Both the position numbers and the translations under genes were made by a program. Shown here piece after piece: positions 1-61,930 of a DNA stretch of 61,930 bases; the first letter of the stretch is position 1; every line of letters begins with the position of its first letter. The DNA is from a virus. The stretch lies in the IMG/VR virus record IMGVR_UViG_3300013099_000022, one strand, 5' to 3'. The notes under the pieces are model-generated. The model searched no databases. It had not been told where the DNA came from and was given only the letters and a program-made list of their open reading frames with translations.

Positions 1-109
1 CATAACAACTCCAATCTATCACGTCTCCACCAGATTCAGGTTCAATTTTTATAGCTTTTAAAGTATGTCCTAATAAGAATCCTAAATCACCAATTTTAGT
101 TTTTTTCAT
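1..109 (-). CDS. Partial hypothetical protein (N-terminal part only; ATG at 107-109, continues beyond the window edge)
   Basis: Reverse complement of 1-109 reads ATG AAA AAA ACT AAA ATT GGT... (MKKTKIGDLGFLLGHTLKAIKIEPESGGDV...) in an open frame; overlaps the stop of the next gene by 4 nt. Confidence 0.3.
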   Translation of the reverse strand, partial: MKKTKIGDLGFLLGHTLKAIKIEPESGGDVIDWSCY

Positions 110-408
110 TTCTTTAATCCCCATATATCACCAAATAACTTAGTTAATATTTCAAATTCTTCAGGTTTGTTTACTTTAAATTTTCTAGCAGTTTTTTCTC
201 CAAACATTGTACATAAAACTTTTCTTAATTCTCTATTACTAAATGATTGTTTTATTGAAGCAATGATTGGATCTGAATATTTTTTTATATTTTTAGAATC
301 ACCTAATTCTATAATTAAAGTTATTGCAGTTGGTATATTCAAATAAATCATTTTTTGTTTTTCTGGTATTGTTGTTTCTTTTTTTCCACCTAAACTTACA
401 TCAGCCAT
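106..408 (-). CDS. Hypothetical protein (100 aa)
   Basis: ORF track; tightly packed with flanking minus-strand genes; no recognisable motif. Confidence 0.45.
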   Translation of the reverse strand: MADVSLGGKKETTIPEKQKMIYLNIPTAITLIIELGDSKNIKKYSDPIIASIKQSFSNRELRKVLCTMFGEKTARKFKVNKPEEFEILTKLFGDIWGLKK

Positions 409-411
409 TTT

Positions 412-1407
412 TTATTCTCCTATACTATCAATTATTATTTTTGCTTGTTCTATATAAGCATCATGATATTCTTCTGGAATCTCTTTAATTTTTAAATAAG
501 ATTTTAACTTATCTTCTGTAGACATTGAACTATTAATTCCTCTATTAGTTATATCTTTAATTGTTCTATCAACAATCTGAAAACTATCTTCTATATCAGA
601 AAAATTAGTTTCATCGATTTTTAATAATTTTATAAAATGTCCCTGTTTTTTAAGTTTCTTTGCTTCTTTTAATACTTCATCTTTATTATCTTTATCAATT
701 TCTAATTCAACATGTTTTTGATAACCTTTAGTTAGAACAGATTCAATTGTATGTTTTTTAGAATCAATAACTAAAAATCTCTTTTTCTCTCCCTTCTCTC
801 CCCAGTCTAATTGAATAATAGATCCAGGGATTATAACATTTCCTATTTCTTGAGGTAAATGATAATGCCCAATAAAACATTTTTTAAAGTGTTTTAAATC
901 TTTCATTCCAATATCTGAAACAATAGAAATACCTGAGTTTAGCATAGCTTCATTTAAACCAAAATGAGAAACTAGATAATCCATTTTAGAATCTTTAATA
1001 TCTTTTTTCATTTTCTTTGGATGCCATGGAACAAATGATATATTTCCAATTTCTCGTGTTTCATGTATCATAATAACATTTGGTTCATTATCAAGACATT
1101 TAAGAGCAGACACACCATCTCCAGATTTACTAGACATATCATGATTTCCATCAATAATTATAAATATTATATCTGGATGACTTCTTACATAATCTAATAA
1201 CATTGATTGAGCAAGAGAATGTATAATACTTTTAGTATGAAATGTATCTCCAGCTATAGCAATATGTTGTATATTATTATCTTTAGCATATTGAGCAATA
1301 TCATTTAATACTTTATTAATATAATACATTCTTCTGGGAATACCCTCAATTATATTGTCCTGACTATATAAGCTTAAATGCACATCAGCTATACAAATAA
1401 ATTTCAT
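412..1407 (-). CDS. Calcineurin-like metallophosphoesterase, SbcD/Mre11-like nuclease
   Basis: Phosphoesterase motifs in order: ADVHLS (D-x-H), GDTFH (GDxxH), GNHD (GNH[DE]), FIGHYH; typical of Mre11/SbcD and T4 gp47. Confidence 0.6.
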   Translation of the reverse strand: MKFICIADVHLSLYSQDNIIEGIPRRMYYINKVLNDIAQYAKDNNIQHIAIAGDTFHTKSIIHSLAQSMLLDYVRSHPDIIFIIIDGNHDMSSKSGDGVSALKCLDNEPNVIMIHETREIGNISFVPWHPKKMKKDIKDSKMDYLVSHFGLNEAMLNSGISIVSDIGMKDLKHFKKCFIGHYHLPQEIGNVIIPGSIIQLDWGEKGEKKRFLVIDSKKHTIESVLTKGYQKHVELEIDKDNKDEVLKEAKKLKKQGHFIKLLKIDETNFSDIEDSFQIVDRTIKDITNRGINSSMSTEDKLKSYLKIKEIPEEYHDAYIEQAKIIIDSIGE

Positions 1408-1610
1408 ATCTTTTTTCTCCTTTTTCTTCTTGGTAATCTAACTTTAACTTTTATTTCTTCTGGGGTTTTTAAAATAAATCTAATTCTATCCTCACATCTT
1501 TCACTACATGTTGGTTTAACTAAACATTTTTCACATGGATCAAAACTAGGCGCTGCGCCTATTAAATATGGATTAATTTTTAGCACTTTTTTTCTCCATA
1601 TAATGTTCAT
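1404..1610 (-). CDS. Small Cys-motif protein (DPCxxCLVxPxCxExC family, 4 paralogs in window), basic C-terminal tail
   Basis: DPCEKCLVKPTCSERCED motif shared with ORFs at 14802-14978, 53036-53272 and 53555-53848; RRKRRKK tail. Confidence 0.5.
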   Translation of the reverse strand: MNIIWRKKVLKINPYLIGAAPSFDPCEKCLVKPTCSERCEDRIRFILKTPEEIKVKVRLPRRKRRKKI

Positions 1611-1800
1611 AAGTTACAACAGTAATAGCAAATATTATAAGACCAATTATAACAATTCCACATGTCCAAAGAAATATTGCCAAAGGTAACCATAGTGGAG
1701 ATATTACCCATATCCAAGACCAATCTATAACGTTTATTAATTTTAATGTTATAAATAAAATAGTCAACAATCCCATAAAATTTATTCCTGTATTGTTCAT
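1573..1800 (-). CDS. Small membrane protein (two predicted TM helices)
   Basis: 75 aa, two long hydrophobic stretches (LLTILFITLKLI..., IFLWTCGIVIIGLIIFAITVV). Confidence 0.4.
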   Translation of the reverse strand: MNNTGINFMGLLTILFITLKLINVIDWSWIWVISPLWLPLAIFLWTCGIVIIGLIIFAITVVTYEHYMEKKSAKN

Positions 1801-1804
1801 ATTT

Positions 1805-3232
1805 TTATTCTCCTTTTATCATCATAAAAGCATCTTCTTCCTTTATATTAAATTGTTTATATGTAAACTGATTAATAAACATATATTTAATTTTCCATCC
1901 TTTTTTATCATAATAATTTTTTCTATCCCAAAAAGAACTTCTAATATATTCACTCCCTATATCAACCATATCTAATATTATAGGAGTTTTTTTATTATGT
2001 TTTTTATGGATTCTAGTTATTCTTCCGCTTAATTGTTCTATATTTTTAACTGGTGATGTTATTAATAAAGAATCTTTATGTGGAACATCAATCCCATCTC
2101 GTATTTTACCAGGTGTTGAAAATGTAATTCTCTTTTCAAGTTCATCTAAATCAGATCCTGCTATAAATTTAGATTTATCTTCATAAGGCATCCAATCAAA
2201 TAAAATATTTATCATTTTATCCACACGTTCTGATATAAATAATAAATTTCTATCCTTAGATAATTTCATTAACAAAGCTTTAACTAAATCCATAAACACT
2301 TTTGAATTTTTCATTATGTTTAAATATCTAGATCTTTGAAAATTACCCTCCCAATTTAAATATTTAAATCTTCTTGGTGTATCAATATCAAAATCAACTA
2401 ATATAAATGTAACCTCAGCTGGCATTGTATCATCATCACTATCACTTTCTAACATATCTCCTAAATGATATTTAATAATATCTGTATTACCATCATTTCT
2501 ATATGGTGTTGCGCTTAATCCATATGTAACTCTAGAAGGCATATGTAATGAACATTTTGAAAAAGTTGGAGCACCTACTGTAGTATGTAATTCATCAAAT
2601 ATAGAAATTCCAATATTAGCTTTATGTAGAGTAGTCAAATATTCAAGAGGAAATCTTTTTAATATTGATGTTATTGTTTGTGATGTTGATATTATGACTG
2701 GAGATTCCATTAATTGTTCTTCAAATTTAGCTGAATTTAATAAAGCAATATCATTCATTTCTAAATTGCTATGTTCTAATAATCTTTTTCTCCATTGTTT
2801 GTCAAGACTATCTCTATGAACAACTATTATTGCTTTCTTTTTCCTTGTAGCTATCATATAGATACTAATGACCGTTTTACCCATCCCTGGACCCAGTTTA
2901 ATCATTCCATTATTATTAGCATTCATATAATCTATAGCTAATATTTGGGTATCATTCCTTGGTATAATGTTATGTTCTATTTTAATATCTTCCCCTTCAT
3001 GAGTATTATCAACAATGGTCACCTCATCATTATCAATATACTCATGAATTGGGAAGAAACGTGGGATAGTTAGAAACTTTTTGGATTCTGAAAAGAATGT
3101 TTGTGTTTCCAATAACGGAGAGTTATACATTCTTTGATATCTGAAAAGATGAGCCCTTATCAAATGGAACCAACTCTCATTTTCATATGTTTTTGGAATT
3201 ACAATACCAGATCTCCTACTAAGCTCAATCAT
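1805..3232 (-). CDS. Superfamily 2 DExH-box helicase
   Basis: Walker A GPGMGKT, DExH box FDELHT, motif III SAT, motif VI QLSGRITR. Confidence 0.8.
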   Translation of the reverse strand: MIELSRRSGIVIPKTYENESWFHLIRAHLFRYQRMYNSPLLETQTFFSESKKFLTIPRFFPIHEYIDNDEVTIVDNTHEGEDIKIEHNIIPRNDTQILAIDYMNANNNGMIKLGPGMGKTVISIYMIATRKKKAIIVVHRDSLDKQWRKRLLEHSNLEMNDIALLNSAKFEEQLMESPVIISTSQTITSILKRFPLEYLTTLHKANIGISIFDELHTTVGAPTFSKCSLHMPSRVTYGLSATPYRNDGNTDIIKYHLGDMLESDSDDDTMPAEVTFILVDFDIDTPRRFKYLNWEGNFQRSRYLNIMKNSKVFMDLVKALLMKLSKDRNLLFISERVDKMINILFDWMPYEDKSKFIAGSDLDELEKRITFSTPGKIRDGIDVPHKDSLLITSPVKNIEQLSGRITRIHKKHNKKTPIILDMVDIGSEYIRSSFWDRKNYYDKKGWKIKYMFINQFTYKQFNIKEEDAFMMIKGE

Positions 3233-3235
3233 AAT

Positions 3236-3664
3236 TTACTCCGAATATTCTGCCATTGAATCATCACTCTCCCAAACCCTAACAAGATCAAGATACACAT
3301 CTATATTTTTTACTTTAAATATTTCAGTTAAAGCTTTATATATATATTTGCTAAATACTTCTGCAGTAGGATCTTCATTTGCCAAACTAATAAATTCTAA
3401 TTTATAATCTTGTTTTATTATATGATCTATATTTGCACGATCTGTTGGATTTAATACAGTTGCATGATCAAATCTATCTAAGAATGCATTAGTTAATACT
3501 TTTAAATCATGAAAATCTATAACCATATCATTCTTATCAAGTTTTTCAGTTGATAATTGTACTTCTATAACATAATTGTGACCATGCATATTATGACAAG
3601 CACCTTTATGTTTACTTAGTCTATGACCAGATGGTAATTTAAATCTTTTCATTACTTTATACAT
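3236..3664 (-). CDS. queD: 6-carboxytetrahydropterin / 6-pyruvoyl-tetrahydropterin synthase family protein (QueD/PTPS-like)
   Basis: 142 aa; hallmark Zn-binding CxxxHGH motif (CHNMHGHNY) plus conserved acidic/His residues typical of the QueD/PTPS fold. Confidence 0.6.
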   Translation of the reverse strand: MYKVMKRFKLPSGHRLSKHKGACHNMHGHNYVIEVQLSTEKLDKNDMVIDFHDLKVLTNAFLDRFDHATVLNPTDRANIDHIIKQDYKLEFISLANEDPTAEVFSKYIYKALTEIFKVKNIDVYLDLVRVWESDDSMAEYSE

Positions 3665-3688
3665 TATAAGAATTTCCTCCTTTTTAAA

Positions 3689-4144
3689 TTAAGCATATTG
3701 AGCACTTATATATCCATCTTTACCTTTAATAATATTTTCCAGAGTATAAGTAGTACTATTAATTTCAAATTCTTCAGGAAATTTATCAATCACTTCATTA
3801 GAAATGTATGCTTTAATCTTACCATTAGATAATTTTTTACCAGATAAATCAATACCAGCAATAAATTTATTAAATTTATTAATGTCATTAACTACTTTTT
3901 TATTATCACTATTACTATTATTTCCAAATAATATATCATGTTCTGAATCAAATATTTTTAAATCAATCACTTCAATAAAATCATCATATTCATTTAATCT
4001 TATGTAAGTAATATATTTTATATTATTAACAAATTTTTCTTCTACTTTAAAAGTTTTTGTTTGTTCATTAATAGGATTTAAGTAATTAAATATTACTTTC
4101 TTATTATAGAAACTCCCAACTTTTTTTATTATTTTATTTATCAT
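3689..4144 (-). CDS. Hypothetical protein (151 aa)
   Basis: ORF track; ATGA-type overlap with downstream gene indicates operon coupling. Confidence 0.45.
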   Translation of the reverse strand: MINKIIKKVGSFYNKKVIFNYLNPINEQTKTFKVEEKFVNNIKYITYIRLNEYDDFIEVIDLKIFDSEHDILFGNNSNSDNKKVVNDINKFNKFIAGIDLSGKKLSNGKIKAYISNEVIDKFPEEFEINSTTYTLENIIKGKDGYISAQYA

Positions 4145-4413
4145 ATTTTAACGTCTCCATTTAATTCTTTTTTGAAATCTTCATAACCAGAAACGACTCT
4201 TCTATAAAATTCTAATTTGGAACATTCTAATGCACCAATACAATCATTAATAGTTTGATATGACTTATCATGTTTCTTTAAATAATGCTTTATTAAAACA
4301 GTAAAACAATAATTTAATTCACCTGGATGATCTAACATTTGACCAATTTCATATAAATACCCATTAAATTCTTCTCTATCTTCTTGTTTAATATAAGGCA
4401 TATCATTCCTCAC
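4141..4413 (-). CDS. Hypothetical protein (90 aa)
   Basis: ORF track; overlaps neighbours by a few nt. Confidence 0.4.
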   Translation of the reverse strand: MRNDMPYIKQEDREEFNGYLYEIGQMLDHPGELNYCFTVLIKHYLKKHDKSYQTINDCIGALECSKLEFYRRVVSGYEDFKKELNGDVKI

Positions 4414-4714
4414 AATCTATAGATTTAATATCACCCCATGTATCAATTTCTCCAATATGATATACTTTTCCATTTATATGAATTATTTTTTTACCATCCA
4501 AACATTCAATATCACTTAATACTGATTTTGTTGTAATAATTTCATCCGTGTTTGATTCTTGTTTGAATTCTTTAATCAAACTTCCAGTTTTTTGAGCAAC
4601 TTTTTCACTTTCCATAAAATCAAAAAATGCTGGAACAGCAACAGATCCTAAAAAACCTATAATTGATATAGTTATCAGCGCTTCAATTAATGTAAATCCT
4701 TTCTGTTTGTTCAT
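4403..4714 (-). CDS. Type IV prepilin-like (pseudopilin-like) protein; start re-assigned to the internal Met (MNKQKG-FTLIE...)
   Basis: Canonical class III signal: short basic leader MNKQKG followed by FTLIEALITISIIGFLGSVAVP (Gly-1, Phe+1, Glu+5, about 20 hydrophobic residues); C-terminal domain paralogous to 4725-5051. Confidence 0.5.
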   Translation of the reverse strand: MNKQKGFTLIEALITISIIGFLGSVAVPAFFDFMESEKVAQKTGSLIKEFKQESNTDEIITTKSVLSDIECLDGKKIIHINGKVYHIGEIDTWGDIKSIDCEE

Positions 4715-4724
4715 ATTTTTACTC

Positions 4725-5051
4725 CTATTTATTCTCACAATTAACTCCTTGTATATCACCCCATGAATCAATAGTTCCATGATAATAAATTATTCCATTA
4801 ACAATTATAACTTTTTTCCCACTAACACATGTTGAAATTATATTGCTATTTAATGGAATAACTTTTGGTTTATTTTCTCGTTCTACCTTGACTACTTTCA
4901 TTGCATCTCGAAATTCATCCATAACTTTTTCTTTGGTTTCGTTTTCTTTGGTTATAAATTGACTAACCGCAAACGCCACTCCAAAGAATATTAATCCAAA
5001 TACAATTAAATTTATTAAAGCTTTTACTCTTCTCACTGTTGATACATACAT
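4725..5051 (-). CDS. Membrane-anchored paralog of the pilin-like protein (shared C-terminal domain)
   Basis: N-terminal TM helix LINLIVFGLIFFGVAFAV; C-terminal IVNGIIYYHGTIDSWGDIQGVNCE aligns with INGKVYHIGEIDTWGDIKSIDCEE of 4403-4714. Confidence 0.5.
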   Translation of the reverse strand: MYVSTVRRVKALINLIVFGLIFFGVAFAVSQFITKENETKEKVMDEFRDAMKVVKVERENKPKVIPLNSNIISTCVSGKKVIIVNGIIYYHGTIDSWGDIQGVNCENK

Positions 5052-5060
5052 ATTTGTCTC

Positions 5061-6383
5061 CTAATATTGAGCTAAAACAAATTTATCTAATTGATTTAAA
5101 TTATTTTGAACCTCAACTAATTTATCATTTAAATCTTTAGTATCAGTTTTAAAAGTCAATAGTCTTTGAATTCTATATTTAGCTATTAATTCTTTAACAA
5201 TATCTTCTGGAACTTTGCTTTTAATAGATATATCTTTAATAACATAAGGTAATTCTTTTTTAGTTAATTTAGATCCTTTTTTACCTATAACTTCTACTAA
5301 AGGATCTTTAATTTTATCAAGATAATCCATTTCAAGAATAGAATCATTAATTTTAACTACTTCAGATGTTAACATCCTTTTATTAGCTTGAGTATACATA
5401 TTATAAGTATTTATAAGCATATCATCAATAGATGTTACCTTAACATTTTTTTGTTTATCAACTGTTATTGTTTCAAACGATACAGAACCTTTAAGAGCAG
5501 ACTTAACATTCTTGGTTAACAAGTTAAATATTTTTTGTCTATTTCTTTGTTTTAATACTGTAAATATAATAGTTGTTCCTGTTTTACCAGTTGAAGAATC
5601 AATAAACCCAACATCTGCATTTGTCAATTGTTTTTTAATTGGAGCTTTATTTAGTATAGATTCAAATCTTTTTCCTGGAGGCCATGACTTAACTATAATT
5701 TTACATTGTGCATTACTAACACTAACAACACCATTTAAATCAATTTTAGCTTTTCCAACATTTAATAATTGTTGTAAATCAGCTTTAGTTGCTGTTATTT
5801 TACAATCTGTTTTTGGTTGTATTATAGGTTCTGGAGTTTTCTTATTATTTAATAACCATAACAATCTTTTCTTTAAATCTTCCATCTCAAAACAAGGAAT
5901 ATAAGTTCTATAACCAAACCCTATACCTTGTGTATATTCATTACCCATTAAACAAAATGGATATTTGGTTGGAAGATAATCTGGTTCATCATCTAATTCA
6001 CTTTCTGACCATGGAACATGTTTAATTAAATTAAATGCCATATCAATGGTGTCTTTTGACAATTTAGCTTCAGTGTATCTTGATGCCGCAGCACCCAATG
6101 GATCCACACCAAAATTAGTACCCCAGTTACCCTGACCTGTTATAAATCCCTGCTTTACCATTTGAACTATTGTGCCATACGCTCCGGAATGTGGATGTAA
6201 TTTAGCCATACACGTTCCTTCAATTCTAGCACTTTTCACAAACTTTTCTCTAGCAATCCAATATGCAGTCAATAAAATTCGTCTCTCAACTGGTTTTAAA
6301 CCATCCAAATCTAATGGGAGAGAACGAAAATTATTAACATACAAACCGTACCTTCTATAAGCTTGAGGTACTAATTTATCCAT
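5061..6383 (-). CDS. Type II DNA topoisomerase, GyrA-like breakage-reunion subunit (T4 gp52-like)
   Basis: DGLKPVERRIL near N-terminus, KSARIEG...HPHSGAYGTIV, AAASRYTEAKL with catalytic Tyr in RYTE context; 440 aa like T4 gp52. Confidence 0.85.
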   Translation of the reverse strand: MDKLVPQAYRRYGLYVNNFRSLPLDLDGLKPVERRILLTAYWIAREKFVKSARIEGTCMAKLHPHSGAYGTIVQMVKQGFITGQGNWGTNFGVDPLGAAASRYTEAKLSKDTIDMAFNLIKHVPWSESELDDEPDYLPTKYPFCLMGNEYTQGIGFGYRTYIPCFEMEDLKKRLLWLLNNKKTPEPIIQPKTDCKITATKADLQQLLNVGKAKIDLNGVVSVSNAQCKIIVKSWPPGKRFESILNKAPIKKQLTNADVGFIDSSTGKTGTTIIFTVLKQRNRQKIFNLLTKNVKSALKGSVSFETITVDKQKNVKVTSIDDMLINTYNMYTQANKRMLTSEVVKINDSILEMDYLDKIKDPLVEVIGKKGSKLTKKELPYVIKDISIKSKVPEDIVKELIAKYRIQRLLTFKTDTKDLNDKLVEVQNNLNQLDKFVLAQY

Positions 6384-6386
6384 ATA

Positions 6387-6695
6387 CTATTCCTTTCTAG
6401 TTTTAACTACAAATTTTATATTTTGTAATTCTTCATCCGTTTCTTCTCTATTTCTAAAATATTCTGTTAAAAAATTCTCTTTTTTAGATTCCAACACTTC
6501 TCCTATATAAACATCCTTAATATAAACATCAAATAAGAATTCATTTTTAATCTCTTCCCATACTTTTTTATATTCTTTATTGAATCCACATTTTGAACAT
6601 TTAATTGTTTTAAATTCAATAGAATTAGAAAGTTTTTCTTCACACTCATCATATCCACATTCTGGACACTTAATATAACCCATCATTGATCCCAT
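6387..6695 (-). CDS. Small zinc-ribbon protein between topoisomerase subunits
   Basis: CPECGYDEC...CSKCGF two CxxC pairs; position analogous to T4 gene 60 region. Confidence 0.4.
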   Translation of the reverse strand: MGSMMGYIKCPECGYDECEEKLSNSIEFKTIKCSKCGFNKEYKKVWEEIKNEFLFDVYIKDVYIGEVLESKKENFLTEYFRNREETDEELQNIKFVVKTRKE

Positions 6696-6710
6696 AAATT
6701 ATCCTTTCAA

Positions 6711-6986
6711 TTAATAACTATTTATAAATCTAATAATTTTAACATCTTTAGGAAGATCTGTTATATCAACTTCAAATCCCTCTTCCATATCTCCACCACA
6801 AGGTTTAGTAATATCCTTTAAATCAATATGTACTCCTTTTTCATCAGGTGGTTCGCCATCAAAAAAGTCATCTACTTCATCTGGAATTTCTACATCAGAT
6901 TCTTGACATAATTTATAAATATCTAGCATTTTTTTAAACTTTTCATCAGCTGGTTTTATACCATAAACATAACTATACATTCCCAT
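6711..6986 (-). CDS. Small acidic hypothetical protein
   Basis: 91 aa, D/E-rich. Confidence 0.35.
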   Translation of the reverse strand: MGMYSYVYGIKPADEKFKKMLDIYKLCQESDVEIPDEVDDFFDGEPPDEKGVHIDLKDITKPCGGDMEEGFEVDITDLPKDVKIIRFINSY

Positions 6987-7005
6987 ATTAATTTCCTTTC
7001 TTTTT

Positions 7006-8820
7006 TTATATTATCCAAGTTCCAGCTAATAGTTTTCTTTTTTCATCAGAACTAGTAAATAATTTAACCATTTTATTCATATCACTAGTATAATCAACTT
7101 TAATTAATCTTCTAGTTTTATCATCAATTAAAACAGTTTTTAATTGAGATGGATTCATTTCTCCTAAACCTTTAATTCTAAGAAGATGTTTTTTCTCATT
7201 TTTAGCTTTACTTACATCTTCTTGTGTCCATAATGGTGTAAATATATTTTTTTCATTTATTGCATACAATGGAGTTTCAGCATAATAATAATGACCATTC
7301 TTAATAATATCAGGTACAAGAATTGCTAATGCTAAAGTTAAAAGTGCAAAGATATGCAGTCCATCATCATCAGCATCTGTTGCACATATTATCTTACTAT
7401 ATTTTAATGCTGTTATATCAAATGTTGGACCAACTCCAGTTCCCAATGAACCTATCAATTCACCTATTTCTTTATTTTTTAAAATATCTTTAGATGTTGC
7501 TGCACTTGGTATCTTACCTTTTAATGGTAATATAGCATGTTTTCTAGGATCTCTACTTGTTACAAGACCACCAGCTGCAGATTCACCCTCAGCAACAAAT
7601 AATTCACCAAACTTACTAGTACAATCTCTTAATTTTGTAAATTTAGTAGAAACTCTTTTACCCGCTGGAGAGCTTTTAATTTTCTTAGCATCTAATATTG
7701 ATCTATATGTTTGAAAATGATCCAATAATTTTTCTAAATCACTTTCTCCATCTTTACTTTTCTTCTTATTATTATTAAAATGAGTTTCTAATTGATTTTT
7801 AATTTGAGAAGCAAATCTATGCATCTCACCTTTTGAGTTAGTTAATCTATCTTTTGTTTGACCTGCAAATTTTGGTGATTTTAAACTTAACATTATATAA
7901 GCTTTTAAACCTACTAGACAATCTTGAGGTTCAAATTTATATCCAAGTCTTTTACCTTTCGTTGAAAAATAATCTTTAATTATTTCATATAGATAATTAA
8001 CATGTGTACCACCAGTATCAACTGGCAATAGATTAACAGATGATAATACTCGTGGGGTAATTGTACCACTTTTTGCATATGATAAAATTACATTAAATGA
8101 TTCTGGTTTTATAGATGATTTAAAGAAAACATAGTCAATTATTTTATTATTACCTTGCATACATCTTTTTATAAAATAATCTTCAATAGTTAACTTCATT
8201 ATTTCTTTTTCTTTATCAACTATCATCACAAAAGTTACGTCTGGCATCTCAGCAGATGCTATTTGCAATCTCTTTTTAATTCTACTTAAATTGGGTATTA
8301 TTACATCAAATATTTTTTTAGATGGTTTAAATTCAATTTTAGTTGAAAATGGGGCTTCTCCTTTAAATTTTTCTATTTTCTTTTTCTTTAATTTACCTTT
8401 GACAAAATCAAATTTAGCATGTTTATTATTTCTATATATTTCAACATTATAAAAATCACTCAAGGCATTTGCACAAACTAAACCAACTCCATGTAAACCG
8501 CTAGCTATTTCATACGCTGATTTTTTATCCTGAAATTTAGCTCCAGAGAATAATTCAGTTGAAATAATAATTGGTACATCTTTTGATATTGGTATACCTC
8601 TACCATTATCAATTACAGAGCAAATATTAGTTTTAGTGTCAATAGTAACAGCTATGATACTAACATGACCGCCTTGAGCTTCATCTAGAGCATTATCTAG
8701 AGCTTCCTCAATCAGGTGATGTGGATCGTCAGTTGGACCAATCCACATACCTGGAGAAATCTGTATCTGCTCCATTGGTTCTAATTTTCTTATATCATCA
8801 GCAGTATACGATTTTGACAT
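7006..8820 (-). CDS. Type II DNA topoisomerase, GyrB-like ATPase plus TOPRIM subunit (T4 gp39-like)
   Basis: GHKL ATPase N-box EEALDNALDE, GLHGVG, TOPRIM AEGESAAGG and ICATDADDDGLHI motifs. Confidence 0.85.
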   Translation of the reverse strand: MSKSYTADDIRKLEPMEQIQISPGMWIGPTDDPHHLIEEALDNALDEAQGGHVSIIAVTIDTKTNICSVIDNGRGIPISKDVPIIISTELFSGAKFQDKKSAYEIASGLHGVGLVCANALSDFYNVEIYRNNKHAKFDFVKGKLKKKKIEKFKGEAPFSTKIEFKPSKKIFDVIIPNLSRIKKRLQIASAEMPDVTFVMIVDKEKEIMKLTIEDYFIKRCMQGNNKIIDYVFFKSSIKPESFNVILSYAKSGTITPRVLSSVNLLPVDTGGTHVNYLYEIIKDYFSTKGKRLGYKFEPQDCLVGLKAYIMLSLKSPKFAGQTKDRLTNSKGEMHRFASQIKNQLETHFNNNKKKSKDGESDLEKLLDHFQTYRSILDAKKIKSSPAGKRVSTKFTKLRDCTSKFGELFVAEGESAAGGLVTSRDPRKHAILPLKGKIPSAATSKDILKNKEIGELIGSLGTGVGPTFDITALKYSKIICATDADDDGLHIFALLTLALAILVPDIIKNGHYYYAETPLYAINEKNIFTPLWTQEDVSKAKNEKKHLLRIKGLGEMNPSQLKTVLIDDKTRRLIKVDYTSDMNKMVKLFTSSDEKRKLLAGTWII

Positions 8821-8824
8821 ATGT

Positions 8825-9187
8825 TTATCCTTTAACCTTTGGGTCTTCTAATAAATGTTTTTCATAATCAGTTAATTCTGGTTGCCACTCACATTTAAAT
8901 TTAAATTTTTCATCAATGAAAAGATTTTTTCTATTAATTTCACCAAATGATTGTTCTTTTCTATATGATTTAGCACATCTATCATTAGATAGATCTCTAC
9001 CCTCTCTTCTTACAAACTGATCATCTCTACTACAAATTGCAACACCTCTAGAACATTGACCTAATTCATTTTGAAAAACTGTAACAGTTGTTATTGGAAA
9101 TTTGCCAAGTTTCATTGCTTTGGTTCCATCTTCTTGTTTTTGCATAAAATGTCGTTCTTGCTTCATATAGTATAATATCTGTTTCAT
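8825..9187 (-). CDS. Hypothetical protein (120 aa)
   Basis: ORF track only. Confidence 0.4.
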   Translation of the reverse strand: MKQILYYMKQERHFMQKQEDGTKAMKLGKFPITTVTVFQNELGQCSRGVAICSRDDQFVRREGRDLSNDRCAKSYRKEQSFGEINRKNLFIDEKFKFKCEWQPELTDYEKHLLEDPKVKG

Positions 9188-9411
9188 GTTTGTTCCTTTC
9201 TTTTTAATTCTATTCTCGCTTCACATTCGTTATCCTTTGAGATTGATTCTAATGTTATTTTTGATACAATATGTCCAAACATCATTTCACCAACTTTTGG
9301 TATTCTTTCTAAAAACATTTCAGTTTTAGTTCCGTCTGGATATATTATATCAACATCATAATCAATCTTTCTCTCATCAAAAACTTCATCATAAAATTCA
9401 GCCATAATCAA
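9184..9411 (-). CDS. Hypothetical protein (75 aa)
   Basis: ORF track; 4-nt overlaps with both neighbours. Confidence 0.35.
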   Translation of the reverse strand: MIMAEFYDEVFDERKIDYDVDIIYPDGTKTEMFLERIPKVGEMMFGHIVSKITLESISKDNECEARIELKRKEQT

Positions 9412-18032: not shown

Positions 18033-18788
18033 TTATCTTGTTGCTCTCCAATCCTTACTTCTTACACTTGCTTTATCTGCCGCAGCAAATTTAGCTTTAT
18101 TACTTTTTAATTTTTTAGCAACTGCTGCTTTTTTAGATAATTCTTTACCTCTTTTGTATTCATTCCATTTTCTTTGTCCAGCATATTGTACTTGTTTTAA
18201 TGAATGTTTTAATCCTCTTTTACCTGGTTTAGCAGCCATAGCAGCTTTTTCTTGACTTCTACGTTTTTGAGTTGTAGTCTGACCTTTTGTTGGAGATGCT
18301 TTAGTTTTTTTAGTGCCAGATATAGCAGCTTTTTCTTGACTTCTACGTCTTGCAGTAACTGCATCAGTTTTCTTTAAAGCTTTTTTCTTTACCATTTTAT
18401 CATATGCAGCAGTACTTGCTTTATCAGCAGCAGCAAATTTAGCTTTATTTTTTTGCATTTTTTTAGATTGTCTTTTTGCTTGGAAATCTTTAAGAGCTGT
18501 TGATGCACTATCTGTATAACCTTTAACTTTAGTTTTAGCTTGTTGTCCATAATCTGTAGCTTTAGCTTTAGCTTGTTGTCCATAATCTTTAGCTTTACCA
18601 ACAGCTGCTTTAGCTTGTTTTGGATTAGCAGCAGCATAACCACCTGCAGCAGCTAATGCAGCACCAGTAAGTATTTTACCTTTATGGTCTCTCCAAACTT
18701 TTTTAACTTTATCCCATATTTTACCTTCTTCTAGTCCATGTAAATAATTTTCTAATAAACTCATAATATACTCCTTCTTGATTAACAT
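18033..18788 (-). CDS. Lys/Ala-rich basic repeat protein (histone H1-like composition) with conserved N-terminal domain shared with 46350-46760
   Basis: N-terminus YLHGLEEGKIWDKVKKVWRDHKGKI is nearly identical to that of ORF 46350-46760; internal direct repeats (NKAKFAAADKAS x2, RRSQEKAA x2, DYGQQAK x2) visible in both protein and DNA. Confidence 0.55.
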   Translation of the reverse strand: MLIKKEYIMSLLENYLHGLEEGKIWDKVKKVWRDHKGKILTGAALAAAGGYAAANPKQAKAAVGKAKDYGQQAKAKATDYGQQAKTKVKGYTDSASTALKDFQAKRQSKKMQKNKAKFAAADKASTAAYDKMVKKKALKKTDAVTARRRSQEKAAISGTKKTKASPTKGQTTTQKRRSQEKAAMAAKPGKRGLKHSLKQVQYAGQRKWNEYKRGKELSKKAAVAKKLKSNKAKFAAADKASVRSKDWRATR

Positions 18789-18811
18789 AATTTAATATTT
18801 GTTCTATTTAT

Positions 18812-19129
18812 TTAATAGAATAGATTTAGAACTCCGTTACCTAAATCAGGAACTATATCTAATCCTTCTGTATCCATATCTAATTTATATATTGTGTTTA
18901 ATGTTTCAACAATACCTGTCTTTTTATCAAATGAAACTATATATGATGATCTCATATGATCACCAGGTTTCCACCTACCAGTAGGTTCATTTACAACAGT
19001 TCCTGTAAATACTATTGGTTGAAATATAATATTTGGGAATGCTTCTTTAAATTTTTCTTCTCCGCCTTCAGGAATCTGTAAGTGGTGTATTTGCCATTTT
19101 TCAATTTTTCCGCCATCCTTCTTATCCAT
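18812..19129 (-). CDS. Hypothetical protein (105 aa)
   Basis: ORF track. Confidence 0.4.
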   Translation of the reverse strand: MDKKDGGKIEKWQIHHLQIPEGGEEKFKEAFPNIIFQPIVFTGTVVNEPTGRWKPGDHMRSSYIVSFDKKTGIVETLNTIYKLDMDTEGLDIVPDLGNGVLNLFY

Positions 19130-19183
19130 TATTAATCTCCATTCTAAATATATTAATTACTAAGCTTTGCTTTATGATTTATA

Positions 19184-22100
19184 TTATCTCCATATCATCA
19201 TACTAATAAAATAACTATTTAATAAATCTCTAACAGGTGATGATTTTGCTGTACGATATTTAGCATGACCTGTTTGTATAATATCTGATAAAATTTCATT
19301 CTTTGTTATATGATCATCAGATAACGGTCCAAAAAATTCAGCAAGTAGATTTGGACAATTATAACTAATAAAAGAATATGTATCCAATTCACCCATTCTT
19401 TGACCACCTTCTCTTTTTTTACCAGCGGTTGGTTGAAAGGTTTTACTTACAACTGGACCAGTACTTCTAGCAGCTAATTTATCTTTAGCTATATGTTCCA
19501 ATTTTAACATATACATATATCCAACAGGAACTTTACTTTTTGTTTTTGTATTATATTCTGGTAATTTTAAATTATAACCAGCTTTAAGACCTAAGCTTTT
19601 TAAAGCAGCTAATATTTCTTTATAAGCTGGAGCTTTAAATGGAGGTATTAATATAGTCATAGATCCAGAATCTTTAACTTGTTTCATAAACTCTTTAAAT
19701 TTAGTATCTGACATAGCTCTAAAACTATTAATCAACTTTTTACTAAATTCTTTATTTTTTGTCATATCAAGATTAGGAAGAACTTTATTTAATAATGCTA
19801 TAACTTTTGTTTTATTATTTAATTTAAGTATTTGTCTTCCAAGTTCTTTAGATATAAGTCCAGTATACATTTCATATAATTGACCAACATTCATACGACC
19901 AACTACTCCAATAGGATTTAAAATAATATCAACTCTATCTCCAGTAGTAGTTCTTGGCATATTTTCTTCTTTTTCAATAAGAGAAACAATACCTTTAGCG
20001 CCATGTCTATTAGTTAATTTATCACCAATACCAACAGGAAGTTCTTGTTCTAGTTTAAATTTAATTAAAACACCTTGAATGACTTCTCCTTTATATATAA
20101 ACTTTTCTTTAGGTTTTAAACCATATCTAGATCTCGTTCTTTTAGTTAAAGCATCTAATTCTGGAAATTTTCCTTCTTTTAAATTATTAAATACTTCTAT
20201 ATCAACAATTTTACCACCAGGAGATTTTTTAATCATATGACCAGAAACAACTTCAACCCCTTCCTCTTCCTCATCAAAACCAATTAATTCTTCAATCTCT
20301 CCAATACTCTTTCTTAATAATGGTTCTCCTTTTATAGTCTCAGCTCCTAATTTATTTATAAATACAACTCTGTCATCTTTTGCTATTTCAACTTCTTCAA
20401 CTATACCATGTAATGAATTTAGAATTCCTTCTTTTACTATTCTTTCAGATATAACAATTCCATCCTCAAAGTTAAAACCTTTATAAGGCATTAAAGCAAC
20501 ACACATACTTCTTCCAAGAGCAATAGATCCACCAGTAATACATGATCCTTCAGCTATTATACTTTTATATTTAACAACTTGACCAACCTTTACAGTAGGT
20601 TTAAATACACTTAATGTATCCTTACCAGATCCTGATCTTAAATGAACTGGTGTTATTGATATAACTTTATTACCACCAGTACTACATTTAATAGAAATAT
20701 CATCTTTTGTTACCCTAGTAATCTTTCCATTACAAGGAGATTTTTTGATAAAATCATCAGACAAGACACTTGTTAAAATTGATTCATATCCTGATTGAAT
20801 CATTGGTATTTCTGGGTTTCTTAATGGTACAGCTTGTCTCATTTGACTACATCCAAACATAACCCTATTACCATCGTTATTTTCAACAAATGGTATTTGA
20901 GCAGCTGTTGTAGATAAAAGTCCAGAATTTTCACCTTCTTTTTTATCTTTAGTTTGAATAATACCTCTCGCTGATGTTATGAAAGCATCAACAGTTAATT
21001 GCTGTACAATACCAACATTTTCACCTTCAGGTGTATCAAGTGTATCAATATTTCCAAACATAGAATCATGAACATTACGACCTTCATTTTGTATAGCTTG
21101 TTTATCAGGTATACCTCCAATTGCTTTACCAACAGGAGAAACTCTTGTTTTAGTAGCCATTTCTTCTATTGGATTAGCATACTCCATATCAGCTACAATT
21201 TCTGAATTTATAAAATCGCTTAATACTTTAGTTTGAGATATAGAAAATATAGCTTTTTTATTGCCAGATAATACTTGTTCTTTATATTCTGTGTGAGCTG
21301 CTAAAATTTGCTTTTGTGCTAGATGAACAAGAATCTCTGAATTTCTTATTCTTTGATTTGATATATCATTTCTTTTTTGTACAAATCCTTCAACTGCTTT
21401 AGATGACATATATTTCATAATCAAATGTAATTCAGATGGTAATTGTTTATTTATTAAAACTTGTTTAGCTACAGGATCCACAATATTCTCTAAATTTGAT
21501 TGTATTAAAAATGTTGAATTAATACGACCCGCTATTTTAATAATCAAATCATTAAAATATTGTTTAGTTAAAAACTCTGCTTTTAAATTATATGAACTAA
21601 TGTTGGAATGAACTAATGATTGAATTAATTCTTCTTTTAATTTTGTATTGATATTTTCAAATAAAATCCATTGGTTATCGTCAACTTTAACGGTCCATTT
21701 AACCTCTTTATCAGGTTTCTCGTTTGTTATCTTATACCTAATATCATATAATTTCAGTGTCTCTTTAAAACCAAAACTAAAGGATAATAGAACCAATAAA
21801 GGAACTTTATATGATCCAATGTATGCTTCTAAATATTCTTCTCTTTTTGTTCTTTTACTCCAAATATGGAATGTAGAATAACTACTTTCAAACTTACTAT
21901 CATATTTTTTAGGGAATGTTATTGGACATAAAACTAATTGATTAATAAGACATTTTTTCTTACCATTAATTTGAAATGTTCCATCATCTGCTATATTAGG
22001 AACATCTAATAAAATTTCATGTTCTCTTTTAAATTTATCAACCATGGTAATTTTTATAGTACTAATATTTGATGGAGATAAATCCCCTCTTCTTATAGGT

Positions 22101-23275
22101 TTTTTAACAATATTAATAGTTTTAAACTTTAACGGAATATTTTTTGTTTCTAAAACCTTAAAAGAATTCACAACATCTTTCTTTAAATTAGTTTCAAAGT
22201 CTATTTTTCTTTTTTCAAAAATATGTTCAGGTGATTTATTACCAACTGCATTAGAAACATTTGATAATTGTATAACTAAATCTTCTGCTGTGGTTTCTGT
22301 TTTTTTAGGTTGTAATAATTCATCAGCATATTTTTTATCAATAACTTTTAGAGCAGCAGTTTTTTTATTTTCTGGAATTTTTGAAGTCGTTTTACGAGAT
22401 TTTCCCATATCGCCAGTTGTTCTATATAATACAGATGCTGTTGCAATATCTTTAGCGTCATTATTAGTTATATCATTATTATGAGCTTTTTCTAAAGTAT
22501 TTGGATTTTTCTCAAAAAACTTTTGTATTGATTGTTTAAATTTATTTTTGTTAGAAGGTGTTATATCATCTTTAATTTTTTTAATTACTGTATTGGTCGC
22601 AGTATTTATTTTATTTTCAAGTTCTTCATCATCATCAATAATTTTAATATTTTTAAGAAATAAATTTATTCTATTGAATTTAATAGATCTATCTTTCATT
22701 AATAGTCGATATCTAGATGAATTATCCCCAATGGTATTTAGTATCAAATGATCATAGTATAATTTATTTTTCTTTAATTCTATAACAAATGGAAATATTT
22801 TTCTATCAATATATTTATTCATACCTTTAGTTGCATTGGTACTATACATAAAAATCTTTTGATAATTATTAGGAAATGAACTAAATATTTTATCAATTAT
22901 ATTTTTTAATATAAAACCACCACGAGCTCTATAATTTTTTAATTTATATGCATTATCTAATATATTTAAAAAAGGTGTTAAGTCATACATAAGATTTTGT
23001 TTTTGAGGTATTGATTGTGTAGAACTAGAAGCTACCAAACCATACGCCTTATATGTTTTTTTAAGTTCTGGTGACATAAAGCTATATGGAATTTTTGTTT
23101 TAGGAACGATAACTTTTTTAACATCCACTCTTTTTAAATTTAATTTAGAATAATCATCAACTAATGTTGAATTTTCACTAAAGTAAAGTATAATGAAAGG
23201 ATTCTTGGAATCTTGTGGAAATCGTATCCCATTAACAACATGTGTAAATGGTTTAAGCGCTTTAAATTGAATCAT
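19184..23275 (-). CDS. Multisubunit RNA polymerase beta subunit homolog (full length, 1363 aa)
   Basis: C-terminal conserved beta motifs: ILNPIGVVGRMNVGQLYE (cf. NPLGVPSRMNIGQ) and GGQRMGELDTYSF (cf. GGQRFGEME); length matches bacterial beta. Confidence 0.8.
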   Translation of the reverse strand: MIQFKALKPFTHVVNGIRFPQDSKNPFIILYFSENSTLVDDYSKLNLKRVDVKKVIVPKTKIPYSFMSPELKKTYKAYGLVASSSTQSIPQKQNLMYDLTPFLNILDNAYKLKNYRARGGFILKNIIDKIFSSFPNNYQKIFMYSTNATKGMNKYIDRKIFPFVIELKKNKLYYDHLILNTIGDNSSRYRLLMKDRSIKFNRINLFLKNIKIIDDDEELENKINTATNTVIKKIKDDITPSNKNKFKQSIQKFFEKNPNTLEKAHNNDITNNDAKDIATASVLYRTTGDMGKSRKTTSKIPENKKTAALKVIDKKYADELLQPKKTETTAEDLVIQLSNVSNAVGNKSPEHIFEKRKIDFETNLKKDVVNSFKVLETKNIPLKFKTINIVKKPIRRGDLSPSNISTIKITMVDKFKREHEILLDVPNIADDGTFQINGKKKCLINQLVLCPITFPKKYDSKFESSYSTFHIWSKRTKREEYLEAYIGSYKVPLLVLLSFSFGFKETLKLYDIRYKITNEKPDKEVKWTVKVDDNQWILFENINTKLKEELIQSLVHSNISSYNLKAEFLTKQYFNDLIIKIAGRINSTFLIQSNLENIVDPVAKQVLINKQLPSELHLIMKYMSSKAVEGFVQKRNDISNQRIRNSEILVHLAQKQILAAHTEYKEQVLSGNKKAIFSISQTKVLSDFINSEIVADMEYANPIEEMATKTRVSPVGKAIGGIPDKQAIQNEGRNVHDSMFGNIDTLDTPEGENVGIVQQLTVDAFITSARGIIQTKDKKEGENSGLLSTTAAQIPFVENNDGNRVMFGCSQMRQAVPLRNPEIPMIQSGYESILTSVLSDDFIKKSPCNGKITRVTKDDISIKCSTGGNKVISITPVHLRSGSGKDTLSVFKPTVKVGQVVKYKSIIAEGSCITGGSIALGRSMCVALMPYKGFNFEDGIVISERIVKEGILNSLHGIVEEVEIAKDDRVVFINKLGAETIKGEPLLRKSIGEIEELIGFDEEEEGVEVVSGHMIKKSPGGKIVDIEVFNNLKEGKFPELDALTKRTRSRYGLKPKEKFIYKGEVIQGVLIKFKLEQELPVGIGDKLTNRHGAKGIVSLIEKEENMPRTTTGDRVDIILNPIGVVGRMNVGQLYEMYTGLISKELGRQILKLNNKTKVIALLNKVLPNLDMTKNKEFSKKLINSFRAMSDTKFKEFMKQVKDSGSMTILIPPFKAPAYKEILAALKSLGLKAGYNLKLPEYNTKTKSKVPVGYMYMLKLEHIAKDKLAARSTGPVVSKTFQPTAGKKREGGQRMGELDTYSFISYNCPNLLAEFFGPLSDDHITKNEILSDIIQTGHAKYRTAKSSPVRDLLNSYFISMMIWR

Positions 23276-23622
23276 TATTTATCCTCTGGATAGCTATCTA
23301 ATTTTTCAAATCCATTTTCTTTTAATATTGTTGCTAAATCATTACCATCTGGTAAAGTTAATGAAGCTTCATATCTTCCATATATTCCAAGTTTTGATGA
23401 TTTTATTATAACATCTTTATATTCTATTAATGATTTAACAAAATTAGTACATCTAAACCCATGTTCTGCTTCAGATGATGTCTTTGGTCTCCATGTTTCA
23501 GGTGTATCAATTTCTGTTAATCTAAACCTATGTTTAATTGTAATACTAAATCCTACATCAACTTCTGCATCAAAGGTATCACCATCAACAACTCTTGATA
23601 TCATTGCTTTATATTCATACAT
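23275..23622 (-). CDS. Staphylococcal nuclease (SNase)-like thermonuclease
   Basis: VVDGDTFDAEV ... RLTEIDTPE motifs characteristic of SNase fold; 115 aa. Confidence 0.6.
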   Translation of the reverse strand: MYEYKAMISRVVDGDTFDAEVDVGFSITIKHRFRLTEIDTPETWRPKTSSEAEHGFRCTNFVKSLIEYKDVIIKSSKLGIYGRYEASLTLPDGNDLATILKENGFEKLDSYPEDK

Positions 23623-23634
23623 AATTTATTCCCT

Positions 23635-24357
23635 TTATCTATTTTTATAATTACTGCTTCCAAGTCTAGATGTTCTACCTCGTTTTTCATCAACCAAAGT
23701 TCCTGTAAGAACCTTTTCAATAATTGAAGGTTCATTTCTTTCCTCTGAGATAAGTCCAGTTTTAATTGATTCATTAATATTTTCAAATGCTATTCCATTT
23801 ACAAACCCTTCTGAGAATACTATTTTCTTTAAATTAATCAATATCGGATCCCACTTTCTTCCTAATCTTGCTGGTATTTGAACATCCTTTTTATCTCTTA
23901 AAACTTGAGAACACATAGTTTCCAAATGAACTGAATCCATATTAGATAATTTACCATATACAGCAAATAATTTTCTATAAAGATGATCAGCATCTTTTAA
24001 TATTTCTCTACCACCAATAAGTCTTTCAACATAAGAAATTTGTACTGATGATTCCGAAGCTTCAGATGAAACTTCTAATATTGGAGAATTTGCTTCATAT
24101 TTTAATTTGATATATTCTTTATCCATTCTTTCTATTTCATAAACAAATAAATTAACAGTATAATCTAATGTTATATCAAATATTTTTTTATTATACTCAG
24201 CTTTTGCTAATAATGATTTAACCCATATTTTTTTATCTTCTCTTTCAGATATCTTTAAATTAGTATTATCATAATCAGACATATCAATTGTTAGAACCAT
24301 CGGTTGAGTAGTAAATAATTGTTGTCCTGTTTGTTTTAAAAAATTATTAATCTTCAT
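23635..24357 (-). CDS. Hypothetical protein (240 aa)
   Basis: ORF track. Confidence 0.45.
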   Translation of the reverse strand: MKINNFLKQTGQQLFTTQPMVLTIDMSDYDNTNLKISEREDKKIWVKSLLAKAEYNKKIFDITLDYTVNLFVYEIERMDKEYIKLKYEANSPILEVSSEASESSVQISYVERLIGGREILKDADHLYRKLFAVYGKLSNMDSVHLETMCSQVLRDKKDVQIPARLGRKWDPILINLKKIVFSEGFVNGIAFENINESIKTGLISEERNEPSIIEKVLTGTLVDEKRGRTSRLGSSNYKNR

Positions 24358-24359
24358 AT

Positions 24360-24692
24360 TTACCCTTTACAATTTTTAGAACATTTCTTTTTATAACCAT
24401 CTTTTGTTCCTATAAATGGTAATACTTTACCGCATTCACATAAAGCTCTCCCATTATAACAATTCATTACATTATAAACTCTTTCTTTGAATGAAGATGA
24501 TTTAGGTAAGTAGTCTGTATATTTATATAAAGCATCATAAATTCTAATTGAATTTATTTTTATTTTTTTGGAAGCACCTCTTAATCCATCAGGAAAATTT
24601 TCTTTTATATAAATTGACACTATTTCTCTATTCATAAATTTACCTCTTTTATTTTTCCAATCCAGATAATGGATCATTATTAATAATATCAT
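24360..24692 (-). CDS. Hypothetical protein with C-terminal Cys cluster
   Basis: CECGKV...CSKNC; overlaps 5' end of neighbour in the ORF track by 44 nt, so the true start may be internal. Confidence 0.35.
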   Translation of the reverse strand: MILLIMIHYLDWKNKRGKFMNREIVSIYIKENFPDGLRGASKKIKINSIRIYDALYKYTDYLPKSSSFKERVYNVMNCYNGRALCECGKVLPFIGTKDGYKKKCSKNCKG

Positions 24693-26988
24693 CTAACATA
24701 TCACGTTTTACTAAAGATACTGCTCCACCTGTATGAAAAGTTTTCATTATTAATTGCGTGCCTCTTTCTCCAATAAGTTGAGCAGCTAATATTCCAATAT
24801 AAGGAGTTTGATGTCTTTGTAATAATTTACCATAACAAGTATGACATATTTTTTCAGACTTACAATAGATAGGAGTTCTTATACTAGCTATATCACCAAC
24901 TTTAAATTTAGCTCTTTCAAATTCCATCAATTTCCCGTTTTTAATAACAAACCTTCCTGTAAATCTTTTAATTAAAACATCATTAAGTTTTATGTTTAAT
25001 GTTTTTGTTGTTTTACAATCTTTTATACGAGGGTCAAGTTCTACTGTATTTAATAAATAAGCTAATTTTCTTGACATATATCCTGTTTCAGCTGTATTAA
25101 TAACTCTATCAATAATACCTTTTCTTGCTCCTTGAGAGGCATCAAAGTATTCTCTATTAGATAAACCATCAGCAAATGACCCTGATATAGGATCTAAAAC
25201 ATTACCGTCAGGATCAGCGATAACACCTTTTGCAACTAGTATTTGCATTGGTTGACCCCATCCCTTAGTAGACCCTGAATTAGCAAGATCTCCAAATCCT
25301 GTATTGTCTAAATGCTTTTCTAATATTTTTTGAGCTTCCTCTATTAGAGTTTGAGCTTCCTCTGGATCTGCTGTTTTTAATTTTTCTTTAATCTTTAAAA
25401 CCGAGGCTGGTAATTCAAAAGTATCTAAGCTCATAGATGGAGCCATGATGGTAGCCCATTTAAATCCAACTTCTTTTAATTTATCAACAACTATTTTAAT
25501 AATATCATCACCATGTTTATTATAAGTCTGTTCAATCTTTGAGTTAATTGTTTTTTTAGTTGCTTGTGCTTCCATATAACCCATATCTTTTGGAAAGCAA
25601 CTATTAACAATAGCTTTACCCATTGTTGTTTTTTGACCTCTATATTTAACTGCTATATACGGTTCGGTTGCATTTTCAATATCTTCATTAGATACTGCTA
25701 ATGGTGACCCTGTTGGTTTTTTATCTTTTGTAATAGTATATAACCCAGCCCATATTTCTTTTGATAAACCAAAAATAAACTCAGAAGATGATGTTCCAGA
25801 AGTTAGTTTCATCATTCTTGTTCTTGCTTCATCTTGAGCCTCATCTGTTAATGGATGATATACAGCCATTGTATCGCCATCAAAATCTGCATTATGAACA
25901 CCAACTTGAGTAGTAGACATAAGCATTGTATCGCCTCTATGTAAGACAGGAAAATAAGCTAAATAACTTTGAGTATGTAAAACTGGATCCCTTTTTACTA
26001 CTACAACACGACCCATCATTGAAACTTCTGTTTGTATAAAGAATAATTCATAAAGATTTTCTGGAATTTTATCTCCTTCTTTAATACCTTTCATTACTCT
26101 TTTAACAGATTCAGTTGAAAGTTCCATTCCATTAAATTCTTTGATACCTTTTTCTAAAACATCTTTATCAACTTTACCAGAATATAATAATCTGTTCATA
26201 ATAAAAGGTTCAAATAAGCTAATAGCTAATCTTAGTGGTAATCCAACTTCATTGATTTTTATTTTTGGATCAGGTGTTATAACAGATCGACCAGAAAAAT
26301 CAATACGTTTTCCTAACATTTGATCTCGAATAATACCTTTCTTTTTACCAATCTTTGATCTAATATAATTATCATGATCCATAACTGCTAATTGCATAGA
26401 ATAATTTAATAAATCATATAACGGACCAGAACCAGAAGATCTTAATTGAGAAGCCTTTCTCATAACAGAAATATATACATCATTTAATTGATCATCCATC
26501 CTATTACCATCTTCACCTTTTATAGAAGGTCTTAAATCTGGAGGAATTACAATAATTTTATCAATAAACATTGTGTTGTTTTTAGTTTCTTTTTTAATGA
26601 GTTTAATAAGCTTTTTTCTTAATTCAGTTCCACCTCTCCAATTTATACTAGGAAATAATTTTATAAACTCTTTCATCCCAGTAACACCTTTATTGTTTAT
26701 CTCTAATATACCATCTTTATCTAAAATAAAAGATTCTTCAGTAGAAATAAACTTTTCTACTCTTCTATCTATTTGTAATAATATTCTATACATAGCAGGA
26801 TGAATAGCGTAACCATATAATTCAAAATAAGAGAATATAATTCTTCTATCTGGCGAACCATCTGGTCCAAAAATGTCTTCACTAAACAAACCTTCTTCAT
26901 GAAAGTCACCAGATTTAGTGGTAGTGATCATAGATGTTACTGGTTTAAGATTTTTACAAAAACTTTTTGGATTTAATAATCTTAACAT
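24649..26988 (-). CDS. Multisubunit RNA polymerase beta-prime subunit, N-terminal fragment (split beta-prime)
   Basis: Catalytic NADFDGD motif present; N-terminal ...EDIFGP motif; ends at AAQLIGERGTQLIMKTFHTGG (bridge helix/trigger-loop start), so the C-terminal roughly 40 percent of beta-prime is not encoded here. Confidence 0.85.
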   Translation of the reverse strand: MLRLLNPKSFCKNLKPVTSMITTTKSGDFHEEGLFSEDIFGPDGSPDRRIIFSYFELYGYAIHPAMYRILLQIDRRVEKFISTEESFILDKDGILEINNKGVTGMKEFIKLFPSINWRGGTELRKKLIKLIKKETKNNTMFIDKIIVIPPDLRPSIKGEDGNRMDDQLNDVYISVMRKASQLRSSGSGPLYDLLNYSMQLAVMDHDNYIRSKIGKKKGIIRDQMLGKRIDFSGRSVITPDPKIKINEVGLPLRLAISLFEPFIMNRLLYSGKVDKDVLEKGIKEFNGMELSTESVKRVMKGIKEGDKIPENLYELFFIQTEVSMMGRVVVVKRDPVLHTQSYLAYFPVLHRGDTMLMSTTQVGVHNADFDGDTMAVYHPLTDEAQDEARTRMMKLTSGTSSSEFIFGLSKEIWAGLYTITKDKKPTGSPLAVSNEDIENATEPYIAVKYRGQKTTMGKAIVNSCFPKDMGYMEAQATKKTINSKIEQTYNKHGDDIIKIVVDKLKEVGFKWATIMAPSMSLDTFELPASVLKIKEKLKTADPEEAQTLIEEAQKILEKHLDNTGFGDLANSGSTKGWGQPMQILVAKGVIADPDGNVLDPISGSFADGLSNREYFDASQGARKGIIDRVINTAETGYMSRKLAYLLNTVELDPRIKDCKTTKTLNIKLNDVLIKRFTGRFVIKNGKLMEFERAKFKVGDIASIRTPIYCKSEKICHTCYGKLLQRHQTPYIGILAAQLIGERGTQLIMKTFHTGGAVSLVKRDMLDDIINNDPLSGLEK

Positions 26989-26991
26989 ATT

Positions 26992-27684
26992 TTATTTCTT
27001 CTTTTTTGCTTTTTGAATTTTATCTTTTTGTTTTTTAATTTTCGCTTTTAAAATATCTTTTTTAGTTGGATCTTTTTCAGCTTTAAATTTTTTATATAAA
27101 CTTTTTAATCCTTTATATAATTCATATGCAAGAACTGTTCCTCCAACACCAGCCAATGATCCTCTCACAATACCCATTTCATGAGATTTTTTAAGAGCAC
27201 CTTCCACCGCCTCCTTATCCACTACTCTAAGTTTTTCATGAAATAAATCAACATGTTCTTCATTTTTTCTCATAATACTATTCAATTGCATTTTTCTATT
27301 AAAACGTTTGGTAGATTTTCCTTTTAATACAGCTTGACTCATTGTATTAGGAACTTCTTTAGAATATTTAGCGTGTAATTTTTTTAATTGAATTATAGCT
27401 CCTGTCATATCTCTTTCACGAGCTATTTCTGATTTAGCCATTCCTTTTGCTAACTTTAATGAGAAGTTAATCATTTTTGGACATTTATAACCATATCTAT
27501 TACATATAGGAAATATAGTATGATCAGATCCAGTATCAATAGATAAATAACAACCAGGATTTTTTTTAGAATCTTGTTGAACAAATTCTGGAGTTAATCT
27601 ATCAACATCATCATGATAAGTGATTGGTGAAATTAAATCATATGCTTTTCTAAATAATTCGTTTAATACTTTAAAATTTTCCAT
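26992..27684 (-). CDS. Hypothetical protein with Lys-rich C-terminal tail
   Basis: 230 aa; GGAGAG RBS about 9 nt upstream of the ATG. Confidence 0.45.
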   Translation of the reverse strand: MENFKVLNELFRKAYDLISPITYHDDVDRLTPEFVQQDSKKNPGCYLSIDTGSDHTIFPICNRYGYKCPKMINFSLKLAKGMAKSEIARERDMTGAIIQLKKLHAKYSKEVPNTMSQAVLKGKSTKRFNRKMQLNSIMRKNEEHVDLFHEKLRVVDKEAVEGALKKSHEMGIVRGSLAGVGGTVLAYELYKGLKSLYKKFKAEKDPTKKDILKAKIKKQKDKIQKAKKKK

Positions 27685-27714
27685 AACATATTACTCTCCA
27701 TATTATTTACTTTA

Positions 27715-27733
27715 TATTTTGTTCTAAAAAAAG
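27715..27733 (-). promoter_or_regulatory. Upstream motif TTATATTTTGTTCTAAAAAAG (minus-strand reading CTTTTTTTAGAACAAAATATAA), recurring promoter-like element
   Basis: Near-identical copies at 37699-37717, 39611-39629, 45722-45739 (plus 45750-45761), all 25-60 nt upstream of minus-strand start codons. Confidence 0.35.
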
Positions 27734-27750
27734 ATTAACATAACTGACGG

Positions 27751-27793
27751 AAAAAGGGTAGCTTATATTTACTATAAGCTACCCTTTTATTTT
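27751..27793 (-). terminator. Rho-independent terminator hairpin (GGGTAGCTTA-loop-TAAGCTACCC) flanked by A5 and T-runs
   Basis: 10-bp perfect stem read directly; lies just downstream of the stop of gene 27792-29258. Confidence 0.55.
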
Positions 27794-29258
27794 AAAAGTC
27801 CAAATCTATTAAATCAGACAATTCTTTTATTTTATCATCTAATTTACCAGAAAATAACAAAGTATAAAATTTAACCATGTTATTTTCTATTTTAGATAAT
27901 GGTATTCCTCCAAATGACTTTCCATCAAATATGTTAAAAAAGTTAACCCTTGAAGTTCTACCAACAAAATAACTCATTATCTTATAAGGTAATATTTTTG
28001 TTTGAAATCCAAAAAAGTTATTTGTTTTATCTTGTATATTAATAAACCCAGATGAATCATTAACATTTTTAATTTTATAAGTTGTTGCTACTGCTGGAGA
28101 AGATGTTGGGTAAAAATTTAACATTGAGAACATATCTGAATATTCATTCTTAAATACTTTATATAATAATTTTTGCAAATATACAGAAAGAACCATTGAA
28201 TGTTCTGGTGATAATGTTTTAAAATGAAAATAAGGAATATTAGTGATTCTTGATAGTAATGGAAATACTAAACAATCACCCAAAGGAGAAATATATTCAA
28301 TATCTTGAACTCTTTGTTGGAATTCTCCTAAGTTTTTATCAGCTTCTTCATTGTCATCAACAGTCATCGGAGTCATTTTATCAATTTCTTTATAAATATA
28401 TTCATATGCAATACCCTTTAATCTTCCAAGAGTATCATTATAACTATAAGTTTTTAAATTATCAACATTCATTCCATGAATATCTTCTGTTGATATAGAA
28501 TCATCATAAACAATTGTTTTCTTATATACACTTCTTAAAAACCATTTAACTGATTCTTCAATTACTCCAACAAAATATGTTATTGGATTTTTATCTTCTT
28601 CACATAAAATAAGAATTGAATTCATTATAAAATTAAATATTTCAACTGTATGTACATCAATAGACTTACACTGAATCATTTTGATATATTCCCACATATA
28701 TCTATCAGTAAGATTATATCTATATACTTTTGTTTTTATAATATTGAATATTTTAAAAACAACATCTGTATTCATGATTTCTTCAACCATTTCATTATAA
28801 ATCTTTTTATGTACTGAGTTTTCTAATACAATATCAGATCTAATTGAAATAAAAGAATATAGTTTTAAATAGCCAGATGTTACTAAAATTTTCTTTATTT
28901 CTTCTGGTTCAAATAAAATTGTTCCTTTTTTAGCTTTACTTTTATCAACAAATACAGAATAATCCATATTTTCGATTTCAAAATGTTTTTCAATATATTC
29001 TTTTAATGTATTAATATTTTTAGTTAAATATGTTATATTATCTTTAGGATTATAATCTTTAACAAAATCAAAGAACCATTTTTCAAATTCTTCCCCGAGA
29101 TTATCATTTACATGTTTAACAAAATCAGTAACTATATTAAATTTATTAGTAACAGAAGAGGATTTAAGATTTAATTCAACGACTTCATCGCCTAAAGTCA
29201 TATTCCATTTTTTTTGTTCAATTTTTTTAAAGTCTAAAGACATTTTGTTTCCTTTCAA
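27792..29258 (-). CDS. Hypothetical protein (488 aa)
   Basis: ORF track; no recognisable motif. Confidence 0.5.
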   Translation of the reverse strand: MKGNKMSLDFKKIEQKKWNMTLGDEVVELNLKSSSVTNKFNIVTDFVKHVNDNLGEEFEKWFFDFVKDYNPKDNITYLTKNINTLKEYIEKHFEIENMDYSVFVDKSKAKKGTILFEPEEIKKILVTSGYLKLYSFISIRSDIVLENSVHKKIYNEMVEEIMNTDVVFKIFNIIKTKVYRYNLTDRYMWEYIKMIQCKSIDVHTVEIFNFIMNSILILCEEDKNPITYFVGVIEESVKWFLRSVYKKTIVYDDSISTEDIHGMNVDNLKTYSYNDTLGRLKGIAYEYIYKEIDKMTPMTVDDNEEADKNLGEFQQRVQDIEYISPLGDCLVFPLLSRITNIPYFHFKTLSPEHSMVLSVYLQKLLYKVFKNEYSDMFSMLNFYPTSSPAVATTYKIKNVNDSSGFINIQDKTNNFFGFQTKILPYKIMSYFVGRTSRVNFFNIFDGKSFGGIPLSKIENNMVKFYTLLFSGKLDDKIKELSDLIDLDF

Positions 29259-29330
29259 TATTGGTTTACATTACCTTGTATATGTAAATATATGTATATA
29301 GTAAAAAATACTATAATGGAAACAAACTTA

Positions 29331-29846
29331 TTATTTTAGGACAAAGCGTCTAACCATGGTTTCAACAACTTCTTTATCTATAAAGTCGCCAGGACATGTT
29401 AGTTCTTTATTTGAGGATACATCTCTATGAAGTTTAATTCTTGATGGAGTTAATTTAAATATTTTCATCATTGGATTTAATAATCTAAACGCCAGTACTT
29501 CGTAAAGTCTTTTTTGAGGAATTTTGAAATCATAATTACCCATAAGAGCAATATGTATTGCTCTATTGTTTATGTTTATGTTTATATCATCCCAATCACA
29601 TAAATAAACAAACGGTCTACATACTATTGGATGATAGTCATCTTCAATTTTATCTATTACATAATGATAATTAACATCTGATTGTTTTAATTCTAAAACA
29701 CCTTTTGATAATCCAGGCATTTGAAATTTAGCATTATCTATTTTTGATGCAGGATTCTTATATATTTCAGAAGTATGATGTAAAATAATCCATTTGACAA
29801 CACCTCTTCTGATCTTCATCAAACTTGGTTTTAATGGTATTTTCAT
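29331..29846 (-). CDS. N-acetylmuramoyl-L-alanine amidase (Amidase_2/PGRP, T7 lysozyme-like)
   Basis: WIILHHTSE (His-His-Thr zinc ligand region), IHIALMGNYD, HRDVSSNKELTCPGDF (H...D...CPG) motifs. Confidence 0.55.
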   Translation of the reverse strand: MKIPLKPSLMKIRRGVVKWIILHHTSEIYKNPASKIDNAKFQMPGLSKGVLELKQSDVNYHYVIDKIEDDYHPIVCRPFVYLCDWDDINININNRAIHIALMGNYDFKIPQKRLYEVLAFRLLNPMMKIFKLTPSRIKLHRDVSSNKELTCPGDFIDKEVVETMVRRFVLK

Positions 29847-29857
29847 ATTAAAATCCT

Positions 29858-31252
29858 TTATGAGTAATAGTCTACTGCTTCTTTGATTCTAGCAGTTTTT
29901 GCTTCAATAGTTGTATTTAAAACAGCTTCAGTACTACTTGCTACTAGTTCTATTGCATCGACAGCTGCTTGTTTGTCAATTTCAACTGTTTCATTTATTG
30001 TATTTAGATTGTCAATAATATCTGTTGGTAGATCAACATCAGCTATAGCTTTAGTTGGGTCAAACTTACCTTCATCAGTCAAATTTAAATCATTCAACAT
30101 ATTATTAACATAACTCATTGCTTCATCAACATATTCTAAATAAGGTACTTGTTTAGCTTGAGCTAGTTGTTGAGCATCATTTCTAGAGCTATTAAAAGCA
30201 GGTTCATGTATCATCTCAGCTACATCTGGGTAACCAGGTATACCTTTAATCTCAGGATATTCTGGGTCTGATATAGTTTTTAAAAGATCATCATTAAATT
30301 CGTTAGTAACAACAGTATCCTTCATTACTTTATATGATTCATTAAATTTAGCATCTTTTACCATATCAGTTATATATGGATAACCAGGAATATCTGTTGT
30401 TTGTGCATATCCAGGAACATCTAAAATACCAAAACTTTCTATATCTGGTAATCTATTTCCAGTAAGATTTTTTATTTTATCCATAGAATTACTAAAATCA
30501 GGAGTTTCAATCATATCACCAATATCAGGATAACCAGCTACATGATACATTGAATCAAAACCTTGTACTGGTGGAAATCCATTTGAATCCATGTTTGGAA
30601 CACTTGGTAAGTCAAAGTCTCTTCCGCATATTGCTTCTAAACAATTGATATAACTATCAAACTCTGAAAGCAATCCTCCTATATTAAATTTATCTAATAA
30701 ATCATTAATTTGATTTATTAATAAACCAGCCGGAAATTCTAATAAACTACTAAGTCCATCTAAAGCATTATTCAAATTATCAAGTAAAAAACTAATTGCT
30801 TGATCTAAAAAATCACCAATCAAAGCTCCAGGTGATAACCCACCACTTAAAAGATCTCCATTTAATATACTACATTCTTGCATCAACTTTTCTATCTCAG
30901 AAACATCTGGAACAGATGGAACAGATCCTGCTATATCACTAGATACAATATCTAATCCATTATCTATATCATTAATTGGAGAAGCTACTCCACCAATTAA
31001 ACCATCCAATTCACTTCTTAAACCTTTCATTGGAGAATTCATACCATTACCAATATCACCTAAACTAGAAGTAATATCATCTAACTTACCTCCATAATCT
31101 GAACACACCCCATCTGATAAAGCTGCAGCTCCACCAAGAATCCCTCCAATACCACTGATAGAAGAAGGTTGAGTTGCAGTACCGCCTTTCAATACATATA
31201 TACTATCTAACATATAAACATGACAGCTTGCATATAATTGTATAGAACTCAT
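29858..31252 (-). CDS. Gly/Asp/Ser/Leu-rich protein, probable virion structural protein
   Basis: 464 aa, low-complexity G/D/S/L-rich with repeated PGYP..I..M segments; adjacent to baseplate-spike-like gene. Confidence 0.4.
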   Translation of the reverse strand: MSSIQLYASCHVYMLDSIYVLKGGTATQPSSISGIGGILGGAAALSDGVCSDYGGKLDDITSSLGDIGNGMNSPMKGLRSELDGLIGGVASPINDIDNGLDIVSSDIAGSVPSVPDVSEIEKLMQECSILNGDLLSGGLSPGALIGDFLDQAISFLLDNLNNALDGLSSLLEFPAGLLINQINDLLDKFNIGGLLSEFDSYINCLEAICGRDFDLPSVPNMDSNGFPPVQGFDSMYHVAGYPDIGDMIETPDFSNSMDKIKNLTGNRLPDIESFGILDVPGYAQTTDIPGYPYITDMVKDAKFNESYKVMKDTVVTNEFNDDLLKTISDPEYPEIKGIPGYPDVAEMIHEPAFNSSRNDAQQLAQAKQVPYLEYVDEAMSYVNNMLNDLNLTDEGKFDPTKAIADVDLPTDIIDNLNTINETVEIDKQAAVDAIELVASSTEAVLNTTIEAKTARIKEAVDYYS

Positions 31253-32145
31253 TATGTATTCCTTTCACCTGCTGGTGGTGTTGGTTTGGCTGGTTTTACA
31301 TCTACAGATTTTTCTCCATTATCCTGAATTTTTTTAGCATCTCTTGCTATTAATTTTTCTGCTATAGTATGATGAGAAACACCTGCTCCATCATGAATAT
31401 TAGTACCTGCTTTTCTATGACTTGATAAAATTGATTCAGTATTAATATTTTGTCCTTTAATATGAATATCTTTTAATGCCTGAATACTAAGCTTACCACC
31501 ACATTTTATATTTATATCATTTGCAAACTCTAATTGAAGACTTTGTTGATCCACATCTATATGAATATAATCACCTTTATGGGTTCTGATTAAAACTTTT
31601 TCTTTTCCTTTTCGTTCATCTAATAATATAGTAGTTTGGTTTTTATCAATCTTATATACTGAATCCTCATCTCCTGTAGGTTTTTCTGCAGTATCTAACA
31701 TTTTTCTTTTCTTGCCAGTAATTTCAACTCTTGCATCATCAGGGTCATCAGAAATCATTATTGTTCTTCCCTCATGTGATTTTAAAATTACCCATTTATC
31801 TTCATAATTTTTACCTAATCTGTTTTCTGGTAAGACTTGAGTATTCTCCAAGTCACAAGACCCGAAGTAATAAGGATTATCAGGATTCCCTGCTTCAAAA
31901 AATACAAATACCCAACTACCGCGCTTCGGAATATATGAACTACCCATGTAATAATGTTCTTCATCACCCCCAACATTTCGCCCTCCTAATGGATTATTAG
32001 CAGGACGAGCTAATAAACCTCTATTATCTTCTATTTCTTGCATAATAGCAGGTATCCAAACTACCACCCTACCAAACTTTTTCACATCTTTATTACCAAC
32101 AACCTTTGCTCTATAAAATCCATATAATTTATTTGATATATCCAT
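31252..32145 (-). CDS. Baseplate central spike/hub protein (gpV/gp5 OB-fold plus beta-helix-like)
   Basis: N-terminal YRAKVVGNKDVKKFGRVVVWIPAIM resembles gpV/VgrG pattern (GRVKV.IP); C-terminal repetitive beta-strand region. Confidence 0.4.
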   Translation of the reverse strand: MDISNKLYGFYRAKVVGNKDVKKFGRVVVWIPAIMQEIEDNRGLLARPANNPLGGRNVGGDEEHYYMGSSYIPKRGSWVFVFFEAGNPDNPYYFGSCDLENTQVLPENRLGKNYEDKWVILKSHEGRTIMISDDPDDARVEITGKKRKMLDTAEKPTGDEDSVYKIDKNQTTILLDERKGKEKVLIRTHKGDYIHIDVDQQSLQLEFANDINIKCGGKLSIQALKDIHIKGQNINTESILSSHRKAGTNIHDGAGVSHHTIAEKLIARDAKKIQDNGEKSVDVKPAKPTPPAGERNT

Positions 32146-32156
32146 TATTCACACCT

Positions 32157-33044
32157 TTAAAAAATTCTTTTGGCTATTTGCATCACAGTATTAAATTCTG
32201 TTTCATTATATCTATAATAAAAAGCTGGAGATAATGCTGGTGTAATTCCAGGAATATCACTAGTAGTTAGAACACAAATGAATCTAGCACAATCTTCAAT
32301 AGCTGGGATAAAATGTATACTTAAAAATCTATATATTTTTGATACAAAATTATATTTACTAATACCAGGAAAAACTTTTAGTTGATCTAATGCTTTTATA
32401 AATTCATTAATATCAGTAAAATCAAATTTCTTTAATAAATCAATATCATTTTTATAATTGTAAGCTGTCGCAATAGATGAATTTCTCAACATTCTATCAC
32501 CTGTTATATTAAAAAATGATGCATAAATATAACAAGCTATTAAAAATTTTAATTTTGGTATTTGAGTTGAATATATTCCTATTAATCCATATTCTTTACC
32601 AAACACTCTAATAAATACTGATAATAGATAAGCAATAATATGTCCTGCAAATTTATCTGGAATAGCTTGTTTTGTTAATAATTCTTTTAAACAAACTCCA
32701 TATACTAAACTGCCATATAAATCACGTGATGTTGGATTCATAGTAGTTATTTCTTTAGTATTAAAAGAACTTAAATTTATAAGAATTTGTTTGGTTGCTT
32801 TATTATAAGTAACAGGTAGAGAATAATCAGGTAAGTAAACAATTTCAATTAATTGTTTTTTAGAATTTAAAGTTTTATAAACTTTATTTTTTGTAAAGTG
32901 AGTTATCTTTTTTTCTAAAAGATTTAAAATAGACTTAAAGGTTTCAAATCCATCATCAACTACTCTTGTTCGCAAACTAGATGACGATATATTTACAACA
33001 TTAGGAATATTTTTTAATAATAAAAATTTTTCTTTGATTACCAA
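32157..33044 (-). CDS. Hypothetical protein (295 aa)
   Basis: ORF track. Confidence 0.45.
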   Translation of the reverse strand: MVIKEKFLLLKNIPNVVNISSSSLRTRVVDDGFETFKSILNLLEKKITHFTKNKVYKTLNSKKQLIEIVYLPDYSLPVTYNKATKQILINLSSFNTKEITTMNPTSRDLYGSLVYGVCLKELLTKQAIPDKFAGHIIAYLLSVFIRVFGKEYGLIGIYSTQIPKLKFLIACYIYASFFNITGDRMLRNSSIATAYNYKNDIDLLKKFDFTDINEFIKALDQLKVFPGISKYNFVSKIYRFLSIHFIPAIEDCARFICVLTTSDIPGITPALSPAFYYRYNETEFNTVMQIAKRIF

Positions 33045-33427
33045 TTTATCACCTCTAAATCATCTGGAGATAATTCTGGAAATTTATCAATTAATATTTC
33101 TGAAATAAAAGATATTTTCGGAATTATAACCTCATTTAAATTAAAGTCTTCTGTAGTAAAAACTCCGTTAACATACATTAACATTGGAGCTAATACAACT
33201 GTATTATATTCATCATATGATAAATAATCAGGTCTCATAATATATTTTTGTTTAAAAGTTTTCTTTTTAGAATGAGCTGCTAGAAAAAATAAATGTTTTT
33301 CAAGTAACCAAAATGTTGGCGAAGGAAATACAACTTTACCATTAGTTGTTATATAGGATTTACCCATAAAATCTAAACTAGTTGGAAGTGTTTTATTTTT
33401 TTTAGCTTCAACGTCTATAGTAAACAT
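33038..33427 (-). CDS. Hypothetical protein (129 aa)
   Basis: ORF track. Confidence 0.4.
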   Translation of the reverse strand: MFTIDVEAKKNKTLPTSLDFMGKSYITTNGKVVFPSPTFWLLEKHLFFLAAHSKKKTFKQKYIMRPDYLSYDEYNTVVLAPMLMYVNGVFTTEDFNLNEVIIPKISFISEILIDKFPELSPDDLEVINW

Positions 33428-33429
33428 TA

Positions 33430-34047
33430 TTACTCACCCACTGCTTCTTGTTGTCCAGGATAATCATCCCTTGCCCAACCACAGTTACTTTCATTAATAG
33501 ATAATCTTTGATGAATTACATCTAAATCTTCATCATCTATATGTCTGGAATATTCATCCATAAAAGATCTATAATTACCTTTGATTGTAGTAGCAGGAAT
33601 ACCCAAAAATCCATTATGAAATTTTTCATGGATAGAACTTATTAAAGTAACATACCCCACTTTATTTTGAAAATGATATTTAATAGCTTCTAATGATATA
33701 TCAAATGTAGAAAATTCTTCTTCATTGTCTATTTTTTTATTAAGGATAGATTTAACCAAAACAAACAAACTAGGTACATGGTGATGAACTTCAATTGTAC
33801 ATTGATCCATTCTTTCATTGGTTACCATGCAAGTTTGCACACCTAGTACATCAATTATATAATTTCTCCATTGCTTATATTCAATACTAGACCTAATATG
33901 TCTCTCACAATTCCTTATAAACTTAGTATATTCTGCTTCATTTTCAAAATTAGAAATTCTTAAAGGTAATCTAAATGGATACTGATCACTATATAATTCT
34001 AACCCATCAACTTCTGAATCAATATTAATATTTTCTGTATCGTCCAT
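33430..34047 (-). CDS. Hypothetical protein (205 aa)
   Basis: ORF track. Confidence 0.45.
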   Translation of the reverse strand: MDDTENINIDSEVDGLELYSDQYPFRLPLRISNFENEAEYTKFIRNCERHIRSSIEYKQWRNYIIDVLGVQTCMVTNERMDQCTIEVHHHVPSLFVLVKSILNKKIDNEEEFSTFDISLEAIKYHFQNKVGYVTLISSIHEKFHNGFLGIPATTIKGNYRSFMDEYSRHIDDEDLDVIHQRLSINESNCGWARDDYPGQQEAVGE

Positions 34048-34049
34048 TA

Positions 34050-35873
34050 TTAACCTCCGTAGTATTTCAGTGAGAGAACTTTGAATATGAAAAAAACAAC
34101 TATAGAATATATTGTATAATAATATAATGTAGTTATAGCAGGAATAGAAGCAGGTATCATAACCGATAGTCCAAAAATAACACCAACTGTTGTTGCTCCA
34201 CCAACTATAAGTGTTGCTAAAGAAAAATAGAATGCAACTCTTAAATCTGCAGAAAAATCATCATTATCTTCATCAAGACTCTTTATTTTATTTCTAGTCT
34301 TTAATACAACTTGTTTTATATTATTTTTTATATTTTTATCATCTTTATTTATAATAGAACCAATTGCTAATAAAGTAGAACCAACTTTTAAAGATTCTTC
34401 ATCTAACCCTGGTAATGAATTTTTAAATATTCTTTTTGTTAAGTTAAAATTCTTCTTAAAATCTGGATTTGTAGTCATTAACTTTTGTACTGATTTATTA
34501 ATATCTAATTTTTTATTATTAGGGTTTAATCTTCTTGCAATTTTAGCAGCACCTTTGAAGTCGTTTCTTTTTGTAGAACTAGCAATAGATTTTAAGATCC
34601 CAGCAACTTGTTTTGGTTTATTTTTTATAAAATTAACTACCTCTGGAAATGCACTCTCGTTTAAAATTAAATCTGATTCTAATAGTTGTTGTGAATATTG
34701 ATCTAATTTATATTGAGCTAAATTATCTGTAATCATTGATTTTTTTCTCCTTTTCATTCTAAACATTGGAGTAGCAGATCTTCTTATATCATCTATATCT
34801 TGATATACTTGATGTTGTGTTCTTGAATCAGCATATAAAAAACCATAATTTACCATTGAACACATTCCTTTATAAGCTTTCATACAAAAAGTTACAACTT
34901 TATTAACATCATCAGCTATAATAAATGAAGTCCAACCTAAAGTAAATAATTTTTTAACACCTTTTGCTTCTTTTACAAATTCATCATCTAGATCCATTTT
35001 ATTTAAAAGAATAAACATTTTTTTACCAAATGATGTATTTTGTAAAATTATATCATTTTTCCAATTTTTTGTAATTGTACCTTTTACTAAATCTTTATCA
35101 ACAAAACCTGTAAAAGATAATAATCCAAGAGTAGCTTTCCATGCTCTATTACCTATGTTTTGAATAAGTCTTAAAATTTTTCTTGCTTGAACATGAGTGC
35201 TGGCGCTAAGATCTCGTCTATATCTATCTACGGTCATTAATCTAATTAATGACTGTTCATTATCTATAATAAAAGGAACACATTTTACTCCAATAGCAGT
35301 AGTATTTCCTTGCTGATCTGTAACTGAATTCCATGTTGGTTCTTGGGATATTAAAGTTTGATCCATTCTACCAAATGTAGGTGCCTCTCCTGTTACTTTT
35401 ATAATATCACTTTTAGCTTTGGCTGCTTGATATGCATCTGCATATGAATCTCTATCTTTTGGTTGACTACTAGTAGAAGAAGTAGAAGTATATTCAATAC
35501 CAGATAAAGGATCTCTACGTTTAGTTGAAGATGTAGTTGATTGTTGGGTTTGTCCTTTTTTTCCTCTTCCAGTTAGTTCTAATAAAGATTCTAAAGATTG
35601 ATCTTCAACCGACCCATATGTTTCTAAAAGAAAATCTTCAATAGTTCTACCTTCTTCTAATTGTTCTGCAACTAATTTCATCTTACCACTAATAGTTTTT
35701 AAAGCTATGAATATTTTACTTTTAGAATTCTTAGCTTTAATACTTCTATTAGCAGATTCTAAAACTTCATCTAGTTCATTTATATAAACATATTTTTCAA
35801 GAGCTTTACAAACACCTGGTAAAATCTTTTGATCAACTGTTTTTGATACAATTAATGGCCATATAACTATCAT
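34050..35873 (-). CDS. Hypothetical large protein with C-terminal transmembrane anchor (about 2 TM)
   Basis: 607 aa; C-terminal VAFYFSLATLIVGGATTVGVIFGLSVMIPASI...IYSIVVFFIFKVL hydrophobic segments. Confidence 0.45.
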   Translation of the reverse strand: MIVIWPLIVSKTVDQKILPGVCKALEKYVYINELDEVLESANRSIKAKNSKSKIFIALKTISGKMKLVAEQLEEGRTIEDFLLETYGSVEDQSLESLLELTGRGKKGQTQQSTTSSTKRRDPLSGIEYTSTSSTSSQPKDRDSYADAYQAAKAKSDIIKVTGEAPTFGRMDQTLISQEPTWNSVTDQQGNTTAIGVKCVPFIIDNEQSLIRLMTVDRYRRDLSASTHVQARKILRLIQNIGNRAWKATLGLLSFTGFVDKDLVKGTITKNWKNDIILQNTSFGKKMFILLNKMDLDDEFVKEAKGVKKLFTLGWTSFIIADDVNKVVTFCMKAYKGMCSMVNYGFLYADSRTQHQVYQDIDDIRRSATPMFRMKRRKKSMITDNLAQYKLDQYSQQLLESDLILNESAFPEVVNFIKNKPKQVAGILKSIASSTKRNDFKGAAKIARRLNPNNKKLDINKSVQKLMTTNPDFKKNFNLTKRIFKNSLPGLDEESLKVGSTLLAIGSIINKDDKNIKNNIKQVVLKTRNKIKSLDEDNDDFSADLRVAFYFSLATLIVGGATTVGVIFGLSVMIPASIPAITTLYYYTIYSIVVFFIFKVLSLKYYGG

Positions 35874-35888
35874 TTTATTATCCTTTAT

Positions 35889-36803
35889 TTATAATAAAAA
35901 TACTGATTTTTTAACTTGTTTATTTGTATCTTTATCTAAAGTTTTATTATCCATTCCATCTTCTTCACAATATTTTTTATATTGGCACCATTTACATTGT
36001 TCATCGTCATAATTTAATGGTTGAGGTACTATATCTTTATTTAAACATTCTAATAAAATTGGAGCAATTTTTAAAAAACTTTTAGCTTTAACATCATCAA
36101 TAGGCAAATCAAAAGGAATTATTCTTTTTAAGTTTCTAATAATATATACTATAGTTATTGTATCAATTTTATAACCATATTCTTTATTCAAAATATAAGC
36201 ATAAATAATTCCTTGGTTATAATGATTAATTAAATATTTCCCTTTGAATTTATTTTCATCAATGGTTTTATATTCTAAAAGAAAATTATCTCTTATGCCA
36301 TCCACACGTCCTTTTACTTTATATTTTTCACTAACTAAAGTCTTTTCTACTTCAGTGTGATTATATAATTCTTGAATATAATCGTGAACCTTATTACCTA
36401 TATTATTGATTAAATGTAAATATGAAAACCCATATTGTTTTTTAATATCGATATCATACTTTTTTCTAGCATAATAATTTTGTCTGATACAGGTAAATAA
36501 CTCGGTAACAGAGATATAAGGTCTATCATAGCTTTGTCTTTTTTTATGTTCATCAACTAACTTTGATCTCATAAGAGATTCAAAATTTTCTACAACAAAC
36601 CCCCTTGAAGTTCTGTTCGGAGTTTTTTGAATAACATCCGAGTATAATCCTTCAAGGGAGTCTTTTATAAGTTGATTAGTTGTTTCAGAAACTTCTTCTT
36701 TTTCAATTTTTTTAACATTAGATTTTTTAATGTTTTTTGTTTTAAAAGTTTCATCGTCTAAATATTTTATTAAACTTGAATAACTATTACTCTGTAAGCT
36801 CAT
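35889..36803 (-). CDS. Cas4-like / RecB-family PD-(D/E)XK nuclease with Fe-S Cys cluster
   Basis: N-terminal Cys (FTCIRQNYY with QxxxY), PD-(D/E)XK core GRVDGI...LLEYKT, C-terminal CKWCQYKKYC. Confidence 0.65.
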   Translation of the reverse strand: MSLQSNSYSSLIKYLDDETFKTKNIKKSNVKKIEKEEVSETTNQLIKDSLEGLYSDVIQKTPNRTSRGFVVENFESLMRSKLVDEHKKRQSYDRPYISVTELFTCIRQNYYARKKYDIDIKKQYGFSYLHLINNIGNKVHDYIQELYNHTEVEKTLVSEKYKVKGRVDGIRDNFLLEYKTIDENKFKGKYLINHYNQGIIYAYILNKEYGYKIDTITIVYIIRNLKRIIPFDLPIDDVKAKSFLKIAPILLECLNKDIVPQPLNYDDEQCKWCQYKKYCEEDGMDNKTLDKDTNKQVKKSVFLL

Positions 36804-37350
36804 TAGCCTCTAATATAAATAATGCTGATTCAACCATATTGTCTCTAAGTACTTTGTAAGCATCTTCAACAATTTGTCCATCCCAGTTATTTAATTTTTC
36901 TACTGATACAGATTCGCCAAGAGATCTACTTACAAGTAAATTATCAACAGCTAAACCAAAAGCTTTCTGTCTGATAGTTTCTCTTACTTCATCTTCCACA
37001 TTAAGATCAACATTTTCTTCTAATGCTTCTTTTAATGCAGCTTTAACATCTGCTCTACCCTGCTCAGTTTCAACTAATTGTTTGGCATTAACCCTAGCAA
37101 CTTTAGCTGATTCTCTCGCTAAAAATCTAAGATCTTCTTTGTCAATATTTTCATCCAATCCTTCTGGATCGTGTTCAATTAAATCATACATTTCAATCAT
37201 TAGTGACATAAATGCACCTTTAATTGTCATATAATCTTCAACTAATGACTCACAACAAGCTTTCATTTCTTGAACAGGTTTTCCAAAGAAAACATAATCA
37301 AGCCCATAGAAATTTTCAAGAACTCTTAATTTACTCTCTTTTTGTAACAT
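36787..37350 (-). CDS. Hypothetical protein (187 aa)
   Basis: ORF track. Confidence 0.45.
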   Translation of the reverse strand: MLQKESKLRVLENFYGLDYVFFGKPVQEMKACCESLVEDYMTIKGAFMSLMIEMYDLIEHDPEGLDENIDKEDLRFLARESAKVARVNAKQLVETEQGRADVKAALKEALEENVDLNVEDEVRETIRQKAFGLAVDNLLVSRSLGESVSVEKLNNWDGQIVEDAYKVLRDNMVESALFILEANELTE

Positions 37351-37363
37351 ATTACTTCCTCCC

Positions 37364-37651
37364 TTATAAATCTAAAAAACTAGATGACTCATCTTCAATG
37401 ATTTCAAGAACAACTCGTCTTGTATCTCTTGGAAACTGAGTATTTTTTATAGCTAAAGTTAAAATTTTTAATGATTCAATAGTTCTTCCTTTTTTCCCAA
37501 TAATTTTTCCTAAATCTTCTTGATCACTTTTAATTTGAACCATAACTGACTTAGTTGATACAGTTGCTATTGTTTTAACATTATCTGGACTATCAACTAT
37601 TTTCTTAATTGTAGAATCAACAAACTCTTGCAAAACGTCACTCATATTCAT
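37364..37651 (-). CDS. KH-domain RNA-binding protein (KhpA/YlqC-like)
   Basis: GxxG loop in LGKIIGKKGRTIESLK, about 95 aa as for KhpA. Confidence 0.6.
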   Translation of the reverse strand: MNMSDVLQEFVDSTIKKIVDSPDNVKTIATVSTKSVMVQIKSDQEDLGKIIGKKGRTIESLKILTLAIKNTQFPRDTRRVVLEIIEDESSSFLDL

Positions 37652-37736
37652 AACATCTTCCCCTTTTTAAATTAACATAAAATTTAGTATTCATTTTATA
37701 TTTTGTTCTAAAAAAGAAGTATATTCAGCATCAAAC

Positions 37737-38948
37737 TTATTCATCTATATTTACTATGGTTGGATCTATAATTTCAGTTTGAATACATTCTTTAACCGCT
37801 TTATCGTAGGCTTCTTTAAAATTATTATCTTCTGTATAAAGACTTTCTAAATCTTTTGTTCTAAATTTTTTCTCAGGATAAGATTTAAGAAAATTCCATG
37901 CTCCAGATTGAAGTCTTTTATGTTGAACAAGAAAATGAAAATTAGTTCTAATGTTATTAAAACCTTTAATAAAATCTCCTATTAATTCAACAGTCATGTT
38001 TGGCGGCATTAATTTATTTTTAACAGATGTTACAGCAACTAATATTCCATCAAAACCATATTTATTAGGATCAAGAACACCTTTAGCTTTCATTTCAAGT
38101 AATACAAAAGCATTAAACTTTAATGATTGTCCACCAGGTAAAGATTTACCAGCACTTAAAAATCTAAGTTCTTTAGCAGGAGCAAATTGTCCCATTGCTA
38201 ATTGTTCTCTCATTTGATTAACAGCTAAAAAAGCAATATTATATTTTGAACATTTAGCAATATATTTTGGAATTAAGAATGATAAAAGTCTTGCTTTAAA
38301 ACCAATCGCTTGATTTAAATCTTCAACTTCTCTTTCTCTTTGAGATGAAGTATTAGCAATTGAATCCCAACATAATACAGATGGAATATCAGTAATACCT
38401 TTTTTATCTTTGAATAAACACATTACTTCTAAGTGTTTAAAAACTTTTTCAACAGTAATATCTGTATACGGGTTAATTTTTGGTTTATTAACACCCAAAT
38501 TTGCTAAACGCTGACTAGTAGTAGCTTCTTCTGAATCTAAAAAGGATGTTAAGCAACCTTTATGTTCTCTTTGTGCTGCTCCCATAGTTTGAGCTGCTAA
38601 CATTGATTTACCAGAACCTGGATTACCAACAATTATAGATAAAGCTCCAACAGGAAACCCGCCTCCTAACATAGCATCTAAAACATCTATACCAGTTGAG
38701 ACTGTTAATTTTTCTTCTATTTCAGCTTTCATTTCACCTTTAACTTCAATAAAATCATTGAATTCAGCATATAACTCATCTATTTCAGTTGAATCTTCTA
38801 GATTTTTTTTATCAACTTTTTCTAAATGAACATCACTATCATCAACTTTAATGCTACTAAGAGCTTCTGACATTTTAGCTGAATCTTCTTGTTTTTCCTT
38901 TTCATATTGTTTTTCTTTTTCAATTTTTTCTAATTCATCTTTGGTCAT
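37737..38948 (-). CDS. RecA/UvsX-like recombinase
   Basis: GGGFPVGALSIIVGNPGSGKSMLAAQ (RecA P-loop context), SFLDSEEA..RLANLGV (cf. RecA AFIDAEHAL..ARKLGV), AVNQMR (cf. FINQIR). Confidence 0.65.
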   Translation of the reverse strand: MTKDELEKIEKEKQYEKEKQEDSAKMSEALSSIKVDDSDVHLEKVDKKNLEDSTEIDELYAEFNDFIEVKGEMKAEIEEKLTVSTGIDVLDAMLGGGFPVGALSIIVGNPGSGKSMLAAQTMGAAQREHKGCLTSFLDSEEATTSQRLANLGVNKPKINPYTDITVEKVFKHLEVMCLFKDKKGITDIPSVLCWDSIANTSSQREREVEDLNQAIGFKARLLSFLIPKYIAKCSKYNIAFLAVNQMREQLAMGQFAPAKELRFLSAGKSLPGGQSLKFNAFVLLEMKAKGVLDPNKYGFDGILVAVTSVKNKLMPPNMTVELIGDFIKGFNNIRTNFHFLVQHKRLQSGAWNFLKSYPEKKFRTKDLESLYTEDNNFKEAYDKAVKECIQTEIIDPTIVNIDE

Positions 38949-39377
38949 TTATTTCTCCTCTATTAACTCTTTTAAAGCTTGAGCTATTTTAGGTTCTTTT
39001 ATTTTGTCTTTCTTTTTCTTCAATATGTTATTTGTTTTATCAAATTTTTCAATCTTTTTTGCTAAGGATCTAACATCAATCAGATCATTAAGATCACCTT
39101 TACCAGCAACCTTACGTCTAATTTCTATTTCATCTTTTGTTGTTTTAATTAATTCTTTTCTAATATCTAATAGAGTATTAAACATTGCCACAGCAGTTTT
39201 AACTTTATCTTCAAAAAATTTTGCATATCTAGCATTTAATTTTTCTGGAAATAGTTTATCGATATCTTTTTTTAATTTTTCAACATCAACAACCATTTGA
39301 TTTAATGCTTCTCTTTGCACTCCAAAATCTTCTAAAAGTTCTTGAACAACTACTTCATTATCTTTATAATCATCCAT
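38949..39377 (-). CDS. Hypothetical coiled-coil protein (142 aa)
   Basis: ORF track; K/E-rich heptad pattern. Confidence 0.4.
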   Translation of the reverse strand: MDDYKDNEVVVQELLEDFGVQREALNQMVVDVEKLKKDIDKLFPEKLNARYAKFFEDKVKTAVAMFNTLLDIRKELIKTTKDEIEIRRKVAGKGDLNDLIDVRSLAKKIEKFDKTNNILKKKKDKIKEPKIAQALKELIEEK

Positions 39378-39381
39378 TTCA

Positions 39382-39585
39382 TTACTCCATTATGATTTTC
39401 ATTTTACCAGTTTGATCTAATCGTGATCTTTGAACTCCACCTTCAATAAAAACTCCATTTTCAATATAATCACATTCAAATCTAGTTAATCTATCTTGAT
39501 CACCACCCAAACATGTGTTGCAGTCATTATATGGACAATTTGTTCTATGTGGACATATTTGATTTGCTTCTAATATTAAAGACAT
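39382..39585 (-). CDS. Small Cys-rich hypothetical protein (67 aa)
   Basis: CPHRTNCPYNDCNTC pattern. Confidence 0.35.
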   Translation of the reverse strand: MSLILEANQICPHRTNCPYNDCNTCLGGDQDRLTRFECDYIENGVFIEGGVQRSRLDQTGKMKIIME

Positions 39586-39646
39586 ATTGTACTCCTTTTT
39601 TTACTTTAATCTTTTATATATGTTCTAAATAAAATAATAATACCCT

Positions 39647-40393
39647 TTAAACACAATTCATTCTTTCCTCCATTTTTTTTATTTGAGAATAAACATCAAT
39701 ACCAAAACCTATATGTTTAGTTTCATATAATTTAATAAGTACTTTTCTTTGGAGGAATCTATTTTGCTCTAATGATTCAATATCTGTTGTACCCCACCAT
39801 AAATTTTCACCGTGTTCTTCAAATACATTTCTAGGAAATATAAAAATTCCTAAATGTTTTTTATAATCATCTAAAGGTAAATAAGATCCATTCTTTAGAA
39901 TAGGAACTACTGCTCTTGAATTATAAACCATATAATTTTCATTTGACGTAACTATTTTACAAGACAATGGACTTGTTAAATCCTCCATACAAAAAAATTT
40001 TGTATAGAAAGTTACAATTTCATTATTAAATAATTCATCTATATTTGAGAATGTTTTATTTATCTCTTCTGGGTTTATTAATGGTTCATCACATGGTATA
40101 GAAACATAATACTTATATTTATATTTATTTATTGATTTAAAATATTGATATGTCCTATGAGTCCCACAACATGCATCGCTTATAAAATAACCTTTAACCT
40201 GGTCAAATTCATCTGTTATTTTTATACCAAAATCTTCATCGTCTGTTGCTATAATTATATCATCAATAAAATTTAACTTAGATGTGTTATTAATAACATG
40301 TTCTATTATTCTCTTTCCATTAAGTTTGTGGATAATTTTATTTGGGAATCTAGTTGACTTTAATCTTGCAGAAATAACTGCTACAGTTCTCAT
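39647..40393 (-). CDS. CMP-sugar cytidylyltransferase (KdsB/NeuA/PseF family; likely CMP-Kdo-type synthetase)
   Basis: N-terminal AVISARLKSTRFPNK matches the family signature (IPAR..S.RLP.K). Confidence 0.65.
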   Translation of the reverse strand: MRTVAVISARLKSTRFPNKIIHKLNGKRIIEHVINNTSKLNFIDDIIIATDDEDFGIKITDEFDQVKGYFISDACCGTHRTYQYFKSINKYKYKYYVSIPCDEPLINPEEINKTFSNIDELFNNEIVTFYTKFFCMEDLTSPLSCKIVTSNENYMVYNSRAVVPILKNGSYLPLDDYKKHLGIFIFPRNVFEEHGENLWWGTTDIESLEQNRFLQRKVLIKLYETKHIGFGIDVYSQIKKMEERMNCV

Positions 40394-40989
40394 TATTTTA
40401 TTCCATAAAAATCATTAAAATCATTAATTGCATCTTGATTAAAAAACAACCCTTCCATATATTTTGGAGGAACAGTAGCATAATCAGCACCAAATTCTAC
40501 AGCATCTCTAATATCAACTATAGATCTAAAACTTGCTGCTATAATTTTAGTATTATATTTTCTTTCTTCTTTTAGATTTACACATTCTATAAGAAAATCT
40601 TTATTTTTATTTTTAGCACATAAAACAATACTATAGTCACTATCAACTTCACAAGCATAATCAAATTGGAAGAGATCATAAGTAATAGTTGCACAAGTTT
40701 TATAACCCATATTTTTTATTTTTTTAATTAAATCAAATCCATTAAAATCTTTTGTTATTAACAATGGAACTTTGAATATAATTTTATCGCTTGTGTTATA
40801 GTGATATAATTCTTTTAAAGATCTAACTTGAATAAATATTTTATTAAAATTATGTTTATTTTTAATAAAAAATTCATCTGCATTAGTTTTAGATTTATTT
40901 AATAATGATGGGTTGCTAGTTGCTCCATCAACAAAATTTTTCCATTTTTCAATTTCATCCTGATCAGCTGTGTCAATAAAATAATTCAT
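40393..40989 (-). CDS. Transaldolase / fructose-6-phosphate aldolase (TalC/Fsa)-like protein
   Basis: N-terminal MNYFIDTADQDEIEKW...GATSNPSLL matches the Fsa/TalC start (FLDTA..EI......G.TTNPSL). Confidence 0.5.
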   Translation of the reverse strand: MNYFIDTADQDEIEKWKNFVDGATSNPSLLNKSKTNADEFFIKNKHNFNKIFIQVRSLKELYHYNTSDKIIFKVPLLITKDFNGFDLIKKIKNMGYKTCATITYDLFQFDYACEVDSDYSIVLCAKNKNKDFLIECVNLKEERKYNTKIIAASFRSIVDIRDAVEFGADYATVPPKYMEGLFFNQDAINDFNDFYGIK

Positions 40990-41690
40990 TAAGTATTCCT
41001 TTTTAATATTAAATTTATATCTATAGTATCTAAATCATACTCTAAATATTTTATTAAGTCTTTTAATTTATCATCAATTTGTTCTAATTCATCATTAATT
41101 GTTTCTAAATTAATTTTTTTTAATAAAAATTCATCAAATTTTGTAATTGGTTTAATTTGTTTTAAATCAGTTCGTTTAATTAATTGGTTCATTAATTTAT
41201 TTTTACCAATCTCTTCAATTTTAATAACATTACTTTTTTCTTTAAATACCCCAATTAATATTTTTTTATACATTTTAATAAATTCATCTATTGAAAAATG
41301 TGTGGTGTTTACCATCCAGCAAATTTTAGGATGTCTAATAATAAAAATATTATAAAATATATTAGGTGGTAACTTATTATTTAAAACCCAGTCAAACCCA
41401 CCTGGTTTTACAACAAAATTATAATTAGGAAATTCTTTTAATAACAAATTAAACAAATTTAAAAAATAATTACCTTTAAATATCTCTAATGATTCAATAT
41501 CAGGTGTTATTTTATTTAACCATTTTTTACCAATTTGATATTCTATTTCGTCCTTATTATCTTTTAAATGATCTGGGGATATATCTATCCATTTATAATT
41601 ATTTTCTTTTTTAAATAAATTATAAACTATTGTTTTACCAGAATTAAAACTACCATGTAAAATAACAACTTTTTGATTAGATTTTTTCAT
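40989..41690 (-). CDS. P-loop kinase-like protein
   Basis: Walker A ILHGSFNSGKT near N-terminus; 233 aa; no further family assignment possible. Confidence 0.4.
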   Translation of the reverse strand: MKKSNQKVVILHGSFNSGKTIVYNLFKKENNYKWIDISPDHLKDNKDEIEYQIGKKWLNKITPDIESLEIFKGNYFLNLFNLLLKEFPNYNFVVKPGGFDWVLNNKLPPNIFYNIFIIRHPKICWMVNTTHFSIDEFIKMYKKILIGVFKEKSNVIKIEEIGKNKLMNQLIKRTDLKQIKPITKFDEFLLKKINLETINDELEQIDDKLKDLIKYLEYDLDTIDINLILKRNT

Positions 41691-42588
41691 AATTAGTAGA
41701 AGTCCTATTTATTCTTTCCTTACTTTTAAATTTATTGTTATAAATAACAATATCATTTTGATCTTTTCTTTGATCGCAATTTTTACATATATAATTAGTT
41801 TGATTTAATGTATTATTCTCATGATGTTTTTTTAAATCTAAAAAAGGTTTATCATTAAATATATCTTCCATAGTATGATTTAAAAAATTCCCTAATAACA
41901 ATTTTCCATTATAATCAAAACAACACATATTAACTGTGCCATCAACTTGTATTTGATATGGACTATTCCAAGGTCTTCCGCAAGTTGATTTTACTATATC
42001 ACCTTTTCTAAATTTAAAAGCATCTACCCAATTATGAGGTTTCCACATTTCAATTGTTGCATAATCATCATATTTTTCTTTAATTAAATCAATTTGGTCA
42101 TCATTAATTCCAGGTATAATATCAAATGTTAATATTAAATTTATATTTGTTTCATTGATAATATAATCAATATTCCATAACACTTGTCTAAATTGGTATA
42201 AAGGAGCTTTAGTTATTATATGATATGGTTTATATAAAACTGAATGTAAACTAATTCTTATATCTTCAACACCCACCTCATTTAAAAAATCTACTCTTGG
42301 GTAAGGTAAATAATAACCATTAGATAATATATGAATTTTAAATCCACATTCTTTTGCATATTTTATTTTTTCTAATATTTGCCAGTCTACAAATGCTTCA
42401 CCAAAACCAGAAATTGTAATATTGGTTATGTTAGGTAATTCCTTTTTAATTTTATCAACAATCAAACAAAATCTTTCTAACGACATTTCTTCTTTTTTAC
42501 GAACAAATTTTGTGGAATGAGGACAAAATATACAAAAATAATTACATATTGTACATGTTTCTATTCTTACTTCATTTGTATTTAGCAT
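41677..42588 (-). CDS. Radical SAM enzyme with C-terminal SPASM/twitch-like Cys cluster
   Basis: CTICNYFCIFC (CxxxCxxC cluster) near N-terminus; additional Cys pairs (CGRPW...MCCF..., CKNCDQ) in C-terminal third. Confidence 0.7.
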   Translation of the reverse strand: MLNTNEVRIETCTICNYFCIFCPHSTKFVRKKEEMSLERFCLIVDKIKKELPNITNITISGFGEAFVDWQILEKIKYAKECGFKIHILSNGYYLPYPRVDFLNEVGVEDIRISLHSVLYKPYHIITKAPLYQFRQVLWNIDYIINETNINLILTFDIIPGINDDQIDLIKEKYDDYATIEMWKPHNWVDAFKFRKGDIVKSTCGRPWNSPYQIQVDGTVNMCCFDYNGKLLLGNFLNHTMEDIFNDKPFLDLKKHHENNTLNQTNYICKNCDQRKDQNDIVIYNNKFKSKERINRTSTNYEKI

Positions 42589-43957
42589 TTTGTACTTTCA
42601 ATAAAAATCTATTTTGATAATCTGTAATTGTTAATATTTCAATATTATATTTTTTAGGGAATAATTTTTTTATTTTTTCTTTTGATTCAGAAATTGACAT
42701 TCCTTCATGGTTTGTTGGTTCTAAAAATAAATTATATTTTGTTATACTTAAAAGAAAATCTAATAAAAGTACTGTTTCATTAAAATCTCCAATAGATAAC
42801 ATTGATACATTATCAAACTTTATATTATTTTTTCTACACTCTATAATAAATTTTTTTATATCTTGTTTAATAAAGTTTATATTTAAATTCTCAATTTTAT
42901 TTATTAACTTACATAATTTTATTATATCATCTTCTATATCAACACCTGTTGCTTTTATATTTTTTAATTCTATTAATTCTTTAATAATAAAACCGGAATT
43001 ACAACCCATATCTAAATATGAACTATTTGGTTTTATATTATTTGCAATTGCATTTATTCTTATATGTTGATTTTCCATCTTTCTTCTATTACCATCTATC
43101 AATAATTCTCCATTTATAGTAATAGGATTATATACATCCCACTCATCTAGAGATTTTATAAATTTTTTTATTTCATAAATATTGCTTGTATAAGTTCTAT
43201 TTATATAATTATATAAATTTATAAAACCTTTAATATATTTTAATAAATCTTTAACAGGTATTTGAGAATCTGCATCACAACTAGCATTCATAGGATCAAT
43301 TGTTGATTCAATAAACAAACCATTCGCTCCTGATGCAATTGATGACATTCCTAAATCAAAAGCATAACTTCTATTATATATTTTTGAATGATTTTGTGGG
43401 TGGGTAATATCAACTAATACAGCATCACAATTACTTGTTTCATTCATATGTCTAATATGTCGAGGATCCATTACAACATTATCATATCCAAATGTAGTTC
43501 CTCTATCTGTTATAAAAACCTTAGTATCTTTATTTAAATTTTTAATTTTTGATACAGGTTTTTTAACATCACCAGAAGATAACCATTGTGGTTTTTTAAT
43601 ATGAATAGGTTTTCCAGTTTTAGATGCAGCTTTTGCAAGAGAAGTTTGCATTGCTAAAAATGCTGGAATTTGAATCAAATCTACATATTTTGCATATGTT
43701 TCTATTTGTTCAACTGTATGAAAATCAGTAGTTATTTTACAATGAAATTCCTCTTTGATTTTAATTAAACTTTTTATTCCTGATTTAAAACCTGGACCAG
43801 AATAGTTTTGAATTCGTGTTCTATTATCTTTAATACAAGAAGATTTAAAATAAAAATCAATGTTGTTATACTTATTAACAATTGCTACTATTTCTTTTGC
43901 ATCTTTTCGTAATTTTGATAAATTTTCAATAACACAAGGTCCGCATATTAAAATCAT
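42572..43957 (-). CDS. kdsA: 3-deoxy-8-phosphooctulonate (Kdo-8-P) synthase fused to a class I SAM-dependent methyltransferase domain
   Basis: N-terminal 250 aa: ICGPCVIE, YSGPG...IKEEFHCKITTDFH, QIPAFLAMQTSL, IKKPQWLS, DRGTTFGYDNVVMD, DITH closely follow KdsA; C-terminal domain has MTase motif I YLDMGCNSGF. Confidence 0.7.
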   Translation of the reverse strand: MILICGPCVIENLSKLRKDAKEIVAIVNKYNNIDFYFKSSCIKDNRTRIQNYSGPGFKSGIKSLIKIKEEFHCKITTDFHTVEQIETYAKYVDLIQIPAFLAMQTSLAKAASKTGKPIHIKKPQWLSSGDVKKPVSKIKNLNKDTKVFITDRGTTFGYDNVVMDPRHIRHMNETSNCDAVLVDITHPQNHSKIYNRSYAFDLGMSSIASGANGLFIESTIDPMNASCDADSQIPVKDLLKYIKGFINLYNYINRTYTSNIYEIKKFIKSLDEWDVYNPITINGELLIDGNRRKMENQHIRINAIANNIKPNSSYLDMGCNSGFIIKELIELKNIKATGVDIEDDIIKLCKLINKIENLNINFIKQDIKKFIIECRKNNIKFDNVSMLSIGDFNETVLLLDFLLSITKYNLFLEPTNHEGMSISESKEKIKKLFPKKYNIEILTITDYQNRFLLKVQNAKYK

Positions 43958-45678
43958 ATATCACACTTTCCGCTAGAACATTGAACATCTCCTGTTTCAA
44001 GTGATCTCTTAACTATGTTATTTCTAATGTGTTCTATAGCTTGTTCTTTAGTAATTTTATTTAATGGTTGTTCACCTCTACAACCATCCCTATATACAGT
44101 AACCCCTTTTAAGTCAGTTATATTTTCTAATAATAATTGACTTAAATCTTCTGTTGTAGTTTCTTTTGGTAAATTAATTGTCTTTGATACTGAACTATCA
44201 ACATATCTTTGTATTACTGCTTGAATATTAAAATGATCTTGTGGGTTTAAATCAAAAGTGTCAACAAACCAATCAGGCATTTCTTCTTCATTTTTTAACA
44301 TAGTTTCATACATTGGGTGAACATATATTCTTTCACTAACTCTATCTTTTCTTTTATATGCTTTAGCAAATAATGGTTCTGCAGATCCTGTATATGGTGT
44401 TAATAAACTAACTGTACCTGTTGGTGCTATTGCTTGACATGTTACATTTCTTATTCCATATTTTTTAATGTCCATTCTAATAGATGCTGGTAATTTTCTA
44501 ATAAAAGACGACTTACCATATAAGACAGGATCAAATGCAGGAAATGATCCTTTTTCTCTTGCAAGTTCAACTGAAGCTTCATAGCATTTATTTCTAATAA
44601 ATTGCATTAATCTTTCTAATTCTTGAATAGATTTTTCAGATCCATATCTTGCTTTTTTAGCAAATAAATATTCAGCTACTCCTAATACTCCAATACCAAT
44701 TCTTCTTGATGTATTAGCTTTATTTTCAATTTCTTTCATAACATATTTATTACTTTGAATTACATCATCAAGAAACCTAACAGCTAGAAAAATAGTTTTT
44801 TCTAATTTTTTCCAATTTGTATTAATATTACCTGTAATAAAATTTGGTAATACTAAAGATCCAAGATCACATACATCACGAGCTGATAGACAAGTTTCCC
44901 CACAAGGGTTCGTGCCTAAAACTGGATCATAATACCATGAATTATTTTTTTGAAAGTTAGTCCAATTAATTAAACCTGGTTCTGCAGACTTAATCATATT
45001 ATCAACTATCTTATCCCATATTGATTTTGCTTTTATTGTACCATATTCTTTTTGATTAAATTTAAATGTCCAGTCTGAATCAGTTTCAACTGCTTGTATG
45101 AATTCATCATTAATTGCTACGGATATATTAAAATGTGATATTTTACCATGAACTAATTTTGCATCAATAAAATCCATAACTTCTGGATGATTTACATCAA
45201 CATGAACTAAACCAGCTGCTCGTCTGGCGCCGCCACTTTCAATAGTTGCAGCAACAGCATCAGCAGCTTCTACAAACGAAACTAATCCAGATGATGTTCC
45301 ACCTTTACCTAATATTACATCTCCCTTTGGTCTAAGTTTGGAAAAATTTGCTCCTACCCCTCCACCCTCTGACCATAGTATTAAACTCTCTTTTAAGAAT
45401 TGACCTATATCTTCTATATTATCATTAATTGGTAAATGATAACAATTAAACAATGATCCTCTTGTTCTACCAGAATTTCTTAATATACGACCTCCAGGTA
45501 AAAAATCCATAGTACCAATCATCTCATGGAATTCTTCTCTATATTTAACTCTATTTGTTTCTGATGCTGCCATTGTATCTGCTACTCGATTTGCACACAT
45601 ATCCCAATTTTCTCCCTTCATGAGATATCTACTTGTTGCAACTTCAAGAGAACTACCTTCCAATATAACTGATTTCAT
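43954..45678 (-). CDS. nrdJ: Ribonucleotide reductase, class II (NrdJ-like)
   Basis: GGGVGANFSKLRPKGD and active-site NPCGE motif (class II hallmark), C-terminal Cys pair CSSGKC. Confidence 0.7.
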   Translation of the reverse strand: MKSVILEGSSLEVATSRYLMKGENWDMCANRVADTMAASETNRVKYREEFHEMIGTMDFLPGGRILRNSGRTRGSLFNCYHLPINDNIEDIGQFLKESLILWSEGGGVGANFSKLRPKGDVILGKGGTSSGLVSFVEAADAVAATIESGGARRAAGLVHVDVNHPEVMDFIDAKLVHGKISHFNISVAINDEFIQAVETDSDWTFKFNQKEYGTIKAKSIWDKIVDNMIKSAEPGLINWTNFQKNNSWYYDPVLGTNPCGETCLSARDVCDLGSLVLPNFITGNINTNWKKLEKTIFLAVRFLDDVIQSNKYVMKEIENKANTSRRIGIGVLGVAEYLFAKKARYGSEKSIQELERLMQFIRNKCYEASVELAREKGSFPAFDPVLYGKSSFIRKLPASIRMDIKKYGIRNVTCQAIAPTGTVSLLTPYTGSAEPLFAKAYKRKDRVSERIYVHPMYETMLKNEEEMPDWFVDTFDLNPQDHFNIQAVIQRYVDSSVSKTINLPKETTTEDLSQLLLENITDLKGVTVYRDGCRGEQPLNKITKEQAIEHIRNNIVKRSLETGDVQCSSGKCDI

Positions 45679-45798
45679 ATAACTTCCTCTCTTTTTATAA
45701 AATAGTATTTGTATATGTTTAGTATTAATTTGTTCTAAATTTTAGAAATTGTTTCTAAAATAAGGTAAATTTTTTAATTTTAGTTTCCATCTAGACGG

Positions 45799-45834
45799 AA
45801 AAACTGGAAACAATCTTGTATTATGATTGTTTCC
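45799..45834 (-). terminator. Rho-independent terminator: 10-bp stem GGAAACAATC/GATTGTTTCC followed (minus sense) by T5
   Basis: Read directly; immediately downstream of the stop of gene 45841-46338. Confidence 0.5.
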
Positions 45835-45840
45835 AATTTG

Positions 45841-46338
45841 TTATTTTTTCTTTAAAATTTTATTAAATTTTGCTATTTGTTTTTGATAGAATGTTTCTTC
45901 TGGTTTAGTAATTCTTAAAGGATGTGTGATTGAAACTTTGGATTTGAATAATAGATATTGTTGTTGTTTGAATTTTCCTGTATCAACATTTCCAAGTGAA
46001 ATTAGATGATATAATCCTTTTACTTTTCTTCCTTGCATAGTTATAGTAATATGAGCTGGTGTAAATTTATTTAATGTAGCAACACCTTGGTCAAATAATT
46101 CAATATTACCACCGCCATATTCTCCAGCAGGAATATCTCCTTTAAACAAAGCTTCTTTTTCAGAATGAATATGAGTCTTAATTGCTAAAACTCTTTTACC
46201 TGAATGTAAAGGAACTGTTTTAGGAACTGCAAATGAGTGCCAGTGATTGCTTTTATTAGGATCTTCAAATCGCAAATCTTGATGATATCCAGCACGTCTC
46301 GCTTTATGGTTATGTATTACAAATCTTATTTTTTTCAT
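45841..46338 (-). CDS. LigD-type 3'-phosphoesterase (PE) domain protein
   Basis: N-terminal RFVIHNHKARRAGYHQDLRFE matches LigD PE signature (FV.Q.H.A.RLHYD.RLE); 165 aa standalone. Confidence 0.5.
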   Translation of the reverse strand: MKKIRFVIHNHKARRAGYHQDLRFEDPNKSNHWHSFAVPKTVPLHSGKRVLAIKTHIHSEKEALFKGDIPAGEYGGGNIELFDQGVATLNKFTPAHITITMQGRKVKGLYHLISLGNVDTGKFKQQQYLLFKSKVSITHPLRITKPEETFYQKQIAKFNKILKKK

Positions 46339-46349
46339 GGGTTAACCTT

Positions 46350-46760
46350 TTAAAAATCCTCGTTGTCTTTTATATTTTGTTTAGATTTAGGTGTTTTACC
46401 AAGAAACCTATCTTTCATCTTGTTAGCAGCTAATTTACCAGCTTCACCACATCCCACTAATTTACCCATACTAAAATAAGCTTTTTGGCCTGGACATTTA
46501 CTTTTTGCTATAGCGCCTTTTTGCCTTAGTTTGTTTTTTTGTCTTGCTATAAGCTGAGATCTTCTAGATGGCTTTTGTTGTCTAGAACTTGTGTTCGATA
46601 CATTTTTATTACCCTTACTTCTATTAGCATAGGCTATACCGCCTGCAGCTACCGCCGCACCTGCAATTATTTTTCCTTTATGGTCTCTCCAAACTTTTTT
46701 AACCTTATCCCAAATCTTACCTTCTTGCAAACCATATAGGTAATTATCTAATATAATCAT
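46350..46760 (-). CDS. Basic Lys/Arg-rich protein, paralog of 18033-18788 (shared N-terminal domain)
   Basis: YLYGLQEGKIWDKVKKVWRDHKGKIIAGAAVAAGG versus YLHGLEEGKIWDKVKKVWRDHKGKILTGAALAAAGG. Confidence 0.5.
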   Translation of the reverse strand: MIILDNYLYGLQEGKIWDKVKKVWRDHKGKIIAGAAVAAGGIAYANRSKGNKNVSNTSSRQQKPSRRSQLIARQKNKLRQKGAIAKSKCPGQKAYFSMGKLVGCGEAGKLAANKMKDRFLGKTPKSKQNIKDNEDF

Positions 46761-46762
46761 AT

Positions 46763-47299
46763 TTAATTCCTCTTAACATTATTTTTATAATCTTCTAATG
46801 CTAATAAAGCTAAACAATATGCGTCACATATATTATCATCTTCAAAGTCTATATCATATTTACACTTAGCAACACGCATCATCATTTTTTTATCAGCATG
46901 TCCGTCTGTTGTATGCCATTTTTTTAATGTTGTTGGTGGTACAATTGAATAATTAATATCATTTTCTAATAAATTACCTACTATCATATACAATAAACCA
47001 CATCTTTCAAATAATGTTGGACTCGCTGACATATAAGAAAGACCTTCAACATATACTTTTTCTAACCTAACCACACTTGATATATATTTTAATTGTTCAA
47101 ATATATCATTTACCCTTTGATATCCATCTATATAACATTCTTTATCAGTACTTACTAAATGTTCTTTAACTATTTCTTTAGAATCATTAATTATAACAAC
47201 AGCATTACCTGTTAAACTTGGGTCTATACCTATAAAAAATTTTTCTAATGATTCCCATTTTTGACTTTTTATAATTTCCGGAAATATTCTCTTACCCAT
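46763..47299 (-). CDS. RuvC-like Holliday junction resolvase
   Basis: FIGIDPSLTGNAVVII (RuvC motif I-like) and C-terminal DICDAYCLALLA (cf. DAADALAIA). Confidence 0.55.
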   Translation of the reverse strand: MGKRIFPEIIKSQKWESLEKFFIGIDPSLTGNAVVIINDSKEIVKEHLVSTDKECYIDGYQRVNDIFEQLKYISSVVRLEKVYVEGLSYMSASPTLFERCGLLYMIVGNLLENDINYSIVPPTTLKKWHTTDGHADKKMMMRVAKCKYDIDFEDDNICDAYCLALLALEDYKNNVKRN

Positions 47300-47312
47300 T
47301 ATGTAATTCCCT

Positions 47313-47585
47313 TTATACTGTAAGTATTATTTTATTTTCAATGATTTGAATTAATACATCTCCGTGACATGGTTTTGGTTTGCAATAACATCCAAGGGTT
47401 TTATTTTTTAATTCAGAGATGCAACTTAATAATTTTTTATTATTTAATATATAATCTTTATATTTATTTATTACTTCAGTTCTATTTCCATCTTTTCCTA
47501 TTATAAAAGGATTTCCCCATTTAGAACCTCTACCAATATAAATATCATAATCATGTTTCTCACAATGGACTACTTTTATAGCCAC
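47313..47585 (-). CDS. DUF4326-family protein
   Basis: YIGRGSKWGNPF ... LGCYCKPKPCHGDVL signature. Confidence 0.5.
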   Translation of the reverse strand: MAIKVVHCEKHDYDIYIGRGSKWGNPFIIGKDGNRTEVINKYKDYILNNKKLLSCISELKNKTLGCYCKPKPCHGDVLIQIIENKIILTV

Positions 47586-47836
47586 TGATCATCTCTTGCA
47601 ATTGATGCATTAGCCCACATAATAGCTTCTTCAATTTTAGTAATAGCAATAGATTTCTCTCTACTATCTGGGCATACAGCATTTATATACTCTACTAAAT
47701 CTTTTCCATTATTTCTTAATTGTCCATATATTCCAACTTGTTTTGGTGTTGGTGCATGATATTTAAAGTTATTCTCAATCTCTGTTTGTTTCACTTGATT
47801 CTCCTTGTTCATAAAAATGTGGATTATTCTTTTCAT
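47576..47836 (-). CDS. Hypothetical protein (86 aa)
   Basis: ORF track; overlaps upstream gene, so start uncertain. Confidence 0.3.
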   Translation of the reverse strand: MKRIIHIFMNKENQVKQTEIENNFKYHAPTPKQVGIYGQLRNNGKDLVEYINAVCPDSREKSIAITKIEEAIMWANASIARDDQWL

Positions 47837-48101
47837 CGCACTCTTTCATTGACCAATATGATCTATCACAACCACCACATATTGGAGTTAAAACACCATG
47901 TTGCACAGCTCCACAATGAGGACAAGCTATTTCTCCAACTGGAACTTTATATTTTAAAGCTGGTTCTCTTGGCCAATCTTGATTCAAGAGTGCTATAGTA
48001 TGTTTTTTTACGCACTCTTCTGAGCAGAATGTTTGGAACATAGTTCCTTTATCATTTTCCCATTTATAATATTCTTTTTGACAGTGTAAGCATATAGCCA
48101 T
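47775..48101 (-). CDS. Zinc-finger-rich hypothetical protein (108 aa)
   Basis: CLHCQ, CPHCG, CGGCD pairs. Confidence 0.4.
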   Translation of the reverse strand: MAICLHCQKEYYKWENDKGTMFQTFCSEECVKKHTIALLNQDWPREPALKYKVPVGEIACPHCGAVQHGVLTPICGGCDRSYWSMKECDEKNNPHFYEQGESSETNRD

Positions 48102-48415
48102 TATAATTCCTTTTTAACTTCTTCTTCGCCTTTGTCTTCATGCGGTTCATGTTCAATATCTAATTTTTCTAATAAATATTCAAACTCGCCAATATGTTCT
48201 TTTTCTTCATTTGCTACATTTAATAATACTTGTTTAACATCTTTATCAACTGCTGCTTCAGACATCTGTTCATATAAATTTATTGCATCATATTCAGCAA
48301 TAATAGCAGCTCTTAAAATTTCCATATCTTTTCTTTTACTAGAAACTTTAGTGTCTTTATTAGGAATGATTGACATTAACTCTGTTAAATATTTATTTAT
48401 ATAATTTTTATCCAT
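48101..48415 (-). CDS. Possible ferritin-like/rubrerythrin-like small protein
   Basis: E..AI.AEYDAINLYEQ....LLNVANEEKEHIGEF resembles ExxH diiron helix pairs; weak. Confidence 0.3.
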   Translation of the reverse strand: MDKNYINKYLTELMSIIPNKDTKVSSKRKDMEILRAAIIAEYDAINLYEQMSEAAVDKDVKQVLLNVANEEKEHIGEFEYLLEKLDIEHEPHEDKGEEEVKKEL

Positions 48416-48424
48416 AATAACTCC

Positions 48425-49141
48425 TTATCCAAAATCAATACTAACATTTGGTAAATACAATCTTTCCATTTTTTCAATCACTTCTCTTTTTAATTCTTTA
48501 CCCTCATCACCAACCTCATCATTTAAAGGAATTTCACCAAATGGAGTTCTTATTTGTCCACCATATTTTTTTCTTATACGTCCAATTTGAATCATAATAT
48601 CAGCTAATGCTAATTTACAAAATATTATTTGATGTTCATTAGGAATACCTCTTAAATCTTCTGGTTGCATACGTTCATATTCAATTGTGCATTTGGATCC
48701 TGTGGTTGGTACTGGAGATATTCTAACTATATTTGGCGTTCTGAATTCAAATGTTTTATCAAACGAACTAAACATTTTTGTATCTTTCGCCATACTTTCA
48801 GCTAAAGCCCATTCTCTTATTTCAAAATGATTAAAAGGACCGAATATTGGTGACCCATGAAGAAGTTCATCAGTTCCATCAAAATAAATATCAATAACAT
48901 TTAAAATTTCAATATTTTGTGGATCTCTAATATAAAATTCATTTTTAATACCAGGAACTCTATATGTAGAATCATTTAAATTCAATGGTATTTTTTTAAT
49001 ATCAGGAATATATTCGGAAAATTCTCTAAGCGAATAAGTTACAAATCTCTGTATAATTTGAGAATCATCTAGCTCAATATTAACATGAGGAAATCCAAGA
49101 TGGTCTTTAATATAACCAAGGACTCTTGAATGATTTAACAT
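48425..49141 (-). CDS. Hypothetical protein (238 aa)
   Basis: ORF track. Confidence 0.45.
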   Translation of the reverse strand: MLNHSRVLGYIKDHLGFPHVNIELDDSQIIQRFVTYSLREFSEYIPDIKKIPLNLNDSTYRVPGIKNEFYIRDPQNIEILNVIDIYFDGTDELLHGSPIFGPFNHFEIREWALAESMAKDTKMFSSFDKTFEFRTPNIVRISPVPTTGSKCTIEYERMQPEDLRGIPNEHQIIFCKLALADIMIQIGRIRKKYGGQIRTPFGEIPLNDEVGDEGKELKREVIEKMERLYLPNVSIDFG

Positions 49142-49152
49142 AATACCTCCTT

Positions 49153-50277
49153 TTAAGTATATATTATGTCGAGGTCTTCTCCTAAAATTTCTATACCTGC
49201 TTTTTCTAAAACTTTTCGCATATTCTCTATTTCAGTTATTTCTTTAGTTTCTAATATTTTATCAAATCTTCTCTTTCTACCCAACATTTCTGTTGAGTCA
49301 GGGTCGTCAAAAACTCTCGATAATATTTCAAATGATACTAACTTTAGATTATTTGAAATTAATTTATTTTTATTTTCTGCATCTATTATTTTATTTATAT
49401 GTTTGTTCTCAATTTTGTTAGATGTTTTAAAGATTGGTTTATTGTTTAATACATTATTATTTAAATCATCCATTGTACCAACCATTTTTTTTAATTCAGG
49501 TAAAATTTTAATAAATGTAGCTCCACCAATTCCTTTTATCCCATACACATCATCCCCAGGATCTCCAATAATAGCAATAGCTAATGGTTGGTATTCATCA
49601 TCTCCAACATAAGCTCTTTTGGTTTGTCTTTCCATTCCTTCATTTTTTTTAACAATTGTTTTACCCTGTGGAGTTTTAATAAAGTTATATGAGTGTTCTG
49701 ATAAATTTTGAGCCATGTCATGGTCATTTGAATAGGTTATGTTAGCTATGTTAGGTGAATTATTAACATAGTTTCTGGTCATTAAATAATATGGTACGAA
49801 ATCAGCTTCAAGGTTTAATAGCTTAATAACCTTTACATCTGGTATTTTATTAAAACCCTTTTCAATCAATCCATAATTTTGTCTTAAAACCTCAAAGAAT
49901 AATTCTCTATCTACTGCATCTAATCCATATAAATCATCTATACGTCTAGATATTTTATATTGTTTGCTTATATTATTATGATAATATGATATACCACTCT
50001 CAAAAAATACATAAAAATTTATTTTAATGTTTCTTTTAGCTGCAAATATTTTATGAAATGATATAAATGATAATAAAGATGTAAATACTGATGTATCATA
50101 TCTTCCACTCATTTTTGTAGATTCAATAAAATTTACGATAGTGTGTTCCATGTAAACGGACTGTAAACAATTTTTTAAATCCACATAAATATTTAATGTA
50201 TCATAATTATTATATGATATTATCTCGTCCAGTATCGAATAGGTAGGGTAATAGCTTAAAATCTGTGCTGGGTGCAT
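49153..50277 (-). CDS. FEN-family 5'-3' exonuclease / RNase H (T4 RNase H-like)
   Basis: H3TH motif GDPGDDVYGIKGIGGATFIKIL (cf. GD.SDNIPGV.GIG.KTA) and N-terminal acidic clusters. Confidence 0.65.
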   Translation of the reverse strand: MHPAQILSYYPTYSILDEIISYNNYDTLNIYVDLKNCLQSVYMEHTIVNFIESTKMSGRYDTSVFTSLLSFISFHKIFAAKRNIKINFYVFFESGISYYHNNISKQYKISRRIDDLYGLDAVDRELFFEVLRQNYGLIEKGFNKIPDVKVIKLLNLEADFVPYYLMTRNYVNNSPNIANITYSNDHDMAQNLSEHSYNFIKTPQGKTIVKKNEGMERQTKRAYVGDDEYQPLAIAIIGDPGDDVYGIKGIGGATFIKILPELKKMVGTMDDLNNNVLNNKPIFKTSNKIENKHINKIIDAENKNKLISNNLKLVSFEILSRVFDDPDSTEMLGRKRRFDKILETKEITEIENMRKVLEKAGIEILGEDLDIIYT

Positions 50278-50281
50278 TTGT

Positions 50282-50638
50282 TCAATCTCCTAATTCAAAA
50301 TTAATTTCACCATCAATTGTCAATGTGTCAAAATGTGTTACTGGCGCAGGATTTTTAAATATAGTTTCTTTTTCATATCCCATTTCTGGAACTACCCATT
50401 TAAATTTTTCGACATACATTTCATATTTAACACTAGATTTAAGAACATATTTAATATTTTTAGTATTTATAGGCATCATATCTTTATAGATAAATTTATC
50501 ATTTATAAAGAATTGAATCTCAGTTTCATGTATGCTTGGTTTATCAGGATCTATTATAAACCAATCTCTATAATCCCCATATTTTAAACTTGGGTTCATT
50601 TCTAATTCTATATTAAAATTTCTAAAATGTTCACTCAT
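50282..50638 (-). CDS. Hypothetical protein (118 aa)
   Basis: ORF track. Confidence 0.4.
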   Translation of the reverse strand: MSEHFRNFNIELEMNPSLKYGDYRDWFIIDPDKPSIHETEIQFFINDKFIYKDMMPINTKNIKYVLKSSVKYEMYVEKFKWVVPEMGYEKETIFKNPAPVTHFDTLTIDGEINFELGD

Positions 50639-50645
50639 ATTAAAC

Positions 50646-50870
50646 CTACTTCTTTTTTGGATGTTCTGAAATTTTCTTAATTATTCTATCTGCTAATGGG
50701 TTATTTAATTTTTGTAAATTTACAATCACATCATCTACATTCAACGCCATTTTTTCTAAGGAGGTTTCATCTTCTAAACTATAAGAATCACCTCCACACC
50801 AATCACATTCTCTTTCATCTTCATTTGTACATTCCCATTCATGGTGACATTTATTGCAATGTACATACAT
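50646..50870 (-). CDS. Small Cys-rich hypothetical protein (74 aa)
   Basis: CNKCHHEWECT...CDWCGG. Confidence 0.35.
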   Translation of the reverse strand: MYVHCNKCHHEWECTNEDERECDWCGGDSYSLEDETSLEKMALNVDDVIVNLQKLNNPLADRIIKKISEHPKKK

Positions 50871-50874
50871 AATA

Positions 50875-51627
50875 TTACTCCTCGTTTAAACTACTCCTTC
50901 CATAAATAGTAATATCAATGTCAGAAATAGAAGTTTTAAAAGTATTTGAACAAATTTGTTCTTGATAATTATACATCTTTAATTCTATTTTTCCATCATG
51001 GTCAATAATAAATGGTGTATTAATTAAACTACTATTACATGTCATTGGTTGTTCTAATGTAATATTAGATAAAATTTTAGCACTTTGATCATGACCAGGT
51101 GTTTCCATACAAATAGAAGCATTTTCTTCTTCAAATTCTATTTGAGTTGAAGTTACATTAAAGTTTTGAGCAATAATTCTCATTCTATCTGAAATATTTA
51201 GTTCTATATTTGTTTGAAGAATTATATCTTCTTCATTCAATGTAAAAATTGTTTCAAGTTCTTCTTCTGTGATAAACCTGTTGTCCATATATTCTAATTC
51301 TGGACCTTGAAATTTAATAGAAGAATATTCATCTGAAAATGTAAAATTTCCATCATCATCAACAGAAATATCTACTGTTTGACTTTGATCTGAATTTTGA
51401 TTTATAAATATTTTTAATAAATCAAGTTTTTGTTTTAAATTAACTAAAGGTATATCTATTGTATCAATAACTGAAGTCATATCAATTTCAAATACATTTG
51501 CACTATCATTTGTTCTTTGTCTAAGAATACCATCATGAATATCTGCATCATTACAAACATCCTTTAAAATAGATAAACATCTTAGAAATTGTTCATAATC
51601 CTCCATGCTTAAATTCACTTGCTCCAT
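50875..51627 (-). CDS. Acidic hypothetical protein (250 aa)
   Basis: ORF track. Confidence 0.45.
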   Translation of the reverse strand: MEQVNLSMEDYEQFLRCLSILKDVCNDADIHDGILRQRTNDSANVFEIDMTSVIDTIDIPLVNLKQKLDLLKIFINQNSDQSQTVDISVDDDGNFTFSDEYSSIKFQGPELEYMDNRFITEEELETIFTLNEEDIILQTNIELNISDRMRIIAQNFNVTSTQIEFEEENASICMETPGHDQSAKILSNITLEQPMTCNSSLINTPFIIDHDGKIELKMYNYQEQICSNTFKTSISDIDITIYGRSSLNEE

Positions 51628-51639
51628 GTCTTCTTCTCC

Positions 51640-52026
51640 TTAATTTCCGTTATTTAATTTTTTGATAATAGACACATAAATAAATCTATCATCTTTCACT
51701 TCTTTTGATTTTATATAATCTGTTGTTACAAATATACTTTCACATAGTTCAACTATATCCATAACTTTATCAGCTATAAATTTTGTGCTTGATTCTTCTC
51801 CGTTTGGTATGGAAAATATAATTAATATAGAATCTTTCTTTTCATGTATATAATTAAATAAACATGTATTCAACCCTAAAAATTTATATAATTTATCTTT
51901 AGCTCCTGCCTTACAAAACAAACCAAAATAATCAATATTTTTTAAATTTCCATCATACTTTAAATCATTACTTTCTATTGTTTGATCAAAAGCATCTTTT
52001 AGTTTTTGTTTTAATTTTTTGTCCAT
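51640..52026 (-). CDS. Hypothetical protein (128 aa)
   Basis: ORF track. Confidence 0.4.
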   Translation of the reverse strand: MDKKLKQKLKDAFDQTIESNDLKYDGNLKNIDYFGLFCKAGAKDKLYKFLGLNTCLFNYIHEKKDSILIIFSIPNGEESSTKFIADKVMDIVELCESIFVTTDYIKSKEVKDDRFIYVSIIKKLNNGN

Positions 52027-52042
52027 TACATTGTTTCCCTCT

Positions 52043-53035
52043 TTAACTTAAAATATTAGTACAGCTTATATTAATTGGTGTATCATTAAAATCTTTTCCC
52101 GTTTTATTATAATATACATGTAATGATTCTATTAAATGTTTATTATATTTCATAATTTTCTCGTAATATTTTATAGGTATTTCTCTGTCAGATAAAATAT
52201 GTATTATTGGTCTAAAAATTTGTTCATTAAAAACAACACTTTTTATAGCTGCTGCGTACGAAGTTGATAAGGCTGCTATATAAGCTGCAGCTTTATTCTT
52301 TAATTCTAGCACATTATATATATGTTCAGAGTAAATATCAAATATTCCCTCCGCCATAATAATATGTTTTGAATTTTTTTTAAACCCAAACAACTTATAA
52401 TAATCTAATAATTGTGATGGTTGAATATTTAATTTATAATATCTAAACTCTGATTTGCTGTCAATGTTTCTCATGGATACACAAGATTGATTTTCAGTTA
52501 AAAACCCCACAAAGTTAGTTTGTAAATAATCTTTAAACCTTAAAACTTTTTCATCTAATTGTATATTATTTATTCTTATTAATTCATCAATATCAAACAC
52601 TAACCCACTAACAGAATCTAATGGTATGTTTTCAAATTTAAATCTTTGTTTAATGTATAATGATTTTAAAGAAAACTTATCAGTATTTAATTTTGGTAAT
52701 ATAATATCTTTTGGTTTAAATTCATTTTTTTCAAATTTTACTTTTTCTACTTTAAAGTGTTTAACTTGTTCTTTATTAACATAAGTAGATGAAGAATCTT
52801 TACCTTCTATCTTTTCCGTAAGTTTTCTAATTAATCCGCTTTGATTACATCCACCTCTAAAGCAATGAAATATAGGATCATGCATTGAAATCCATAAATG
52901 GTCTTTAGATGTTTCTACTCCTAAATCACACCAAGGGCATTTAGTAATAATATTCTTAGGATTGGTTTTTATTGAACCTAAATTAACTTCAAGATAATTT
53001 AAAAATTCTTCATTATATATACCTACTGTCCCCAT
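52043..53035 (-). CDS. DnaG-like DNA primase (CHC2 zinc-binding domain plus TOPRIM)
   Basis: CPWCDLGVETSKDHLWISMHDPIFHCFRGGC (cf. DnaG CPFH.EKTPSF......FHCFGCG); TOPRIM-like IIMAEGIFDIYS (cf. vEGymDv). Confidence 0.55.
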   Translation of the reverse strand: MGTVGIYNEEFLNYLEVNLGSIKTNPKNIITKCPWCDLGVETSKDHLWISMHDPIFHCFRGGCNQSGLIRKLTEKIEGKDSSSTYVNKEQVKHFKVEKVKFEKNEFKPKDIILPKLNTDKFSLKSLYIKQRFKFENIPLDSVSGLVFDIDELIRINNIQLDEKVLRFKDYLQTNFVGFLTENQSCVSMRNIDSKSEFRYYKLNIQPSQLLDYYKLFGFKKNSKHIIMAEGIFDIYSEHIYNVLELKNKAAAYIAALSTSYAAAIKSVVFNEQIFRPIIHILSDREIPIKYYEKIMKYNKHLIESLHVYYNKTGKDFNDTPINISCTNILS

Positions 53036-53272
53036 TTATTTATCTCTCTCTAAAAAATTTAATCCATACATTTTAAATATATTATTACAATATTTACATT
53101 TTAATTGATAAAGCATAGAAGAATTTGTATTAAAATAATTTTTTTCACCACAATCAGGACAAATTTTATATTCAGTTAAAAATTTAGAAACTGATTCTCT
53201 AGAACGATTTTTTAGTTCTTTACATAACTCTGTGCATGTAGGTGCTACTAAACATTCTCTACATGGAAACAT
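53036..53272 (-). CDS. Small Cys-motif protein (PCxxCLVxPTCxExC family)
   Basis: MFPCRECLVAPTCTELCKEL plus CPDCG...CKYC. Confidence 0.45.
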   Translation of the reverse strand: MFPCRECLVAPTCTELCKELKNRSRESVSKFLTEYKICPDCGEKNYFNTNSSMLYQLKCKYCNNIFKMYGLNFLERDK

Positions 53273-53544
53273 TATTCTTTATATTCTTCAGCAATTTTAG
53301 TACAACTAACTATCATTGATTGAAACATTTTATTAACATCTTTTATATCTTTCATTTTAATCTGAGAATATAATATTTTTTTTAATGGTGTAAATAATAT
53401 ATTATAATCAATGCTTTGTCCTGATGGACTTTTTTGTTTTTTCTTTTTCATTGGACATCCACCTGCTACTGGAGGGTGTGAAAATCCACATTCTGGACAT
53501 GTTCCCTGACTCATCCCTTGCATATTACCGTGTTCATTTCCCAT
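53272..53544 (-). CDS. Small hypothetical protein with CPECG...CP motif
   Basis: ORF track. Confidence 0.35.
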   Translation of the reverse strand: MGNEHGNMQGMSQGTCPECGFSHPPVAGGCPMKKKKQKSPSGQSIDYNILFTPLKKILYSQIKMKDIKDVNKMFQSMIVSCTKIAEEYKE

Positions 53545-53554
53545 TTTTTATCTC

Positions 53555-53848
53555 CTATATTCTTTCTATAAATAGTGGTAACGCCATATTAAATCTATGA
53601 CCACATTTTGCACATGAAATATTTTGTGACATACCACCTGATGGACCTTCAAGTAAATGAGTTGATCCGCAATCTATACAACATTCATATTTTAAAAATA
53701 ACTTTTTTATTTTTTCTTTGTTAGTTTCAACTTTATCACATATTTCACTACAACCAGTTGGTAGAATTAAACAATCAATACATGGAAATGTATGTTTTTT
53801 AAATTTATCTATTTTTAAAATATTTTTTAATCTTTCTAATAAAATCAT
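53555..53848 (-). CDS. Small Cys-motif protein (PCxxCLIxPTGCSExC family)
   Basis: HTFPCIDCLILPTGCSEICDKV plus CIDCG...CAKCG. Confidence 0.45.
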   Translation of the reverse strand: MILLERLKNILKIDKFKKHTFPCIDCLILPTGCSEICDKVETNKEKIKKLFLKYECCIDCGSTHLLEGPSGGMSQNISCAKCGHRFNMALPLFIERI

Positions 53849-54192
53849 TTTTCTTTAGATCCTCCAATCATCATATATCTTAACCAATCAACTAATCCTT
53901 CTCCATGGCATCCAGAACATGGTGTGTTACCAATTTTCCCATAACCTTTACATCTTGGACAAAGTTTTTTAGTCATTGTTTCTTTCCAGCTCAAATAACC
54001 AATACCTTCACAATGATCACAAAAACTACTACCATCCCAAGCATAATCCCCTTCAAGACTAGCTATATTATCTAATCCTGTTCCATTACAATGATTACAT
54101 GGTCTAATAGATTCAGAAAAGTTTTGTCTAATTAAATCCCTTTTTTTATTCGCCTTCAACATTTGAGTTGGGGTTAGAAACATTTTTTTCAT
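53845..54192 (-). CDS. DnaJ-type zinc-finger (CxxCxGxG repeat) small protein
   Basis: CNHCNGTG, CDHCEGIG, CPRCKGYG, CSGCHGEG: four CxxCxGxG repeats. Confidence 0.5.
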   Translation of the reverse strand: MKKMFLTPTQMLKANKKRDLIRQNFSESIRPCNHCNGTGLDNIASLEGDYAWDGSSFCDHCEGIGYLSWKETMTKKLCPRCKGYGKIGNTPCSGCHGEGLVDWLRYMMIGGSKEK

Positions 54193-54331
54193 CCTCTTTC
54201 TTATTGATATAATCTCTTAATGCTTGATTAACACCAAGTTCAACAAATGTATTTATTTCTTCTTGTGTTAATTCTAACTCTATTGTTGCTGATCCATCTT
54301 TATGTTCTGTTGTTTTAATCACCTCAACCAT
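54146..54331 (-). CDS. Small hypothetical protein (61 aa)
   Basis: ORF track; overlaps neighbour, uncertain. Confidence 0.25.
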   Translation of the reverse strand: MVEVIKTTEHKDGSATIELELTQEEINTFVELGVNQALRDYINKKEDEKNVSNPNSNVEGE

Positions 54332-54335
54332 TTTA

Positions 54336-55319
54336 TCACCTCTTTATATTTTGAAAGTATGCAGTACATGATTGAATCATTTCAAAGATCATTGCTGATA
54401 CATGCATACTAGGCACCAAACAACTTAAATGATCTCTTGAATATTTATTACATATGATTTTAGCTGGAACTGGTATTGCTTTATGATTAAATAAAACTTC
54501 ATAAATATTACCAAATTCTAAATCTTGTTTATCTAGTAATTTAATTATATTATTTACTTCTTTATTAATCATAGAACCTTTACCAATTTTAATATAATTC
54601 ATTATTTCGACAACTGAAGCAATTAGAGCTTTTTCTGTCGTGAGGGCAATATCTTTATTAACATTTAATTTTCCAGTATTACTATTACGTTGTAATAAAT
54701 TTACTATTTTTCTAACATCTGGATATAAGTTTTCAATTATATATCTTATATCTTCTTCTCTATATTCAATATTTTCTTCTTTGAGTATTTTAGTTGTATA
54801 CGCCTCAACAAAATCCATTGGCATTTGTTTAAAAGAAAAATGAGTGAATCTGCTAACTATGGGATCTGGAATTTTTGAAGGATAGTTACATGTAAAAATA
54901 AATCTACCGTATCTAATTTGATATTTTTCAATTATTCCCCTTAAAGATAAGAAACTTTCTTGGGTTAAATTGTCTGCTTCATCAATAAAAACTATTTTGT
55001 ATTTATCTGTACCAGCAGGGGGTACACGTAAAAAAGGTTCTATAACTTGCTGAGTAAAATTAATAGATCTTGTTTTTTGGCTAGAACCATTAGCCATTAA
55101 TAGATTTGATTTTGGTATTTGTAACACACCCTCTTTGCTACATATAATACGAGCTAATGTTGTCTTACCACCACCTGCAGGACCACTTAAAAGAAGGTTT
55201 GGTAATTTATTCTTTTTAACAAAACTTTTAATTTCTGTTGAATATTGTTCTGGTAAAATTACATCTTCAATTATCTTTGGGCGAAATTTTTCTACCCAAA
55301 GTGAATTTTCCATTTTCAT
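54336..55319 (-). CDS. AAA+ sliding-clamp loader subunit (RFC small subunit / T4 gp44-like)
   Basis: Walker A SGPAGGGKTT, Walker B FIDEADNL, sensor-1 CN, SRF motif (SRFTHFSF). Confidence 0.8.
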   Translation of the reverse strand: MKMENSLWVEKFRPKIIEDVILPEQYSTEIKSFVKKNKLPNLLLSGPAGGGKTTLARIICSKEGVLQIPKSNLLMANGSSQKTRSINFTQQVIEPFLRVPPAGTDKYKIVFIDEADNLTQESFLSLRGIIEKYQIRYGRFIFTCNYPSKIPDPIVSRFTHFSFKQMPMDFVEAYTTKILKEENIEYREEDIRYIIENLYPDVRKIVNLLQRNSNTGKLNVNKDIALTTEKALIASVVEIMNYIKIGKGSMINKEVNNIIKLLDKQDLEFGNIYEVLFNHKAIPVPAKIICNKYSRDHLSCLVPSMHVSAMIFEMIQSCTAYFQNIKR

Positions 55320-55393
55320 TTAATCTTCTCCAATTAATATTTCCTTTATAATATGTTCCATTAGTATAAAATAGTTTCTTAAATAAAAAATTA

Positions 55394-55438
55394 CAACAAA
55401 AAAAATGTAACTCCCTATTAATCAGGAGTTACATTTTT
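55394..55438 (-). terminator. Rho-independent terminator: A8 / 12-bp stem AAATGTAACTCC-loop-GGAGTTACATTT / T5 (bidirectional-looking)
   Basis: Perfect 12-bp inverted repeat read directly, flanked by A- and T-runs. Confidence 0.55.
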
Positions 55439-55556
55439 AACTTGGGTTACTTACTAACTAAGTTTGATCAAGACTATGCCTCCCAGCGGTTATTTATTAA
55501 CCTTCCCATACCTCACCCAAGCTATTTACTTTATTCTAATATTTCCTTTAAATTTA

Positions 55557-55748
55557 TTACATCATCATCATTCTTCTATGGCGCTCTTTTCCTTTCACTT
55601 TAAAAAGAGGATCATGACTCTGACACCAAACATCAATAACACGTTTTTCATCAGATCCAATTTTTCCCATACCAAAACCACGAGCTTTTTTAGCAGCTCT
55701 TCTCTTTGCGTTTGGAACACCATCTACAAATTTTACACCATCTCTCAT
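55557..55748 (-). CDS. Small basic hypothetical protein (63 aa)
   Basis: ORF track; Lys/Arg-rich. Confidence 0.3.
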   Translation of the reverse strand: MRDGVKFVDGVPNAKRRAAKKARGFGMGKIGSDEKRVIDVWCQSHDPLFKVKGKERHRRMMMM

Positions 55749-55751
55749 AAT

Positions 55752-56504
55752 TTAATCTCCTGTTCTAATTTCGCCAACTGTTAGATCTTCTTTTTCATCT
55801 TCTTTATAAACAACTCTTTTATGATAAATACTTTCAAGTTCTTTAATTAGAATTTTTTTGGTTTTATTTAAAACACCAATTTTCATATTATCCAATTGTT
55901 CATCATCCATCAATCTAAAGATAGTACTATCAATAGCTTGTTGTATAAAATCATCTTTTCCATCACCACTATTAAACAAAGCTCTGGTTGTTGCTTCAAC
56001 TGAATCACATATCATCAAAATTAAAGATTCAGATGAAATTGGTTTAGAACATTTATATCTATATTTATCTTCAGGTGCTTTTTTATCTTTATTCCAAAAC
56101 GCCTTCAATACAGTATCACCATGATGTTGACTAACTATTTCAATAACTTCTGGTGGTAAATCAGGAATTTGAAGTAAATATAATATGCTATCTCCAACAT
56201 GTCTTGTTATAATTTGATAAGACATGTAGGGTTCCAAATCATCATGGATATTATTTTCATCTTGATTTTCAGAAAAGTACATTGGATTATTCATTTTTCC
56301 GCAATCATGATATAGAGCTGCACATCTTAACAAATCTATATTTAAACCCAATTCAATTGCAACTGTATCGCACATACTTGCAACATTTTGTGAATGTTTA
56401 AAAGTACCAGGACATATCTCTTTAAACTTATCCAACAGTGGATACTTTTGATCTAATATAGTTTTATCTATAGATATATTTTCATCTATTGTTTCCATTT
56501 TCAC
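55752..56504 (-). CDS. HD-domain phosphohydrolase
   Basis: H...(40 aa)...HDCGK (AALYHDCGKM) HD motif arrangement. Confidence 0.55.
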   Translation of the reverse strand: MKMETIDENISIDKTILDQKYPLLDKFKEICPGTFKHSQNVASMCDTVAIELGLNIDLLRCAALYHDCGKMNNPMYFSENQDENNIHDDLEPYMSYQIITRHVGDSILYLLQIPDLPPEVIEIVSQHHGDTVLKAFWNKDKKAPEDKYRYKCSKPISSESLILMICDSVEATTRALFNSGDGKDDFIQQAIDSTIFRLMDDEQLDNMKIGVLNKTKKILIKELESIYHKRVVYKEDEKEDLTVGEIRTGD

Positions 56505-56507
56505 CTC

Positions 56508-56702
56508 TTATTTTTCTATTTGATTTAAATTTTCTTCTCTCTTTTTTAAATCAATTGATTTTTGTTCTAACCTTTGTCTACATATGTCTGGGTTTTTATG
56601 TGCTACTCCGCCTTCAAAATAACCGTTAGCCATATCACTTGATGTAGCCATACCTTTACCACCACAAATTCTACAAGTGGTTTTCCAAATATATGGATTC
56701 AT
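56508..56702 (-). CDS. Small Cys-containing hypothetical protein (64 aa)
   Basis: ORF track. Confidence 0.3.
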   Translation of the reverse strand: MNPYIWKTTCRICGGKGMATSSDMANGYFEGGVAHKNPDICRQRLEQKSIDLKKREENLNQIEK

Positions 56703-56986
56703 ATTTTAACCTTTCTTATTGTTTTTGTTAAATCCATTATCACTATTTGATCTCGAATAAGGATTGCCGAACCATCATTAAATTTAAAATTATAATATGG
56801 GTTGTTAGAACACATAAACCATTCAAAAACATTATCAAAACAAAACCTTCCTTTAAAATTTTCTGAGTCAGGTTTGTTTGTTGACATACAGGATGATGTT
56901 CCATTTTTTAATTTAATATCTAATGACCAATAAGTTTCATTTATGGTTTTTTTAACTTTTTGTTTTTTAAAAAAATTAAAATTCAT
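56699..56986 (-). CDS. Hypothetical protein (95 aa)
   Basis: ORF track. Confidence 0.35.
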   Translation of the reverse strand: MNFNFFKKQKVKKTINETYWSLDIKLKNGTSSCMSTNKPDSENFKGRFCFDNVFEWFMCSNNPYYNFKFNDGSAILIRDQIVIMDLTKTIRKVKI

Positions 56987-57186
56987 TATATATTTCCTTC
57001 TTTAAATTGTAACATTCCGTTTTTTATAGTCATTGCACCTTTAGTTCTTTTTTCAACTCTTTTTTTTAGAACTTCTAGTGCTTTAATAAACGAATTAGTT
57101 TCTTTAATTATTTCTATTACCTCATCTTGTATATTCATTTTTTCTCCTTTTAATGATATAAAAATTTTAGAGTAAGAATTAAACAT
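56986..57186 (-). CDS. Hypothetical protein (66 aa)
   Basis: ORF track. Confidence 0.3.
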   Translation of the reverse strand: MFNSYSKIFISLKGEKMNIQDEVIEIIKETNSFIKALEVLKKRVEKRTKGAMTIKNGMLQFKEGNI

Positions 57187-57473
57187 GTCAAGTGAATAGC
57201 TTGATCAATCCCAATAGTAACAAAAAACCAATGTCTTTCATTTTTTTCCCAAAAATATTTTGTTATTTTAGAGGTAATATAATCAACTATAAAATGAGCA
57301 CCACAAGTTATTAATGCAAATTCTAATCCAATTATTAAAAATGGAATTGAATATACCATGCAGTGAATTCCTAACCAATTTATATTTTCACTTTTATTTA
57401 GAGCCATTTGATCTGATTGAAATGCAAAATCAGATATAAAATGAATCCATATAATTAATATTAAAATATACAT
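57150..57473 (-). CDS. Integral membrane protein (about 3 TM)
   Basis: Hydrophobic helices throughout 107 aa. Confidence 0.4.
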   Translation of the reverse strand: MYILILIIWIHFISDFAFQSDQMALNKSENINWLGIHCMVYSIPFLIIGLEFALITCGAHFIVDYITSKITKYFWEKNERHWFFVTIGIDQAIHLTCLILTLKFLYH

Positions 57474-57474
57474 T

Positions 57475-61930: not shown

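Follow-up and report, generated by a model that had tools for sequence, protein, structure and literature searches.

The phage gene that we call B encodes a small protein with a class III (prepilin-type) N-terminus, joined through a variable linker to a 31-residue Cys-loop mini-domain instead of a pilin head. Next to it lies gene A, a paralog that carries the same mini-domain on a plain membrane anchor. Both belong to a family that is restricted to phages and conserved across a clade of uncultivated jumbo phages. We propose, with moderate confidence, that B is an early-expressed, phage-specific pilin mimic that would be processed by the host, enter or jam its type IV filament machinery, and probably exclude superinfecting phages. 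The sequence-only reading had singled out these two genes as a prepilin-like protein and its membrane-anchored paralog, and that observation is confirmed here. The features are listed in Table 1, where positions refer to the window, that is, the whole 61.9-kb stretch of DNA that was analysed.

Table 1. Positions of genes A and B, their parts and the adjoining genes in the window
Feature	Position	Strand	Details or basis
DUF6899 protein	4141..4401	(-)	86 aa; PF21840 4e-29
Gene B, prepilin-like protein	4403..4714	(-)	103 aa + stop; ATG at 4714
Gene B Cys-loop mini-domain (residues 71-101)	4412..4504	(-)	C-x29-C, Trp93, Gly74, Gly88, Asp95
Gene B variable charged linker (residues 32-70)	4505..4621	(-)	alignment and models
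Predicted alpha1-N-like hydrophobic helix of mature B, FTLIEALITISIIGFLGSVAVPAFF	4622..4696	(-)	Phe1, Glu5, Gly14, Pro22
Gene B leader peptide MNKQKG	4697..4714	(-)	6 aa, net charge +2
Gene B ribosome-binding site GGAG	4722..4725	(-)	7-nt spacer to ATG; read from sequence
Gene A, signal-anchor paralog	4725..5051	(-)	108 aa + stop
Gene A Cys-loop mini-domain (residues 75-105)	4737..4829	(-)	alignment with B
Gene A hydrophobic segment ALINLIVFGLIFFGVAFAV (residues 11-29)	4965..5021	(-)	hydropathy
Topoisomerase II subunit A (gp52-like)	5061..6383	(-)	PF00521 1.2e-44; phrog_551; synteny

Gene B begins at an internal ATG, at 4714, of the minus-strand open reading frame that spans 4403 to 4780. The sequence-only reading had re-started the frame at this Met, and the choice agrees with the GGAG 7 nt upstream, with the starts of the homologs and with public gene calls. 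The GGAG shares bases with the TAG stop of gene A (TAGGAG), and all close homologs begin at the equivalent MN(K)KG. Exactly this 103-aa product, MNKQKG-FTLIEALITISIIGFLGSVAVPAFF..., is given by four gene callers or databases, and 8 public contigs carry a call for the identical product. The predicted prepilin-peptidase cleavage falls after Gly6, between nucleotides 4697 and 4696, and would leave a mature protein of 97 aa.

The class III signal peptide proposed for gene B scores above the curated cut-offs of Pfam N_methyl PF07963 (35.4 bits, E 6.8e-9; gathering cut-off 21.2) and of TIGR02532 (24.6 bits; cut-off 16.3). A six-frame search of the whole window with the pattern G[FMILVAY][TS][LIVM][IVLMT][ED] returned gene B as the sole match. 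The protein reads MNKQKG/FTLIE (the slash marks the predicted cleavage) and continues with about 20 hydrophobic residues, the hydropathy of the helix being 2.22. It thus shows a leader that ends in Gly at −1, Phe at the +1 position (Phe or Met in this class), Glu at +5, and an alpha1-N helix of the expected length with Gly14 and Pro22. In all of these features, including the 6-aa basic leader, gene B is like the type IVa pilins and the type II secretion pseudopilins. AlphaFold places a helix at residues 9-52, and in the PDB the sequence matches best the N-terminal helices of type IVa major pilins, Geobacter PilA among them. Short phage PHROGs (profile lengths 59-72 aa) and PHROG 3433, "pilin", also match the N-terminus of gene B.

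The same residues are kept in relatives that have otherwise diverged considerably. The class III members are otherwise 21-66% identical, and the columns of the family alignment average 17% identity; Gly−1 is nevertheless found in 34/34 of them, Phe+1 and Glu+5 in 33/34 each, Pro22 in 26/34 and Gly14 in 23/34. All 34 leaders end in Gly, and 29 of the 34 are 4-7 aa long. This conservation of cleavage and assembly residues argues that the class III motif is in use. The charged Glu in the membrane helix is reportedly needed for filament assembly and not for cleavage (Giltner, Nguyen & Burrows 2012), so the retention of Glu+5 in the class III members points to assembly rather than mere anchoring.

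Beyond the helix, type IV pilins and pseudopilins carry an alpha-beta-roll head, whereas gene B has the variable linker and the beta mini-domain. A pilin or pseudopilin fold of its C-terminal part was not supported: the AlphaFold models consist, after the helix, of a flexible linker and a 35-residue beta mini-domain, lack the beta sheet packed on alpha1-C that forms the globular pilin head, and gave no fold match to pilins. A Foldseek search of the deeper model against PDB and BFVD returned nothing at E <= 1e-3. PDB profile matches are confined to positions 2-45, and matches to named pilin or pseudopilin models to residues 1-59, where they score far under the cut-offs. None of the equivalog models (PilA, PpdD, GspG/H/J, ComGC/D/E/F) was reached, the best being PpdD with 31 of the 138 bits required. 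The linker is helical in the shallow-alignment model and of low confidence in the deep-alignment model, and neither its length nor its sequence is conserved across the family.

The mini-domain, in contrast to the linker, is strongly conserved. The family alignment shows C, W and C to be invariant and Gly74, Gly88 and Asp95 to be near-invariant, with the Trp and Asp lying in a WGD motif, and the span of the Cys loop is 31 residues in 50/64 copies and 32 in 13/64. AlphaFold predicts five short beta strands for it (pLDDT 87-94). The two invariant Cys lie at the extreme C-terminus of gene B, 30 residues apart, and imply that the domain would fold in an oxidising periplasm. Their placement could correspond, at least in layout, to the disulfide-bounded D-region at the C-terminus of type IV pilins. 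No match to the mini-domain was found in Pfam, NCBIfam, PHROG, PDB or BFVD, and a search with the Cys-loop domain alone found nothing; a Pfam scan of 55 family members found only N_methyl to recur. In BFVD, proteins of about 80 aa from Vibrio phage nt-1 and from Acidovorax phage ACP17 came up as marginal matches, which we set aside as non-significant. A PDB sequence match of the Cys loop to the designed Kelch propeller 7pvp was weak, with no stretch that passed alone, and was taken as chance.

The relationship between the two genes, a shared C-terminal domain with a plain transmembrane anchor in the upstream copy, is likewise upheld. A and B are 35% identical across 100 residues (E 4e-14) and have the pattern C..G.K.I...G..Y..G..D.WGD.....C in common. 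Residues 11-29 are the only strongly hydrophobic segment of gene A (Kyte-Doolittle 2.62) and are preceded by MYVSTVRRVK, an N-terminal flank of charge +3. This Arg/Lys-flanked signal anchor predicts an N-in, C-out topology, and gene A has no lipobox. Residues 26-28 (AFA) form a possible signal peptidase I site in this copy only. A cleavable Sec signal peptide (AFA/VS) was considered for gene A and is kept here only as a caveat, as the site is absent from the homologs P0008 and P0009 and from the wider anchor clade.

A profile search of 1.84 billion proteins yielded about 60 relatives, approximately half of them class III and half anchored. B-type genes occur in 8/8 of the lineages whose context was read, and A-type genes in 3/8; in one lineage both neighbouring family genes are class III. 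The relatives come from large phages: every longer contig examined carries the same T4-like replication module, usually with the family gene directly after that for topoisomerase II subunit A. Neither GenBank phages nor IMG/VR contained a confirmed relative, the pattern matches in the latter not being upheld by tblastn. The 185,579 bacterial and archaeal genomes of GTDB also gave pattern matches, none of which was confirmed by tblastn. Megablast of window positions 3000-9000 against GenBank phages found no match, and tblastn of gene B against the 50,697 phage records returned only N-terminal or non-significant matches, the best full-length one at E 0.4.

That the DNA comes from a phage, as the sequence-only reading had assumed, is borne out by a T4-type clamp loader, Dda helicase, UvsX, topoisomerase II, ribonucleotide reductase and a multisubunit RNA polymerase in the window. 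Genes A and B are embedded in the topoisomerase II / PTPS / helicase replication module. Upstream, at a distance of 9 nt from gene A, lies their conserved neighbour, the gene for topoisomerase II subunit A; the GGAG of gene A, at 5061-5058, overlaps the TAG stop of this gene. The DUF6899 gene begins 1 nt past the stop of gene B and is kept downstream in close relatives. Gaps of 9-10 nt with TAGGAG stop/ribosome-binding-site overlaps run across topoisomerase II subunit A, A and B. No intergenic terminator was found, and promoter and terminator counts did not exceed the shuffled expectation; a lone terminator-like hairpin sits inside the coding sequence of gene B and was disregarded. A position in the replication module is typical of genes expressed early or midway through infection, and this would be the expected timing for A and B; in T4, imm also lies among replication genes. 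No Peptidase_A24 or other prepilin peptidase, assembly ATPase, platform protein or secretin was found among the approximately 45 ORFs scanned in the window, which covers about a quarter of the genome; in all, about 62 kb and its flanks were covered out of about 247 kb. The neighbours in all related contigs are replication genes, with no association with pilus or secretion machinery.

Taken together, A and B would be a phage-specific pair of small envelope proteins in a T4-like jumbo phage of approximately 250 kb, presumably co-transcribed with the topoisomerase II genes. B would insert into the host inner membrane with its N-terminus inside and its C-terminus outside, and both cleavage after Gly6 and methylation of Phe7 would fall to a host prepilin peptidase of the PilD/GspO/ComC class. 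The alpha1-N helix, with Glu5, Gly14 and Pro22, could then carry B into a type IV pilus, a type II secretion pseudopilus or a competence pilus. Since the flexible linker and the 31-residue mini-domain replace the pilin head, B would, as a subunit, cap or poison the filament or alter its surface. A would display the same mini-domain on the periplasmic face while staying fixed in the membrane. The likeliest benefit to the phage would be early host takeover or superinfection exclusion: with the pilus or secretion filament blocked or remodelled, pilus-dependent phages, siblings included, could not adsorb or inject.

Possible, if doubtful, is that A and B are instead periplasm-facing effectors anchored in the inner membrane, and that the Cys-loop mini-domain accounts for all of their activity. 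They could exclude phages in the manner of T4 Imm and Sp, or bind peptidoglycan or an envelope protein. The class III N-terminus would then be an interchangeable anchor, perhaps trimmed by PilD, that is not incorporated into a filament. The mini-domain, with its invariant C, W and C, is indeed the sole part kept across the whole family, and the class III motif went undetected in 27/61 members, some of which are fragments or truncated calls. The N-terminal type has also been switched within clades, as in P0015, which is class III although it groups with the anchor clade. With about half of the family on a plain anchor, the mini-domain may account for the conserved activity without the help of a filament. 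Replication genes also surround those of T4 Imm and Sp, two inner-membrane proteins of small size that are made early and carry a membrane segment at the N-terminus. A and B are like them in being small, N-terminally anchored membrane proteins in an operon of early type, but Imm and Sp are not known to have a prepilin motif or a Cys-loop domain. A PHROG scan revealed no sequence similarity to Imm and Sp, or to any exclusion family. Moreover, the near-invariant Phe+1, Glu+5, Gly14 and Pro22 are hard to explain for a simple anchor, and it is the B-type that is the always-present member.

It is quite unlikely that B serves a filament of positive benefit to the phage or the host, as a subunit or primer of an SNJ2-like appendage that blocks nothing and on which the mini-domain would be an adhesin for aggregation, surface attachment, or DNA and nutrient capture. 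Viral pilins that hijack host machinery do form dominant surface filaments (PMC12426801), and the two tandem mini-domains of some family members (P0037, P0059, P0062) look like avidity. So small a head on a flexible linker is, however, unlike any known major pilin. The window holds one class III gene and no minor-pilin set, and a jumbo phage of lytic type has little time to profit from new appendages.

A part in lysis or envelope fusion, as i-spanin-like or holin/antiholin-like components whose class III likeness is incidental, appears very improbable. A and B resemble i-spanins in having a TM segment at the N-terminus, a charged stretch of helix and periplasmic ends that contain Cys, and among the weak BFVD matches, none of them significant, are phage lipoproteins and Rz1. 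The genes nevertheless sit in a replication operon, with topoisomerase II, DUF6899 and PTPS as neighbours and no adjoining endolysin, holin or o-spanin lipoprotein, and no PHROG lysis family matches them. The Cys pair is also intradomain and invariant at its 31-residue spacing, and the conserved prepilin motif would be left unexplained. Scarcely credible is an ordinary unprocessed signal anchor made from an upstream start (ATG 4780 or GTG), with the motif a chance occurrence or decaying relic: the JGI gene caller does pick an upstream GTG, giving a 111-aa product, but ATG 4780 lacks the GGAG that is ideally spaced before ATG 4714, the extension (4715-4780) would read through the conserved 3' end of gene A in another frame, the close homologs do not share it, and neither the N_methyl E value nor the retention of the motif in 34 diverged relatives fits chance or decay.

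The preferred reading of B as a pilin mimic that jams type IV filaments has precedents in other phages. The prophage-encoded FimU (P-FimU) of F10-like Pseudomonas prophages enters the pili of P. aeruginosa and blocks tip-binding phages, and PilA-like genes, headless 60-aa versions included, occur in virulent phages (Sztanko et al., Cell Rep 2026, PMC12952977). The SNJ2 provirus of Natrinema encodes the pilins PilA1 and PilA2, which use the host machinery and form complete filaments with solved structures (PMC12426801). Phage pilins are thus already known, and given this direct experimental precedent (PMC12952977) the superinfection-exclusion idea is less novel than the sequence-only reading had assumed. 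Like P-FimU and P-PilA, B is a phage gene product with a prepilin-type N-terminus that would rely on host machinery, and the blocking of pilus-dependent superinfection, proposed or proven for them, is proposed for B. P-FimU and P-PilA, however, are similar to the corresponding host proteins from end to end, both in sequence and in structure, whereas B resembles pilins in residues 1-35 only, has a new Cys-loop mini-domain and a non-pilin paralog, and belongs to the replication operon of a jumbo phage known only from uncultivated material rather than to a prophage accessory region. In SNJ2, too, virus-encoded genes for type IV pilin-like proteins lie in tandem and need host secretion and assembly, comparable with the tandem paralogs found here. 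SNJ2 is an archaeal, temperate virus, whereas in the present case one of the two paralogs is class III and no filament is known.

Phage pilins have only recently been shown to act as receptor-replacement defences, and all those described so far can be recognised as copies of pilins of the host. The design found here is different, in that the pilin N-terminal helix alone is kept and fused to a phage-specific mini-domain of disulfide type, often with a non-pilin twin. If B is processed and incorporated, the idea of pilus editing would widen beyond temperate Pseudomonas phages to take in large virulent ones from the environment, and the mature protein would be a minimal natural scaffold for the display of a foreign domain on type IV filaments. 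The mini-domain itself would define a new small protein domain. A bolder version of the proposal, which we consider unlikely, is that the phage clade carries a two-part device against type IV filaments. The twin A would capture or tether the pilin-borne module, or both proteins would bind one periplasmic target, for instance the secretin or alignment complex, so that the pilus or type II secretion system would be locked dead soon after infection. Such a lock, if true, would be a mechanistically new shutdown of a surface organelle by a virulent phage, achieved without mimicry and with a domain that has no known relatives.

Clues to the host come from the same DNA. The window contains no tRNA genes, and a scan of its KdsA-like gene against GTDB genomes found nothing. 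The presence of KDO-pathway-like genes suggests a diderm host, and on the reading preferred here one would expect this host to possess a prepilin peptidase as well as an oxidising periplasm.

The open reading frame that holds gene B, which encodes the prepilin-like protein, has an internal ATG at 4714, taken as the start in the sequence-only reading. A GGAG at 4725-4722 lies 7 nt 5′ of this ATG and overlaps the TAG stop of gene A, the paralog with a signal anchor; the same TAGGAG overlap joins the GGAG of gene A to the stop of the topoisomerase II subunit A gene. An upstream GTG was used as the start in one JGI call. The exact 103-aa protein is recorded from NCBI, ENA, and Logan assemblies and was called on 8 contigs, and the close homologs P0002 to P0005 open with MN(K)KGFTLIE (VNKKG in P0004), at the equivalent of the internal Met. 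Moreover, the upstream extension of the ORF runs through the 3′ end of gene A, a conserved stretch, in a different frame. The GGAG spacing, the recorded calls, the homolog starts, and the overlap with gene A bear out the internal start, and 4714 is the real one.

The product, MNKQKG-FTLIEALITISIIGFLGSVAVPAFFDFMESEK...C71...W93GD...C101EE, scored 35.4 bits (E 6.8e-9) against Pfam N_methyl and 24.6 bits against TIGR02532, exceeding the respective cut-offs of 21.2 and 16.3, and its motif was the sole class III-type match in a six-frame regular-expression scan of the 61.9 kb. Mature B carries Phe at 1, Glu at 5, Gly at 14, and Pro at 22, which are canonical in type IVa pilins and pseudopilins, an assignment said to be that of Giltner et al. 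2012. All the tested sequence features of class III signal proteins are present in B, and none of the named pilin equivalogs was reached. The class III signal of B is bona fide. The product of gene A aligned with B over 100 residues (35% identity, E 4e-14) and has a single strongly hydrophobic segment, residues 11-29, preceded by an Arg/Lys-rich N terminus. The motif scores, residue positions, A/B alignment, and anchor of A thus confirm in every particular what had been observed earlier, a prepilin-type signal in B beside a membrane-anchored paralog.

AlphaFold2 with six sequences predicted a helix at residues 9-52 and short strands at 69-98, with 49-64 unreliable (mean pLDDT 66). A second run, on residues 27-103 with 55 sequences, made the final ~37 residues confident (pLDDT 87-94), predicted as a five-strand mini-domain bounded by two Cys; residues 27-66 remained at pLDDT 51-56. 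Foldseek searches of PDB and BFVD with this second model returned nothing at E ≤ 1e-3, at the low search power inherent to 35-residue domains. A PDB-sequence profile search with B matched only pilin N-terminal helices (Geobacter PilA, PAK, gonococcal and other major pilins, PpdD, and GspG), and a Pfam scan of 55 family members found N_methyl in 29 and no other family. These results indicate that B has the N-terminal half of a pilin without a demonstrable pilin head. The likeness of the C-terminal domain to pilin or pseudopilin structures, which the sequence-only reading had put forward for checking, did not appear; B apparently lacks the structural head of pilins.

Word-based searches retrieved four close relatives for B and two for A, and a profile search of 1.84 billion representative proteins gave 67 matches at E ≤ 1e-3, ~59 of which share the C-terminal module. 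The module always lies at the extreme C terminus. Of 64 copies, 50 are 31 residues long and 13 are 32; two Cys and one Trp are invariant, and two Gly and an Asp nearly so. The class III motif, counted over 61 members (two of them read from loci), occurs in 34, with Gly-1 in all 34, Phe+1 and Glu+5 in 33 each (Asp once at the latter), Gly14 in 23, Pro22 in 26, and a leader of 4-7 aa in 29. Their retention in an alignment with a mean column identity of just 17% shows that the class III residues, those of the assembly type included, are under selection. Members without the motif mostly form a coherent A-type clade with a signal anchor and a conserved Arg-rich tail (…RRRAIRNIIV…), and the few others resemble truncated or degenerate class III N termini.

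Two modules in tandem are found in P0037, P0059, and P0062. In P0059 and P0064, an internal GFTLIE, which reads GGGFTLIE, comes after an additional N-terminal TM segment and ~90 residues of coiled coil; the gene for P0059 is carried by a contig of 244.5 kb, where it lies ~4 kb downstream of the topoisomerase II A/PTPS/helicase block. The pilin helix directly follows M-N-I-I-E at the start of P0051 and ...M-S-M-I-E in P0044, with Met at +1, Glu at +5, and no leader; these could be “pre-processed” pilin mimics with no need of the peptidase, or mis-called starts. No family relatives were confirmed in IMG/VR, in 185,579 bacterial and archaeal species (one genome each), or, using the module alone, in GenBank phages, and in the collections searched the family was seen solely on contigs of this phage clade.

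All window genes lie on the minus strand, with a GC content of ~27%. The window corresponds to part of a 246,859-bp contig in GCA_029935735.1, and contigs up to ~270 kb also hold its gene block. It encodes a T4-type clamp loader (phrog_168, 1.8e-58), a Dda-like helicase (3e-89), a UvsX-like recombinase, both topoisomerase II subunits, ribonucleotide reductase, an SbcD-like nuclease, and multisubunit RNA polymerase beta and beta′, with no tRNA genes. Megablast of window 3000-9000 against 50,697 GenBank phage records found zero relatives. The best reading of the window's source is a jumbo phage that has not been cultivated, and its genes for a KdsA-like protein and a cytidylyltransferase give a hint of a diderm host.

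Positions of the features discussed, in the window or on related contigs
Feature	Sequence	Position	Strand	Length	Match
PTPS/QueD	window	3236-3664	-		PF01242, 3e-31
DUF6899 protein	window	4141-4401	-		PF21840, 4e-29
ORF holding gene B	window	4403-4780	-
Gene B	window	4403-4714	-	103 aa
Gene A	window	4725-5051	-	108 aa
CxxC protein	window	6387-6695	-	102 aa
Neighbors of vault-shoulder protein	window	10833-12056; 9408-10823	-
Vault-shoulder protein	window	12174-14723	-	849 aa	PF11978, 5e-19
RNA polymerase beta	window	19184-23275	-	1363 aa
RNA polymerase beta′-like	window	24649-26988	-	779 aa
Sugar-pathway cluster	window	39647-43957	-
Cytidylyltransferase	window	39647-40393	-		CTP_transf_3
Radical SAM/SPASM protein	window	41677-42588	-
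KdsA-like/methyltransferase fusion	window	42572-43957	-		DAHP_synth_1
Radical SAM gene	L001	18952-19995
Topoisomerase II B (gyrB-like)	L011	5982-7811
P0059 gene	L023	6001-6804

Every contig long enough to judge carries the same replication module, in the order topoisomerase II B, topoisomerase II A, family gene(s), PTPS/QueD, DEAD helicase, Mre11/SbcD-like, SbcC-like, and radical SAM. The family gene usually sits directly after topoisomerase II subunit A, the exceptions being L020 and L023, where it is ~4 kb further downstream. A and B are paired in the window, L011/L012, and L021; L015 has two adjacent family genes, both class III; and B occurs without A on the P0005 contig and in L019, L020, and L023. 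Across these loci the prepilin-type gene is thus constant, with the anchored twin as an optional partner. Gaps of 9-10 nt and terminators not above chance show operon-like packing of A and B in the replication module.

We propose, with moderate confidence, that B is an early pilus-directed pilin mimic that is processed and enters type IV filament machinery, leading to superinfection exclusion or shutdown. B would be inserted N-in, C-out, cut after Gly6 by the host prepilin peptidase (PilD/ComC in the earlier suggestion), and then methylated, and the alpha1-N helix would deliver it to the platform on which a type IV pilus, type II secretion pseudopilus, or competence pilus is assembled. Glu5 of pilins is required for assembly, not for cleavage, and its retention in the family supports such delivery. 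The mini-domain is a periplasm-type disulfide module; with it and the linker replacing the head, B could cap, poison, or re-surface the filament, and the gene A product would display its own copy of the module at the membrane. As a benefit to the phage, superinfection exclusion early in infection or a halt to pilus dynamics would be the most economical.

In the main rival to the pilin mimic, the mini-domain acts from the membrane and the class III end is just an anchor, of which the family has two kinds. It is supported by the large number of anchor-type members and by clades in which the N-terminal type has switched, but Phe1, Glu5, Gly14, and Pro22 are conserved, and we regard it as rather unlikely. 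Less likely again are a beneficial filament directed by the phage, which seems improbable, and a lysis or spanin-like role, which is highly improbable. A chance motif or wrong start is scarcely credible beside the homolog starts and the conserved motif.

The concept of phage pilins interfering with host pili is already known. Pseudomonas aeruginosa pili incorporate prophage FimU proteins, which block tip-binding phages (PMC12952977), giving the superinfection-exclusion reading an experimental precedent. PilA-like genes are also listed in virulent phages, some with the first 60 residues alone (PMC12952977), and the pilins of the archaeal virus SNJ2 likewise rely on host machinery (PMC12426801). 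The N terminus of B matches PHROG 3433 “pilin” and short PHROGs (profiles of 59-72 aa) akin to those first-60-residue PilA versions. Likeness to host pilins extends over the full length of the P-FimU and P-PilA mimics and is confined to the helix in B; B would act like these mimics, yet without membership among them. What is new is the architecture of pilin helix, linker, and novel 31-residue Cys-loop module, the pairing of an anchored twin with a prepilin-type protein, the fixed place of the family gene in a replication operon, and the confinement to an uncultivated jumbo-phage clade.

Several other genes were observed. The DUF6899 protein begins 1 nt past the B stop and may be translationally coupled to B; in L011/L012 its gene is also downstream of the prepilin-like gene, with a 52-aa ORF between. 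PTPS/QueD and the radical SAM gene downstream in the conserved module may represent a 7-deazaguanine-type pathway, and the PTPS product of the P0005 contig (341 aa) suggests a fusion. Topoisomerase II B was called in L011 as a 144-aa HATPase_c piece and, ~225 nt away, a 389-aa remainder, and is one 609-aa gene in L012; an intron or intein, a frameshift, or a difference in assembly could explain the split. The protein encoded between the topoisomerase II subunit genes has two CxxC pairs and weak zinc-ribbon matches (Elf1-like, YokU-like).

The phage has its own multisubunit RNA polymerase, with an unsplit beta subunit; the best PHROG matches of its genes are phrog_24349 and phrog_25354, families without known function. 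The sugar-pathway cluster may be a KDO-like or nonulosonate-like modification module, and a scan of GTDB genomes found no close relatives of the KdsA part of the fused protein. The vault-shoulder protein, which combines a Major Vault Protein shoulder domain with a Vault_3 repeat, adjoins an AAA ATPase (phrog_1297) and a DUF2201/VWA-like protein; such an SPFH-like protein is unusual within a phage.

Follow-up and report, generated by a model that had tools for sequence, protein, structure and literature searches.

A shared N-terminal module with a candidate capsid-targeting leader on two polycationic proteins of an uncultured AT-rich phage

Why should two otherwise unlike and extremely basic proteins of one phage begin in the same way? 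The question is raised by a stretch of 61,930 nucleotides (IMG/VR record IMGVR_UViG_3300013099_000022; hereafter the window, meaning the whole stretch analysed), in which an earlier note made from the letters alone had picked out two genes, here called A and B, with a common N-terminal module. The pair proved to be real. Both open reading frames lie on the minus strand, the modules are identical at 25 of 30 positions (BLASTP, E 7e-18), and the two proteins agree in 36 of the roughly 52 aligned N-terminal columns, while no similarity between A and B was found past about residue 47. The module is present twice in the window, and no third copy was found there or in the additional flank of about 17.5 kb taken from the NCBI record. 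The reading preferred here, to which we give a probability of roughly one half, is that A and B are head or prohead-core proteins resembling the internal proteins of phage T4, each with a cleavable capsid-targeting leader. The decisive clue to this reading is genomic context.

The extent of gene A had been given as 18033-18788, which is the longest reading of the frame and not the likely coding extent, its start being 24 nt too far upstream. The ATG at 18764 is almost certainly the true start, since a Shine-Dalgarno sequence (AAGGAG) precedes it, since gene B and all other members of the family start at the corresponding position of the alignment, and since the public collection record holds the 243-aa form. 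Coordinates of both genes and of their parts are listed in Table 1, in which an arrow marks the boundary at which cleavage is proposed.

Table 1. Positions in the window of genes A and B, their N-terminal parts, predicted domain and repeats
Feature	Position	Strand	Description
Gene A	18033..18764	minus	243 aa, P0008; open reading frame with the second ATG as start; leader, amphipathic helix, Ala/Gly-rich helix, then a 197-aa polycationic Lys/Ala-rich tail, predicted helical
Gene A Shine-Dalgarno	18771..18776	minus	AAGGAG, 6 nt 5' of the ATG at 18764; read from the sequence
Gene A leader, residues 1-13	18726..18764	minus	MSLLENYLHGLEE; candidate capsid-targeting propeptide, end L-E-E↓G
Gene A residues 14-30	18675..18725	minus	GKIWDKVKKVWRDHKGK; Lys/Trp amphipathic helix, the family's most conserved stretch
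Gene A residues 31-46	18627..18674	minus	ILTGAALAAAGGYAAA; Ala/Gly-rich helix, uncharged, weakly hydrophobic
Gene A 33-nt tandem repeat	18516..18597	minus	2.5 copies; DYGQQAK(A/T)K units; TRF score 136, 89% matches; families D3/D5
Gene A dispersed direct repeat D2, copy 1/2	18414..18466	minus	NKAKFAAADKAS
Gene A dispersed direct repeat D2, copy 2/2	18066..18118	minus	NKAKFAAADKAS
Gene A direct repeat D4, copy 1/2	18317..18356	minus	RRSQEKAA
Gene A direct repeat D4, copy 2/2	18233..18272	minus	RRSQEKAA
Gene B	46350..46760	minus	136 aa, P0001; N-terminal module and basic tail with a small domain predicted to fold
Gene B leader, residues 1-13	46722..46760	minus	MIILDNYLYGLQE; candidate capsid-targeting propeptide, end L-Q-E↓G
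Gene B residues 14-45	46626..46721	minus	Amphipathic helix (GKIWDKVKKVWRDHKGK), then Ala/Gly-rich helix (IIAGAAVAAGGIAYA)
Gene B residues 62-125	46386..46577	minus	Predicted mini-domain: helix 66-88, beta-hairpin 94-104, helix 105-120

The DNA copies of the module in A and B differ mainly at synonymous positions (AAA/AAG, ATA/ATT and GGT/GGA, for example), and core codons also vary synonymously across homologues (Arg AGA vs CGT), indicating that the constraint acts on the protein. This divergence excludes a recent duplication of the module. Assembly error, which had been raised earlier as a possible source of the similarity, is likewise excluded by the synonymous differences between the copies and by their recurrence in independent assemblies: the exact gene B protein is found on seven independent contigs (NCBI, Logan, ENA and JGI) and gene A on three, the 90% cluster of gene A having a single member.

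A search for the module in related phages, as the earlier note had proposed, returned a family of 39 representatives among 1.84 billion proteins, all of them on uncultured phage contigs of about 25-32% GC. Members were gathered by exhaustive HMMER search and with full-length gene B as query; word-indexed searches with short module alignments recovered little, probably because low-complexity words swamped them. Neither the module nor the proteins matched any Pfam, PHROG, NCBIfam, PDB or fold entry; Pfam, PHROGs and NCBIfam scans of A, B and their relatives gave nothing above threshold, and nothing was returned when the PDB was searched by sequence with A and B. Matches of the N-terminal module to AbiV/HEPN recurred at sub-threshold values (E 0.005-0.15) and lacked the Rx4-6H motif, and were judged spurious. 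Among GenBank phages, blastn and tblastn found no match to the locus, to gene A or to the consensus module, and degenerate DNA pattern scans of GTDB representative genomes, followed by HMM filtering, yielded mostly chance bacterial matches and no true family member. Searches for related loci with the RuvC-like protein, RNR and the C-type alignment also returned nothing. As judged from these sequence comparisons the module is an orphan family. The RNA polymerase beta subunit of the window phage shares no more than about 22-32% identity with its counterpart in any cultured phage, and the relatives of the window phage are all uncultured. A shared upstream motif, AAATWATGTTAA, shows no enrichment, with 14 occurrences for an expectation of 12.

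The shared N-terminus had been described as one 40-residue domain. Its conservation is confirmed, but it is not a single domain: the module spans 45 residues and consists of two separable parts. The first is a leader of 11-19 aa with the pattern M..[LIV]D.YL..[LI].E↓G; the second is a Lys/Trp amphipathic helix followed by an Ala/Gly-rich hydrophobic helix of about 15 residues. More distant members (P0033-P0038) keep only FWQKHKGKI-AGAALA..., without the leader and the E-G pair, and this counts against the head-protein reading. Past the module the family has basic tails that are unrelated even between syntenic orthologues. Among the tails of gene A orthologues the best pair reaches E 0.002, and for the tail in the window no comparison does better than E 0.045, neither value being reliable, and the next gene beside gene A is 65-73% identical between the same loci. 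Such fast evolution of the tails among syntenic orthologues argues for head proteins of the T4 internal kind, the mature parts of which are poorly conserved between related phages.

The leader, common to A and B, ends in a strongly conserved junction. The residue before the putative cut (P1) is Glu in 34 of 35 sequences and the residue after it (P1') is Gly in the same proportion, whilst P3 is Leu or Ile in 26 of the 35 and one of L/I/V/F in 33. The T4 prohead protease gp21 has the cleavage motif L/I-X-E, and the T4 internal proteins have capsid-targeting (CTS) propeptides of 10-19 aa (PMC9026906). The end of the leader matches this motif by sequence, and the fit of the conserved [L/I]-x-E↓G to it points to head proteins. 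The tails of A and B have no further L/I-x-E sites, the single [LI]-x-E of the gene B protein being that at the leader end. The motif is a short one, and this was counted against the head-protein reading.

Further evidence for the leader as a unit comes from contig IMGVR_UViG_3300035390_000014, the nearest relative of the window phage, which carries a syntenic gene A orthologue and whose RNA polymerase beta is about 85% identical to that of the window phage (by reading of the translations). Three leader proteins were recognised in this genome: a protein of 137 aa right after the protease gene, starting MSKLIDIYLESLNEG and having the leader without the rest of the module, the gene A orthologue of 212 aa, and a protein of 185 aa with C-terminal transmembrane segments. 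Their similarity ends at E↓G. A Met-anchored leader pattern found no further match in the six-frame open reading frames of about 215 kb of this relative. That three otherwise different proteins of one genome are alike only up to the proposed cut supports the head-protein reading.

The context of the leader-bearing relatives is as follows. Three members with the full module (P0032, P0011 and P0025) lie directly 3' of a gene for a Peptidase_S77 or 'head maturation protease' and upstream of that for a Gp23-type major head protein; at one locus (L078) the order is protease, P0007, P0025. The arrangement parallels the T4 order 21 (protease), 22 (scaffold) and 23 (capsid), and the position of such relatives between a T4-type prohead protease and the major capsid gene argues for a head function. 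The slot behind the protease is variable across 29 related giant-phage loci, which is a further argument for that function; the small proteins frequently encoded there begin with a leader-like stretch, have a hydrophobic Ala/Gly segment and end in a basic tail. The gp21-type (Peptidase_S77) protease and gp23-type capsid genes are present in related contigs, the closest relative included. No prohead protease or capsid genes were found in the window or in its flanks of about 17.5 kb, and it is from the closest relative that the window phage is taken to carry such a module. Genes A and B themselves lie outside any head module, and both observations were counted against the head-protein reading. 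Gene A follows the RNA polymerase beta gene and a DUF6957 gene in the RNA polymerase operon, and gene B sits between a RuvC-like gene and a LigD-N gene, among genes of repair, recombination and nucleotide metabolism.

Several parallels with the T4 internal proteins also support the head-protein reading. In T4, the proteins IPI, IPII and IPIII with their gp21-processed CTS are small, basic and otherwise unrelated proteins sharing a short N-terminal leader with [L/I]-x-E at its end, and in the present clade, too, a gp21-type (S77) protease goes together with a gp23-type capsid protein. IPII and IPIII share MKTYQEFIAE↓A, gp22 starts MLKEQLIAE↓A, the internal proteins are basic (pI 8.9-9.5), and the tail of gp68 is very basic. 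The T4 internal protein genes stand outside the head module, beside repair and RNA-ligase genes, much as gene B stands beside the RuvC-like and LigD-N genes. Against the reading, neither IPIII nor gp68 has sequence or profile similarity to the family (hhalign probability 0.1% or less); gp67 and gp22 were compared with it by eye only. There are differences as well. The residue after the cut is Ala in T4 and Gly in the A/B family, conservation in the latter runs about 32 residues past the putative cut and takes in an Ala/Gly-rich helix that the T4 internal proteins lack, the A and B tails carry much more positive charge (net +22 to +47), and some paralogues of the family lie inside the head module itself. 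A second comparison is with the inner-body and ejection proteins of phiKZ, 201phi2-1 and SPN3US, which are also giant phages with their own multisubunit RNA polymerase. In phages of this type, paralogous head-internal proteins are cut C-terminal to Glu at a minimal motif by a gp21-like protease (PMC9026906), although the motif there is S/A-X-E rather than L/I-x-E. No homology to them was detected by tblastn among GenBank phages.

If A and B are head proteins, their passage through the phage may be proposed as follows. Residues 1-13 (M..L[D/E]NYL..L.E) would act as the capsid-targeting leader and bind the assembling scaffold core. A T4 gp21-type (Peptidase_S77) prohead protease would cut after the invariant Glu of [L/I]-x-E↓G and release a mature protein starting GKIWDKVKKVWRDHKGK, followed by the Ala/Gly helix. 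The polycationic, fast-evolving tail would then lie among the packaged DNA and would probably be ejected with it. From targeting and cleavage through packaging and DNA contact to ejection, these steps are inferred from sequence and gene order. Internal head proteins with a packaging signal were one of the roles offered in the earlier note, and it is this one that the protease-adjacent relatives and the [L/I]-x-E↓G junction favour; its other options are less favoured.

A protein of the prohead need not remain in the virion. A and B might instead be scaffolding-type proteins that serve in prohead assembly only and are degraded and expelled, as T4 gp22, gp67 and gp68 are, but of the explanations weighed here this seems the least likely. 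It would agree with the paralogues in the post-protease position, with the long helices predicted for gene A, which scaffolds also have, and with the comparable, very basic tail of T4 gp68. However, nearly all of the 29 loci have conserved helical proteins of 98-104 aa and of 137 aa next in order, which are better scaffold candidates, and about half of the loci have nothing in the leader-protein slot, which is therefore dispensable. The lack of further L/I-x-E sites in the A and B tails means that they would not be cut into fragments, and hypervariable tails are unlike a scaffold that determines size.

The best-conserved stretch of the family lies past the putative cleavage site, which a simple cleavable targeting peptide does not predict. 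The suggestion that the N-terminus is a targeting or packaging signal may hold for the leader, whereas the GAA.AA.GG stretch belongs to a conserved Ala/Gly-rich hydrophobic helix that a packaging signal leaves unexplained. The amphipathic and Ala/Gly-rich helices may serve in oligomerisation within the core, or in membrane insertion after ejection. The hydrophobic moment of the gene A protein is greatest at residues 14-30. Throughout the family the Ala/Gly-rich uncharged run spans 10-20 residues (median 15), and the stretch before it invariably has a net charge of +2 to +6; the run keeps its character although its sequence changes between members. Since Ala and Gly codons are GC-rich and the genome has 27% GC, this composition is selected.

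These features also suit an unlikely alternative, in which A and B are membrane-associated proteins made and used in the infected cell and not packaged, the basic amphipathic helix and the Ala/Gly helix together forming a signal-anchor or SAR-like (signal-anchor-release) segment. A polycationic tail tethered at the inner membrane, or exported, could tether phage DNA (as phi29 p16.7 does), control lysis or attack the envelope. Besides the conserved run behind basic residues and its selected composition, the segment is frankly hydrophobic in P0023, P0026 and P0003, DMAC1/Dmo2 and a segment of a pore-forming toxin were matched weakly, and an exported domain would agree with the Pro-rich linkers and the even Cys counts of the B-type tails and the distant members. 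In SAR endolysins and pinholins basic residues likewise precede Gly/Ala-rich segments of weak hydrophobicity, which often escape hydropathy programs (PMC9239132). A SAR domain, however, stands at the extreme N-terminus after two or three basic residues, is about 20 residues long and accompanies an enzyme or holin domain, whereas the run in A and B is about 15 residues long, begins at residue 31 behind 30 conserved residues (in this differing from signal peptides also), has positive flanks and has no lysis-gene context.

The physical properties of the run speak against the membrane as well. Known transmembrane and signal segments have Hessa17 values of about -3 to +2 (reference sequences), compared with a family median of +3.5; for residues 31-46 of the gene A protein KD17 is 1.16 and Hessa17 +4.6. 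The run is thus short and weak, and the true membrane segments of the window phage are rich in I/V/L/F. With positive charge on both flanks and a tail of up to +45 net, either transmembrane orientation would conflict with the positive-inside rule. Neither A nor B matched a holin in PHROG or Pfam, no spanin match was found, and YtxH and ElaB (DUF883) gave no Pfam match at E up to 1. Both genes are far from the SLT-domain gene and the cluster of small, very hydrophobic open reading frames at 60.1-61.5 kb. The open reading frames that overlap gene A are low-complexity alternative frames, which rules out an embedded spanin or lipoprotein. A membrane role would also leave unexplained the protease-adjacent paralogues and the occurrence of the leader on proteins without a hydrophobic part.

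For a membrane protein that binds phage DNA there is a precedent in phi29 p16.7, a membrane-anchored organiser of phage DNA replication (PMC4974454). Its resemblance to A and B lies in its small size, in a hydrophobic segment at the N-terminus, in a C-terminal part that binds nucleic acid and in a gene placed among those for replication, but there is no homology, and p16.7 has no leader, protease-site motif or head-module paralogues. Its architecture is that of a true N-terminal transmembrane helix with a folded DNA-binding domain at the C-terminus.

Packaging and membrane insertion could also be successive steps of one pathway. The module might then be a two-step label, in which the cleavable leader loads the protein into the prohead and the helices exposed by cleavage insert, after ejection, into the inner membrane of the new host. 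The hypervariable payload, whether polycationic or small and folded, would be held at the entry site and might, for instance, receive or protect the incoming genome or block host defences. This extension of the head-protein reading is considered unlikely.

The tails had been described as histone-H1-like, a description that fits their composition and not their family. The gene A protein (pI 10.5, net charge +47) has 21% Lys and 19% Ala, and that of gene B has a pI of 10.4 and a net charge of +22. In being Lys/Ala-rich, very basic, of low complexity and internally repeated, A and B do resemble H1 and Chlamydia Hc1. The internal direct repeats reported for gene A were recovered at the DNA level as a 33-nt tandem, a 53-nt family in two copies (D2; 87% identical, spacing 348 nt) and a 40-nt family in two copies (D4; 88% identical, spacing 84 nt). 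No linker-histone domain or H1-like repeat was found in Pfam or NCBIfam at E up to 1, however, and A and B differ from H1 and Hc1 in having no family match or winged-helix domain, few Pro and an N-terminal hydrophobic module. The gene A tail has only two Pro in 195 residues and no S/TPKK-type motif, and long helices rather than Pro-rich disorder are predicted for the protein (residues 3-46, 48-149, 166-176 and 183-242; AF2, pLDDT up to 95, pTM 0.30). A periodicity test found no significant amphipathic or coiled-coil periodicity in this tail, by which a lipid-binding helix of the apolipoprotein or LEA-like kind and a classic coiled coil were both rejected. The tail of gene B, taken earlier for a plain K/A tail, contains instead a confidently predicted helix-hairpin-helix mini-domain (AF2 pLDDT 88-96), which has no fold match in the PDB or BFVD. 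Two conserved cysteines accompany it, Cys89 and Cys104 being kept in the alignment of the B-type relatives P0002 and P0003.

Such tails invite the view that A and B are soluble, histone-H1-like binders of nucleic acid that act in the cytoplasm, coating or condensing DNA (or RNA) of the host or the phage, with the module as an oligomerisation handle and not a targeting signal. The extreme basicity and Lys/Ala richness, the place of gene A in the RNA polymerase operon and that of gene B among recombination and repair genes would all agree with it. The long predicted helices without an amphipathic face would fit charge-driven binding, and helices of small residues can presumably pack into bundles. 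The view nevertheless appears quite unlikely. No match was found to a linker histone, HU, Hc1, any DNA-binding family or any PDB sequence; the scarcity of Pro, the missing S/TPKK-type motif and the lack of tail conservation even between orthologues do not favour it; the E↓G boundary and the head-module paralogues are left unexplained; and conserved Cys pairs, as in the B-type tails, would be unusual in a cytoplasmic coat protein.

If A and B are indeed internal head proteins, the principle of a T4 capsid-targeting sequence with variable internal proteins would extend to AT-rich giant phages that encode an RNA polymerase of their own and form a deep, uncultured clade, and would do so through a non-homologous leader in which the exact cleavage residue can be named. 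The Lys/Trp and Ala/Gly segment behind that leader has no T4 counterpart and may stand for a new step, which could be oligomerisation in the core or insertion into a membrane once the protein is ejected. Were the proteins membrane-associated instead, the family would represent a new, clade-specific set of polycationic, membrane-tethered proteins. Should the module prove to be a two-step label, it would be a portable and engineerable tag for loading and delivery in a clade of uncultured giant phages, and the variable tails would be an effector repertoire shaped by an arms race. With such leaders as handles, injected proteins, frequently anti-defence factors, could in addition be sought in metagenomic phage genomes, and foreign proteins could be loaded into capsids.

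Genes A and B share an N-terminal module, as the earlier note had claimed: 25 of 30 core residues are identical (E 7e-18), and of some 52 alignment columns 36 do not vary, with no similarity downstream. Each gene was found on several independent assemblies, which rules out an assembly artefact as the origin of the similarity. Differences between the two DNA copies lie mostly at synonymous sites. Core codons also vary synonymously over eleven homologous loci (AGA/CGT, AAA/AAG, ATA/ATT/ATC), indicating that the constraint acts on the protein. The internal direct repeats described for the longer gene, A, are likewise real at the DNA level. The open reading frame reported for this gene exists, but its start almost certainly lies further in, at an ATG that follows AAGGAG by 6 nt, lines up with the first Met of gene B and of every homologue, and yields the protein as recorded. 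The product of gene A has a pI of 10.5 and a net charge of +47 (21% Lys, 19% Ala), that of gene B a pI of 10.4 and a charge of +22. Likeness to histone H1, also proposed previously, holds for composition and for nothing beyond it, and that A and B are soluble H1-like nucleic-acid binders, a reading for which composition is the sole basis, is distinctly improbable. A module HMM recovered these two copies only from the window and ~17.5 kb of extra flank.

Features of the window and of related metagenomic loci (L-numbers)
Feature	Position (strand)	Observation
103-aa protein	~4400-4712 (-); L076 6694-7005	precomputed N_methyl match (prepilin-type N-terminal cleavage/methylation domain)
849-aa protein	12174-14723 (-)	full-length Pfam MVP_shoulder match, residues 527-649, E 5e-19; Vault_3 repeat slightly under threshold, E 2e-6
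Gene A	18033-18788 (-)	ATG at 18764; 243 aa (P0008)
RNA polymerase beta-like subunit	19184-23275 (-)	single 1363-aa protein; motif GDK..NRHG.KG
4.36-kb stretch	39601-43955	five ORFs (248, 198, 233, 303, 461 aa); GC 22-23%
Gene B	46350-46760 (-)	136 aa
72-aa protein	47576-47794 (-)	precomputed Acb2/Tad1-hairpin match (anti-CBASS/Thoeris sponge family)
104-aa protein	48101-48415 (-)	EncFtn-like/rubrerythrin matches (encapsulated-ferritin-like)
SLT (lytic transglycosylase) domain protein	60115-61524 (-)	strongly hydrophobic N-terminal segment (60301-60945)
Two-module protein P0007	L078 278-1231	317 aa; second module at residues about 205-260, its leader without Met
Weak family match	L086 413-1165	E 1e-3; IMGVR_UViG_3300043429_001023, 46% GC, non-AT-rich phage
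79-aa protein	L045 35-274	Ala/Gly-rich hydrophobic start, Lys-rich tail, no leader; weak holin PHROG matches (phrog_20, E 1e-4)
545-aa ORF	L096 6359-7996	TTG start (mechanical ORF list); between a 249-aa head-module protein and the prohead protease

When the N-terminal module was sought exhaustively with HMMER among 1.84 billion representatives, 39 proteins came up from AT-rich contigs (E up to 1e-3); two of these proteins are long and repetitive and were judged to be low-complexity matches. Family loci from a pattern scan of metagenomes all have 25-30% GC, save one 1.5-kb fragment at 35%, and two further loci, fetched later, have 31-32%; the pattern scan found no family locus in bacterial reference genomes. 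Neither Pfam, PHROGs, NCBIfam, the PDB (by sequence or fold) nor BFVD gave a family or fold match to the module proteins.

The module opens with a leader of consensus M-x-x-[LIV]-D-x-Y-L-x-x-[LIV]-x-E-G, the last two residues of which flank a putative cleavage point. Glu and Gly are each conserved in 34 of 35 proteins, and the third position before Gly is L/I in 26/35 and L/I/V/F in 33/35. There follows a Lys/Trp amphipathic helix, GK[IV]WDKVKKVWRDHKGK, continuing into an uncharged, weakly hydrophobic Ala/Gly-rich helix (median 15 residues) with positive charge on either side; true membrane segments of the window phage are I/V/L/F-rich. Since Ala and Gly codons are costly in a genome of 27% GC, the Ala/Gly character is selected in its own right. 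More distant members retain only the segment after the putative cut. The tails are of several types: Lys/Ala-rich and predicted to form very long helices that lack an amphipathic face (A-type), a helix-hairpin-helix, predicted with confidence, that has two conserved Cys (B-type), those with the motif GKTAEIVTRPVRW (C-type), and short forms. Syntenic orthologues of gene A always follow the RNA polymerase beta and DUF6957 genes. Their tails have no reliable similarity (best pair E 0.002, window tail E 0.045 at best); the next gene is 65-73% identical.

P0007, seen on one 2.2-kb contig only, has two complete modules and looks like an in-frame fusion of two tandem paralogues; were the leader a protease site, this protein would be a small polyprotein. 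The weak L086 match (...IIEEGKVWDKVKRGAKTAAVVGGVGLGLAGAAKV..., then an acidic coiled-coil-like tail) may be a distant relative whose tail is scaffold-like. The L045 protein shows that the predicted layout of Ala/Gly anchor and basic tail recurs in the clade outside the module family.

Immediately before the C-type members comes a Peptidase_S77 (T4 gp21-type) head maturation protease, and downstream of them are two small helical proteins, both conserved, and a major head protein of Gp23 type; in L078 the order is protease, P0007, C-type gene. With the Gp23-type capsid protein as query, 29 giant-phage loci were recovered. The slot after the protease is empty in about half of them; in others, small proteins occupy it that begin like a leader and have a hydrophobic Ala/Gly segment and a basic tail, often with Cys. 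One of the 29, L096, lies on the 202-kb contig of the closest relative of the window phage, which also carries a gene A orthologue (L001). The 545-aa ORF is inserted in the head module of L096; in several loci besides this one, the head module is broken up by homing-endonuclease-like genes. In L096 the protease is followed by a gene for MSKLIDIYLESLNEG with a C-type tail directly behind it, so that the leader is present and the second module part absent. A 185-aa protein beside the gene A orthologue begins MIDTQSYLQESYLQEDLNLIQE|GFGDF... and has C-terminal TM segments. Comparison of the N-termini thus reveals three different proteins of one genome whose likeness stops at E|G. No other hit to a Met-anchored leader pattern came from ~215 kb of six-frame ORFs.

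The order of protease, small proteins and Gp23-type capsid is that of T4 genes 21, 22 and 23. T4 gp21 cleaves after L/I-X-E, and T4 internal proteins carry N-terminal capsid targeting sequences of 10-19 aa that bind the core and are later removed (PMC9026906). In the T4 record, MKTYQEFIAE|A is common to IPII and IPIII, while gp22 begins with MLKEQLIAE|A; the internal proteins there are basic, their genes adjoining denV, e and an RNA ligase gene, and the gp68 tail is strongly basic. Judged by sequence, the module family resembles the T4 internal-protein system in anatomy and context; hhalign gave no signal of homology to T4 IPIII or gp68, and the two appear not to be homologous.

The earlier suggestion that these are internal head proteins bearing a packaging signal gains real comparative support. 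We put at about one half the probability that A and B are prohead-core or internal head proteins whose leader is a cleavable capsid-targeting signal, cut after Glu13 by the phage S77 protease. They would be packaged, with polycationic tails among the packaged DNA, and later ejected. The protease module, seen only in the closest relative, is presumably present in the window genome. This reading leaves unexplained that the best-conserved segment comes after the putative cut. The hydrophobic Ala/Gly segment would suit membrane-anchored or SAR-like intracellular proteins, but the surrounding charge pattern and the shortness of the hydrophobic run speak against these, the head-module paralogues are then unaccounted for, and the idea seems unlikely. 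Quite unlikely is a combination in which the leader loads the protein and the exposed helices insert in the membrane after ejection, and that A and B are degraded scaffold proteins is very unlikely.

The window (61.9 kb, GC 27%, all real genes on the minus strand) is a nucleic-acid-metabolism region of a giant phage, encoding an unsplit RNA polymerase beta-like protein with one beta' piece, topoisomerase II subunits, helicases, RecA, ribonucleotide reductase (RNR), a RuvC-like resolvase and a LigD-type phosphoesterase. The beta-like subunit has at most ~22-32% identity to those of cultured giant phages (GenBank) or bacteria and, as read from translations, is 85-91% conserved within the uncultured clade. 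No close cultured phage was found, the window DNA having no match among GenBank phages; an NCBI assembly contig (JAPOGZ010000001.1, 246,859 bp) is 99.2-99.9% identical, indels aside. The 4.36-kb stretch is missing from that contig, where RNR is directly followed by the 67-aa and 142-aa genes; it is an indel at strain level, placed between RNR and RecA. The two sequences also differ, to a smaller extent, near 58.3-58.9 kb. By its Pfam match, the 849-aa product is a giant-phage protein of major-vault-protein-like type; the literature yielded nothing relevant on vault proteins in jumbo phages. The N_methyl protein is a predicted pilin-like protein in a phage, with a PTPS-like gene and a DUF2201 (VWA-like) and AAA ATPase pair nearby. 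The SLT-domain gene and the four small, very hydrophobic ORFs on its flanks (42-71 aa) are probably the lysis cassette or a virion muralytic module.

The module family is new and annotated nowhere, and the principle that it most likely follows is one already known from T4.

Follow-up and report, generated by a model that had tools for sequence, protein, structure and literature searches.

The DNA analysed here, referred to as the window, is a 61,930-nucleotide stretch of a viral genome (IMG/VR record IMGVR_UViG_3300013099_000022), for which an earlier note made from the sequence had proposed a phage-encoded multisubunit RNA polymerase (RNAP). The ORFs and motifs named there were found at the positions given, and all genes of the polymerase region lie on the minus strand. 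The features are as follows.

19184..23275, minus strand: beta, 1363 aa, unsplit, with Pfam Rpb2_3 and Rpb2_6
23275..23622, minus strand: SNase-like nuclease, 115 aa (Pfam SNase E 3.5e-7; phrog_452 endonuclease E 1.8e-23)
23635..24357, minus strand: beta-prime-C, 240 aa, with the SI3-like insertion domain, trigger-loop helix 2 and the C-terminal conserved regions
24360..24635, minus strand: small91, a 91-aa zinc-ribbon ORF (CxC...CxxxC) that fills the beta-prime break
24649..26988, minus strand: beta-prime-N, 779 aa, with the clamp, the DPBB with NADFDGD, the bridge helix and trigger-loop helix 1
26992..27684, minus strand: orf230, a small conserved protein directly upstream of beta-prime
27711..27728, minus strand: promoter-like motif TTTAGAACAAAATATAAA, starting 41-44 nt upstream of the orf230 start codon
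27752..27788, minus strand: terminator-like hairpin between orf488 and the core operon
27792..29243, minus strand: orf488, 483 aa, a predicted sigma-like promoter-specificity subunit

The proposal of a multisubunit RNAP is borne out by Pfam Rpb1 and Rpb2 matches and by the motifs, and the jumbo phage has, in this stretch of its genome, a complete RNAP of its own. The beta ORF carries DIILNPIGVVGRMNVGQ and GGQRMGELD, matches RNA_pol_Rpb2_6 (E 1.4e-49) and Rpb2_3 (E 6e-9) and is, as had been claimed, a single uninterrupted frame. It consists of a conserved N-terminal domain (~1-195), which found no match in PDB or Pfam searches, a variable linker, and the beta core from about residue 390. The match between the beta family profile and bacterial beta (E 4e-99) begins at profile position 421 (beta residue 128) and extends to 1334, and residues 390-748 of the core aligned with residues 63-450 of the AR9 subunit gp105 (hhalign, probability 87%, E 4e-6). 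Beta-prime-N contains VHNADFDGDTMAVYHPL and matches Rpb1 domains 2 (E 7.5e-28) and 5 (E 2.2e-21), with domains 1 and 3 at 30.5 and 22.6 bits, under the Pfam gathering cut-offs; it could be aligned with bacterial beta-prime from the PDB (E 1e-58) and with residues 219-984 of E. coli RpoC. Phmmer and a motif scan detected no second beta or beta-prime paralogue within the window, which also showed no homologue of alpha or omega. Two NCBI assemblies and two independent Logan assemblies show this arrangement with 100% identity, and this agreement of four independent assemblies excludes an assembly artefact.

The domain 5 match of beta-prime-N ends at profile position 101 of 267, and the ORF does stop inside the trigger loop, as previously proposed. 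The break immediately follows helix 1 (TFHTGGA...NDPL) and immediately precedes a sandwich-barrel insertion domain resembling SI3, at about E. coli beta-prime residues 950-962, the start of SI3. The ORF had been read as ending at TFHTGG, which placed its end correctly near the trigger loop, but it continues for 24 further residues (AVSLVKRDMLDDIINNDPLSGLEK) to a TAA stop. The earlier note had also concluded that the remaining ~40% of beta-prime must be encoded elsewhere or be replaced; instead, a 240-aa ORF lies 291 nt downstream and accounts for 24% of beta-prime, which is compact at 1,019 aa. Three ORFs (24360-24635, 23635-24357 and 23275-23622) do separate the two recognized polymerase genes, but one of the two small ORFs taken as interruptions is beta-prime-C itself. 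Alone, this ORF gave no Pfam match and no significant PDB sequence match, as would be expected if beta-prime were truncated and its C-terminal ~40% were encoded elsewhere or supplied by an unrelated protein. However, beta-prime is a single ORF of ~1,005 aa in 11 of the 20 IMG/VR loci that we compared, and in these fused homologues PF04998 crosses the junction uninterrupted. When the two ORFs were concatenated, the Rpb1_5 match grew from profile positions 1-101 to 1-248 of 267. The N-terminal domain of beta-prime-C has a fold like the bacterial SI3 trigger-loop insertion, and its residues 2-217 match phrog_2926 over practically its full length (profile 12-239 of 241, E 2.4e-5). The fused orthologues refute the truncation reading, to which we assign next to no probability; the 240-aa ORF is the C-terminal module of beta-prime.

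Phrog_2926 is the family of SPN3US gp244 (E 1e-94), a component of the phiKZ-like virion RNAP that, like beta-prime-C, is a stand-alone 240-aa protein and that a review describes as the C-terminal-most conserved region of beta-prime. Since beta-prime-C matches the PHROG of gp244, the two break points are equivalent; a direct hhalign comparison of the beta-prime-C family with gp244 alone found nothing. The phiKZ-like phages have a further beta-prime split, behind the DPBB domain, as well as a split beta and scattered genes, whereas the window has a single break with adjacent halves, and unsplit orthologues are known. We found no description of this match of break points in the literature searched. 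The archaeal A'/A'' split lies before the trigger loop. The cyanobacterial gamma/beta-prime split follows the DPBB domain (PMC7598289), and neither of these splits coincides with the break in the window. The non-virion RNAPs of phiKZ and AR9 likewise have beta-prime split after the DPBB domain (PMC7598289), whereas in the window beta is unsplit and beta-prime is broken elsewhere, which upholds the view that the arrangement departs from the phiKZ/AR9 pattern. Moreover, the trigger-loop insertion in the window is SI3-like, whereas that of AR9 is described as a unique fold, and no BLAST-level similarity to the AR9 or phiKZ non-virion holoenzymes was detectable. The SI3-like domain has the break at its N-terminal edge; bacterial SI3, a surface-exposed domain, is likewise inserted in the trigger loop (PMC11077087, PMC10120043). 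The break point may mark a surface-exposed boundary that tolerates insertion, which would explain why relatives are broken at the identical point with different cargo.

In these relatives, inserts of 5 to 963 nt occupy the same break point, some with other small genes and one a mere 5 nt, and all nine split loci have a start codon (ATG or GTG) there. The split state spans a well-supported clade (100% bootstrap) in a neighbour-joining tree whose deep nodes are weak (21-56% support), and which would be compatible with one ancient split followed by cargo turnover or with repeated independent splits. A second, unsplit RNAP set, for which a check had been suggested, is present in relatives, and a 99.8%-identical contig has one as well, about 13.5 kb outside the window. 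Such a set could allow the polymerase in the window to decay as a tolerated pseudogene set after an insertion had inactivated beta-prime. We consider this very improbable, as every catalytic motif is intact, the start codon is kept, the split persists across the clade, and dN/dS across split relatives (65-83% identity) is 0.10-0.24 for the beta-prime halves (0.14-0.24), beta (0.14-0.21) and orf488, these values being rough because dS is near saturation (0.75-2.0). Judged by these ratios, both beta-prime halves are under purifying selection, and together with the kept start codons and the identical assemblies they suggest that the split enzyme is functional.

The gap itself is occupied by small91, which is 91 aa long from a Shine-Dalgarno-preceded ATG and 110 aa as the longest ORF. 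It has its own Shine-Dalgarno sequence (AAGAGG), lies in a frame other than that of beta-prime, and is spaced 13 nt from the beta-prime-N stop and 2 nt from the beta-prime-C ATG. A profile search returned 418 relatives. The small91 module occurs 2-5 times over in proteins of 300-900 aa; ten multi-module proteins were scanned, and six had DUF7487 and two a sub-threshold PD-(D/E)XK match (REase_MTES_1575). By these matches, small91 is a solo copy of a module from putative homing endonucleases with DUF7487, with or without PD-(D/E)XK. Its mobility is deduced from the relatives, since small91 itself lacks a nuclease domain; at most, it is a remnant of a mobile element or a satellite module of one. 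Small91 could otherwise be a recruited accessory subunit, for example a zinc ribbon acting in trans for a missing zinc-binding domain, and the N-terminus of beta-prime presumably lacks the four-Cys segment, judging by eye against the E. coli sequence. It is an intact ORF of 90-91 aa with an invariant CxC...CxxxC, 52-59% identity and a dN/dS, equally rough, of 0.42-0.47, and it is probably translationally coupled to beta-prime-C. We nevertheless regard this role as unlikely: small91 homologues share the gap in L006, L007 and L024 but lie after beta-prime in L023 and are missing from most family members, including all fused and several split ones; its relatives are modules of large DUF7487/nuclease proteins; and unrelated genes fill the same gap in other phages.

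Genes of the homing-endonuclease type often travel in introns and inteins, and a self-splicing element (a group I or II intron or an intein) could in principle restore full-length beta-prime. One relative, L022, does have an apparent split intein in beta-prime, though at the NADFDGD site. For the window, we hold such splicing to be extremely improbable. Rfam searches of 23200-25000 and of the entire window found no family, even at a threshold of E<=1, and the gap has no room for a ribozyme core because small91 takes 276 of its 291 nt, in another frame and with its own Shine-Dalgarno sequence. The flanking residues align with fused orthologues and show no extra intein blocks, and L015 is split with only 5 nt from stop to start. 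The locus resembles phage genes fractured by free-standing homing-endonuclease genes, where a break at a conserved position divides an essential, conserved gene into two ORFs that are both retained and that flank a small ORF of mobile-element type. An example is nrdA of Aeromonas phage Aeh1, split by mobE; Dassa et al. reportedly wrote of 'fractured genes' in 2009. L022 apparently presents the full split-intein version of such a fracture in the same gene, whereas the window has no intein. The tight packing of beta-prime-N, small91 and beta-prime-C, each with its own ribosome-binding site, makes their co-transcription and translational coupling probable. The two beta-prime polypeptides would probably reassemble non-covalently, by analogy with other naturally split RNAPs; assembly of the fragments and activity of the enzyme are predictions from sequence.

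Multimeric-RNAP-encoding Caudovirales (mReC) were described by Weinheimer and Aylward in 2020 (PMC7481178), and the contigs of the relatives L008, L010 and L017 are listed in the supplement of that paper, which places the window in this lineage. Its "a" entries (beta 1,358-1,386 aa, beta-prime 1,002-1,017 aa) resemble the window, and several contigs have a second "b" set (beta ~1,000-1,050 aa, beta-prime ~900-975 aa), the only one recorded for L008 and L010 (PMC7481178). The background is T4-like, with a gp23-type capsid in the mReC paper (PMC7481178) and T4-like replication genes in the window. The main text of PMC7481178 does not discuss the split form, and the words split, intron, intein, homing, sigma and promoter are absent from it. 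Taking the explanation as a whole, we consider it highly probable that the region is the core operon of an mReC "type a" phage multisubunit RNAP.

This operon (orf230, beta-prime-N, small91, beta-prime-C, SNase and beta) appears to be a separate transcription unit, preceded by the terminator hairpin and the conserved AGAACAAAWWATAAA promoter-like motif. The SNase-like gene, whose stop overlaps the beta start codon, is confined to the clade of the window (L006, L007, L008 and L010) and missing from other relatives; it is an accessory insertion between beta-prime and beta. Orf230, rightly judged not to be beta-prime, has homologues adjoining beta-prime on the upstream side in 18 of 20 IMG/VR loci. 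Its conserved core of ~140-155 aa has a weak profile match (E 0.02) to the winged-helix protein SarA, which makes a winged-helix factor possible; the copies of the window and L007 have an extra hydrophobic segment and a Lys-rich tail.

Upstream of the operon, orf488 is a predicted structural homologue of AR9 gp226 and phiKZ gp68, its best structural matches (7s01 chain A being taken as gp226 from its chain length and the paper). The best-conserved stretch of orf488 aligns with the 2.1bis helix region of gp226 (TDRYMWEYIK vs SDVVIWTYLK). Sequence comparison links orf488 to gp226 only weakly (hhalign E 0.018, probability 2.5%), and with a global TM-score of no more than 0.35-0.39 the main support for the assignment comes from two fold-comparison methods run on a medium-confidence model. 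Orf488 would probably supply promoter specificity, and the enzyme would then be a counterpart of the non-virion RNAP holoenzymes of jumbo phages. In the alignment, orf488 has a Tyr opposite Val206, the residue with which gp226 discriminates uracil. This sigma-like gene had gone unremarked in the earlier note, as had the mobile-element nature of small91, the mReC lineage and the break-point match to SPN3US gp244.

The hairpin between orf488 and the operon has a perfect 16-bp stem (A/U pairs included), a 5-nt loop and a following U run (dG -22.6 kcal/mol, z -7.5), and many relatives have comparable GC-rich hairpins with T runs at the equivalent place. The window has further exact copies of TTTAGAACAAAATATAAA (37695-37712 and 39612-39629) as well as near-copies (45722-45739, 18791-18808 and about 60980); all of them are intergenic and on the coding strand. 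No description of the conserved AGAACAAAWWATAAA motif upstream of the core operon was found in the literature searched. In 14 of 16 relatives, the orf230 homologue is preceded by a conserved (A)GAACAAA plus A/T-rich motif, despite divergence of the DNA around it. The AGAACAAA motif, a candidate promoter, contains AACA, as does the AR9 late promoter (non-template strand AACA-N6-TA).

The RNA polymerase (RNAP) genes lie on the minus strand, which carries almost all genes of the window (G+C ~27%). The ORFs discussed here are, from upstream to downstream:

27792-29243, minus strand, orf488, a 483-aa ORF
26992-27684, minus strand, orf230
24649-26988, minus strand, beta-prime-N, 779 aa
24360-24635, minus strand, small91, a 91-aa zinc-ribbon ORF inside the beta-prime gap
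23635-24357, minus strand, beta-prime-C, 240 aa
23275-23622, minus strand, SNase-like nuclease
19184-23275, minus strand, beta, 1363 aa

All except orf488 are referred to as the core operon. An earlier note had recognized beta signatures in the ORF at 19184-23275 and the NADFDGD motif in that at 24649-26988, and both assignments held in profile searches. The beta ORF matched the Pfam domains Rpb2_6 (E 1.4e-49) and Rpb2_3 (E 6e-9), and beta-prime-N matched Rpb1_2 (E 7.5e-28) and domain 5, with domains 1 and 3 below threshold. In beta-prime-N, residues ~364-380 read VHNADFDGDTMAVYHPL and include the Mg-binding NADFDGD motif of the double-psi beta-barrel (DPBB) domain. Its GARKGIIDRVINTAETGYMSRKL and AAQLIGERGTQLIMKTFHTGGA segments, corresponding to the bridge helix and trigger-loop helix 1, align with bacterial beta-prime sequences, in E. 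coli RpoC with residues 718-940. Alignments to bacterial beta-prime begin only at residue ~123-136, and the four-Cys cluster of the bacterial zinc-binding domain is not visible by eye in the unaligned N-terminal segment FGPDGSPDRRIIFSYFEL. The ORF had been thought to end at TFHTGG; in fact 24 more residues follow, ending in ...NDPLSGLEK, before a TAA stop. The domain 5 match ends at profile position 101 of 267.

The same note had read this beta-prime as truncated in the trigger loop. The position of the break was correct, and the C-terminal piece taken to be missing adjoins as the 240-aa ORF. By itself, beta-prime-C gave no significant match in Pfam or among PDB sequences; only its homologues settled the question, and a search of a large protein collection returned 95 relatives. 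Six of these are longer, carry PF04998 (Rpb1_5) and run continuously from ...TFHTGGAV...NDPL... into the sequence that opens the 240-aa ORF. Among 20 related IMG/VR loci, beta-prime is a single ORF of ~1,000 aa in 11 and is split within the same few residues after NDPL in the other 9. When beta-prime-N and beta-prime-C were concatenated, the Rpb1_5 match extended over profile positions 1-248 of 267. A family profile could be aligned with E. coli RpoC as far as residue 984, and a family profile gave a collinear match to S. aureus beta-prime residues 1049-1177, but weakly (E 0.65). Because of the fused orthologues, the extended Rpb1_5 match and these profile alignments, we conclude that beta-prime is complete (779 + 240 = 1,019 aa) and that the cut falls after trigger-loop helix 1 and before a domain like SI3, the bacterial trigger-loop insertion domain. 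The break maps to approximately E. coli beta-prime residues 950-962, the start of SI3, and it is the separate 240-aa ORF that supplies trigger-loop helix 2 and regions G'/H, the conserved C-terminal part. Two NCBI assemblies, JAPOGY010000001.1 (269,986 bp) and JAPOGZ010000001.1 (246,859 bp), contain DNA 100% identical over these genes, as do two Logan assemblies. Searches of 50,697 GenBank phage records by megablast and tblastn found no close relatives of the region, orf488 or beta-prime-C, and the top beta-prime-N matches in that set were 25-28% identical.

The two beta-prime ORFs are separated by 291 nt. Ribosomal bypass or read-through was rejected on account of 14 in-frame stops in the gap. 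A group I or group II intron was likewise rejected, since no ribozyme core was detected: no Rfam family reached gathering score anywhere in the window, and none matched at E<=1 in 23200-25000. An intein or split intein would place Hint-domain blocks at the flanks of the break and Cys, Ser or Thr at the splice junctions; the ORF ends match the fused orthologues residue by residue, with no surplus sequence. With no Rfam match in the window or gap and no space for intein blocks at the flanks, we conclude that the beta-prime gene was broken where insertions are tolerated and that small mobile-type genes now use the gap as a landing site. The locus L022 (IMGVR_UViG_3300037468_000575, 2037-6670) provides a contrast, as it has intein-like blocks at another site. 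There, beta-prime is broken exactly after NADFDGD by an apparent split intein, whose N part (SCLCSIIY...DHSLIV) ends at 3554 and whose C part starts at 4612 and terminates in ...GYDLTVEDNYTFASSDGVFVQD|TMAIFHP. A free-standing 356-aa DUF7487 ORF (3541-4611) lies between the halves. The result is a 'fractured gene' whose break falls at the RNAP catalytic site.

In the window, the gap is occupied by small91, which is preceded by AAGAGG, is read in a frame other than that of beta-prime, starts 13 nt past the beta-prime-N stop and ends 2 nt ahead of the beta-prime-C ATG. It has an invariant CxC...CxxxC motif. When 1.84 billion representative proteins were searched with a profile, 418 relatives of small91 emerged, many of them 300-900 aa long and containing the module two to five times. 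DUF7487 was found in 6 of 10 multi-module proteins scanned, and two of these six also had a sub-threshold match to the PD-(D/E)XK family REase_MTES_1575. Small91 itself consists only of the zinc-ribbon module, with no Pfam or PHROG match and no HNH, GIY-YIG, LAGLIDADG or PD-(D/E)XK nuclease domain by these searches, and was therefore rejected as a free-standing homing endonuclease gene. Since the nuclease domain is absent, we only infer mobility for small91 and call it putatively mobile. The gap contents vary among the relatives: a small91 homologue is present in L006, L007 and L024, small hydrophobic Lys-rich ORFs in L006-L009, a 293-aa ORF in L014 and a 295-aa ORF in L020, and in L015 there is no cargo, with a stop-to-start distance of only 5 nt. 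The 295-aa ORF carries a motif that we take to resemble those of PD-(D/E)XK endonucleases.

Other parts of the operon also vary. A module made up of a hydrophobic Gly/Ala-rich segment and a Lys-rich tail (..EKDPxKK..) moves around the operon, being fused to orf230 in the window and L007 and forming a separate ORF within the beta-prime gap in L006-L009. Its sites are window 26992-27200 (the orf230 C terminus) and possibly 18033-18788, L006 3428-3760, L007 5611-5997, L008 5736-5996 and L009 5684-5986. The SNase-like gene between beta-prime-C and beta is restricted to the window's clade (L006, L007, L008 and L010). The beta-prime-C/beta junction is a second insertion point, where other relatives carry different cargo: L019, for instance, has an SNF2 helicase, and L006 has an HNH-like ORF together with others.

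Among split relatives that are 65-83% identical, dN/dS ratios, which are rough because dS is high, were 0.14-0.24 for beta-prime-N, 0.14-0.22 for beta-prime-C, 0.14-0.21 for beta, 0.10-0.13 for orf488 and 0.42-0.47 for small91; these values argue against decay of the split enzyme. In a neighbor-joining tree of beta, split genomes appeared in at least three places: the window with L007, L008 and L009 (bootstrap 100%), L014 with L015 (100%), and L024 beside the fused L021 (62%). Deep nodes were weak, so that one old split and several independent splits are both compatible with the tree and cannot be told apart by it.

The window enzyme differs in its architecture from the phiKZ/AR9 non-virion RNAPs, in which beta-prime is split after the DPBB and beta consists of N and C polypeptides. 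Here, beta is one 1363-aa ORF, and beta-prime is unbroken through the DPBB and bridge helix and cut only in the trigger loop. The AR9 trigger-loop insertion domain has a unique fold, and the insertion in the window is not of that type. A closer parallel to the break point is found in virion RNAPs. Beta-prime-C matched phrog_2926 (E 2.4e-5) over residues 2-217, corresponding to profile positions 12-239 of 241, and SPN3US gp244, the 240-aa C-terminal-most beta-prime piece of a virion RNAP, belongs to the same family (E 1.2e-94). A direct hhalign comparison of the beta-prime-C family with SPN3US gp244 failed, and the two are linked only via the PHROG profile. Because beta-prime-C matches phrog_2926 end to end and gp244 is a member, the break point in the window coincides with one of those in phiKZ-like virion RNAPs.

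The beta subunit has the GTFxxNG region in its N-terminal part and the DPBB and clamp-connector motifs in its C-terminal part; its family profile matched bacterial beta residues 128-1322 and, with an hhalign probability of 87%, AR9 gp105. This core starts at residue ~390. It is preceded by an extension of ~390 residues, absent from bacterial beta and AR9 gp105, in which a conserved domain (residues 1-195) is followed by a variable linker rich in Lys, Asn and Thr. The N-terminal domain (residues 1-205) had no PDB or Pfam match, and the linker was likewise without a detectable relative. No alpha or omega homologue was seen in the window.

In 16 of the 20 IMG/VR loci, orf488 lies just ahead of orf230 and beta-prime. 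Its more than 560 homologues are uniform in length, and it has no Pfam domain. Its AlphaFold model (pLDDT 77.7) gave a sole Foldseek match at E<=0.001, 7s01_A. This chain (463 residues) is gp226 (464 aa), a sigma-like promoter-specificity subunit (PMC9209446). By hhalign, residues 159-240 of orf488, its most conserved stretch (TDRYMWEYIK), aligned weakly (E 0.018) with gp226 183-263 (SDVVIWTYLK), the sigma2-like region that carries the 2.1bis helix. The fifth subunit of phiKZ/AR9-type non-virion RNAPs, a sigma-like protein of the gp226/gp68 family, thus has a predicted counterpart in orf488. The orf230 product has a conserved core of ~145 aa, found in 18 of the 20 loci, and only a weak SarA-like winged-helix match (E 0.02).

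Between orf488 and the core operon, a strong hairpin (27752-27788, dG -22.6 kcal/mol) is followed by TTTAGAACAAAATATAAA at 27711-27728. In 14 of 16 relatives, the motif AGAACAAA followed by A/T precedes the orf230 homologue, and in the window it also lies ahead of several replication genes. There are 14 copies of AGAACAAA on the coding strand of the window and none on the opposite strand, and five lie within the intergenic 5.9%. In its minus-strand intergenic form, (T)AGAACA(A/T)A with A/T-rich sequence after it, the motif occurs at 27711-27728, 37695-37712, 39612-39629, 45722-45739, 18791-18808 and ~60973-60980, starting 17-59 nt upstream of start codons, among them those of the RNAP core operon, of the RNR large subunit and of the UvsX region. 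We regard it as a candidate phage promoter class. No conserved motif was recognized upstream of orf488. The conserved AGAACAAAWWATAAA motif contains AACA, as do AR9 late promoters, whose -10-like element is AACA-N6-TA on the nontemplate strand (3'-UUGU-N6-AU-5' on the template of phiKZ/AR9-type promoters), but its spacing is not identical. AR9 early promoters (AAATATATATTAT) bear no resemblance to the motif and were discarded as a match.

A check for a second RNAP set found none inside the window; a DFDGD string in the ORF at 12174-14723 was dismissed as a chance match in a vault-protein-like ORF. An exact-match scan of a metagenome collection, however, led beyond the window to JGI contig Ga0164313_10000962 (L112); over 4.3 kb, this contig and the left flank of the window genome are 99.8% identical. 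At 872-3589 on its minus strand, ~13.5 kb beyond window position 1, L112 encodes an unsplit beta-prime of 905 aa without an SI3-like domain, followed by a second beta. This beta-prime is 63% identical to its counterpart on the contig of L017 and 29% identical to that of the window. It belongs to type b, and the window genes to type a, of the two beta plus beta-prime pairs of the mReC lineage. The contigs of L017 and L024 also carry both sets (second loci L045 and L041), with the second beta-prime 28-29% identical to type a. Given the type-b gene on a contig 99.8% identical to the flank, the window phage very probably has two multisubunit RNAPs, as do phiKZ and AR9.

The mReC group was described as Caudovirales contigs whose beta and beta-prime fall in a phage-specific clade (PMC7481178; Weinheimer and Aylward 2020). 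Its supplement lists the contigs of L008, L010, L017 and L112, and membership is assigned here from this dataset listing rather than from a phylogeny including cellular RNAPs. Type a pairs in the supplement have a beta of ~1,360 aa and a beta-prime of ~1,005 aa, type b pairs measure ~1,000-1,050 and ~900-975 aa, and some contigs carry both. Long-branch effects obliged the 2020 phylogeny to leave out the phiKZ/AR9 non-virion RNAPs. The main text of that paper contains none of the words split, sigma and promoter, and no later treatment turned up in our literature searches. The window RNAP belongs to a known lineage and shows a gene fracture not described before. Three findings add to its interest: the predicted sigma-like subunit, a motif resembling a promoter and the break point common with gp244.

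In a tentative reading, to which we give rather less than an even chance, mReC type a and the phiKZ/AR9 non-virion RNAP holoenzyme are true evolutionary counterparts. The type a enzyme would be made up of beta and beta-prime together with a sigma-like subunit of the gp226/gp68 type that may read an AACA-type promoter via a conserved 2.1bis-like helix, and it would be paired with the type b RNAP in a dual-polymerase program on a T4-like phage background. The repeated breakage of beta-prime where SI3 begins, at the point that sets SPN3US gp244 apart, would then offer a snapshot, since living relatives still show the unsplit, the freshly split and the cargo-bearing state, of mobile endonuclease genes breaking jumbo-phage RNAP genes into multipiece phiKZ-like enzymes. 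A review (PMC7598289) calls the question of where jumbo-phage RNAPs came from "a mystery" and refers to a proposal in which the splits are due to mobile introns. Orthologous beta-prime genes are available here intact, split by 5 nt, split with mobile-type genes and, in L022, with an apparent split intein; this proposal is therefore open to testing by comparison within one lineage. The gp226/gp68-like subunit links mReC enzymes to phiKZ/AR9 non-virion RNAPs, and the trigger-loop break and compact enzyme have practical interest for engineering split or minimal RNAPs.

The surroundings of the RNAP genes in the window are T4-like replication and nucleotide-metabolism genes. The 849-aa ORF at 12174-14723 (minus strand) contains a Major Vault Protein shoulder domain (Pfam E 5e-19) and Vault_3 repeats, unusual in a phage. 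A PTPS/QueD-like gene at 3236-3664 (minus strand) and a radical-SAM gene, possibly of QueE type, just left of the window (L028, 15645-16688) hint at a 7-deazaguanine-type DNA modification pathway. A DAHP_synth_1 (KdsA-like) domain is fused to a methyltransferase at 42572-43957 (minus strand); this fusion and the adjoining radical-SAM/SPASM protein at 41677-42588 (minus strand) are both listed as auxiliary metabolic genes.

Follow-up and report, generated by a model that had tools for sequence, protein, structure and literature searches.

A predicted five-gene operon for a tailored, CMP-activated Kdo-type sugar acid in a large uncultured bacteriophage

The stretch of viral DNA analysed here (61,930 nucleotides, hereafter the window) most likely derives from a large (jumbo-type) uncultured bacteriophage and carries a candidate five-gene operon for a tailored, CMP-activated Kdo-type sugar acid. 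The product is probably an octulosonic acid destined for glycan decoration and formed by a route unlike the textbook pathway. Five ORFs were found on the minus strand between positions 39647 and 43957, where five consecutive genes had been predicted (Table 1). Neighbouring genes overlap by 1-17 nt and form one operon, and the first cassette gene shares 4 nt with the RNR gene at the stop of the latter. The module had been placed upstream of the RNR gene; along the direction of transcription it lies downstream. The phage contig L007 and the distant L087 likewise have KdsA directly after RNR. The contig of the window is at least 73 kb long, and those related to it extend to 200-300 kb. In the 62-kb window neither KdsD nor KdsC was found, as originally predicted, nor was a Kdo transferase or other glycosyltransferase.

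Table 1. Positions of the cassette domains and of the adjoining RNR gene in the window
Feature	Positions	Strand	Remarks
KdsB-like CMP-(Kdo-type sugar acid) synthetase	39647..40393	minus	CTP_transf_3 E 2e-28
Divergent TAL/FSA-type class I aldolase, proposed aldose-phosphate supplier for KdsA	40393..40989	minus	TAL_FSA 59 bits; PHROG transaldolase
Small orphan-family protein with Walker-A-like loop and sulfotransferase-like fold (sulfotransferase or kinase)	40989..41690	minus	
Radical SAM enzyme, twitch-type C-terminal domain (single auxiliary cluster)	41677..42588	minus	Radical_SAM E 1e-14, SPASM E 6e-10
Class I SAM-dependent methyltransferase domain, aa ~300-461, KdsA-fused	42572..43060	minus	Methyltransf_31/25
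KdsA-like (Kdo-8-phosphate synthase-like) domain, aa 1-255 of fusion	43193..43957	minus	metal-dependent type, aldose pocket remodelled
RNR large-subunit-like gene (context, no pathway part)	43954..45678	minus	Ribonuc_red_lgC E 3e-100; directly 5' of cassette

Profile and structure matches support a pathway to a CMP-activated Kdo-type sugar acid that includes tailoring enzymes, and speak against an aromatic-pathway DAHP synthase. The fusion ORF (42572-43957) matches Pfam DAHP_synth_1 over aa 1-239 (E 1e-44). Its KdsA-like domain scores 226 bits with the NCBIfam model KDO8P_synth, below the cut-off of 314, versus at most 65 bits with DAHPS models, and its best PDB match is the Aquifex KDO8PS with 171 bits versus about 42 bits for DAHPS. 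The KdsB-like protein reaches 143-145 bits with the KdsB subfamily models, below their cut-offs, versus 33 bits with PseF, and all 13 of its PDB matches are KdsB, in agreement with the predicted KdsB/NeuA-family CMP-sugar cytidylyltransferase. None of KdsA, KdsB and the aldolase reaches its NCBIfam equivalog cut-off, so each may act on a substrate other than that of the textbook enzyme.

The KdsA-like domain had been said to track KdsA motif by motif. This holds for the metal ligands (C11, H185, E222, D233) and the PEP ligands (K41, K46, K124, R154), all of which are retained, but the motifs that bind arabinose-5-phosphate (A5P) differ. In the window KANRS is replaced by KDNRT, R106 by M and HSVQ by HPQN, and the L7 loop is about 6-7 residues shorter. 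The changes are consistent throughout the phage clade (KDNRT; M, K or Q in place of Aquifex R106; HPQN or HPNK; a truncated L7 loop). In the 1FWW structures R106 of the Aquifex enzyme is a ligand of the A5P phosphate. L7 has been implicated in A5P binding (PMC6650799). In the loci examined the pocket is non-canonical in cassettes with the aldolase and canonical in those with KdsD. With a non-canonical pocket, the enzyme may lead to something other than plain Kdo.

The predicted transaldolase/Fsa-like aldolase was borne out by the TAL_FSA profile match. The protein keeps the Schiff-base Lys (FKVP), the Asp (IDTAD) and the TSNP motif, but has Leu at the position of the catalytic FSA-Tyr131 (TalB-Phe178), as do all Kdo-linked TAL proteins, and Lys in place of the phosphate-site Arg. 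Cassettes with this aldolase are conserved in eight further loci (L005, L007-L009, L061, L062, L087, L088). In cellular Kdo operons of Thermoplasmatota (L028), Pirellulales (L055) and Spirochaetales (L049; gene order KdsA-TAL-KdsB-rSAM), TAL_FSA fills the slot of KdsD, and in the first two it is fused to a KdsD-type CBS pair in place of the SIS-CBS KdsD. This placement, together with the two fusions, gives independent support to the idea, already put forward in the original prediction, that the aldolase supplies the KdsA substrate. Both operons have kept a KdsC-like phosphatase, which implies that the product there is still phosphorylated. The formation of A5P from glycolaldehyde and glyceraldehyde-3-phosphate (GAP), the reaction proposed for the phage aldolase, is documented as a side activity of E. 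coli FsaA, which serves as an "arabinose-5-phosphate aldolase" in synthetic glycolaldehyde-assimilation pathways (PMC9947464). The two proteins share the TAL/FSA fold and the Schiff-base lysine; the phage enzyme, apart from the substitutions described above, would carry out the reaction naturally and within a Kdo operon.

The pocket of KdsA and the Leu of the aldolase bear on an alternative that we regard as unlikely, yet the strongest of those considered. The product would be an ulosonic acid other than Kdo, whose chain length or stereochemistry would already differ before it is tailored and activated with CMP. The aldose handled by the Leu-type aldolase and the remodelled KdsA would be a different epimer of pentose-5-phosphate, the phosphate of a tetrose or hexose, or a sugar without phosphate. 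The clade-wide pocket changes, the truncation of L7 and their occurrence with the aldolase instead of KdsD are consistent with such a product, as are the lack of KdsC in the phage cassettes and the Leu itself, at the site where the F178Y variant of TalB, not FsaA, is reported to yield ribose-5-phosphate as a by-product (PMC9947464). Arguing against it are the A5P-site residues N48, R49 and S/T50, which are kept in the KdsA-like domain, the KdsC-like phosphatases of L028 and L055, the retention of R106 in one KdsA (P0048, locus L087) despite the presence of the aldolase, and the exclusive match of the cytidylyltransferase to KdsB among solved structures.

The Radical_SAM assignment of 41677-42588 was confirmed, with the core motif CNYFCIFC and invariant C-terminal cysteines C203, C222, C223, C268 and C271, but the tail, thought to be SPASM-like, is of the twitch type with one auxiliary cluster, as in BtrN, and not a full SPASM domain. 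HygY is a related twitch radical SAM carbohydrate enzyme. BtrN (2-deoxy-scyllo-inosamine dehydrogenase) is the closest solved structure. The two have in common the CxxxCxxC core, four C-terminal Cys that align with the auxiliary-cluster ligands of BtrN, and a carbohydrate-related context; the similarity, over the auxiliary-cluster domain of BtrN, is nevertheless weak (31 bits), and Pfam labels the tail SPASM. The protein scores below the cut-off of every NCBIfam equivalog and belongs to no curated radical SAM family; a family search yielded 229 related clusters. It is the most conserved cassette gene and adjoins KdsA and KdsB from 84% identity (L007) down to about 42%. The family is not restricted to Kdo loci: within the flank that was read, a clear Kdo gene accompanies the radical SAM gene in only 11 of 43 cellular and 3 of 25 IMG/VR loci.

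Other giant phages as well as bacteria and archaea possess the same core genes, which appear to be unstudied in the literature. The synteny KdsA-rSAM-(orphan)-TAL-KdsB is found in large phage contigs (L005, L007, L008, L009, L061, L062, L087) at 42-84% protein identity; L088 has the full gene set as well, with KdsA some 4 kb downstream of the radical SAM gene. The match lists of KdsA and the radical SAM protein are linked by 17 contigs that appear to be shared, as judged by coinciding lengths. The cluster is not familiar cargo of annotated phages; no near DNA match was found, and the radical SAM family is absent from 50,697 GenBank phage records. Complete Kdo operons with this radical SAM family occur in Methanolobus (M. 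vulcani L047: KdsB-KdsA-KdsD-KdsC-rSAM-GT2), Thermoplasmatota and Planctomycetota, often with adjoining sugar methyltransferases; the loci concerned include that of an archaeal MAG (L036) and the Thermoplasmatota, Pirellulales and Spirochaetales loci mentioned above. Within 3 kb of the radical SAM gene, 12 of 43 cellular loci encode either a class I methyltransferase or a putative sugar O-methyltransferase of the NanM type (TIGR04371, 53 bits, cut-off 44). In cells, counterparts of the cassette genes belong to loci of the polysaccharide type that also encode GT2 enzymes, sulfotransferases and ABC transporters; a metagenomic polysaccharide locus with the radical SAM family (L014) contains methyltransferase, GT2 and sulfotransferase genes.

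The predicted fusion of KdsA to a class I SAM methyltransferase is real: both domains are matched by profiles (Methyltransf_31 with 31.6 bits, cut-off 27, and Methyltransf_25 with 28.7 bits, over aa 309-383), and an identical 461-aa protein is encoded on 7 contigs, which come from at least three samples. Two further fusions show 52-53% identity. Full-length fusions are limited to three protein clusters (P0001-P0003); the fusion is a rare, lineage-specific event and not the defining feature of the cassette, and KdsA is unfused in most relatives. It nevertheless ties the methyltransferase physically to KdsA, and stand-alone homologues of the domain adjoin the KdsA or radical SAM gene in L011, L012, L016, L026 and L072. 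The P-loop kinase claimed for 40989-41690 is unproven. The protein contains a Walker-A-like motif (GSFNSGKT), but profile searches returned no family match, kinase families included, and its structural model is closest to sulfotransferases, which makes a sulfotransferase-like fold the better reading. A sulfotransferase-like domain also occurs fused to KdsB, in locus L041.

Comparative genomics thus supports the predicted route to a CMP-activated, modified octulosonic acid, with the reservations stated for the kinase and the KdsA pocket. The following steps are deduced from homology and gene context, given the domain identities and gene linkage above. The FSA-type aldolase would join glycolaldehyde and GAP to an aldose phosphate, in the simplest case D-arabinose-5-phosphate or a near analogue of it, so that KdsD would not be needed. 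The metal-dependent KdsA-like domain, with its remodelled pocket, would condense this aldose with PEP, and the phosphate would be removed by the host KdsC or an enzyme encoded elsewhere. The twitch radical SAM enzyme may then activate a sugar C-H bond for a BtrN/HygY-type oxidation or epimerisation, the fused methyltransferase may methylate the sugar, and the sulfotransferase-like protein may add sulfate (or phosphate). Finally, the KdsB-like enzyme would couple the sugar acid to CMP, and a glycosyltransferase encoded outside the window would use it to decorate a glycan on the surface of the infected cell or of the virion.

It is improbable that the genes are ordinary auxiliary metabolic genes, in which case KdsA and KdsB would raise the CMP-Kdo supply of the host for its capsule or LPS, the transaldolase would boost the pentose-phosphate pathway in the manner of cyanophages, and the radical SAM, methyltransferase and orphan genes would be unrelated neighbours. 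Reports on S-SCSM2R (PMC12801897) and on marine viral genomes (PMC5332604) describe phage kdsA and kdsB as genes for the cell wall or LPS, and talC is a classic cyanophage gene. Like TalC, the aldolase is a phage-encoded short subfamily-5 TAL/FSA protein; however, the two are only about 26% identical, and the aldolase is encoded in a sugar-acid operon, not among photosynthesis and pentose-phosphate-pathway genes, and has cellular counterparts that replace KdsD, including the domain swap onto the CBS pair. The non-canonical KdsA pocket, the fused methyltransferase and the conserved linkage of the radical SAM gene, which extends to cellular Kdo operons, also speak against unrelated neighbours.

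Use of the sugar acid for DNA or nucleotide hypermodification instead of a surface glycan, an option raised originally, is very improbable and has no positive evidence. No CMP-ulosonic acid is known to act as a DNA-modification donor. Translational coupling links the cassette to the RNR gene, cassettes of relatives adjoin dCMP deaminase, MazG, QueC and dGTP-diphosphohydrolase-like genes, and phages divert A5P into arabinosylated DNA, but that route runs through A5P isomerase and UDP-arabinose and involves neither KdsA nor KdsB (PMC13326640); moreover, the window yielded neither a DNA glycosyltransferase nor a base-modifying enzyme, and the cellular counterparts sit in the polysaccharide-type loci.

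The operon resembles the canonical bacterial and plant CMP-Kdo pathway (KdsD, KdsA, KdsC, KdsB) in the KdsA-type PEP-aldose condensation with intact metal and PEP ligands and in the KdsB-type cytidylyltransferase. It differs in the FSA-type aldolase that stands in place of KdsD and KdsC, in the remodelled aldose pocket and sub-cut-off scores of all phage members, and in the added radical SAM, methyltransferase and sulfotransferase-like tailoring enzymes. Virus-encoded Kdo genes are already known, and the phage operon adds a variant. A complete Kdo pathway is predicted for the giant viruses CroV and Fadolivirus, with additional sugar methyltransferases and glycosyltransferases in CroV (PMC9614988), and kdsA/kdsB are carried by the cyanophage S-SCSM2R (PMC12801897) and marine T4-like viral genomes (PMC5332604). 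By contrast to the phage operon, these systems follow the textbook isomerase and phosphatase route or contain merely canonical KdsA and KdsB, and a linked radical SAM enzyme or KdsD-replacing aldolase is not described for them in the literature. The KdsA of S-SCSM2R is canonical, with KANRS, R106 and a long L7 loop.

The five ORFs of the cassette lie exactly at the positions given in the original prediction (see table). Neighbouring ORFs overlap by 1-17 nt, and between the first of them and the stop codon of the ribonucleotide reductase (RNR) gene the overlap is 4 nt; the layout of the five genes, which span 4.3 kb, is operon-like. The module had been placed upstream of RNR, whereas in the direction of transcription it lies downstream. 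The G+C content of the cassette is 22.8%, the lowest of the window, compared with 27.3% for the AT-rich window as a whole; the neighbouring RNR gene has 30.8%. The two 2-kb bins with the lowest values (40001-44000; 0.219 and 0.235) both belong to the cassette. A promoter/terminator scan of 38.9-46.5 kb revealed nothing exceeding shuffled expectation.

Coordinates of the features discussed (positions refer to the sequence named in the second column)
Feature	Sequence	Coordinates	Strand
KdsA-methyltransferase fusion	window	42572-43957	-
Radical SAM enzyme (rSAM)	window	41677-42588	-
Orphan ORF	window	40989-41690	-
TAL_FSA aldolase	window	40393-40989	-
KdsB-like enzyme	window	39647-40393	-
RNR	window	43954-45678	-
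67-aa Cys-rich ORF	window	39382-39585	-
LigD_N 3'-phosphoesterase domain protein	window	45841-46338	-
RNA polymerase beta/beta' (multisubunit)	window	19184-23275 and 24649-26988	-
Topoisomerase II	window	5061-8820	
DUF2201 VWA-like/metallopeptidase protein	window	9408-12056	-
849-aa Major Vault Protein-type protein	window	12174-14723	-
ORF rejected as PurZ homologue	window	52043-53035	
Tpt1/KptA RNA 2'-phosphotransferase	window	58310-58864	-
TAL_FSA + CBS + CBS fusion	L028, Thermoplasmatota archaeon	1903-2958	
TAL_FSA + CBS + CBS fusion	L055, Pirellulales bacterium	6745-7914	
KdsB-KdsA-KdsD-KdsC-rSAM-GT2	L047, Methanolobus vulcani NZ_FNCA01000002	4785-9855	
KdsB + C-terminal domain fusion, 489 aa	L041	3601-5067	
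338-aa adenylosuccinate-synthetase-family protein	L007	2317-3333	

The N-terminal domain of the fusion protein (DAHP_synth_1, PF00793, aa 1-239) scores 226 bits with the KDO8P_synth model TIGR01362 (cut-off 314) and 225.8 bits with PRK05198 (cut-off 242), compared with at most 65 bits for DAHPS models. In the PDB comparison the metal-dependent Aquifex KDO8PS ranks best (171 bits) and DAHPS reaches about 42 bits. The refuting condition named in the original prediction, a better match to DAHPS than to KdsA, fails because KDO8PS models and structures outscore those of DAHPS; judged from its sequence, the domain is clearly KdsA-like, though under the equivalog thresholds. The claim that it follows KdsA (Kdo-8-phosphate synthase) motif by motif does not extend to the binding site of arabinose-5-phosphate (A5P). 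When 120 KdsA homologues are aligned with Aquifex KDO8PS, both the window protein and the phage clade as a whole retain the metal ligands C11, H185, E222 and D233 (Aquifex numbering) and the PEP ligands K41, K46, K124 and R154. The A5P-binding signature is absent in the window protein: KANRS reads KDNRT, Met occupies position 106, HSVQ reads HPQN, and the L7 loop is 6-7 residues shorter and lacks SGGxR, whereas the canonical KdsAs of the same alignment retain KANRS, Arg106, HSVQ and a long, Gly-rich L7. The aldose-side signature is altered throughout a large clade of KdsA homologues, from protein cluster P0001 to about P0055. Motif 44-50, FDKANRS in canonical KdsAs, is C[IV]KDNR[ST] in the phage clade; Arg at position 106 gives way to Met, and in other variants to Lys or Gln; HSVQ at positions 185-188 is HPQN or HPNK; and the long L7 loop with SGGxR is 6-8 residues shorter and devoid of this motif. 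Aquifex R106, contributed by the neighbouring subunit, is a ligand of the A5P phosphate. The L7 loop of KdsA has been implicated in A5P binding (PMC6650799).

The fused domain (aa 309-383) exceeds the cut-off of 27 bits with both Methyltransf_31 (31.6 bits) and Methyltransf_25 (28.7 bits) and carries the glycine-rich motif I LDMGCNSGF; the profile searches thus bear out its prediction as a class I SAM-dependent methyltransferase. Full-length KdsA-methyltransferase fusions form only three protein clusters in an index of 5.8 billion proteins, and the window's own fusion protein recurs on seven contigs, from at least three samples. These counts mark the fusion as genuine, rare and specific to a lineage.

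The aldolase matches PF00923 (TAL_FSA) with 59 bits (cut-off 27), conserves the Schiff-base Lys (FKVP), the Asp (IDTAD) and TSNP, and is assigned to the TAL/FSA family of class I aldolases. Compared with an E. coli FsaA reference sequence, it contains Leu at the position of FSA Tyr131/TalB Phe178 and Gln at the Q59/E96 position, and its scores with the NCBIfam equivalogs are 67 bits (cut-off 214) and 57 bits (cut-off 246). By catalytic residues and equivalog scores it would fall outside both FSA proper and transaldolase proper. The Schiff-base Lys and the Leu at the Tyr131/Phe178 position are shared by every Kdo-linked TAL protein, whether from phages or from cells. Cyanophage TalC differs in that it shares only about 26% identity with the window aldolase.

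That an Fsa-like aldolase supplies the substrate of KdsA, as proposed originally, gains support from loci in which TAL_FSA occupies the slot of KdsD, the A5P isomerase (SIS + CBS + CBS). In the Kdo operons of L028 and L055, the KdsD position is taken by a fusion of TAL_FSA with a KdsD-like CBS pair (30-33% identity to KdsD residues ~197-318; positions 203-324 of the NCBIfam KdsD model), and the gene order in L049 is KdsA-TAL_FSA-KdsB-rSAM. The placement of TAL_FSA on the KdsD CBS pair is good evidence, at the level of sequence, that an FSA-type aldolase can substitute for A5P isomerase. E. coli FsaA forms A5P from glycolaldehyde and GAP, a reaction exploited in synthetic pathways (PMC9947464). 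Among the loci examined, TAL cassettes have a non-canonical KdsA pocket and KdsD cassettes (L014, L036, L047) a canonical one, with two partial exceptions: L028 retains KANRT, and P0048, the KdsA of L087, retains R106. Given this co-variation, the aldose may possibly be one other than A5P. A strict association of R106 loss with the presence of TAL was rejected, as P0048/L087 has both Arg and TAL.

The KdsB-like enzyme matches CTP_transf_3 (PF02348, E 2e-28), and the anticipated cytidylyltransferase signature was found, with KdsB models (143-145 bits) scoring best and PseF reaching 33 bits; all 13 of its 13 PDB matches are KdsB (CMP-Kdo synthetase; TIGR00466). It is predicted to be KdsB-like by fold and best-scoring models, and it misses the Kdo-specificity cut-offs of NCBIfam (145 bits against 255, 143 against 193 and 100 against 155). 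Since KdsA, rSAM, TAL and KdsB all score under their NCBIfam equivalog cut-offs, the four proteins are to be regarded as relatives of the textbook enzymes, not as certified equivalents.

The identity of the radical SAM enzyme was confirmed by its match to PF04055 (55 bits, cut-off 29.5) and by the CxxxCxxC motif (C15-x3-C19-x2-C22), which is invariant among 23 homologues. In enzymes of the SPASM subgroup, two auxiliary 4Fe-4S clusters are held by a motif of seven Cys that includes CX2CX5CX3C. The C-terminal tail had been described as SPASM-like, and the Pfam SPASM profile does match (39.7 bits), but only five C-terminal Cys are invariant among the 23 homologues (C203, C222, C223, C268 and C271). 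BtrN, the closest solved structure, has a single auxiliary cluster whose four ligands align with these Cys and are spaced alike, and the tail is predicted to be of the twitch type with a single auxiliary cluster instead of the two-cluster SPASM type. BtrN-type enzymes, which share this twitch-type Cys arrangement with the window protein, oxidize a carbohydrate C-H bond, and the BtrN-related HygY epimerizes one. Within the cassette, conservation is highest for the rSAM gene (84% identity to the orthologue in L007), which encodes the only CxxxCxxC ORF in the window. In the related phage contigs L013, L088, L062 and L006, the cassette rSAM gene is surrounded by between two and five additional radical SAM genes, and L013 also has a DegT aminotransferase.

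The orphan ORF has no family match in Pfam, NCBIfam or PHROG. Its family is tiny (24 representatives among 1.84 billion proteins, none of which reaches an annotated family), and the family profile retrieved only P-loop noise from PDB sequences and Pfam. The family motifs are a Walker-A-like GxxN[SG]GKT loop, RHPK with an invariant Arg, and IKIEE; RHPK resembles the 3'-phosphate-binding motif of sulfotransferases. An AlphaFold model was built with 16 homologues. The protein has the Walker-A-like loop of the P-loop kinase proposed originally and no match to a kinase family; we read it as sulfotransferase-like, with a kinase as a possible alternative. In relatives, the orphan slot or an adjacent slot holds a different family, that of a 266-aa protein which follows KdsB in L007. 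A domain homologous to this protein (E 1e-46) forms the C-terminus of the KdsB fusion of L041 and weakly matches Sulfotransfer_3. No homology is claimed between the orphan family and this KdsB-fused sulfotransferase-like family (hhalign probability 11%). The 11-kb contig of L041 was assigned to a Thermoplasmata MAG, but since its rSAM is 62% identical to the phage enzyme, it probably derives from a phage.

The cassette recurs in related phage contigs (L005, L007, L008, L009, L061 and L062). Close unfused KdsAs (57-66% identity) with an examined context reside on contigs of up to 150-300 kb, and each is followed by the same rSAM gene, an aldolase and a KdsB, usually with one or two orphan copies in between. 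Synteny between L007 and the window extends from RNR to RecA/UvsX. In two distant phage contigs with a KdsA identity of about 42%, the arrangement is RNR-KdsA-rSAM-TAL-KdsB (L087) or rSAM-TAL with KdsA about 3-4 kb downstream (L088), and 17 contigs coincide in size between the KdsA and rSAM match tables. The cassette is not annotated cargo of deposited phage genomes: among 50,697 records, the best match of the rSAM has only 24.8% identity, and megablast of the 7 kb around the locus gave no match.

The cassette flanks of L005, L006, L008 and L009 contain QueC, MazG, dCMP deaminase, a dGTP_diPhyd_N protein, GDP-mannose-dehydratase-type epimerases, UDP-glucose dehydrogenase and GT1, as well as clear sulfotransferases and APS kinase near the cassette; none of these flank genes has a homologue in the window. 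The adenylosuccinate-synthetase-family protein of L007 (271 kb), PurZ-like in size, likewise has none, and a window ORF considered as a PurZ homologue was rejected (no Pfam match, no tblastn hit). Just past KdsB, the window encodes a Cys-rich protein (C-x5-C-x4-C-x2-C) with 48% identity to an ORF of L007; it was not found in the other cassettes.

A scan with the rSAM alignment, restricted to one genome per GTDB species, yielded 45 loci, including many from Omnitrophota, Brocadia, Scalindua, Nitrospirota, Pacearchaeota and Thermoplasmatota and that of the isolate Methanolobus vulcani. Neighbours were identified by local phmmer and hmmsearch of the ORFs. In M. vulcani, a cultured methanogenic archaeon, rSAM comes directly after a complete Kdo operon (KdsB-KdsA-KdsD-KdsC) and is followed by GT2, a gene order shared by L036 from an archaeal MAG. 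To our knowledge, archaea have no LPS. Related Kdo-operon arrangements with rSAM occur in L028, L055, L049 and L018, and in the metagenomic L014 the Kdo operon and rSAM are joined by methyltransferase, GT2, sulfotransferase and ABC-transporter genes. A recurrent rSAM neighbour that lacks a Pfam match is a NanM-type putative sugar O-methyltransferase (TIGR04371, over cut-off). A strong Kdo gene was present within the flank in 11 of the 43 cellular loci and a methyltransferase within 3 kb of rSAM in 12 of the 43; together, 21 loci have one or the other. Kdo genes were found in 3 of the 25 IMG/VR rSAM loci. Based on these counts, the rSAM family has a strong, though not exclusive, link to Kdo and methylation. 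A Kdo-specific family was rejected, as many members have no Kdo neighbours.

From the domain identities, the operon packing, the conservation of the cassette and its linkage to Kdo operons and methyltransferases, we infer the chemical steps, their order and the acceptor as follows. The aldolase would make the aldose for the KdsA-like synthase, which would act on this product; the phosphate would be removed by a host or distally encoded enzyme; tailoring would consist of oxidation or epimerization by rSAM, methylation, and sulfation or phosphorylation; and the KdsB-like enzyme would then activate the sugar with CMP for use by a glycosyltransferase. The predicted absence of KdsD and of the phosphatase KdsC holds within the window, which also contains no homologue of a glycosyltransferase, APS kinase or QueC. 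DNA hypermodification is an unlikely purpose of the activated sugar: where phages are known to use A5P for DNA, the route runs via UDP-arabinose (PMC13326640), and the cellular counterparts of the cassette are polysaccharide loci. A more comprehensive proposal, which we advance tentatively and with considerable doubt, is that the cassette represents an undescribed pathway, widespread in jumbo phages, Omnitrophota, anammox Planctomycetota, Nitrospirota and several archaea, whose products would form a new class of tailored ulosonic acids. A Leu-type FSA-like aldolase would replace the isomerase, a KdsA with a reshaped pocket would form a non-canonical 3-deoxy-ulosonate, and an O2-independent twitch rSAM together with an O-methyltransferase would convert it to an uncatalogued sugar that re-coats the host or the virion.

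The sugar Kdo is a hallmark of Gram-negative envelopes, and its four-step pathway is regarded as invariant and serves as an antibiotic target. Virus-encoded Kdo genes are already known, and the finding is not categorically new: a complete Kdo pathway is predicted for CroV and Fadolivirus (PMC9614988), and Kdo genes occur in cyanophage S-SCSM2R (PMC12801897) and in marine T4-like viral genomes (PMC5332604). The pocket of the S-SCSM2R KdsA is canonical, in contrast to the remodelled pocket of the window KdsA. Among the papers covered by a literature search for a link between radical SAM and Kdo or CMP-Kdo, only the S-SCSM2R genome paper (PMC12801897) came up, and its radical SAM and Kdo genes are unrelated. 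Three elements are apparently undescribed: the bypass through the aldolase, the variant pocket of KdsA and the pairing of rSAM with a methyltransferase. The locus suggests that an FSA-type aldolase can naturally bypass the isomerase step, a reaction hitherto described only as a side activity used synthetically; that KdsAs with an altered substrate pocket form a subfamily of their own; and that an uncharacterised rSAM family is partnered with methyltransferases in many anaerobic bacteria, archaea and very large phages. It may yield a new sugar, a new radical SAM carbohydrate reaction and a means by which phages remodel cell or virion surfaces.

Every sizeable ORF of the window is encoded on the minus strand. 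The RNA polymerase subunits (PHROG matches to two large ORFs), topoisomerase II, UvsX, a Dda-like helicase, a baseplate-type protein, a muramoyl-alanine amidase and an SLT transglycosylase indicate that the source is a large, jumbo-type bacteriophage with its own RNA polymerase and a peptidoglycan-bearing host. Unexpectedly for a phage, one window protein matches PF11978 (E 5e-19), the shoulder domain of the eukaryotic Major Vault Protein, as well as a Vault_3 repeat. The Tpt1/KptA protein (E 2e-49) and the LigD_N protein may form an RNA or DNA end-repair set, and the DUF2201 protein adjoins an AAA ATPase, constituting a MoxR/VWA-type pair.

Follow-up and report, generated by a model that had tools for sequence, protein, structure and literature searches.

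A virus-restricted four-cysteine module heads four small proteins of an uncultured jumbo phage

The 61,930-nucleotide stretch of viral DNA analyzed here (the window) belongs to an uncultured jumbo phage whose genome, of ~250–270 kb and 27% GC, carries T4-like replication genes and encodes a multisubunit RNA polymerase. Four of its minus-strand ORFs (53036–53272, 53555–53848, 1404–1610, and 14802–14978) carry the motif P-C-x2-C-[LIV]-[VI]-x3-4-C-x3-C near the N terminus of the encoded protein. A preliminary description of this DNA had listed these ORFs with their peptides, and we found all four with those peptides at the listed coordinates, on the minus strand. The exact motif that it gave, PC..CL[VI].P.{1,2}C.E.C, is present in three of them; the 58 aa ORF deviates, with the glutamate one position off (CEQMC). 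Using a relaxed core, C..C[LIVM][LIVM].P.{1,3}C.{2,4}C, a six-frame search of the whole window returned exactly these four ORFs and no others. A local module HMM built from 125 family members scored them at 37–45 bits, and the next best ORF in the window reached 6 bits. The motif did not arise by chance in 300 shuffles of the DNA or in 1000 residue shuffles of all minus-strand ORFs, compared with four observed matches. A DNA repeat was rejected as the source of the motif, as the motif-coding DNA is 65–71% identical between copies.

The 78 aa gene (53036–53272, minus strand) encodes an N-terminal Cys4 module and a predicted C-terminal Cys4 zinc ribbon, with eight cysteines altogether. Its start codon overlaps the stop codon of the upstream 90 aa gene (TAATG), and an identical protein has been called in public assemblies (P0010). 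The module occupies residues 3–17 (53222–53266, minus strand; PCRECLVAPTCTELC), matches the motif in the form C-x2-C-x5-C-x3-C, and scored 45.3 bits with the module HMM; P3, C4, C7, C13, and C17 are invariant across 62 aligned module-plus-ribbon proteins. In the ribbon (53087–53161, minus strand; C38-x2-C41 ... C59-x2-C62), C38, C41, and C59 are invariant among the 62 homologs and C62 is nearly so. AlphaFold modeled the protein with a mean pLDDT of 80 and placed strands in the ribbon at residues 54–58, 65–69, and 72–77 (pLDDT ~85–91).

The 97 aa gene (53555–53848, minus strand) encodes an N-terminal leader helix, the Cys4 module, a linker helix, and a predicted C-terminal zinc ribbon. Its start overlaps the end of the upstream DnaJ-type gene in an ATGA, and it has a GGAGG Shine-Dalgarno sequence. 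The protein is identical to P0001, which was found on six contigs, and has ~35 homologs with 43–72% identity and invariant cysteines. Its module (residues 22–37; 53738–53785, minus strand; PCIDCLILPTGCSEIC) is an x6 loop variant that matches the motif and scored 40 bits, with P22, C23, C26, C33, and C37 invariant in 34 homologs. In many homologs of this type, the C1–C2 spacer has grown to four or five residues (FPCSDDNC). The ribbon (53603–53680, minus strand; C57-x2-C60 ... C79-x2-C82) has an EGPSGG loop; C57, D59, C60, G61, and C79 never vary, C82 and H84 rarely do, and AlphaFold, which gave the ribbon a pLDDT of ~83, predicted four β-strands at 79–84.

The additional CxxC pairs that the preliminary description had seen in two of the four proteins turned out to be the pairs of this second domain. 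A family profile (A7) searched against the PDB matched Rpa12 (E = 1.2e-5), DpnI (5e-4), and Rpb9 (8e-4), as well as L37Ae, Elf1, and TFIIB. In single-sequence searches of the 78 aa and 97 aa proteins, no Pfam ribbon family came above its cut-off, and the Lar restriction-alleviation zinc ribbon (PF14354) gave the 78 aa protein 16.2 bits (E = 0.013, ribbon part only) against a cut-off of 28.6. The C-terminal domains combine two CxxC-type knuckles, predicted β-hairpins, and similarity to established ribbons, and these halves are ordinary zinc ribbons, with predicted metal binding. Like the ribbons of Rpa12/Rpb9/TFIIS, L37Ae/eL43, Elf1, the DpnI N-terminal domain, and small CPxCG proteins, they have CP/IDCG...C-x2-C knuckles 17–18 residues apart. 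However, the likeness extends only to the C-terminal halves of the 78 aa and 97 aa proteins; the module common to all four is not a ribbon and packs its four cysteines into 14–15 residues.

The other two genes encode the module and a short tail. The ORF at 1404–1610 (minus strand) gives 68 aa from an ATG at 1610 or 60 aa from a GTG at 1586. The GTG is most likely the start (1404–1586), because a GGAG Shine-Dalgarno sequence lies upstream of it and the 60 aa form has been called publicly (P0040). The protein has a pI of 10.0 with the basic tail RLPRRKRRKKI, and its module (1494–1538, minus strand; PCEKCLVKPTCSERC) matches the motif and scored 41 bits. Its orthologs are P0141 and L033:6655–6861, the latter in the same SNF2/TM protein/Mre11 neighborhood. 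The ORF at 14802–14978 (minus strand) encodes a 58 aa protein (54 aa from Met5) with a pI of 4.6 and an acidic helical tail, identical to P0039 from a JGI assembly. Translation may start at the second methionine, with GGAGGAGG lying upstream of that residue. The module (14910–14957, minus strand; PCKNCLVEPLGCEQMC) is again an x6 loop variant that matches the motif (37 bits), and the orthologs P0105, P0106, and P0172 share CP[ED]VI[ED]FY..R...R[ST]K.E.E..TG with the protein.

All four ORFs are real genes of the phage: they are co-oriented and tightly packed, with start/stop overlaps or Shine-Dalgarno sequences, and independent gene calls on assemblies from ENA, JGI, Logan, and NCBI include identical proteins. 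The preliminary description had placed them among other small Cys-rich ORFs (53272–54192), including a DnaJ-type finger. The finger is genuine (115 aa ORF at 53845–54192; PF00684, 40.7 bits against a cut-off of 32.7), but neither Cys-containing neighbor carries the module: the 115 aa protein gave no match to the module HMM, and the 90 aa ORF at 53272–53544 contains cysteines without the module by Pfam scan and module HMM. Conversely, membership of the four proteins in the DnaJ-finger family was rejected, as they have no CxxCxGxG and no PF00684 match. The neighboring finger is also a small Cys-rich phage protein, of a different motif and fold.

The 78 aa and 97 aa genes lie in a replication block. 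A terminator-like hairpin (55438–55401) sits just upstream of a gp44-like clamp-loader ATPase gene (54336–55319, minus strand; phrog_168, 1.8e-58), which is ~33% identical to that of T4-like cyanophages and opens the closely packed run of genes to which the 97 aa and 78 aa genes belong. Directly downstream of the 78 aa gene is a primase-like 330 aa gene (52043–53035, minus strand). Its product matched the DNA primase of Bacillus phages AR9/PBS1 weakly (27% identity over 58% of the length, E ~6e-6 to 8e-6) and had no match in Pfam, PHROGs, or the PDB. The order clamp loader, module-plus-ribbon gene(s), primase-like gene, p128 is shared by the window and phage loci L039 and L040, and primase-like orthologs follow a module-plus-ribbon gene in L039, L040, and L005. 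In L027, five module copies come directly after the clamp loader, and the view of that locus stops short of the primase. Clamp loaders are 48–59% identical among the window phage, L039, L040, and L027. In the closest relative, L005, the 97 aa gene is absent and the 78 aa ortholog is shortened, and the replication genes are intact. The RNA polymerase β-/β′-like subunits are encoded elsewhere in the window, at 19184–23275 and 24649–26988; in L038, the ortholog P0013 lies directly downstream of the RNA polymerase genes.

The module is widespread outside this phage. Searching 1.84 billion (1.84e9) representative proteins with a 29-position profile yielded 141 clusters (50% identity) at E ≤ 1e-3. 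Nearly all of the proteins are 46–230 aa long, with the module usually at the extreme N terminus; in 99 of 172 proteins, the module proline is one of the first 11 residues (0-based offset ≤10). The proline and the four cysteines are invariant in 125 aligned module segments, and the consensus of ~20 residues reads [F/Y/N]-P-C-[K/R]-x-C-[L/I/V]-V-x3(4)-C-[S/T]-x2-C-[D/N]. The proline of the C2–C3 loop and the glutamate before C4, both counted as signature residues in the preliminary description, occur in only 39% and 43% of the family and do not define it. The C2–C3 loop varies between x5, x6, and x7, and the first spacer (C1–C2) between two and five residues. At least four kinds of tail stand behind the module: a C-terminal zinc ribbon, transmembrane helices, a short charged segment, or another module, the last forming tandem doublets (e.g., P0036, P0052, P0089, and P0132). 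In half of the family, the module is combined with a plain zinc ribbon. Among the 137 family proteins whose loop has the x5 spacing, 74% have a pI above 8. Because the module recurs in 141 clusters with its proline and cysteines invariant, sits N-terminally, and is joined to varied tails or doubled, it behaves, on sequence grounds, as a real and autonomous mini-domain.

Alignment, HMM building, and database searching, which had been put forward as a check, left the motif in place, with 37–45 bits for the four proteins and 141 clusters in all. The proposed family of at least four members needs qualifying: the module is common to all, but the four paralogs represent four old, distinct subfamilies that share the module alone, each with orthologs in other phages. 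We propose to define the family by P-C-x2(-5)-C-[LIVF]-[VI]-x3-4-C-x3-C with the invariant proline and four cysteines, at a threshold of at least ~35 bits with the module profile; all four window proteins fall within this definition.

Pfam, PHROGs, and NCBIfam searches of the four proteins left the module unmatched and gave sub-threshold zinc-ribbon matches on the C-terminal halves alone; Pfam and PHROGs searches of the 125 module segments left it unmatched as well. Module profiles A2 and A6 had zero matches to PDB sequences at E ≤ 10. Searching 50,697 GenBank phage records by tblastn with the consensus module and the 78 aa protein produced chance-level matches alone, and a related-locus search of IMG/VR with the 78, 68, and 58 aa proteins confirmed no relatives. 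A word-index protein search with 30 aa segments gave 25 candidates and added little, and the cluster members of ten representatives were all unnamed metagenomic singletons or near-singletons. Literature searches on phage cysteine-rich and zinc-knuckle small-protein families brought up nothing relevant apart from the motif spacing of SPASM proteins. Among ten longer module proteins, Pfam recognized a known domain in P0048 alone (PsbP-like), a combination that may be a fusion or a gene-calling artifact.

A degenerate DNA pattern for the commonest module variant found 25 loci on IMG/VR viral contigs, a lower bound since other variants lie outside the pattern. Run against the genomes of 185,579 GTDB species representatives of bacteria and archaea (596 Gb), the same pattern found three sites, all of them spurious, having internal stop codons or no proper start. 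GC content of the module-bearing loci is 27–40%. The module also occurs in tandem arrays of 23 copies (L032, adjoining a large terminase gene), 8 copies (L024), 6 copies (L012), and the 5 copies of L027. The L032 array members have exactly eight conserved cysteines, which fits two tetrahedral sites. The paralog scan of the present phage covered the window and 10 kb beyond its low end. The notion of a phage-specific, expanded family was thus borne out, and the family is large, restricted to viruses, and so far undescribed.

Small Cys-rich proteins make up a large part of phage "dark matter" and are usually dismissed singly, and here one 20-residue signature links well over a hundred clusters of virus-encoded small proteins. 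For annotators, it provides a new domain model for a module absent from Pfam, PHROGs, NCBIfam, and the PDB. For experimentalists, the proteins offer a compact, easily synthesized target (54–78 aa) for identifying metal, fold, and docking partner.

We compared the module with known families of similar cysteine content. The Gag-knuckle CCHC site (C-x2-C-x4-H-x4-C) is a 14-residue metal site that opens with a C-x2-C knuckle, as the putative metal site of the module does, and the x5/x3 spacing of CCCH fingers (C-x5-C-x3-H) resembles that of the last three putative module ligands; proteins of both kinds are small, basic, and often bind nucleic acid. However, the module is all-cysteine with no histidine, has other spacing than PF00098, a conserved proline before C1, and L-V after C2, and PF00098 matched none of the four proteins at E ≤ 1 and none of the 125 segments at E ≤ 10. 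WhiB-like (Wbl) proteins, including those of actinophages, are small proteins whose four cysteines include C-x2-C-x5-C, with a hydrophobic residue and a valine after the second cysteine. In Wbl, the fourth cysteine lies 14–22 residues upstream, whereas in the module it lies three residues downstream; the module lacks G[V/I]WGG, PF02467 matched neither the four proteins nor the 125 segments, and the hosts here are not high-GC actinobacteria. Two further ideas were rejected. RiPP precursors do not fit: conservation falls on the Cys motif, the tails consist of folded domains or TM helices, and the genes have no linked maturase. Nor do secreted disulfide-rich peptides, as the proteins lack a signal peptide, carry the module at their very N terminus, and have positive residues to the module side of their TM helices.

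The closest likeness in spacing is to SPASM/twitch domains (PF13186). According to the literature, CX2CX5CX3C is the auxiliary-cluster motif of SPASM radical-SAM enzymes, e.g., PqqE and SkfB. The majority x5 form of the module, found in the 78 aa and 60 aa proteins, has the same cysteine spacing, and the 97 aa and 58 aa proteins have x6. The module proteins differ in lacking a radical-SAM core, the upstream C-x9-15-G-x4-C, and the trailing cysteines, in the variation of their spacing from x5 to x7, and in being free-standing viral proteins of 50–100 aa with the motif at the N terminus. Neither PF13186 nor PF04055 matched the four proteins or the 125 module segments.

Overall, the explanation that we consider rather likely is that of a virus-only Cys4 head, probably binding one Zn(II), with varied tails on small binding proteins. 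The Cys4 skeleton is invariant while the remaining sequence diverges fast, and the four cysteines would most likely hold one structural metal ion, for which Zn(II) is our best guess, as a preference rather than a result. The zinc binding claimed in the preliminary description is well placed for the ribbons of the 78 aa and 97 aa proteins, given the Rpa12 match and the hairpins at pLDDT ~85–90; for the module itself, we infer it from the four invariant cysteines only. A plausible geometry is a C-x2-C knuckle plus the first turn of a following helix, as C-[S/T]-x2-C-D reads like a helix N-cap, which would give a tiny folded head needing no hydrophobic core. AlphaFold does not support this geometry: the module was modeled at pLDDT 50–63 (54–63 in the 78 aa protein and ~50 in the 97 aa protein) and with no regular secondary structure, even with the 62-sequence alignment. 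The C1–C2 spacer of four to five residues seen in 97 aa-type homologs is also not canonical for a zinc knuckle. With module and Cys4 ribbon, the 78 aa and 97 aa proteins would bind two metals. The tails on the head are strongly basic (60 aa), an acidic helix (58 aa), or, elsewhere, one or more TM helices or a second module. Such a protein would most likely work as a small, non-enzymatic binder. Through its metal-stabilized head and the ribbon, it would touch nucleic acid or a partner protein from replication or transcription, and the tail would set specificity.

Instead of zinc, the module could bind an iron-sulfur cluster as ferredoxin-type and SPASM-type motifs do, possibly as a dimer with three cysteines from one chain and one from the other. 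That would make the proteins small regulators sensitive to redox state or to O2/NO, comparable to the WhiB-like proteins that phages encode. C-x2-C-x5-C is found in several [4Fe-4S] proteins and is central to the cluster sites of WhiB, EndoIII, and Cas4. The SPASM auxiliary-cluster spacing is matched exactly by most of the family and by two of the window's four proteins. The AlphaFold failure on the module would be in keeping with a site dependent on a bulky cofactor or on a second chain. P0025 matched ferredoxins and polyferredoxin in NCBIfam weakly (E 0.0025–0.3), but these sub-threshold matches are far below cut-offs and Cys-driven. There is no WhiB, SPASM, or Fer4 match in Pfam (E ≤ 1 for the four proteins, E ≤ 10 for the 125 segments), the loop and first spacer are variable, the context has no proline after the last cysteine and is not Gly-rich, and a plain zinc ribbon accompanies the module in half of the family. 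We therefore regard a cluster-binding module as unlikely.

As for the role of the proteins, one reading is that they are fast-diversifying host-takeover or anti-defense binders, each with a constant metal-stabilized head and a variable tail, duplicated to track host targets; host takeover was among the roles put forward in the preliminary description. This would fit the virus-restricted module, the arrays of 5 to 23 diverged copies, the variable tails that include membrane anchors, and presence or absence that differs between close relatives. Outside the Cys skeleton, divergence is much faster than in neighboring core genes: the 78 aa ortholog in L005 is 45% identical, compared with 68–79% for neighboring genes overall and 79% for the adjacent primase. 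However, arrays and fast evolution are also typical of dispensable "morons" under weak constraint, no known anti-defense family was matched in the general family libraries searched, and the reading names no defined target. We hold it to be of low probability.

A bolder form of the same idea, which we likewise consider doubtful, makes the module a new virus-only metal-binding fold that serves as a universal N-terminal "plug" for one conserved target, while exchangeable tails (zinc ribbon, membrane anchor, charged helix, or second module) bring in different activities and the arrays reflect arms-race diversification of a host-takeover or anti-defense toolkit. Such a fold could be either a novel kind of zinc knuckle or a minimal Fe-S site, possibly an intermolecular one. 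If the module were indeed a common adapter for jumbo-phage replication, transcription, or host-takeover factors, many orphan genes would be explained at once; if it is merely a structural staple for tiny proteins, the family definition is useful and the biological weight is modest.

The 78 aa and 97 aa proteins might instead be dedicated replisome accessories, with the clamp loader, clamp, primase, or primed DNA as binding partner, and might for instance stand in partly for a gp62- or gp59-like subunit that is missing; we see this as rather improbable. At least one module-plus-ribbon gene occupies the slot between clamp loader and primase in the window, L039, and L040, with the five copies of L027 following the clamp loader; in addition, both window genes are translationally coupled to their neighbors and both proteins are basic (pI ~8.6). 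This placement may stem from common descent of the syntenic block and not from function. Both proteins are far smaller than gp62 and gp59 (roughly 190–220 aa), and tandem arrays are unlike single-copy core machinery. Moreover, L005 lacks the 97 aa gene with its replication genes intact, P0013 adjoins RNA polymerase genes instead, and the 78 aa ortholog evolves much faster than the primase.

Transcription factors or RNA polymerase-associated zinc-ribbon proteins of the phage's own multisubunit polymerase, a role put forward in the preliminary description, are quite unlikely in our assessment. The phage encodes β-/β′-like subunits, P0013 lies beside such genes in L038, and the best PDB matches of the ribbon include the polymerase subunits Rpa12 and Rpb9 as well as Elf1. 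But these matches reflect generic ribbon similarity (E 1e-5 to 1e-2) that extends to L37Ae and DpnI, and the EGPSGG ribbon loop lacks the acidic hairpin, a feature of TFIIS-type ribbons. In the window and three other phages, moreover, the genes are in the replication block and not by the RNA polymerase genes.

That the motif is a chance or compositional artifact, or that the ORFs are unexpressed, is extremely improbable even though the ORFs are short and one of the four was missing from the ORF track of the preliminary description: the 141 independent clusters with invariant cysteines, the shuffle tests, and the syntenic orthologs effectively refute it, and translation signals are present. Furthermore, dN/dS is well below 1 in two of four pairs tested. 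In rough estimates, with synonymous sites near saturation in an AT-rich genome, the values were 0.21 for the 97 aa gene against L038, 0.41 for the 60 aa gene against L033, and 0.85 for the 78 aa gene against L005.

In the window, four ORFs, all on the minus strand, bear an N-terminal four-cysteine unit of about 20 residues, which we call the module: 53036-53272 (78 aa), 53555-53848 (97 aa), 1404-1610 (68 aa, likely 60 aa) and 14802-14978 (58 aa). A relaxed motif, C..C[LIVM][LIVM].P.{1,3}C.{2,4}C, matched these four sites and none elsewhere in the six frames of the window, and it was absent from all 300 shuffles of the window DNA and from all 1000 residue shuffles of all minus-strand ORFs. With a profile HMM built from 125 family members, the four ORFs scored 37-45 bits and the next window ORF 6 bits. 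The four motif-sharing ORFs of the preliminary description are therefore borne out; its exact motif, with a fixed Glu, fitted three of the four and missed the 58-aa protein, which has CEQMC. Furthermore, of all family members, only 39% have the Pro that it places between C2 and C3, and only 43% the Glu that precedes C4. The motif-coding DNA was just 65-71% identical between copies, so the copies are not a DNA repeat. For the third gene, GTG 1586 is the most likely start and would give 60 aa, because a GGAG lies upstream and public assemblies call the 60-aa form; for the 58-aa gene, translation may begin at the second Met, preceded by GGAGGAGG.

An exhaustive search of 1.84 billion representative proteins with a 29-position profile of aligned module segments returned 141 clusters at E<=1e-3, and inspection found near-perfect conformity to the pattern. 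The position-specific profile reads [N/F/Y]-P-C-[K/R]-x-C-[L/I/V]-V-[K/R]-[P/A]-x-C-[S/T]-[E/K/Q]-x-C-[D/N]-[K/D/E]-[L/I/V]. The 172 module proteins in hand had a median length of 100 aa (range 46-228), and the module Pro fell within the first 11 residues in 99 of them. In 80, as in the 78- and 97-aa proteins, the module was followed by a C-terminal Cys4 ribbon; in at least 18, one or more transmembrane helices took the place of the ribbon, and the remainder included proteins with short soluble tails. Several proteins (P0036, P0052, P0089 and P0132) held two tandem modules. Since it is found joined to different partners and doubled within single proteins, this conserved four-Cys unit is an autonomous domain. 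The only module protein that we found with a known additional domain was P0048 (228 aa, from a 2.2-kb ENA metagenome contig), in which the module and half a ribbon precede a PsbP/DcrB-like domain (PF18933, 1.7e-9); this architecture may reflect either a genuine fusion or an artefact of a frameshift or of gene calling.

The module had no Pfam, PHROG or NCBIfam family, whether the queries were whole proteins or 125 module segments taken alone, no sequence match in the PDB at E<=10 and no tblastn match in GenBank phages. None of 10 representatives looked up had an informative name in any source (one was labelled just "hypothetical protein"), and a literature search on the family found nothing relevant. 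By ligand pattern and by HMM, the module fell outside the CCHC knuckles, WhiB, the DnaJ fingers and SPASM. Its majority spacing, CX2CX5CX3C, is identical to that of the SPASM auxiliary-cluster motif. It is best described as a new virus-restricted family within the small Cys4 metal-binding domains.

In their C-terminal halves, the 78- and 97-aa proteins have an ordinary zinc ribbon, with C-[P/I]-D-C-G and C-x2-C knuckles 17-18 residues apart on predicted beta-hairpins; with the module, these proteins thus hold two four-Cys sites. The ribbon family profile matched solved zinc ribbons of Rpa12 (1.2e-5), DpnI (5e-4) and Rpb9 (8e-4), and also L37Ae, Elf1 and TFIIB. AlphaFold2 models of the 97-aa protein (34 sequences) and the 78-aa protein (62 sequences) were confident in the C-terminal domains (pLDDT about 83-91), and the module was modeled at pLDDT 50-63 without regular secondary structure. 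Fold searches with both models gave nothing significant.

We infer that the module binds a single structural metal. This metal is probably Zn(II), because the ligands are all Cys, because loop-length changes are tolerated and because half of the family pairs the module with a plain zinc ribbon. The 14-15-residue span, similar to that of Gag-knuckle fingers, and the last spacings, similar to those of CCCH fingers, argue for the same metal, as do the C-[S/T]-x-x-C-[D/N] end, which resembles a helix N-cap flanked by ligands, and the exactly eight Cys of the proteins of L032, a viral contig with a module-gene array. An Fe-S cluster, to which the SPASM-like spacing and the failure of AlphaFold on the module could point, seems unlikely. 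The module would work like a short zinc knuckle. The earlier designation of the family as zinc-binding is supported for the ribbons and plausible for the module.

We ran a degenerate DNA pattern for P-C-x2-C-h-[IVM]-x3-C-[ST]-x2-C-D over IMG/VR viral contigs and cellular genomes. It matched 25 viral loci and only 3 sites in 596 Gb of bacterial and archaeal species-representative genomes, all three spurious, because stop codons interrupted the motif or no ORF surrounded it. Many viral contigs carried several copies: eight on L024, six on L012 and five consecutive module-plus-ribbon genes on L027. The largest expansion seen was on L032 (IMGVR_UViG_3300037468_000575, 88.9 kb, with a large terminase gene), which has 23 tandem genes of 45-98 aa. 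Every one encodes eight conserved Cys, three upstream and then C-P-C-x2-C-x5-C-x3-C, in the full pattern C-x2-4-C-x6-10-C-x~13-C-P-C-x2-C-[LI][IV]K-x2-C-x3-C-x-R. The viral and cellular counts, together with the multi-copy contigs, support the proposal of a phage-specific expanded family. The L032 array (3753-10664) runs head to tail on one strand, a few kb from the terminase gene.

Several lines of evidence say that the four ORFs are genes. Start and stop codons overlap at two junctions: ATGA between the DnaJ-type gene and the 97-aa gene downstream of it, which also has a GGAGG ahead of its start, and TAATG between the 90-aa gene and the 78-aa gene. Identical proteins were called independently across several assemblies. 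The 97-aa protein had about 35 homologs at 43-72% identity, and orthologs were found for the 78-aa (P0018, P0011, P0121, P0067), 60-aa (P0141 and one on contig L033) and 58-aa (P0105, P0106, P0172) proteins. Rough Nei-Gojobori dN/dS values were 0.21 (97-aa gene versus L038), 0.41 (60-aa gene versus L033), 0.85 (78-aa gene versus L005) and 0.14 (neighbouring primase-like gene), and, with synonymous sites nearly saturated, are indications only. The small proteins have diverged far more quickly than the adjacent core genes (45% identity between orthologs versus 68-79% for neighbours), and despite this their Cys skeleton is constant.

A compact run of genes contains both the 97- and the 78-aa gene, in the order clamp loader, 61 aa, DnaJ-type finger, 97 aa, 90 aa, 78 aa, primase-like, and the gene that follows it, p128. 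The run may begin at the strong terminator-like hairpin (55401-55438, minus strand; a 15-bp stem, then a T-run) that lies shortly upstream of the clamp-loader gene. Jumbo-phage contigs L039, L040 and L027, with clamp loaders 48-59% identical, hold module-plus-ribbon genes in the same slot: clamp loader, P0009, primase-like and p128 in L039; clamp loader, DnaJ-like, P0025, 63 aa, primase-like and p128 in L040; and clamp loader, then the five copies in L027. The pattern is not universal: the closest relative, L005 (IMGVR_UViG_3300035390_000014, 202.7 kb; its primase-like protein is 79% identical), lacks a 97-aa ortholog in the interval from its DnaJ-type gene to its 90-aa gene, and its 78-aa ortholog (9505-9690) is shortened to 61 aa, ending inside the ribbon (…EYIIDCIG*). 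Gene decay, sequencing error or real variation could account for this. Elsewhere, the 60-aa gene keeps its position in L033, with SNF2 and transmembrane-protein genes on one side and an Mre11-like gene on the other, and ortholog P0013 in L038 lies directly downstream of RNA polymerase (RNAP) genes.

Three neighbours of the module genes also lie on the minus strand. The 115-aa protein at 53845-54192 has a bona fide DnaJ-type CXXCXGXG finger (PF00684, 40.7 bits, cut-off 32.7) and no J domain, and its gene is conserved beside module genes in L005 and L040. The 90-aa protein at 53272-53544, with CPECG...H...C and a Lys-rich stretch, falls outside the module family, had no family match and is kept in L005 (66% identity), L027 and L040. 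The 849-aa protein at 12174-14723, immediately downstream of the 58-aa gene, carries EIPKGD three times as a short tandem repeat in its interior and had no PHROG match at E<=1e-5.

In function, module proteins most likely act as small, non-enzymatic proteins that bind either nucleic acid or proteins involved in replication or transcription. The pI exceeded 8 in 74% of 137 family proteins with x5 loop spacing, and the 60-aa protein has a pI of 10 and an Arg/Lys tail. The conserved slot from clamp loader to primase hints at a replisome role; the RNAP adjacency in L038 and the similarity of the ribbon to RNAP subunits hint at transcription; and the arrays, fast divergence and patchy distribution hint at accessory roles in host interaction. 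The module family is large and coherent, has no annotation and lends itself to experiments; small Cys-rich proteins are, however, common in phages, and nothing about this family so far indicates an unusual mechanism.

The window has 27% GC, carries all its ORFs of at least 150 aa on the minus strand, and recurs on a 73-kb ENA contig, a 246,859-bp NCBI contig (GCA_029935735.1, JAPOGZ010000001.1) and a 269,986-bp contig. It encodes a gp44-like clamp loader, UvsX-like, Mre11/SbcD-like and SNF2-like proteins, type II topoisomerase subunits, ribonucleotide reductase and a 330-aa protein with weak similarity to the AR9/PBS1 (Bacillus phage) primase; shortly past the low end of the window there is an SbcC-like gene. 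Two minus-strand ORFs, 19184-23275 (1363 aa) and 24649-26988 (779 aa), matched beta/beta'-like PHROGs of phage multisubunit RNAP (E 1e-46 to 1e-79), so the phage carries its own multisubunit RNAP beside T4-like replication genes. From these features the source is an uncultured jumbo phage; no close relative was found among 50,697 GenBank phage records.

Four further genes of the window, all on the minus strand, deserve mention. A PTPS/QueD-like gene in the window, a radical-SAM gene about 4 kb past its low end in the same genome and a GTP cyclohydrolase I gene on a related contig (loci 3236-3664, L041:15645-16688 and L038:6560-7402) together suggest a 7-deazaguanine (queuosine/archaeosine-type) DNA-modification pathway. 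The 72-aa gene at 47576-47794 (L001:16055-16273) has a precomputed Pfam match to PF24729 (Acb2_Tad1_hairpin), which we take to be an anti-CBASS/anti-Thoeris signal-sponge family; if so, it is a candidate anti-defence gene. Precomputed Pfam matches also mark two unusual phage accessory genes, one with LigD_N, the 3'-phosphoesterase domain of LigD (45841-46338; L001:17511-18008), and one with an encapsulated-ferritin/rubrerythrin-like domain (48101-48415; L001:15434-15748).
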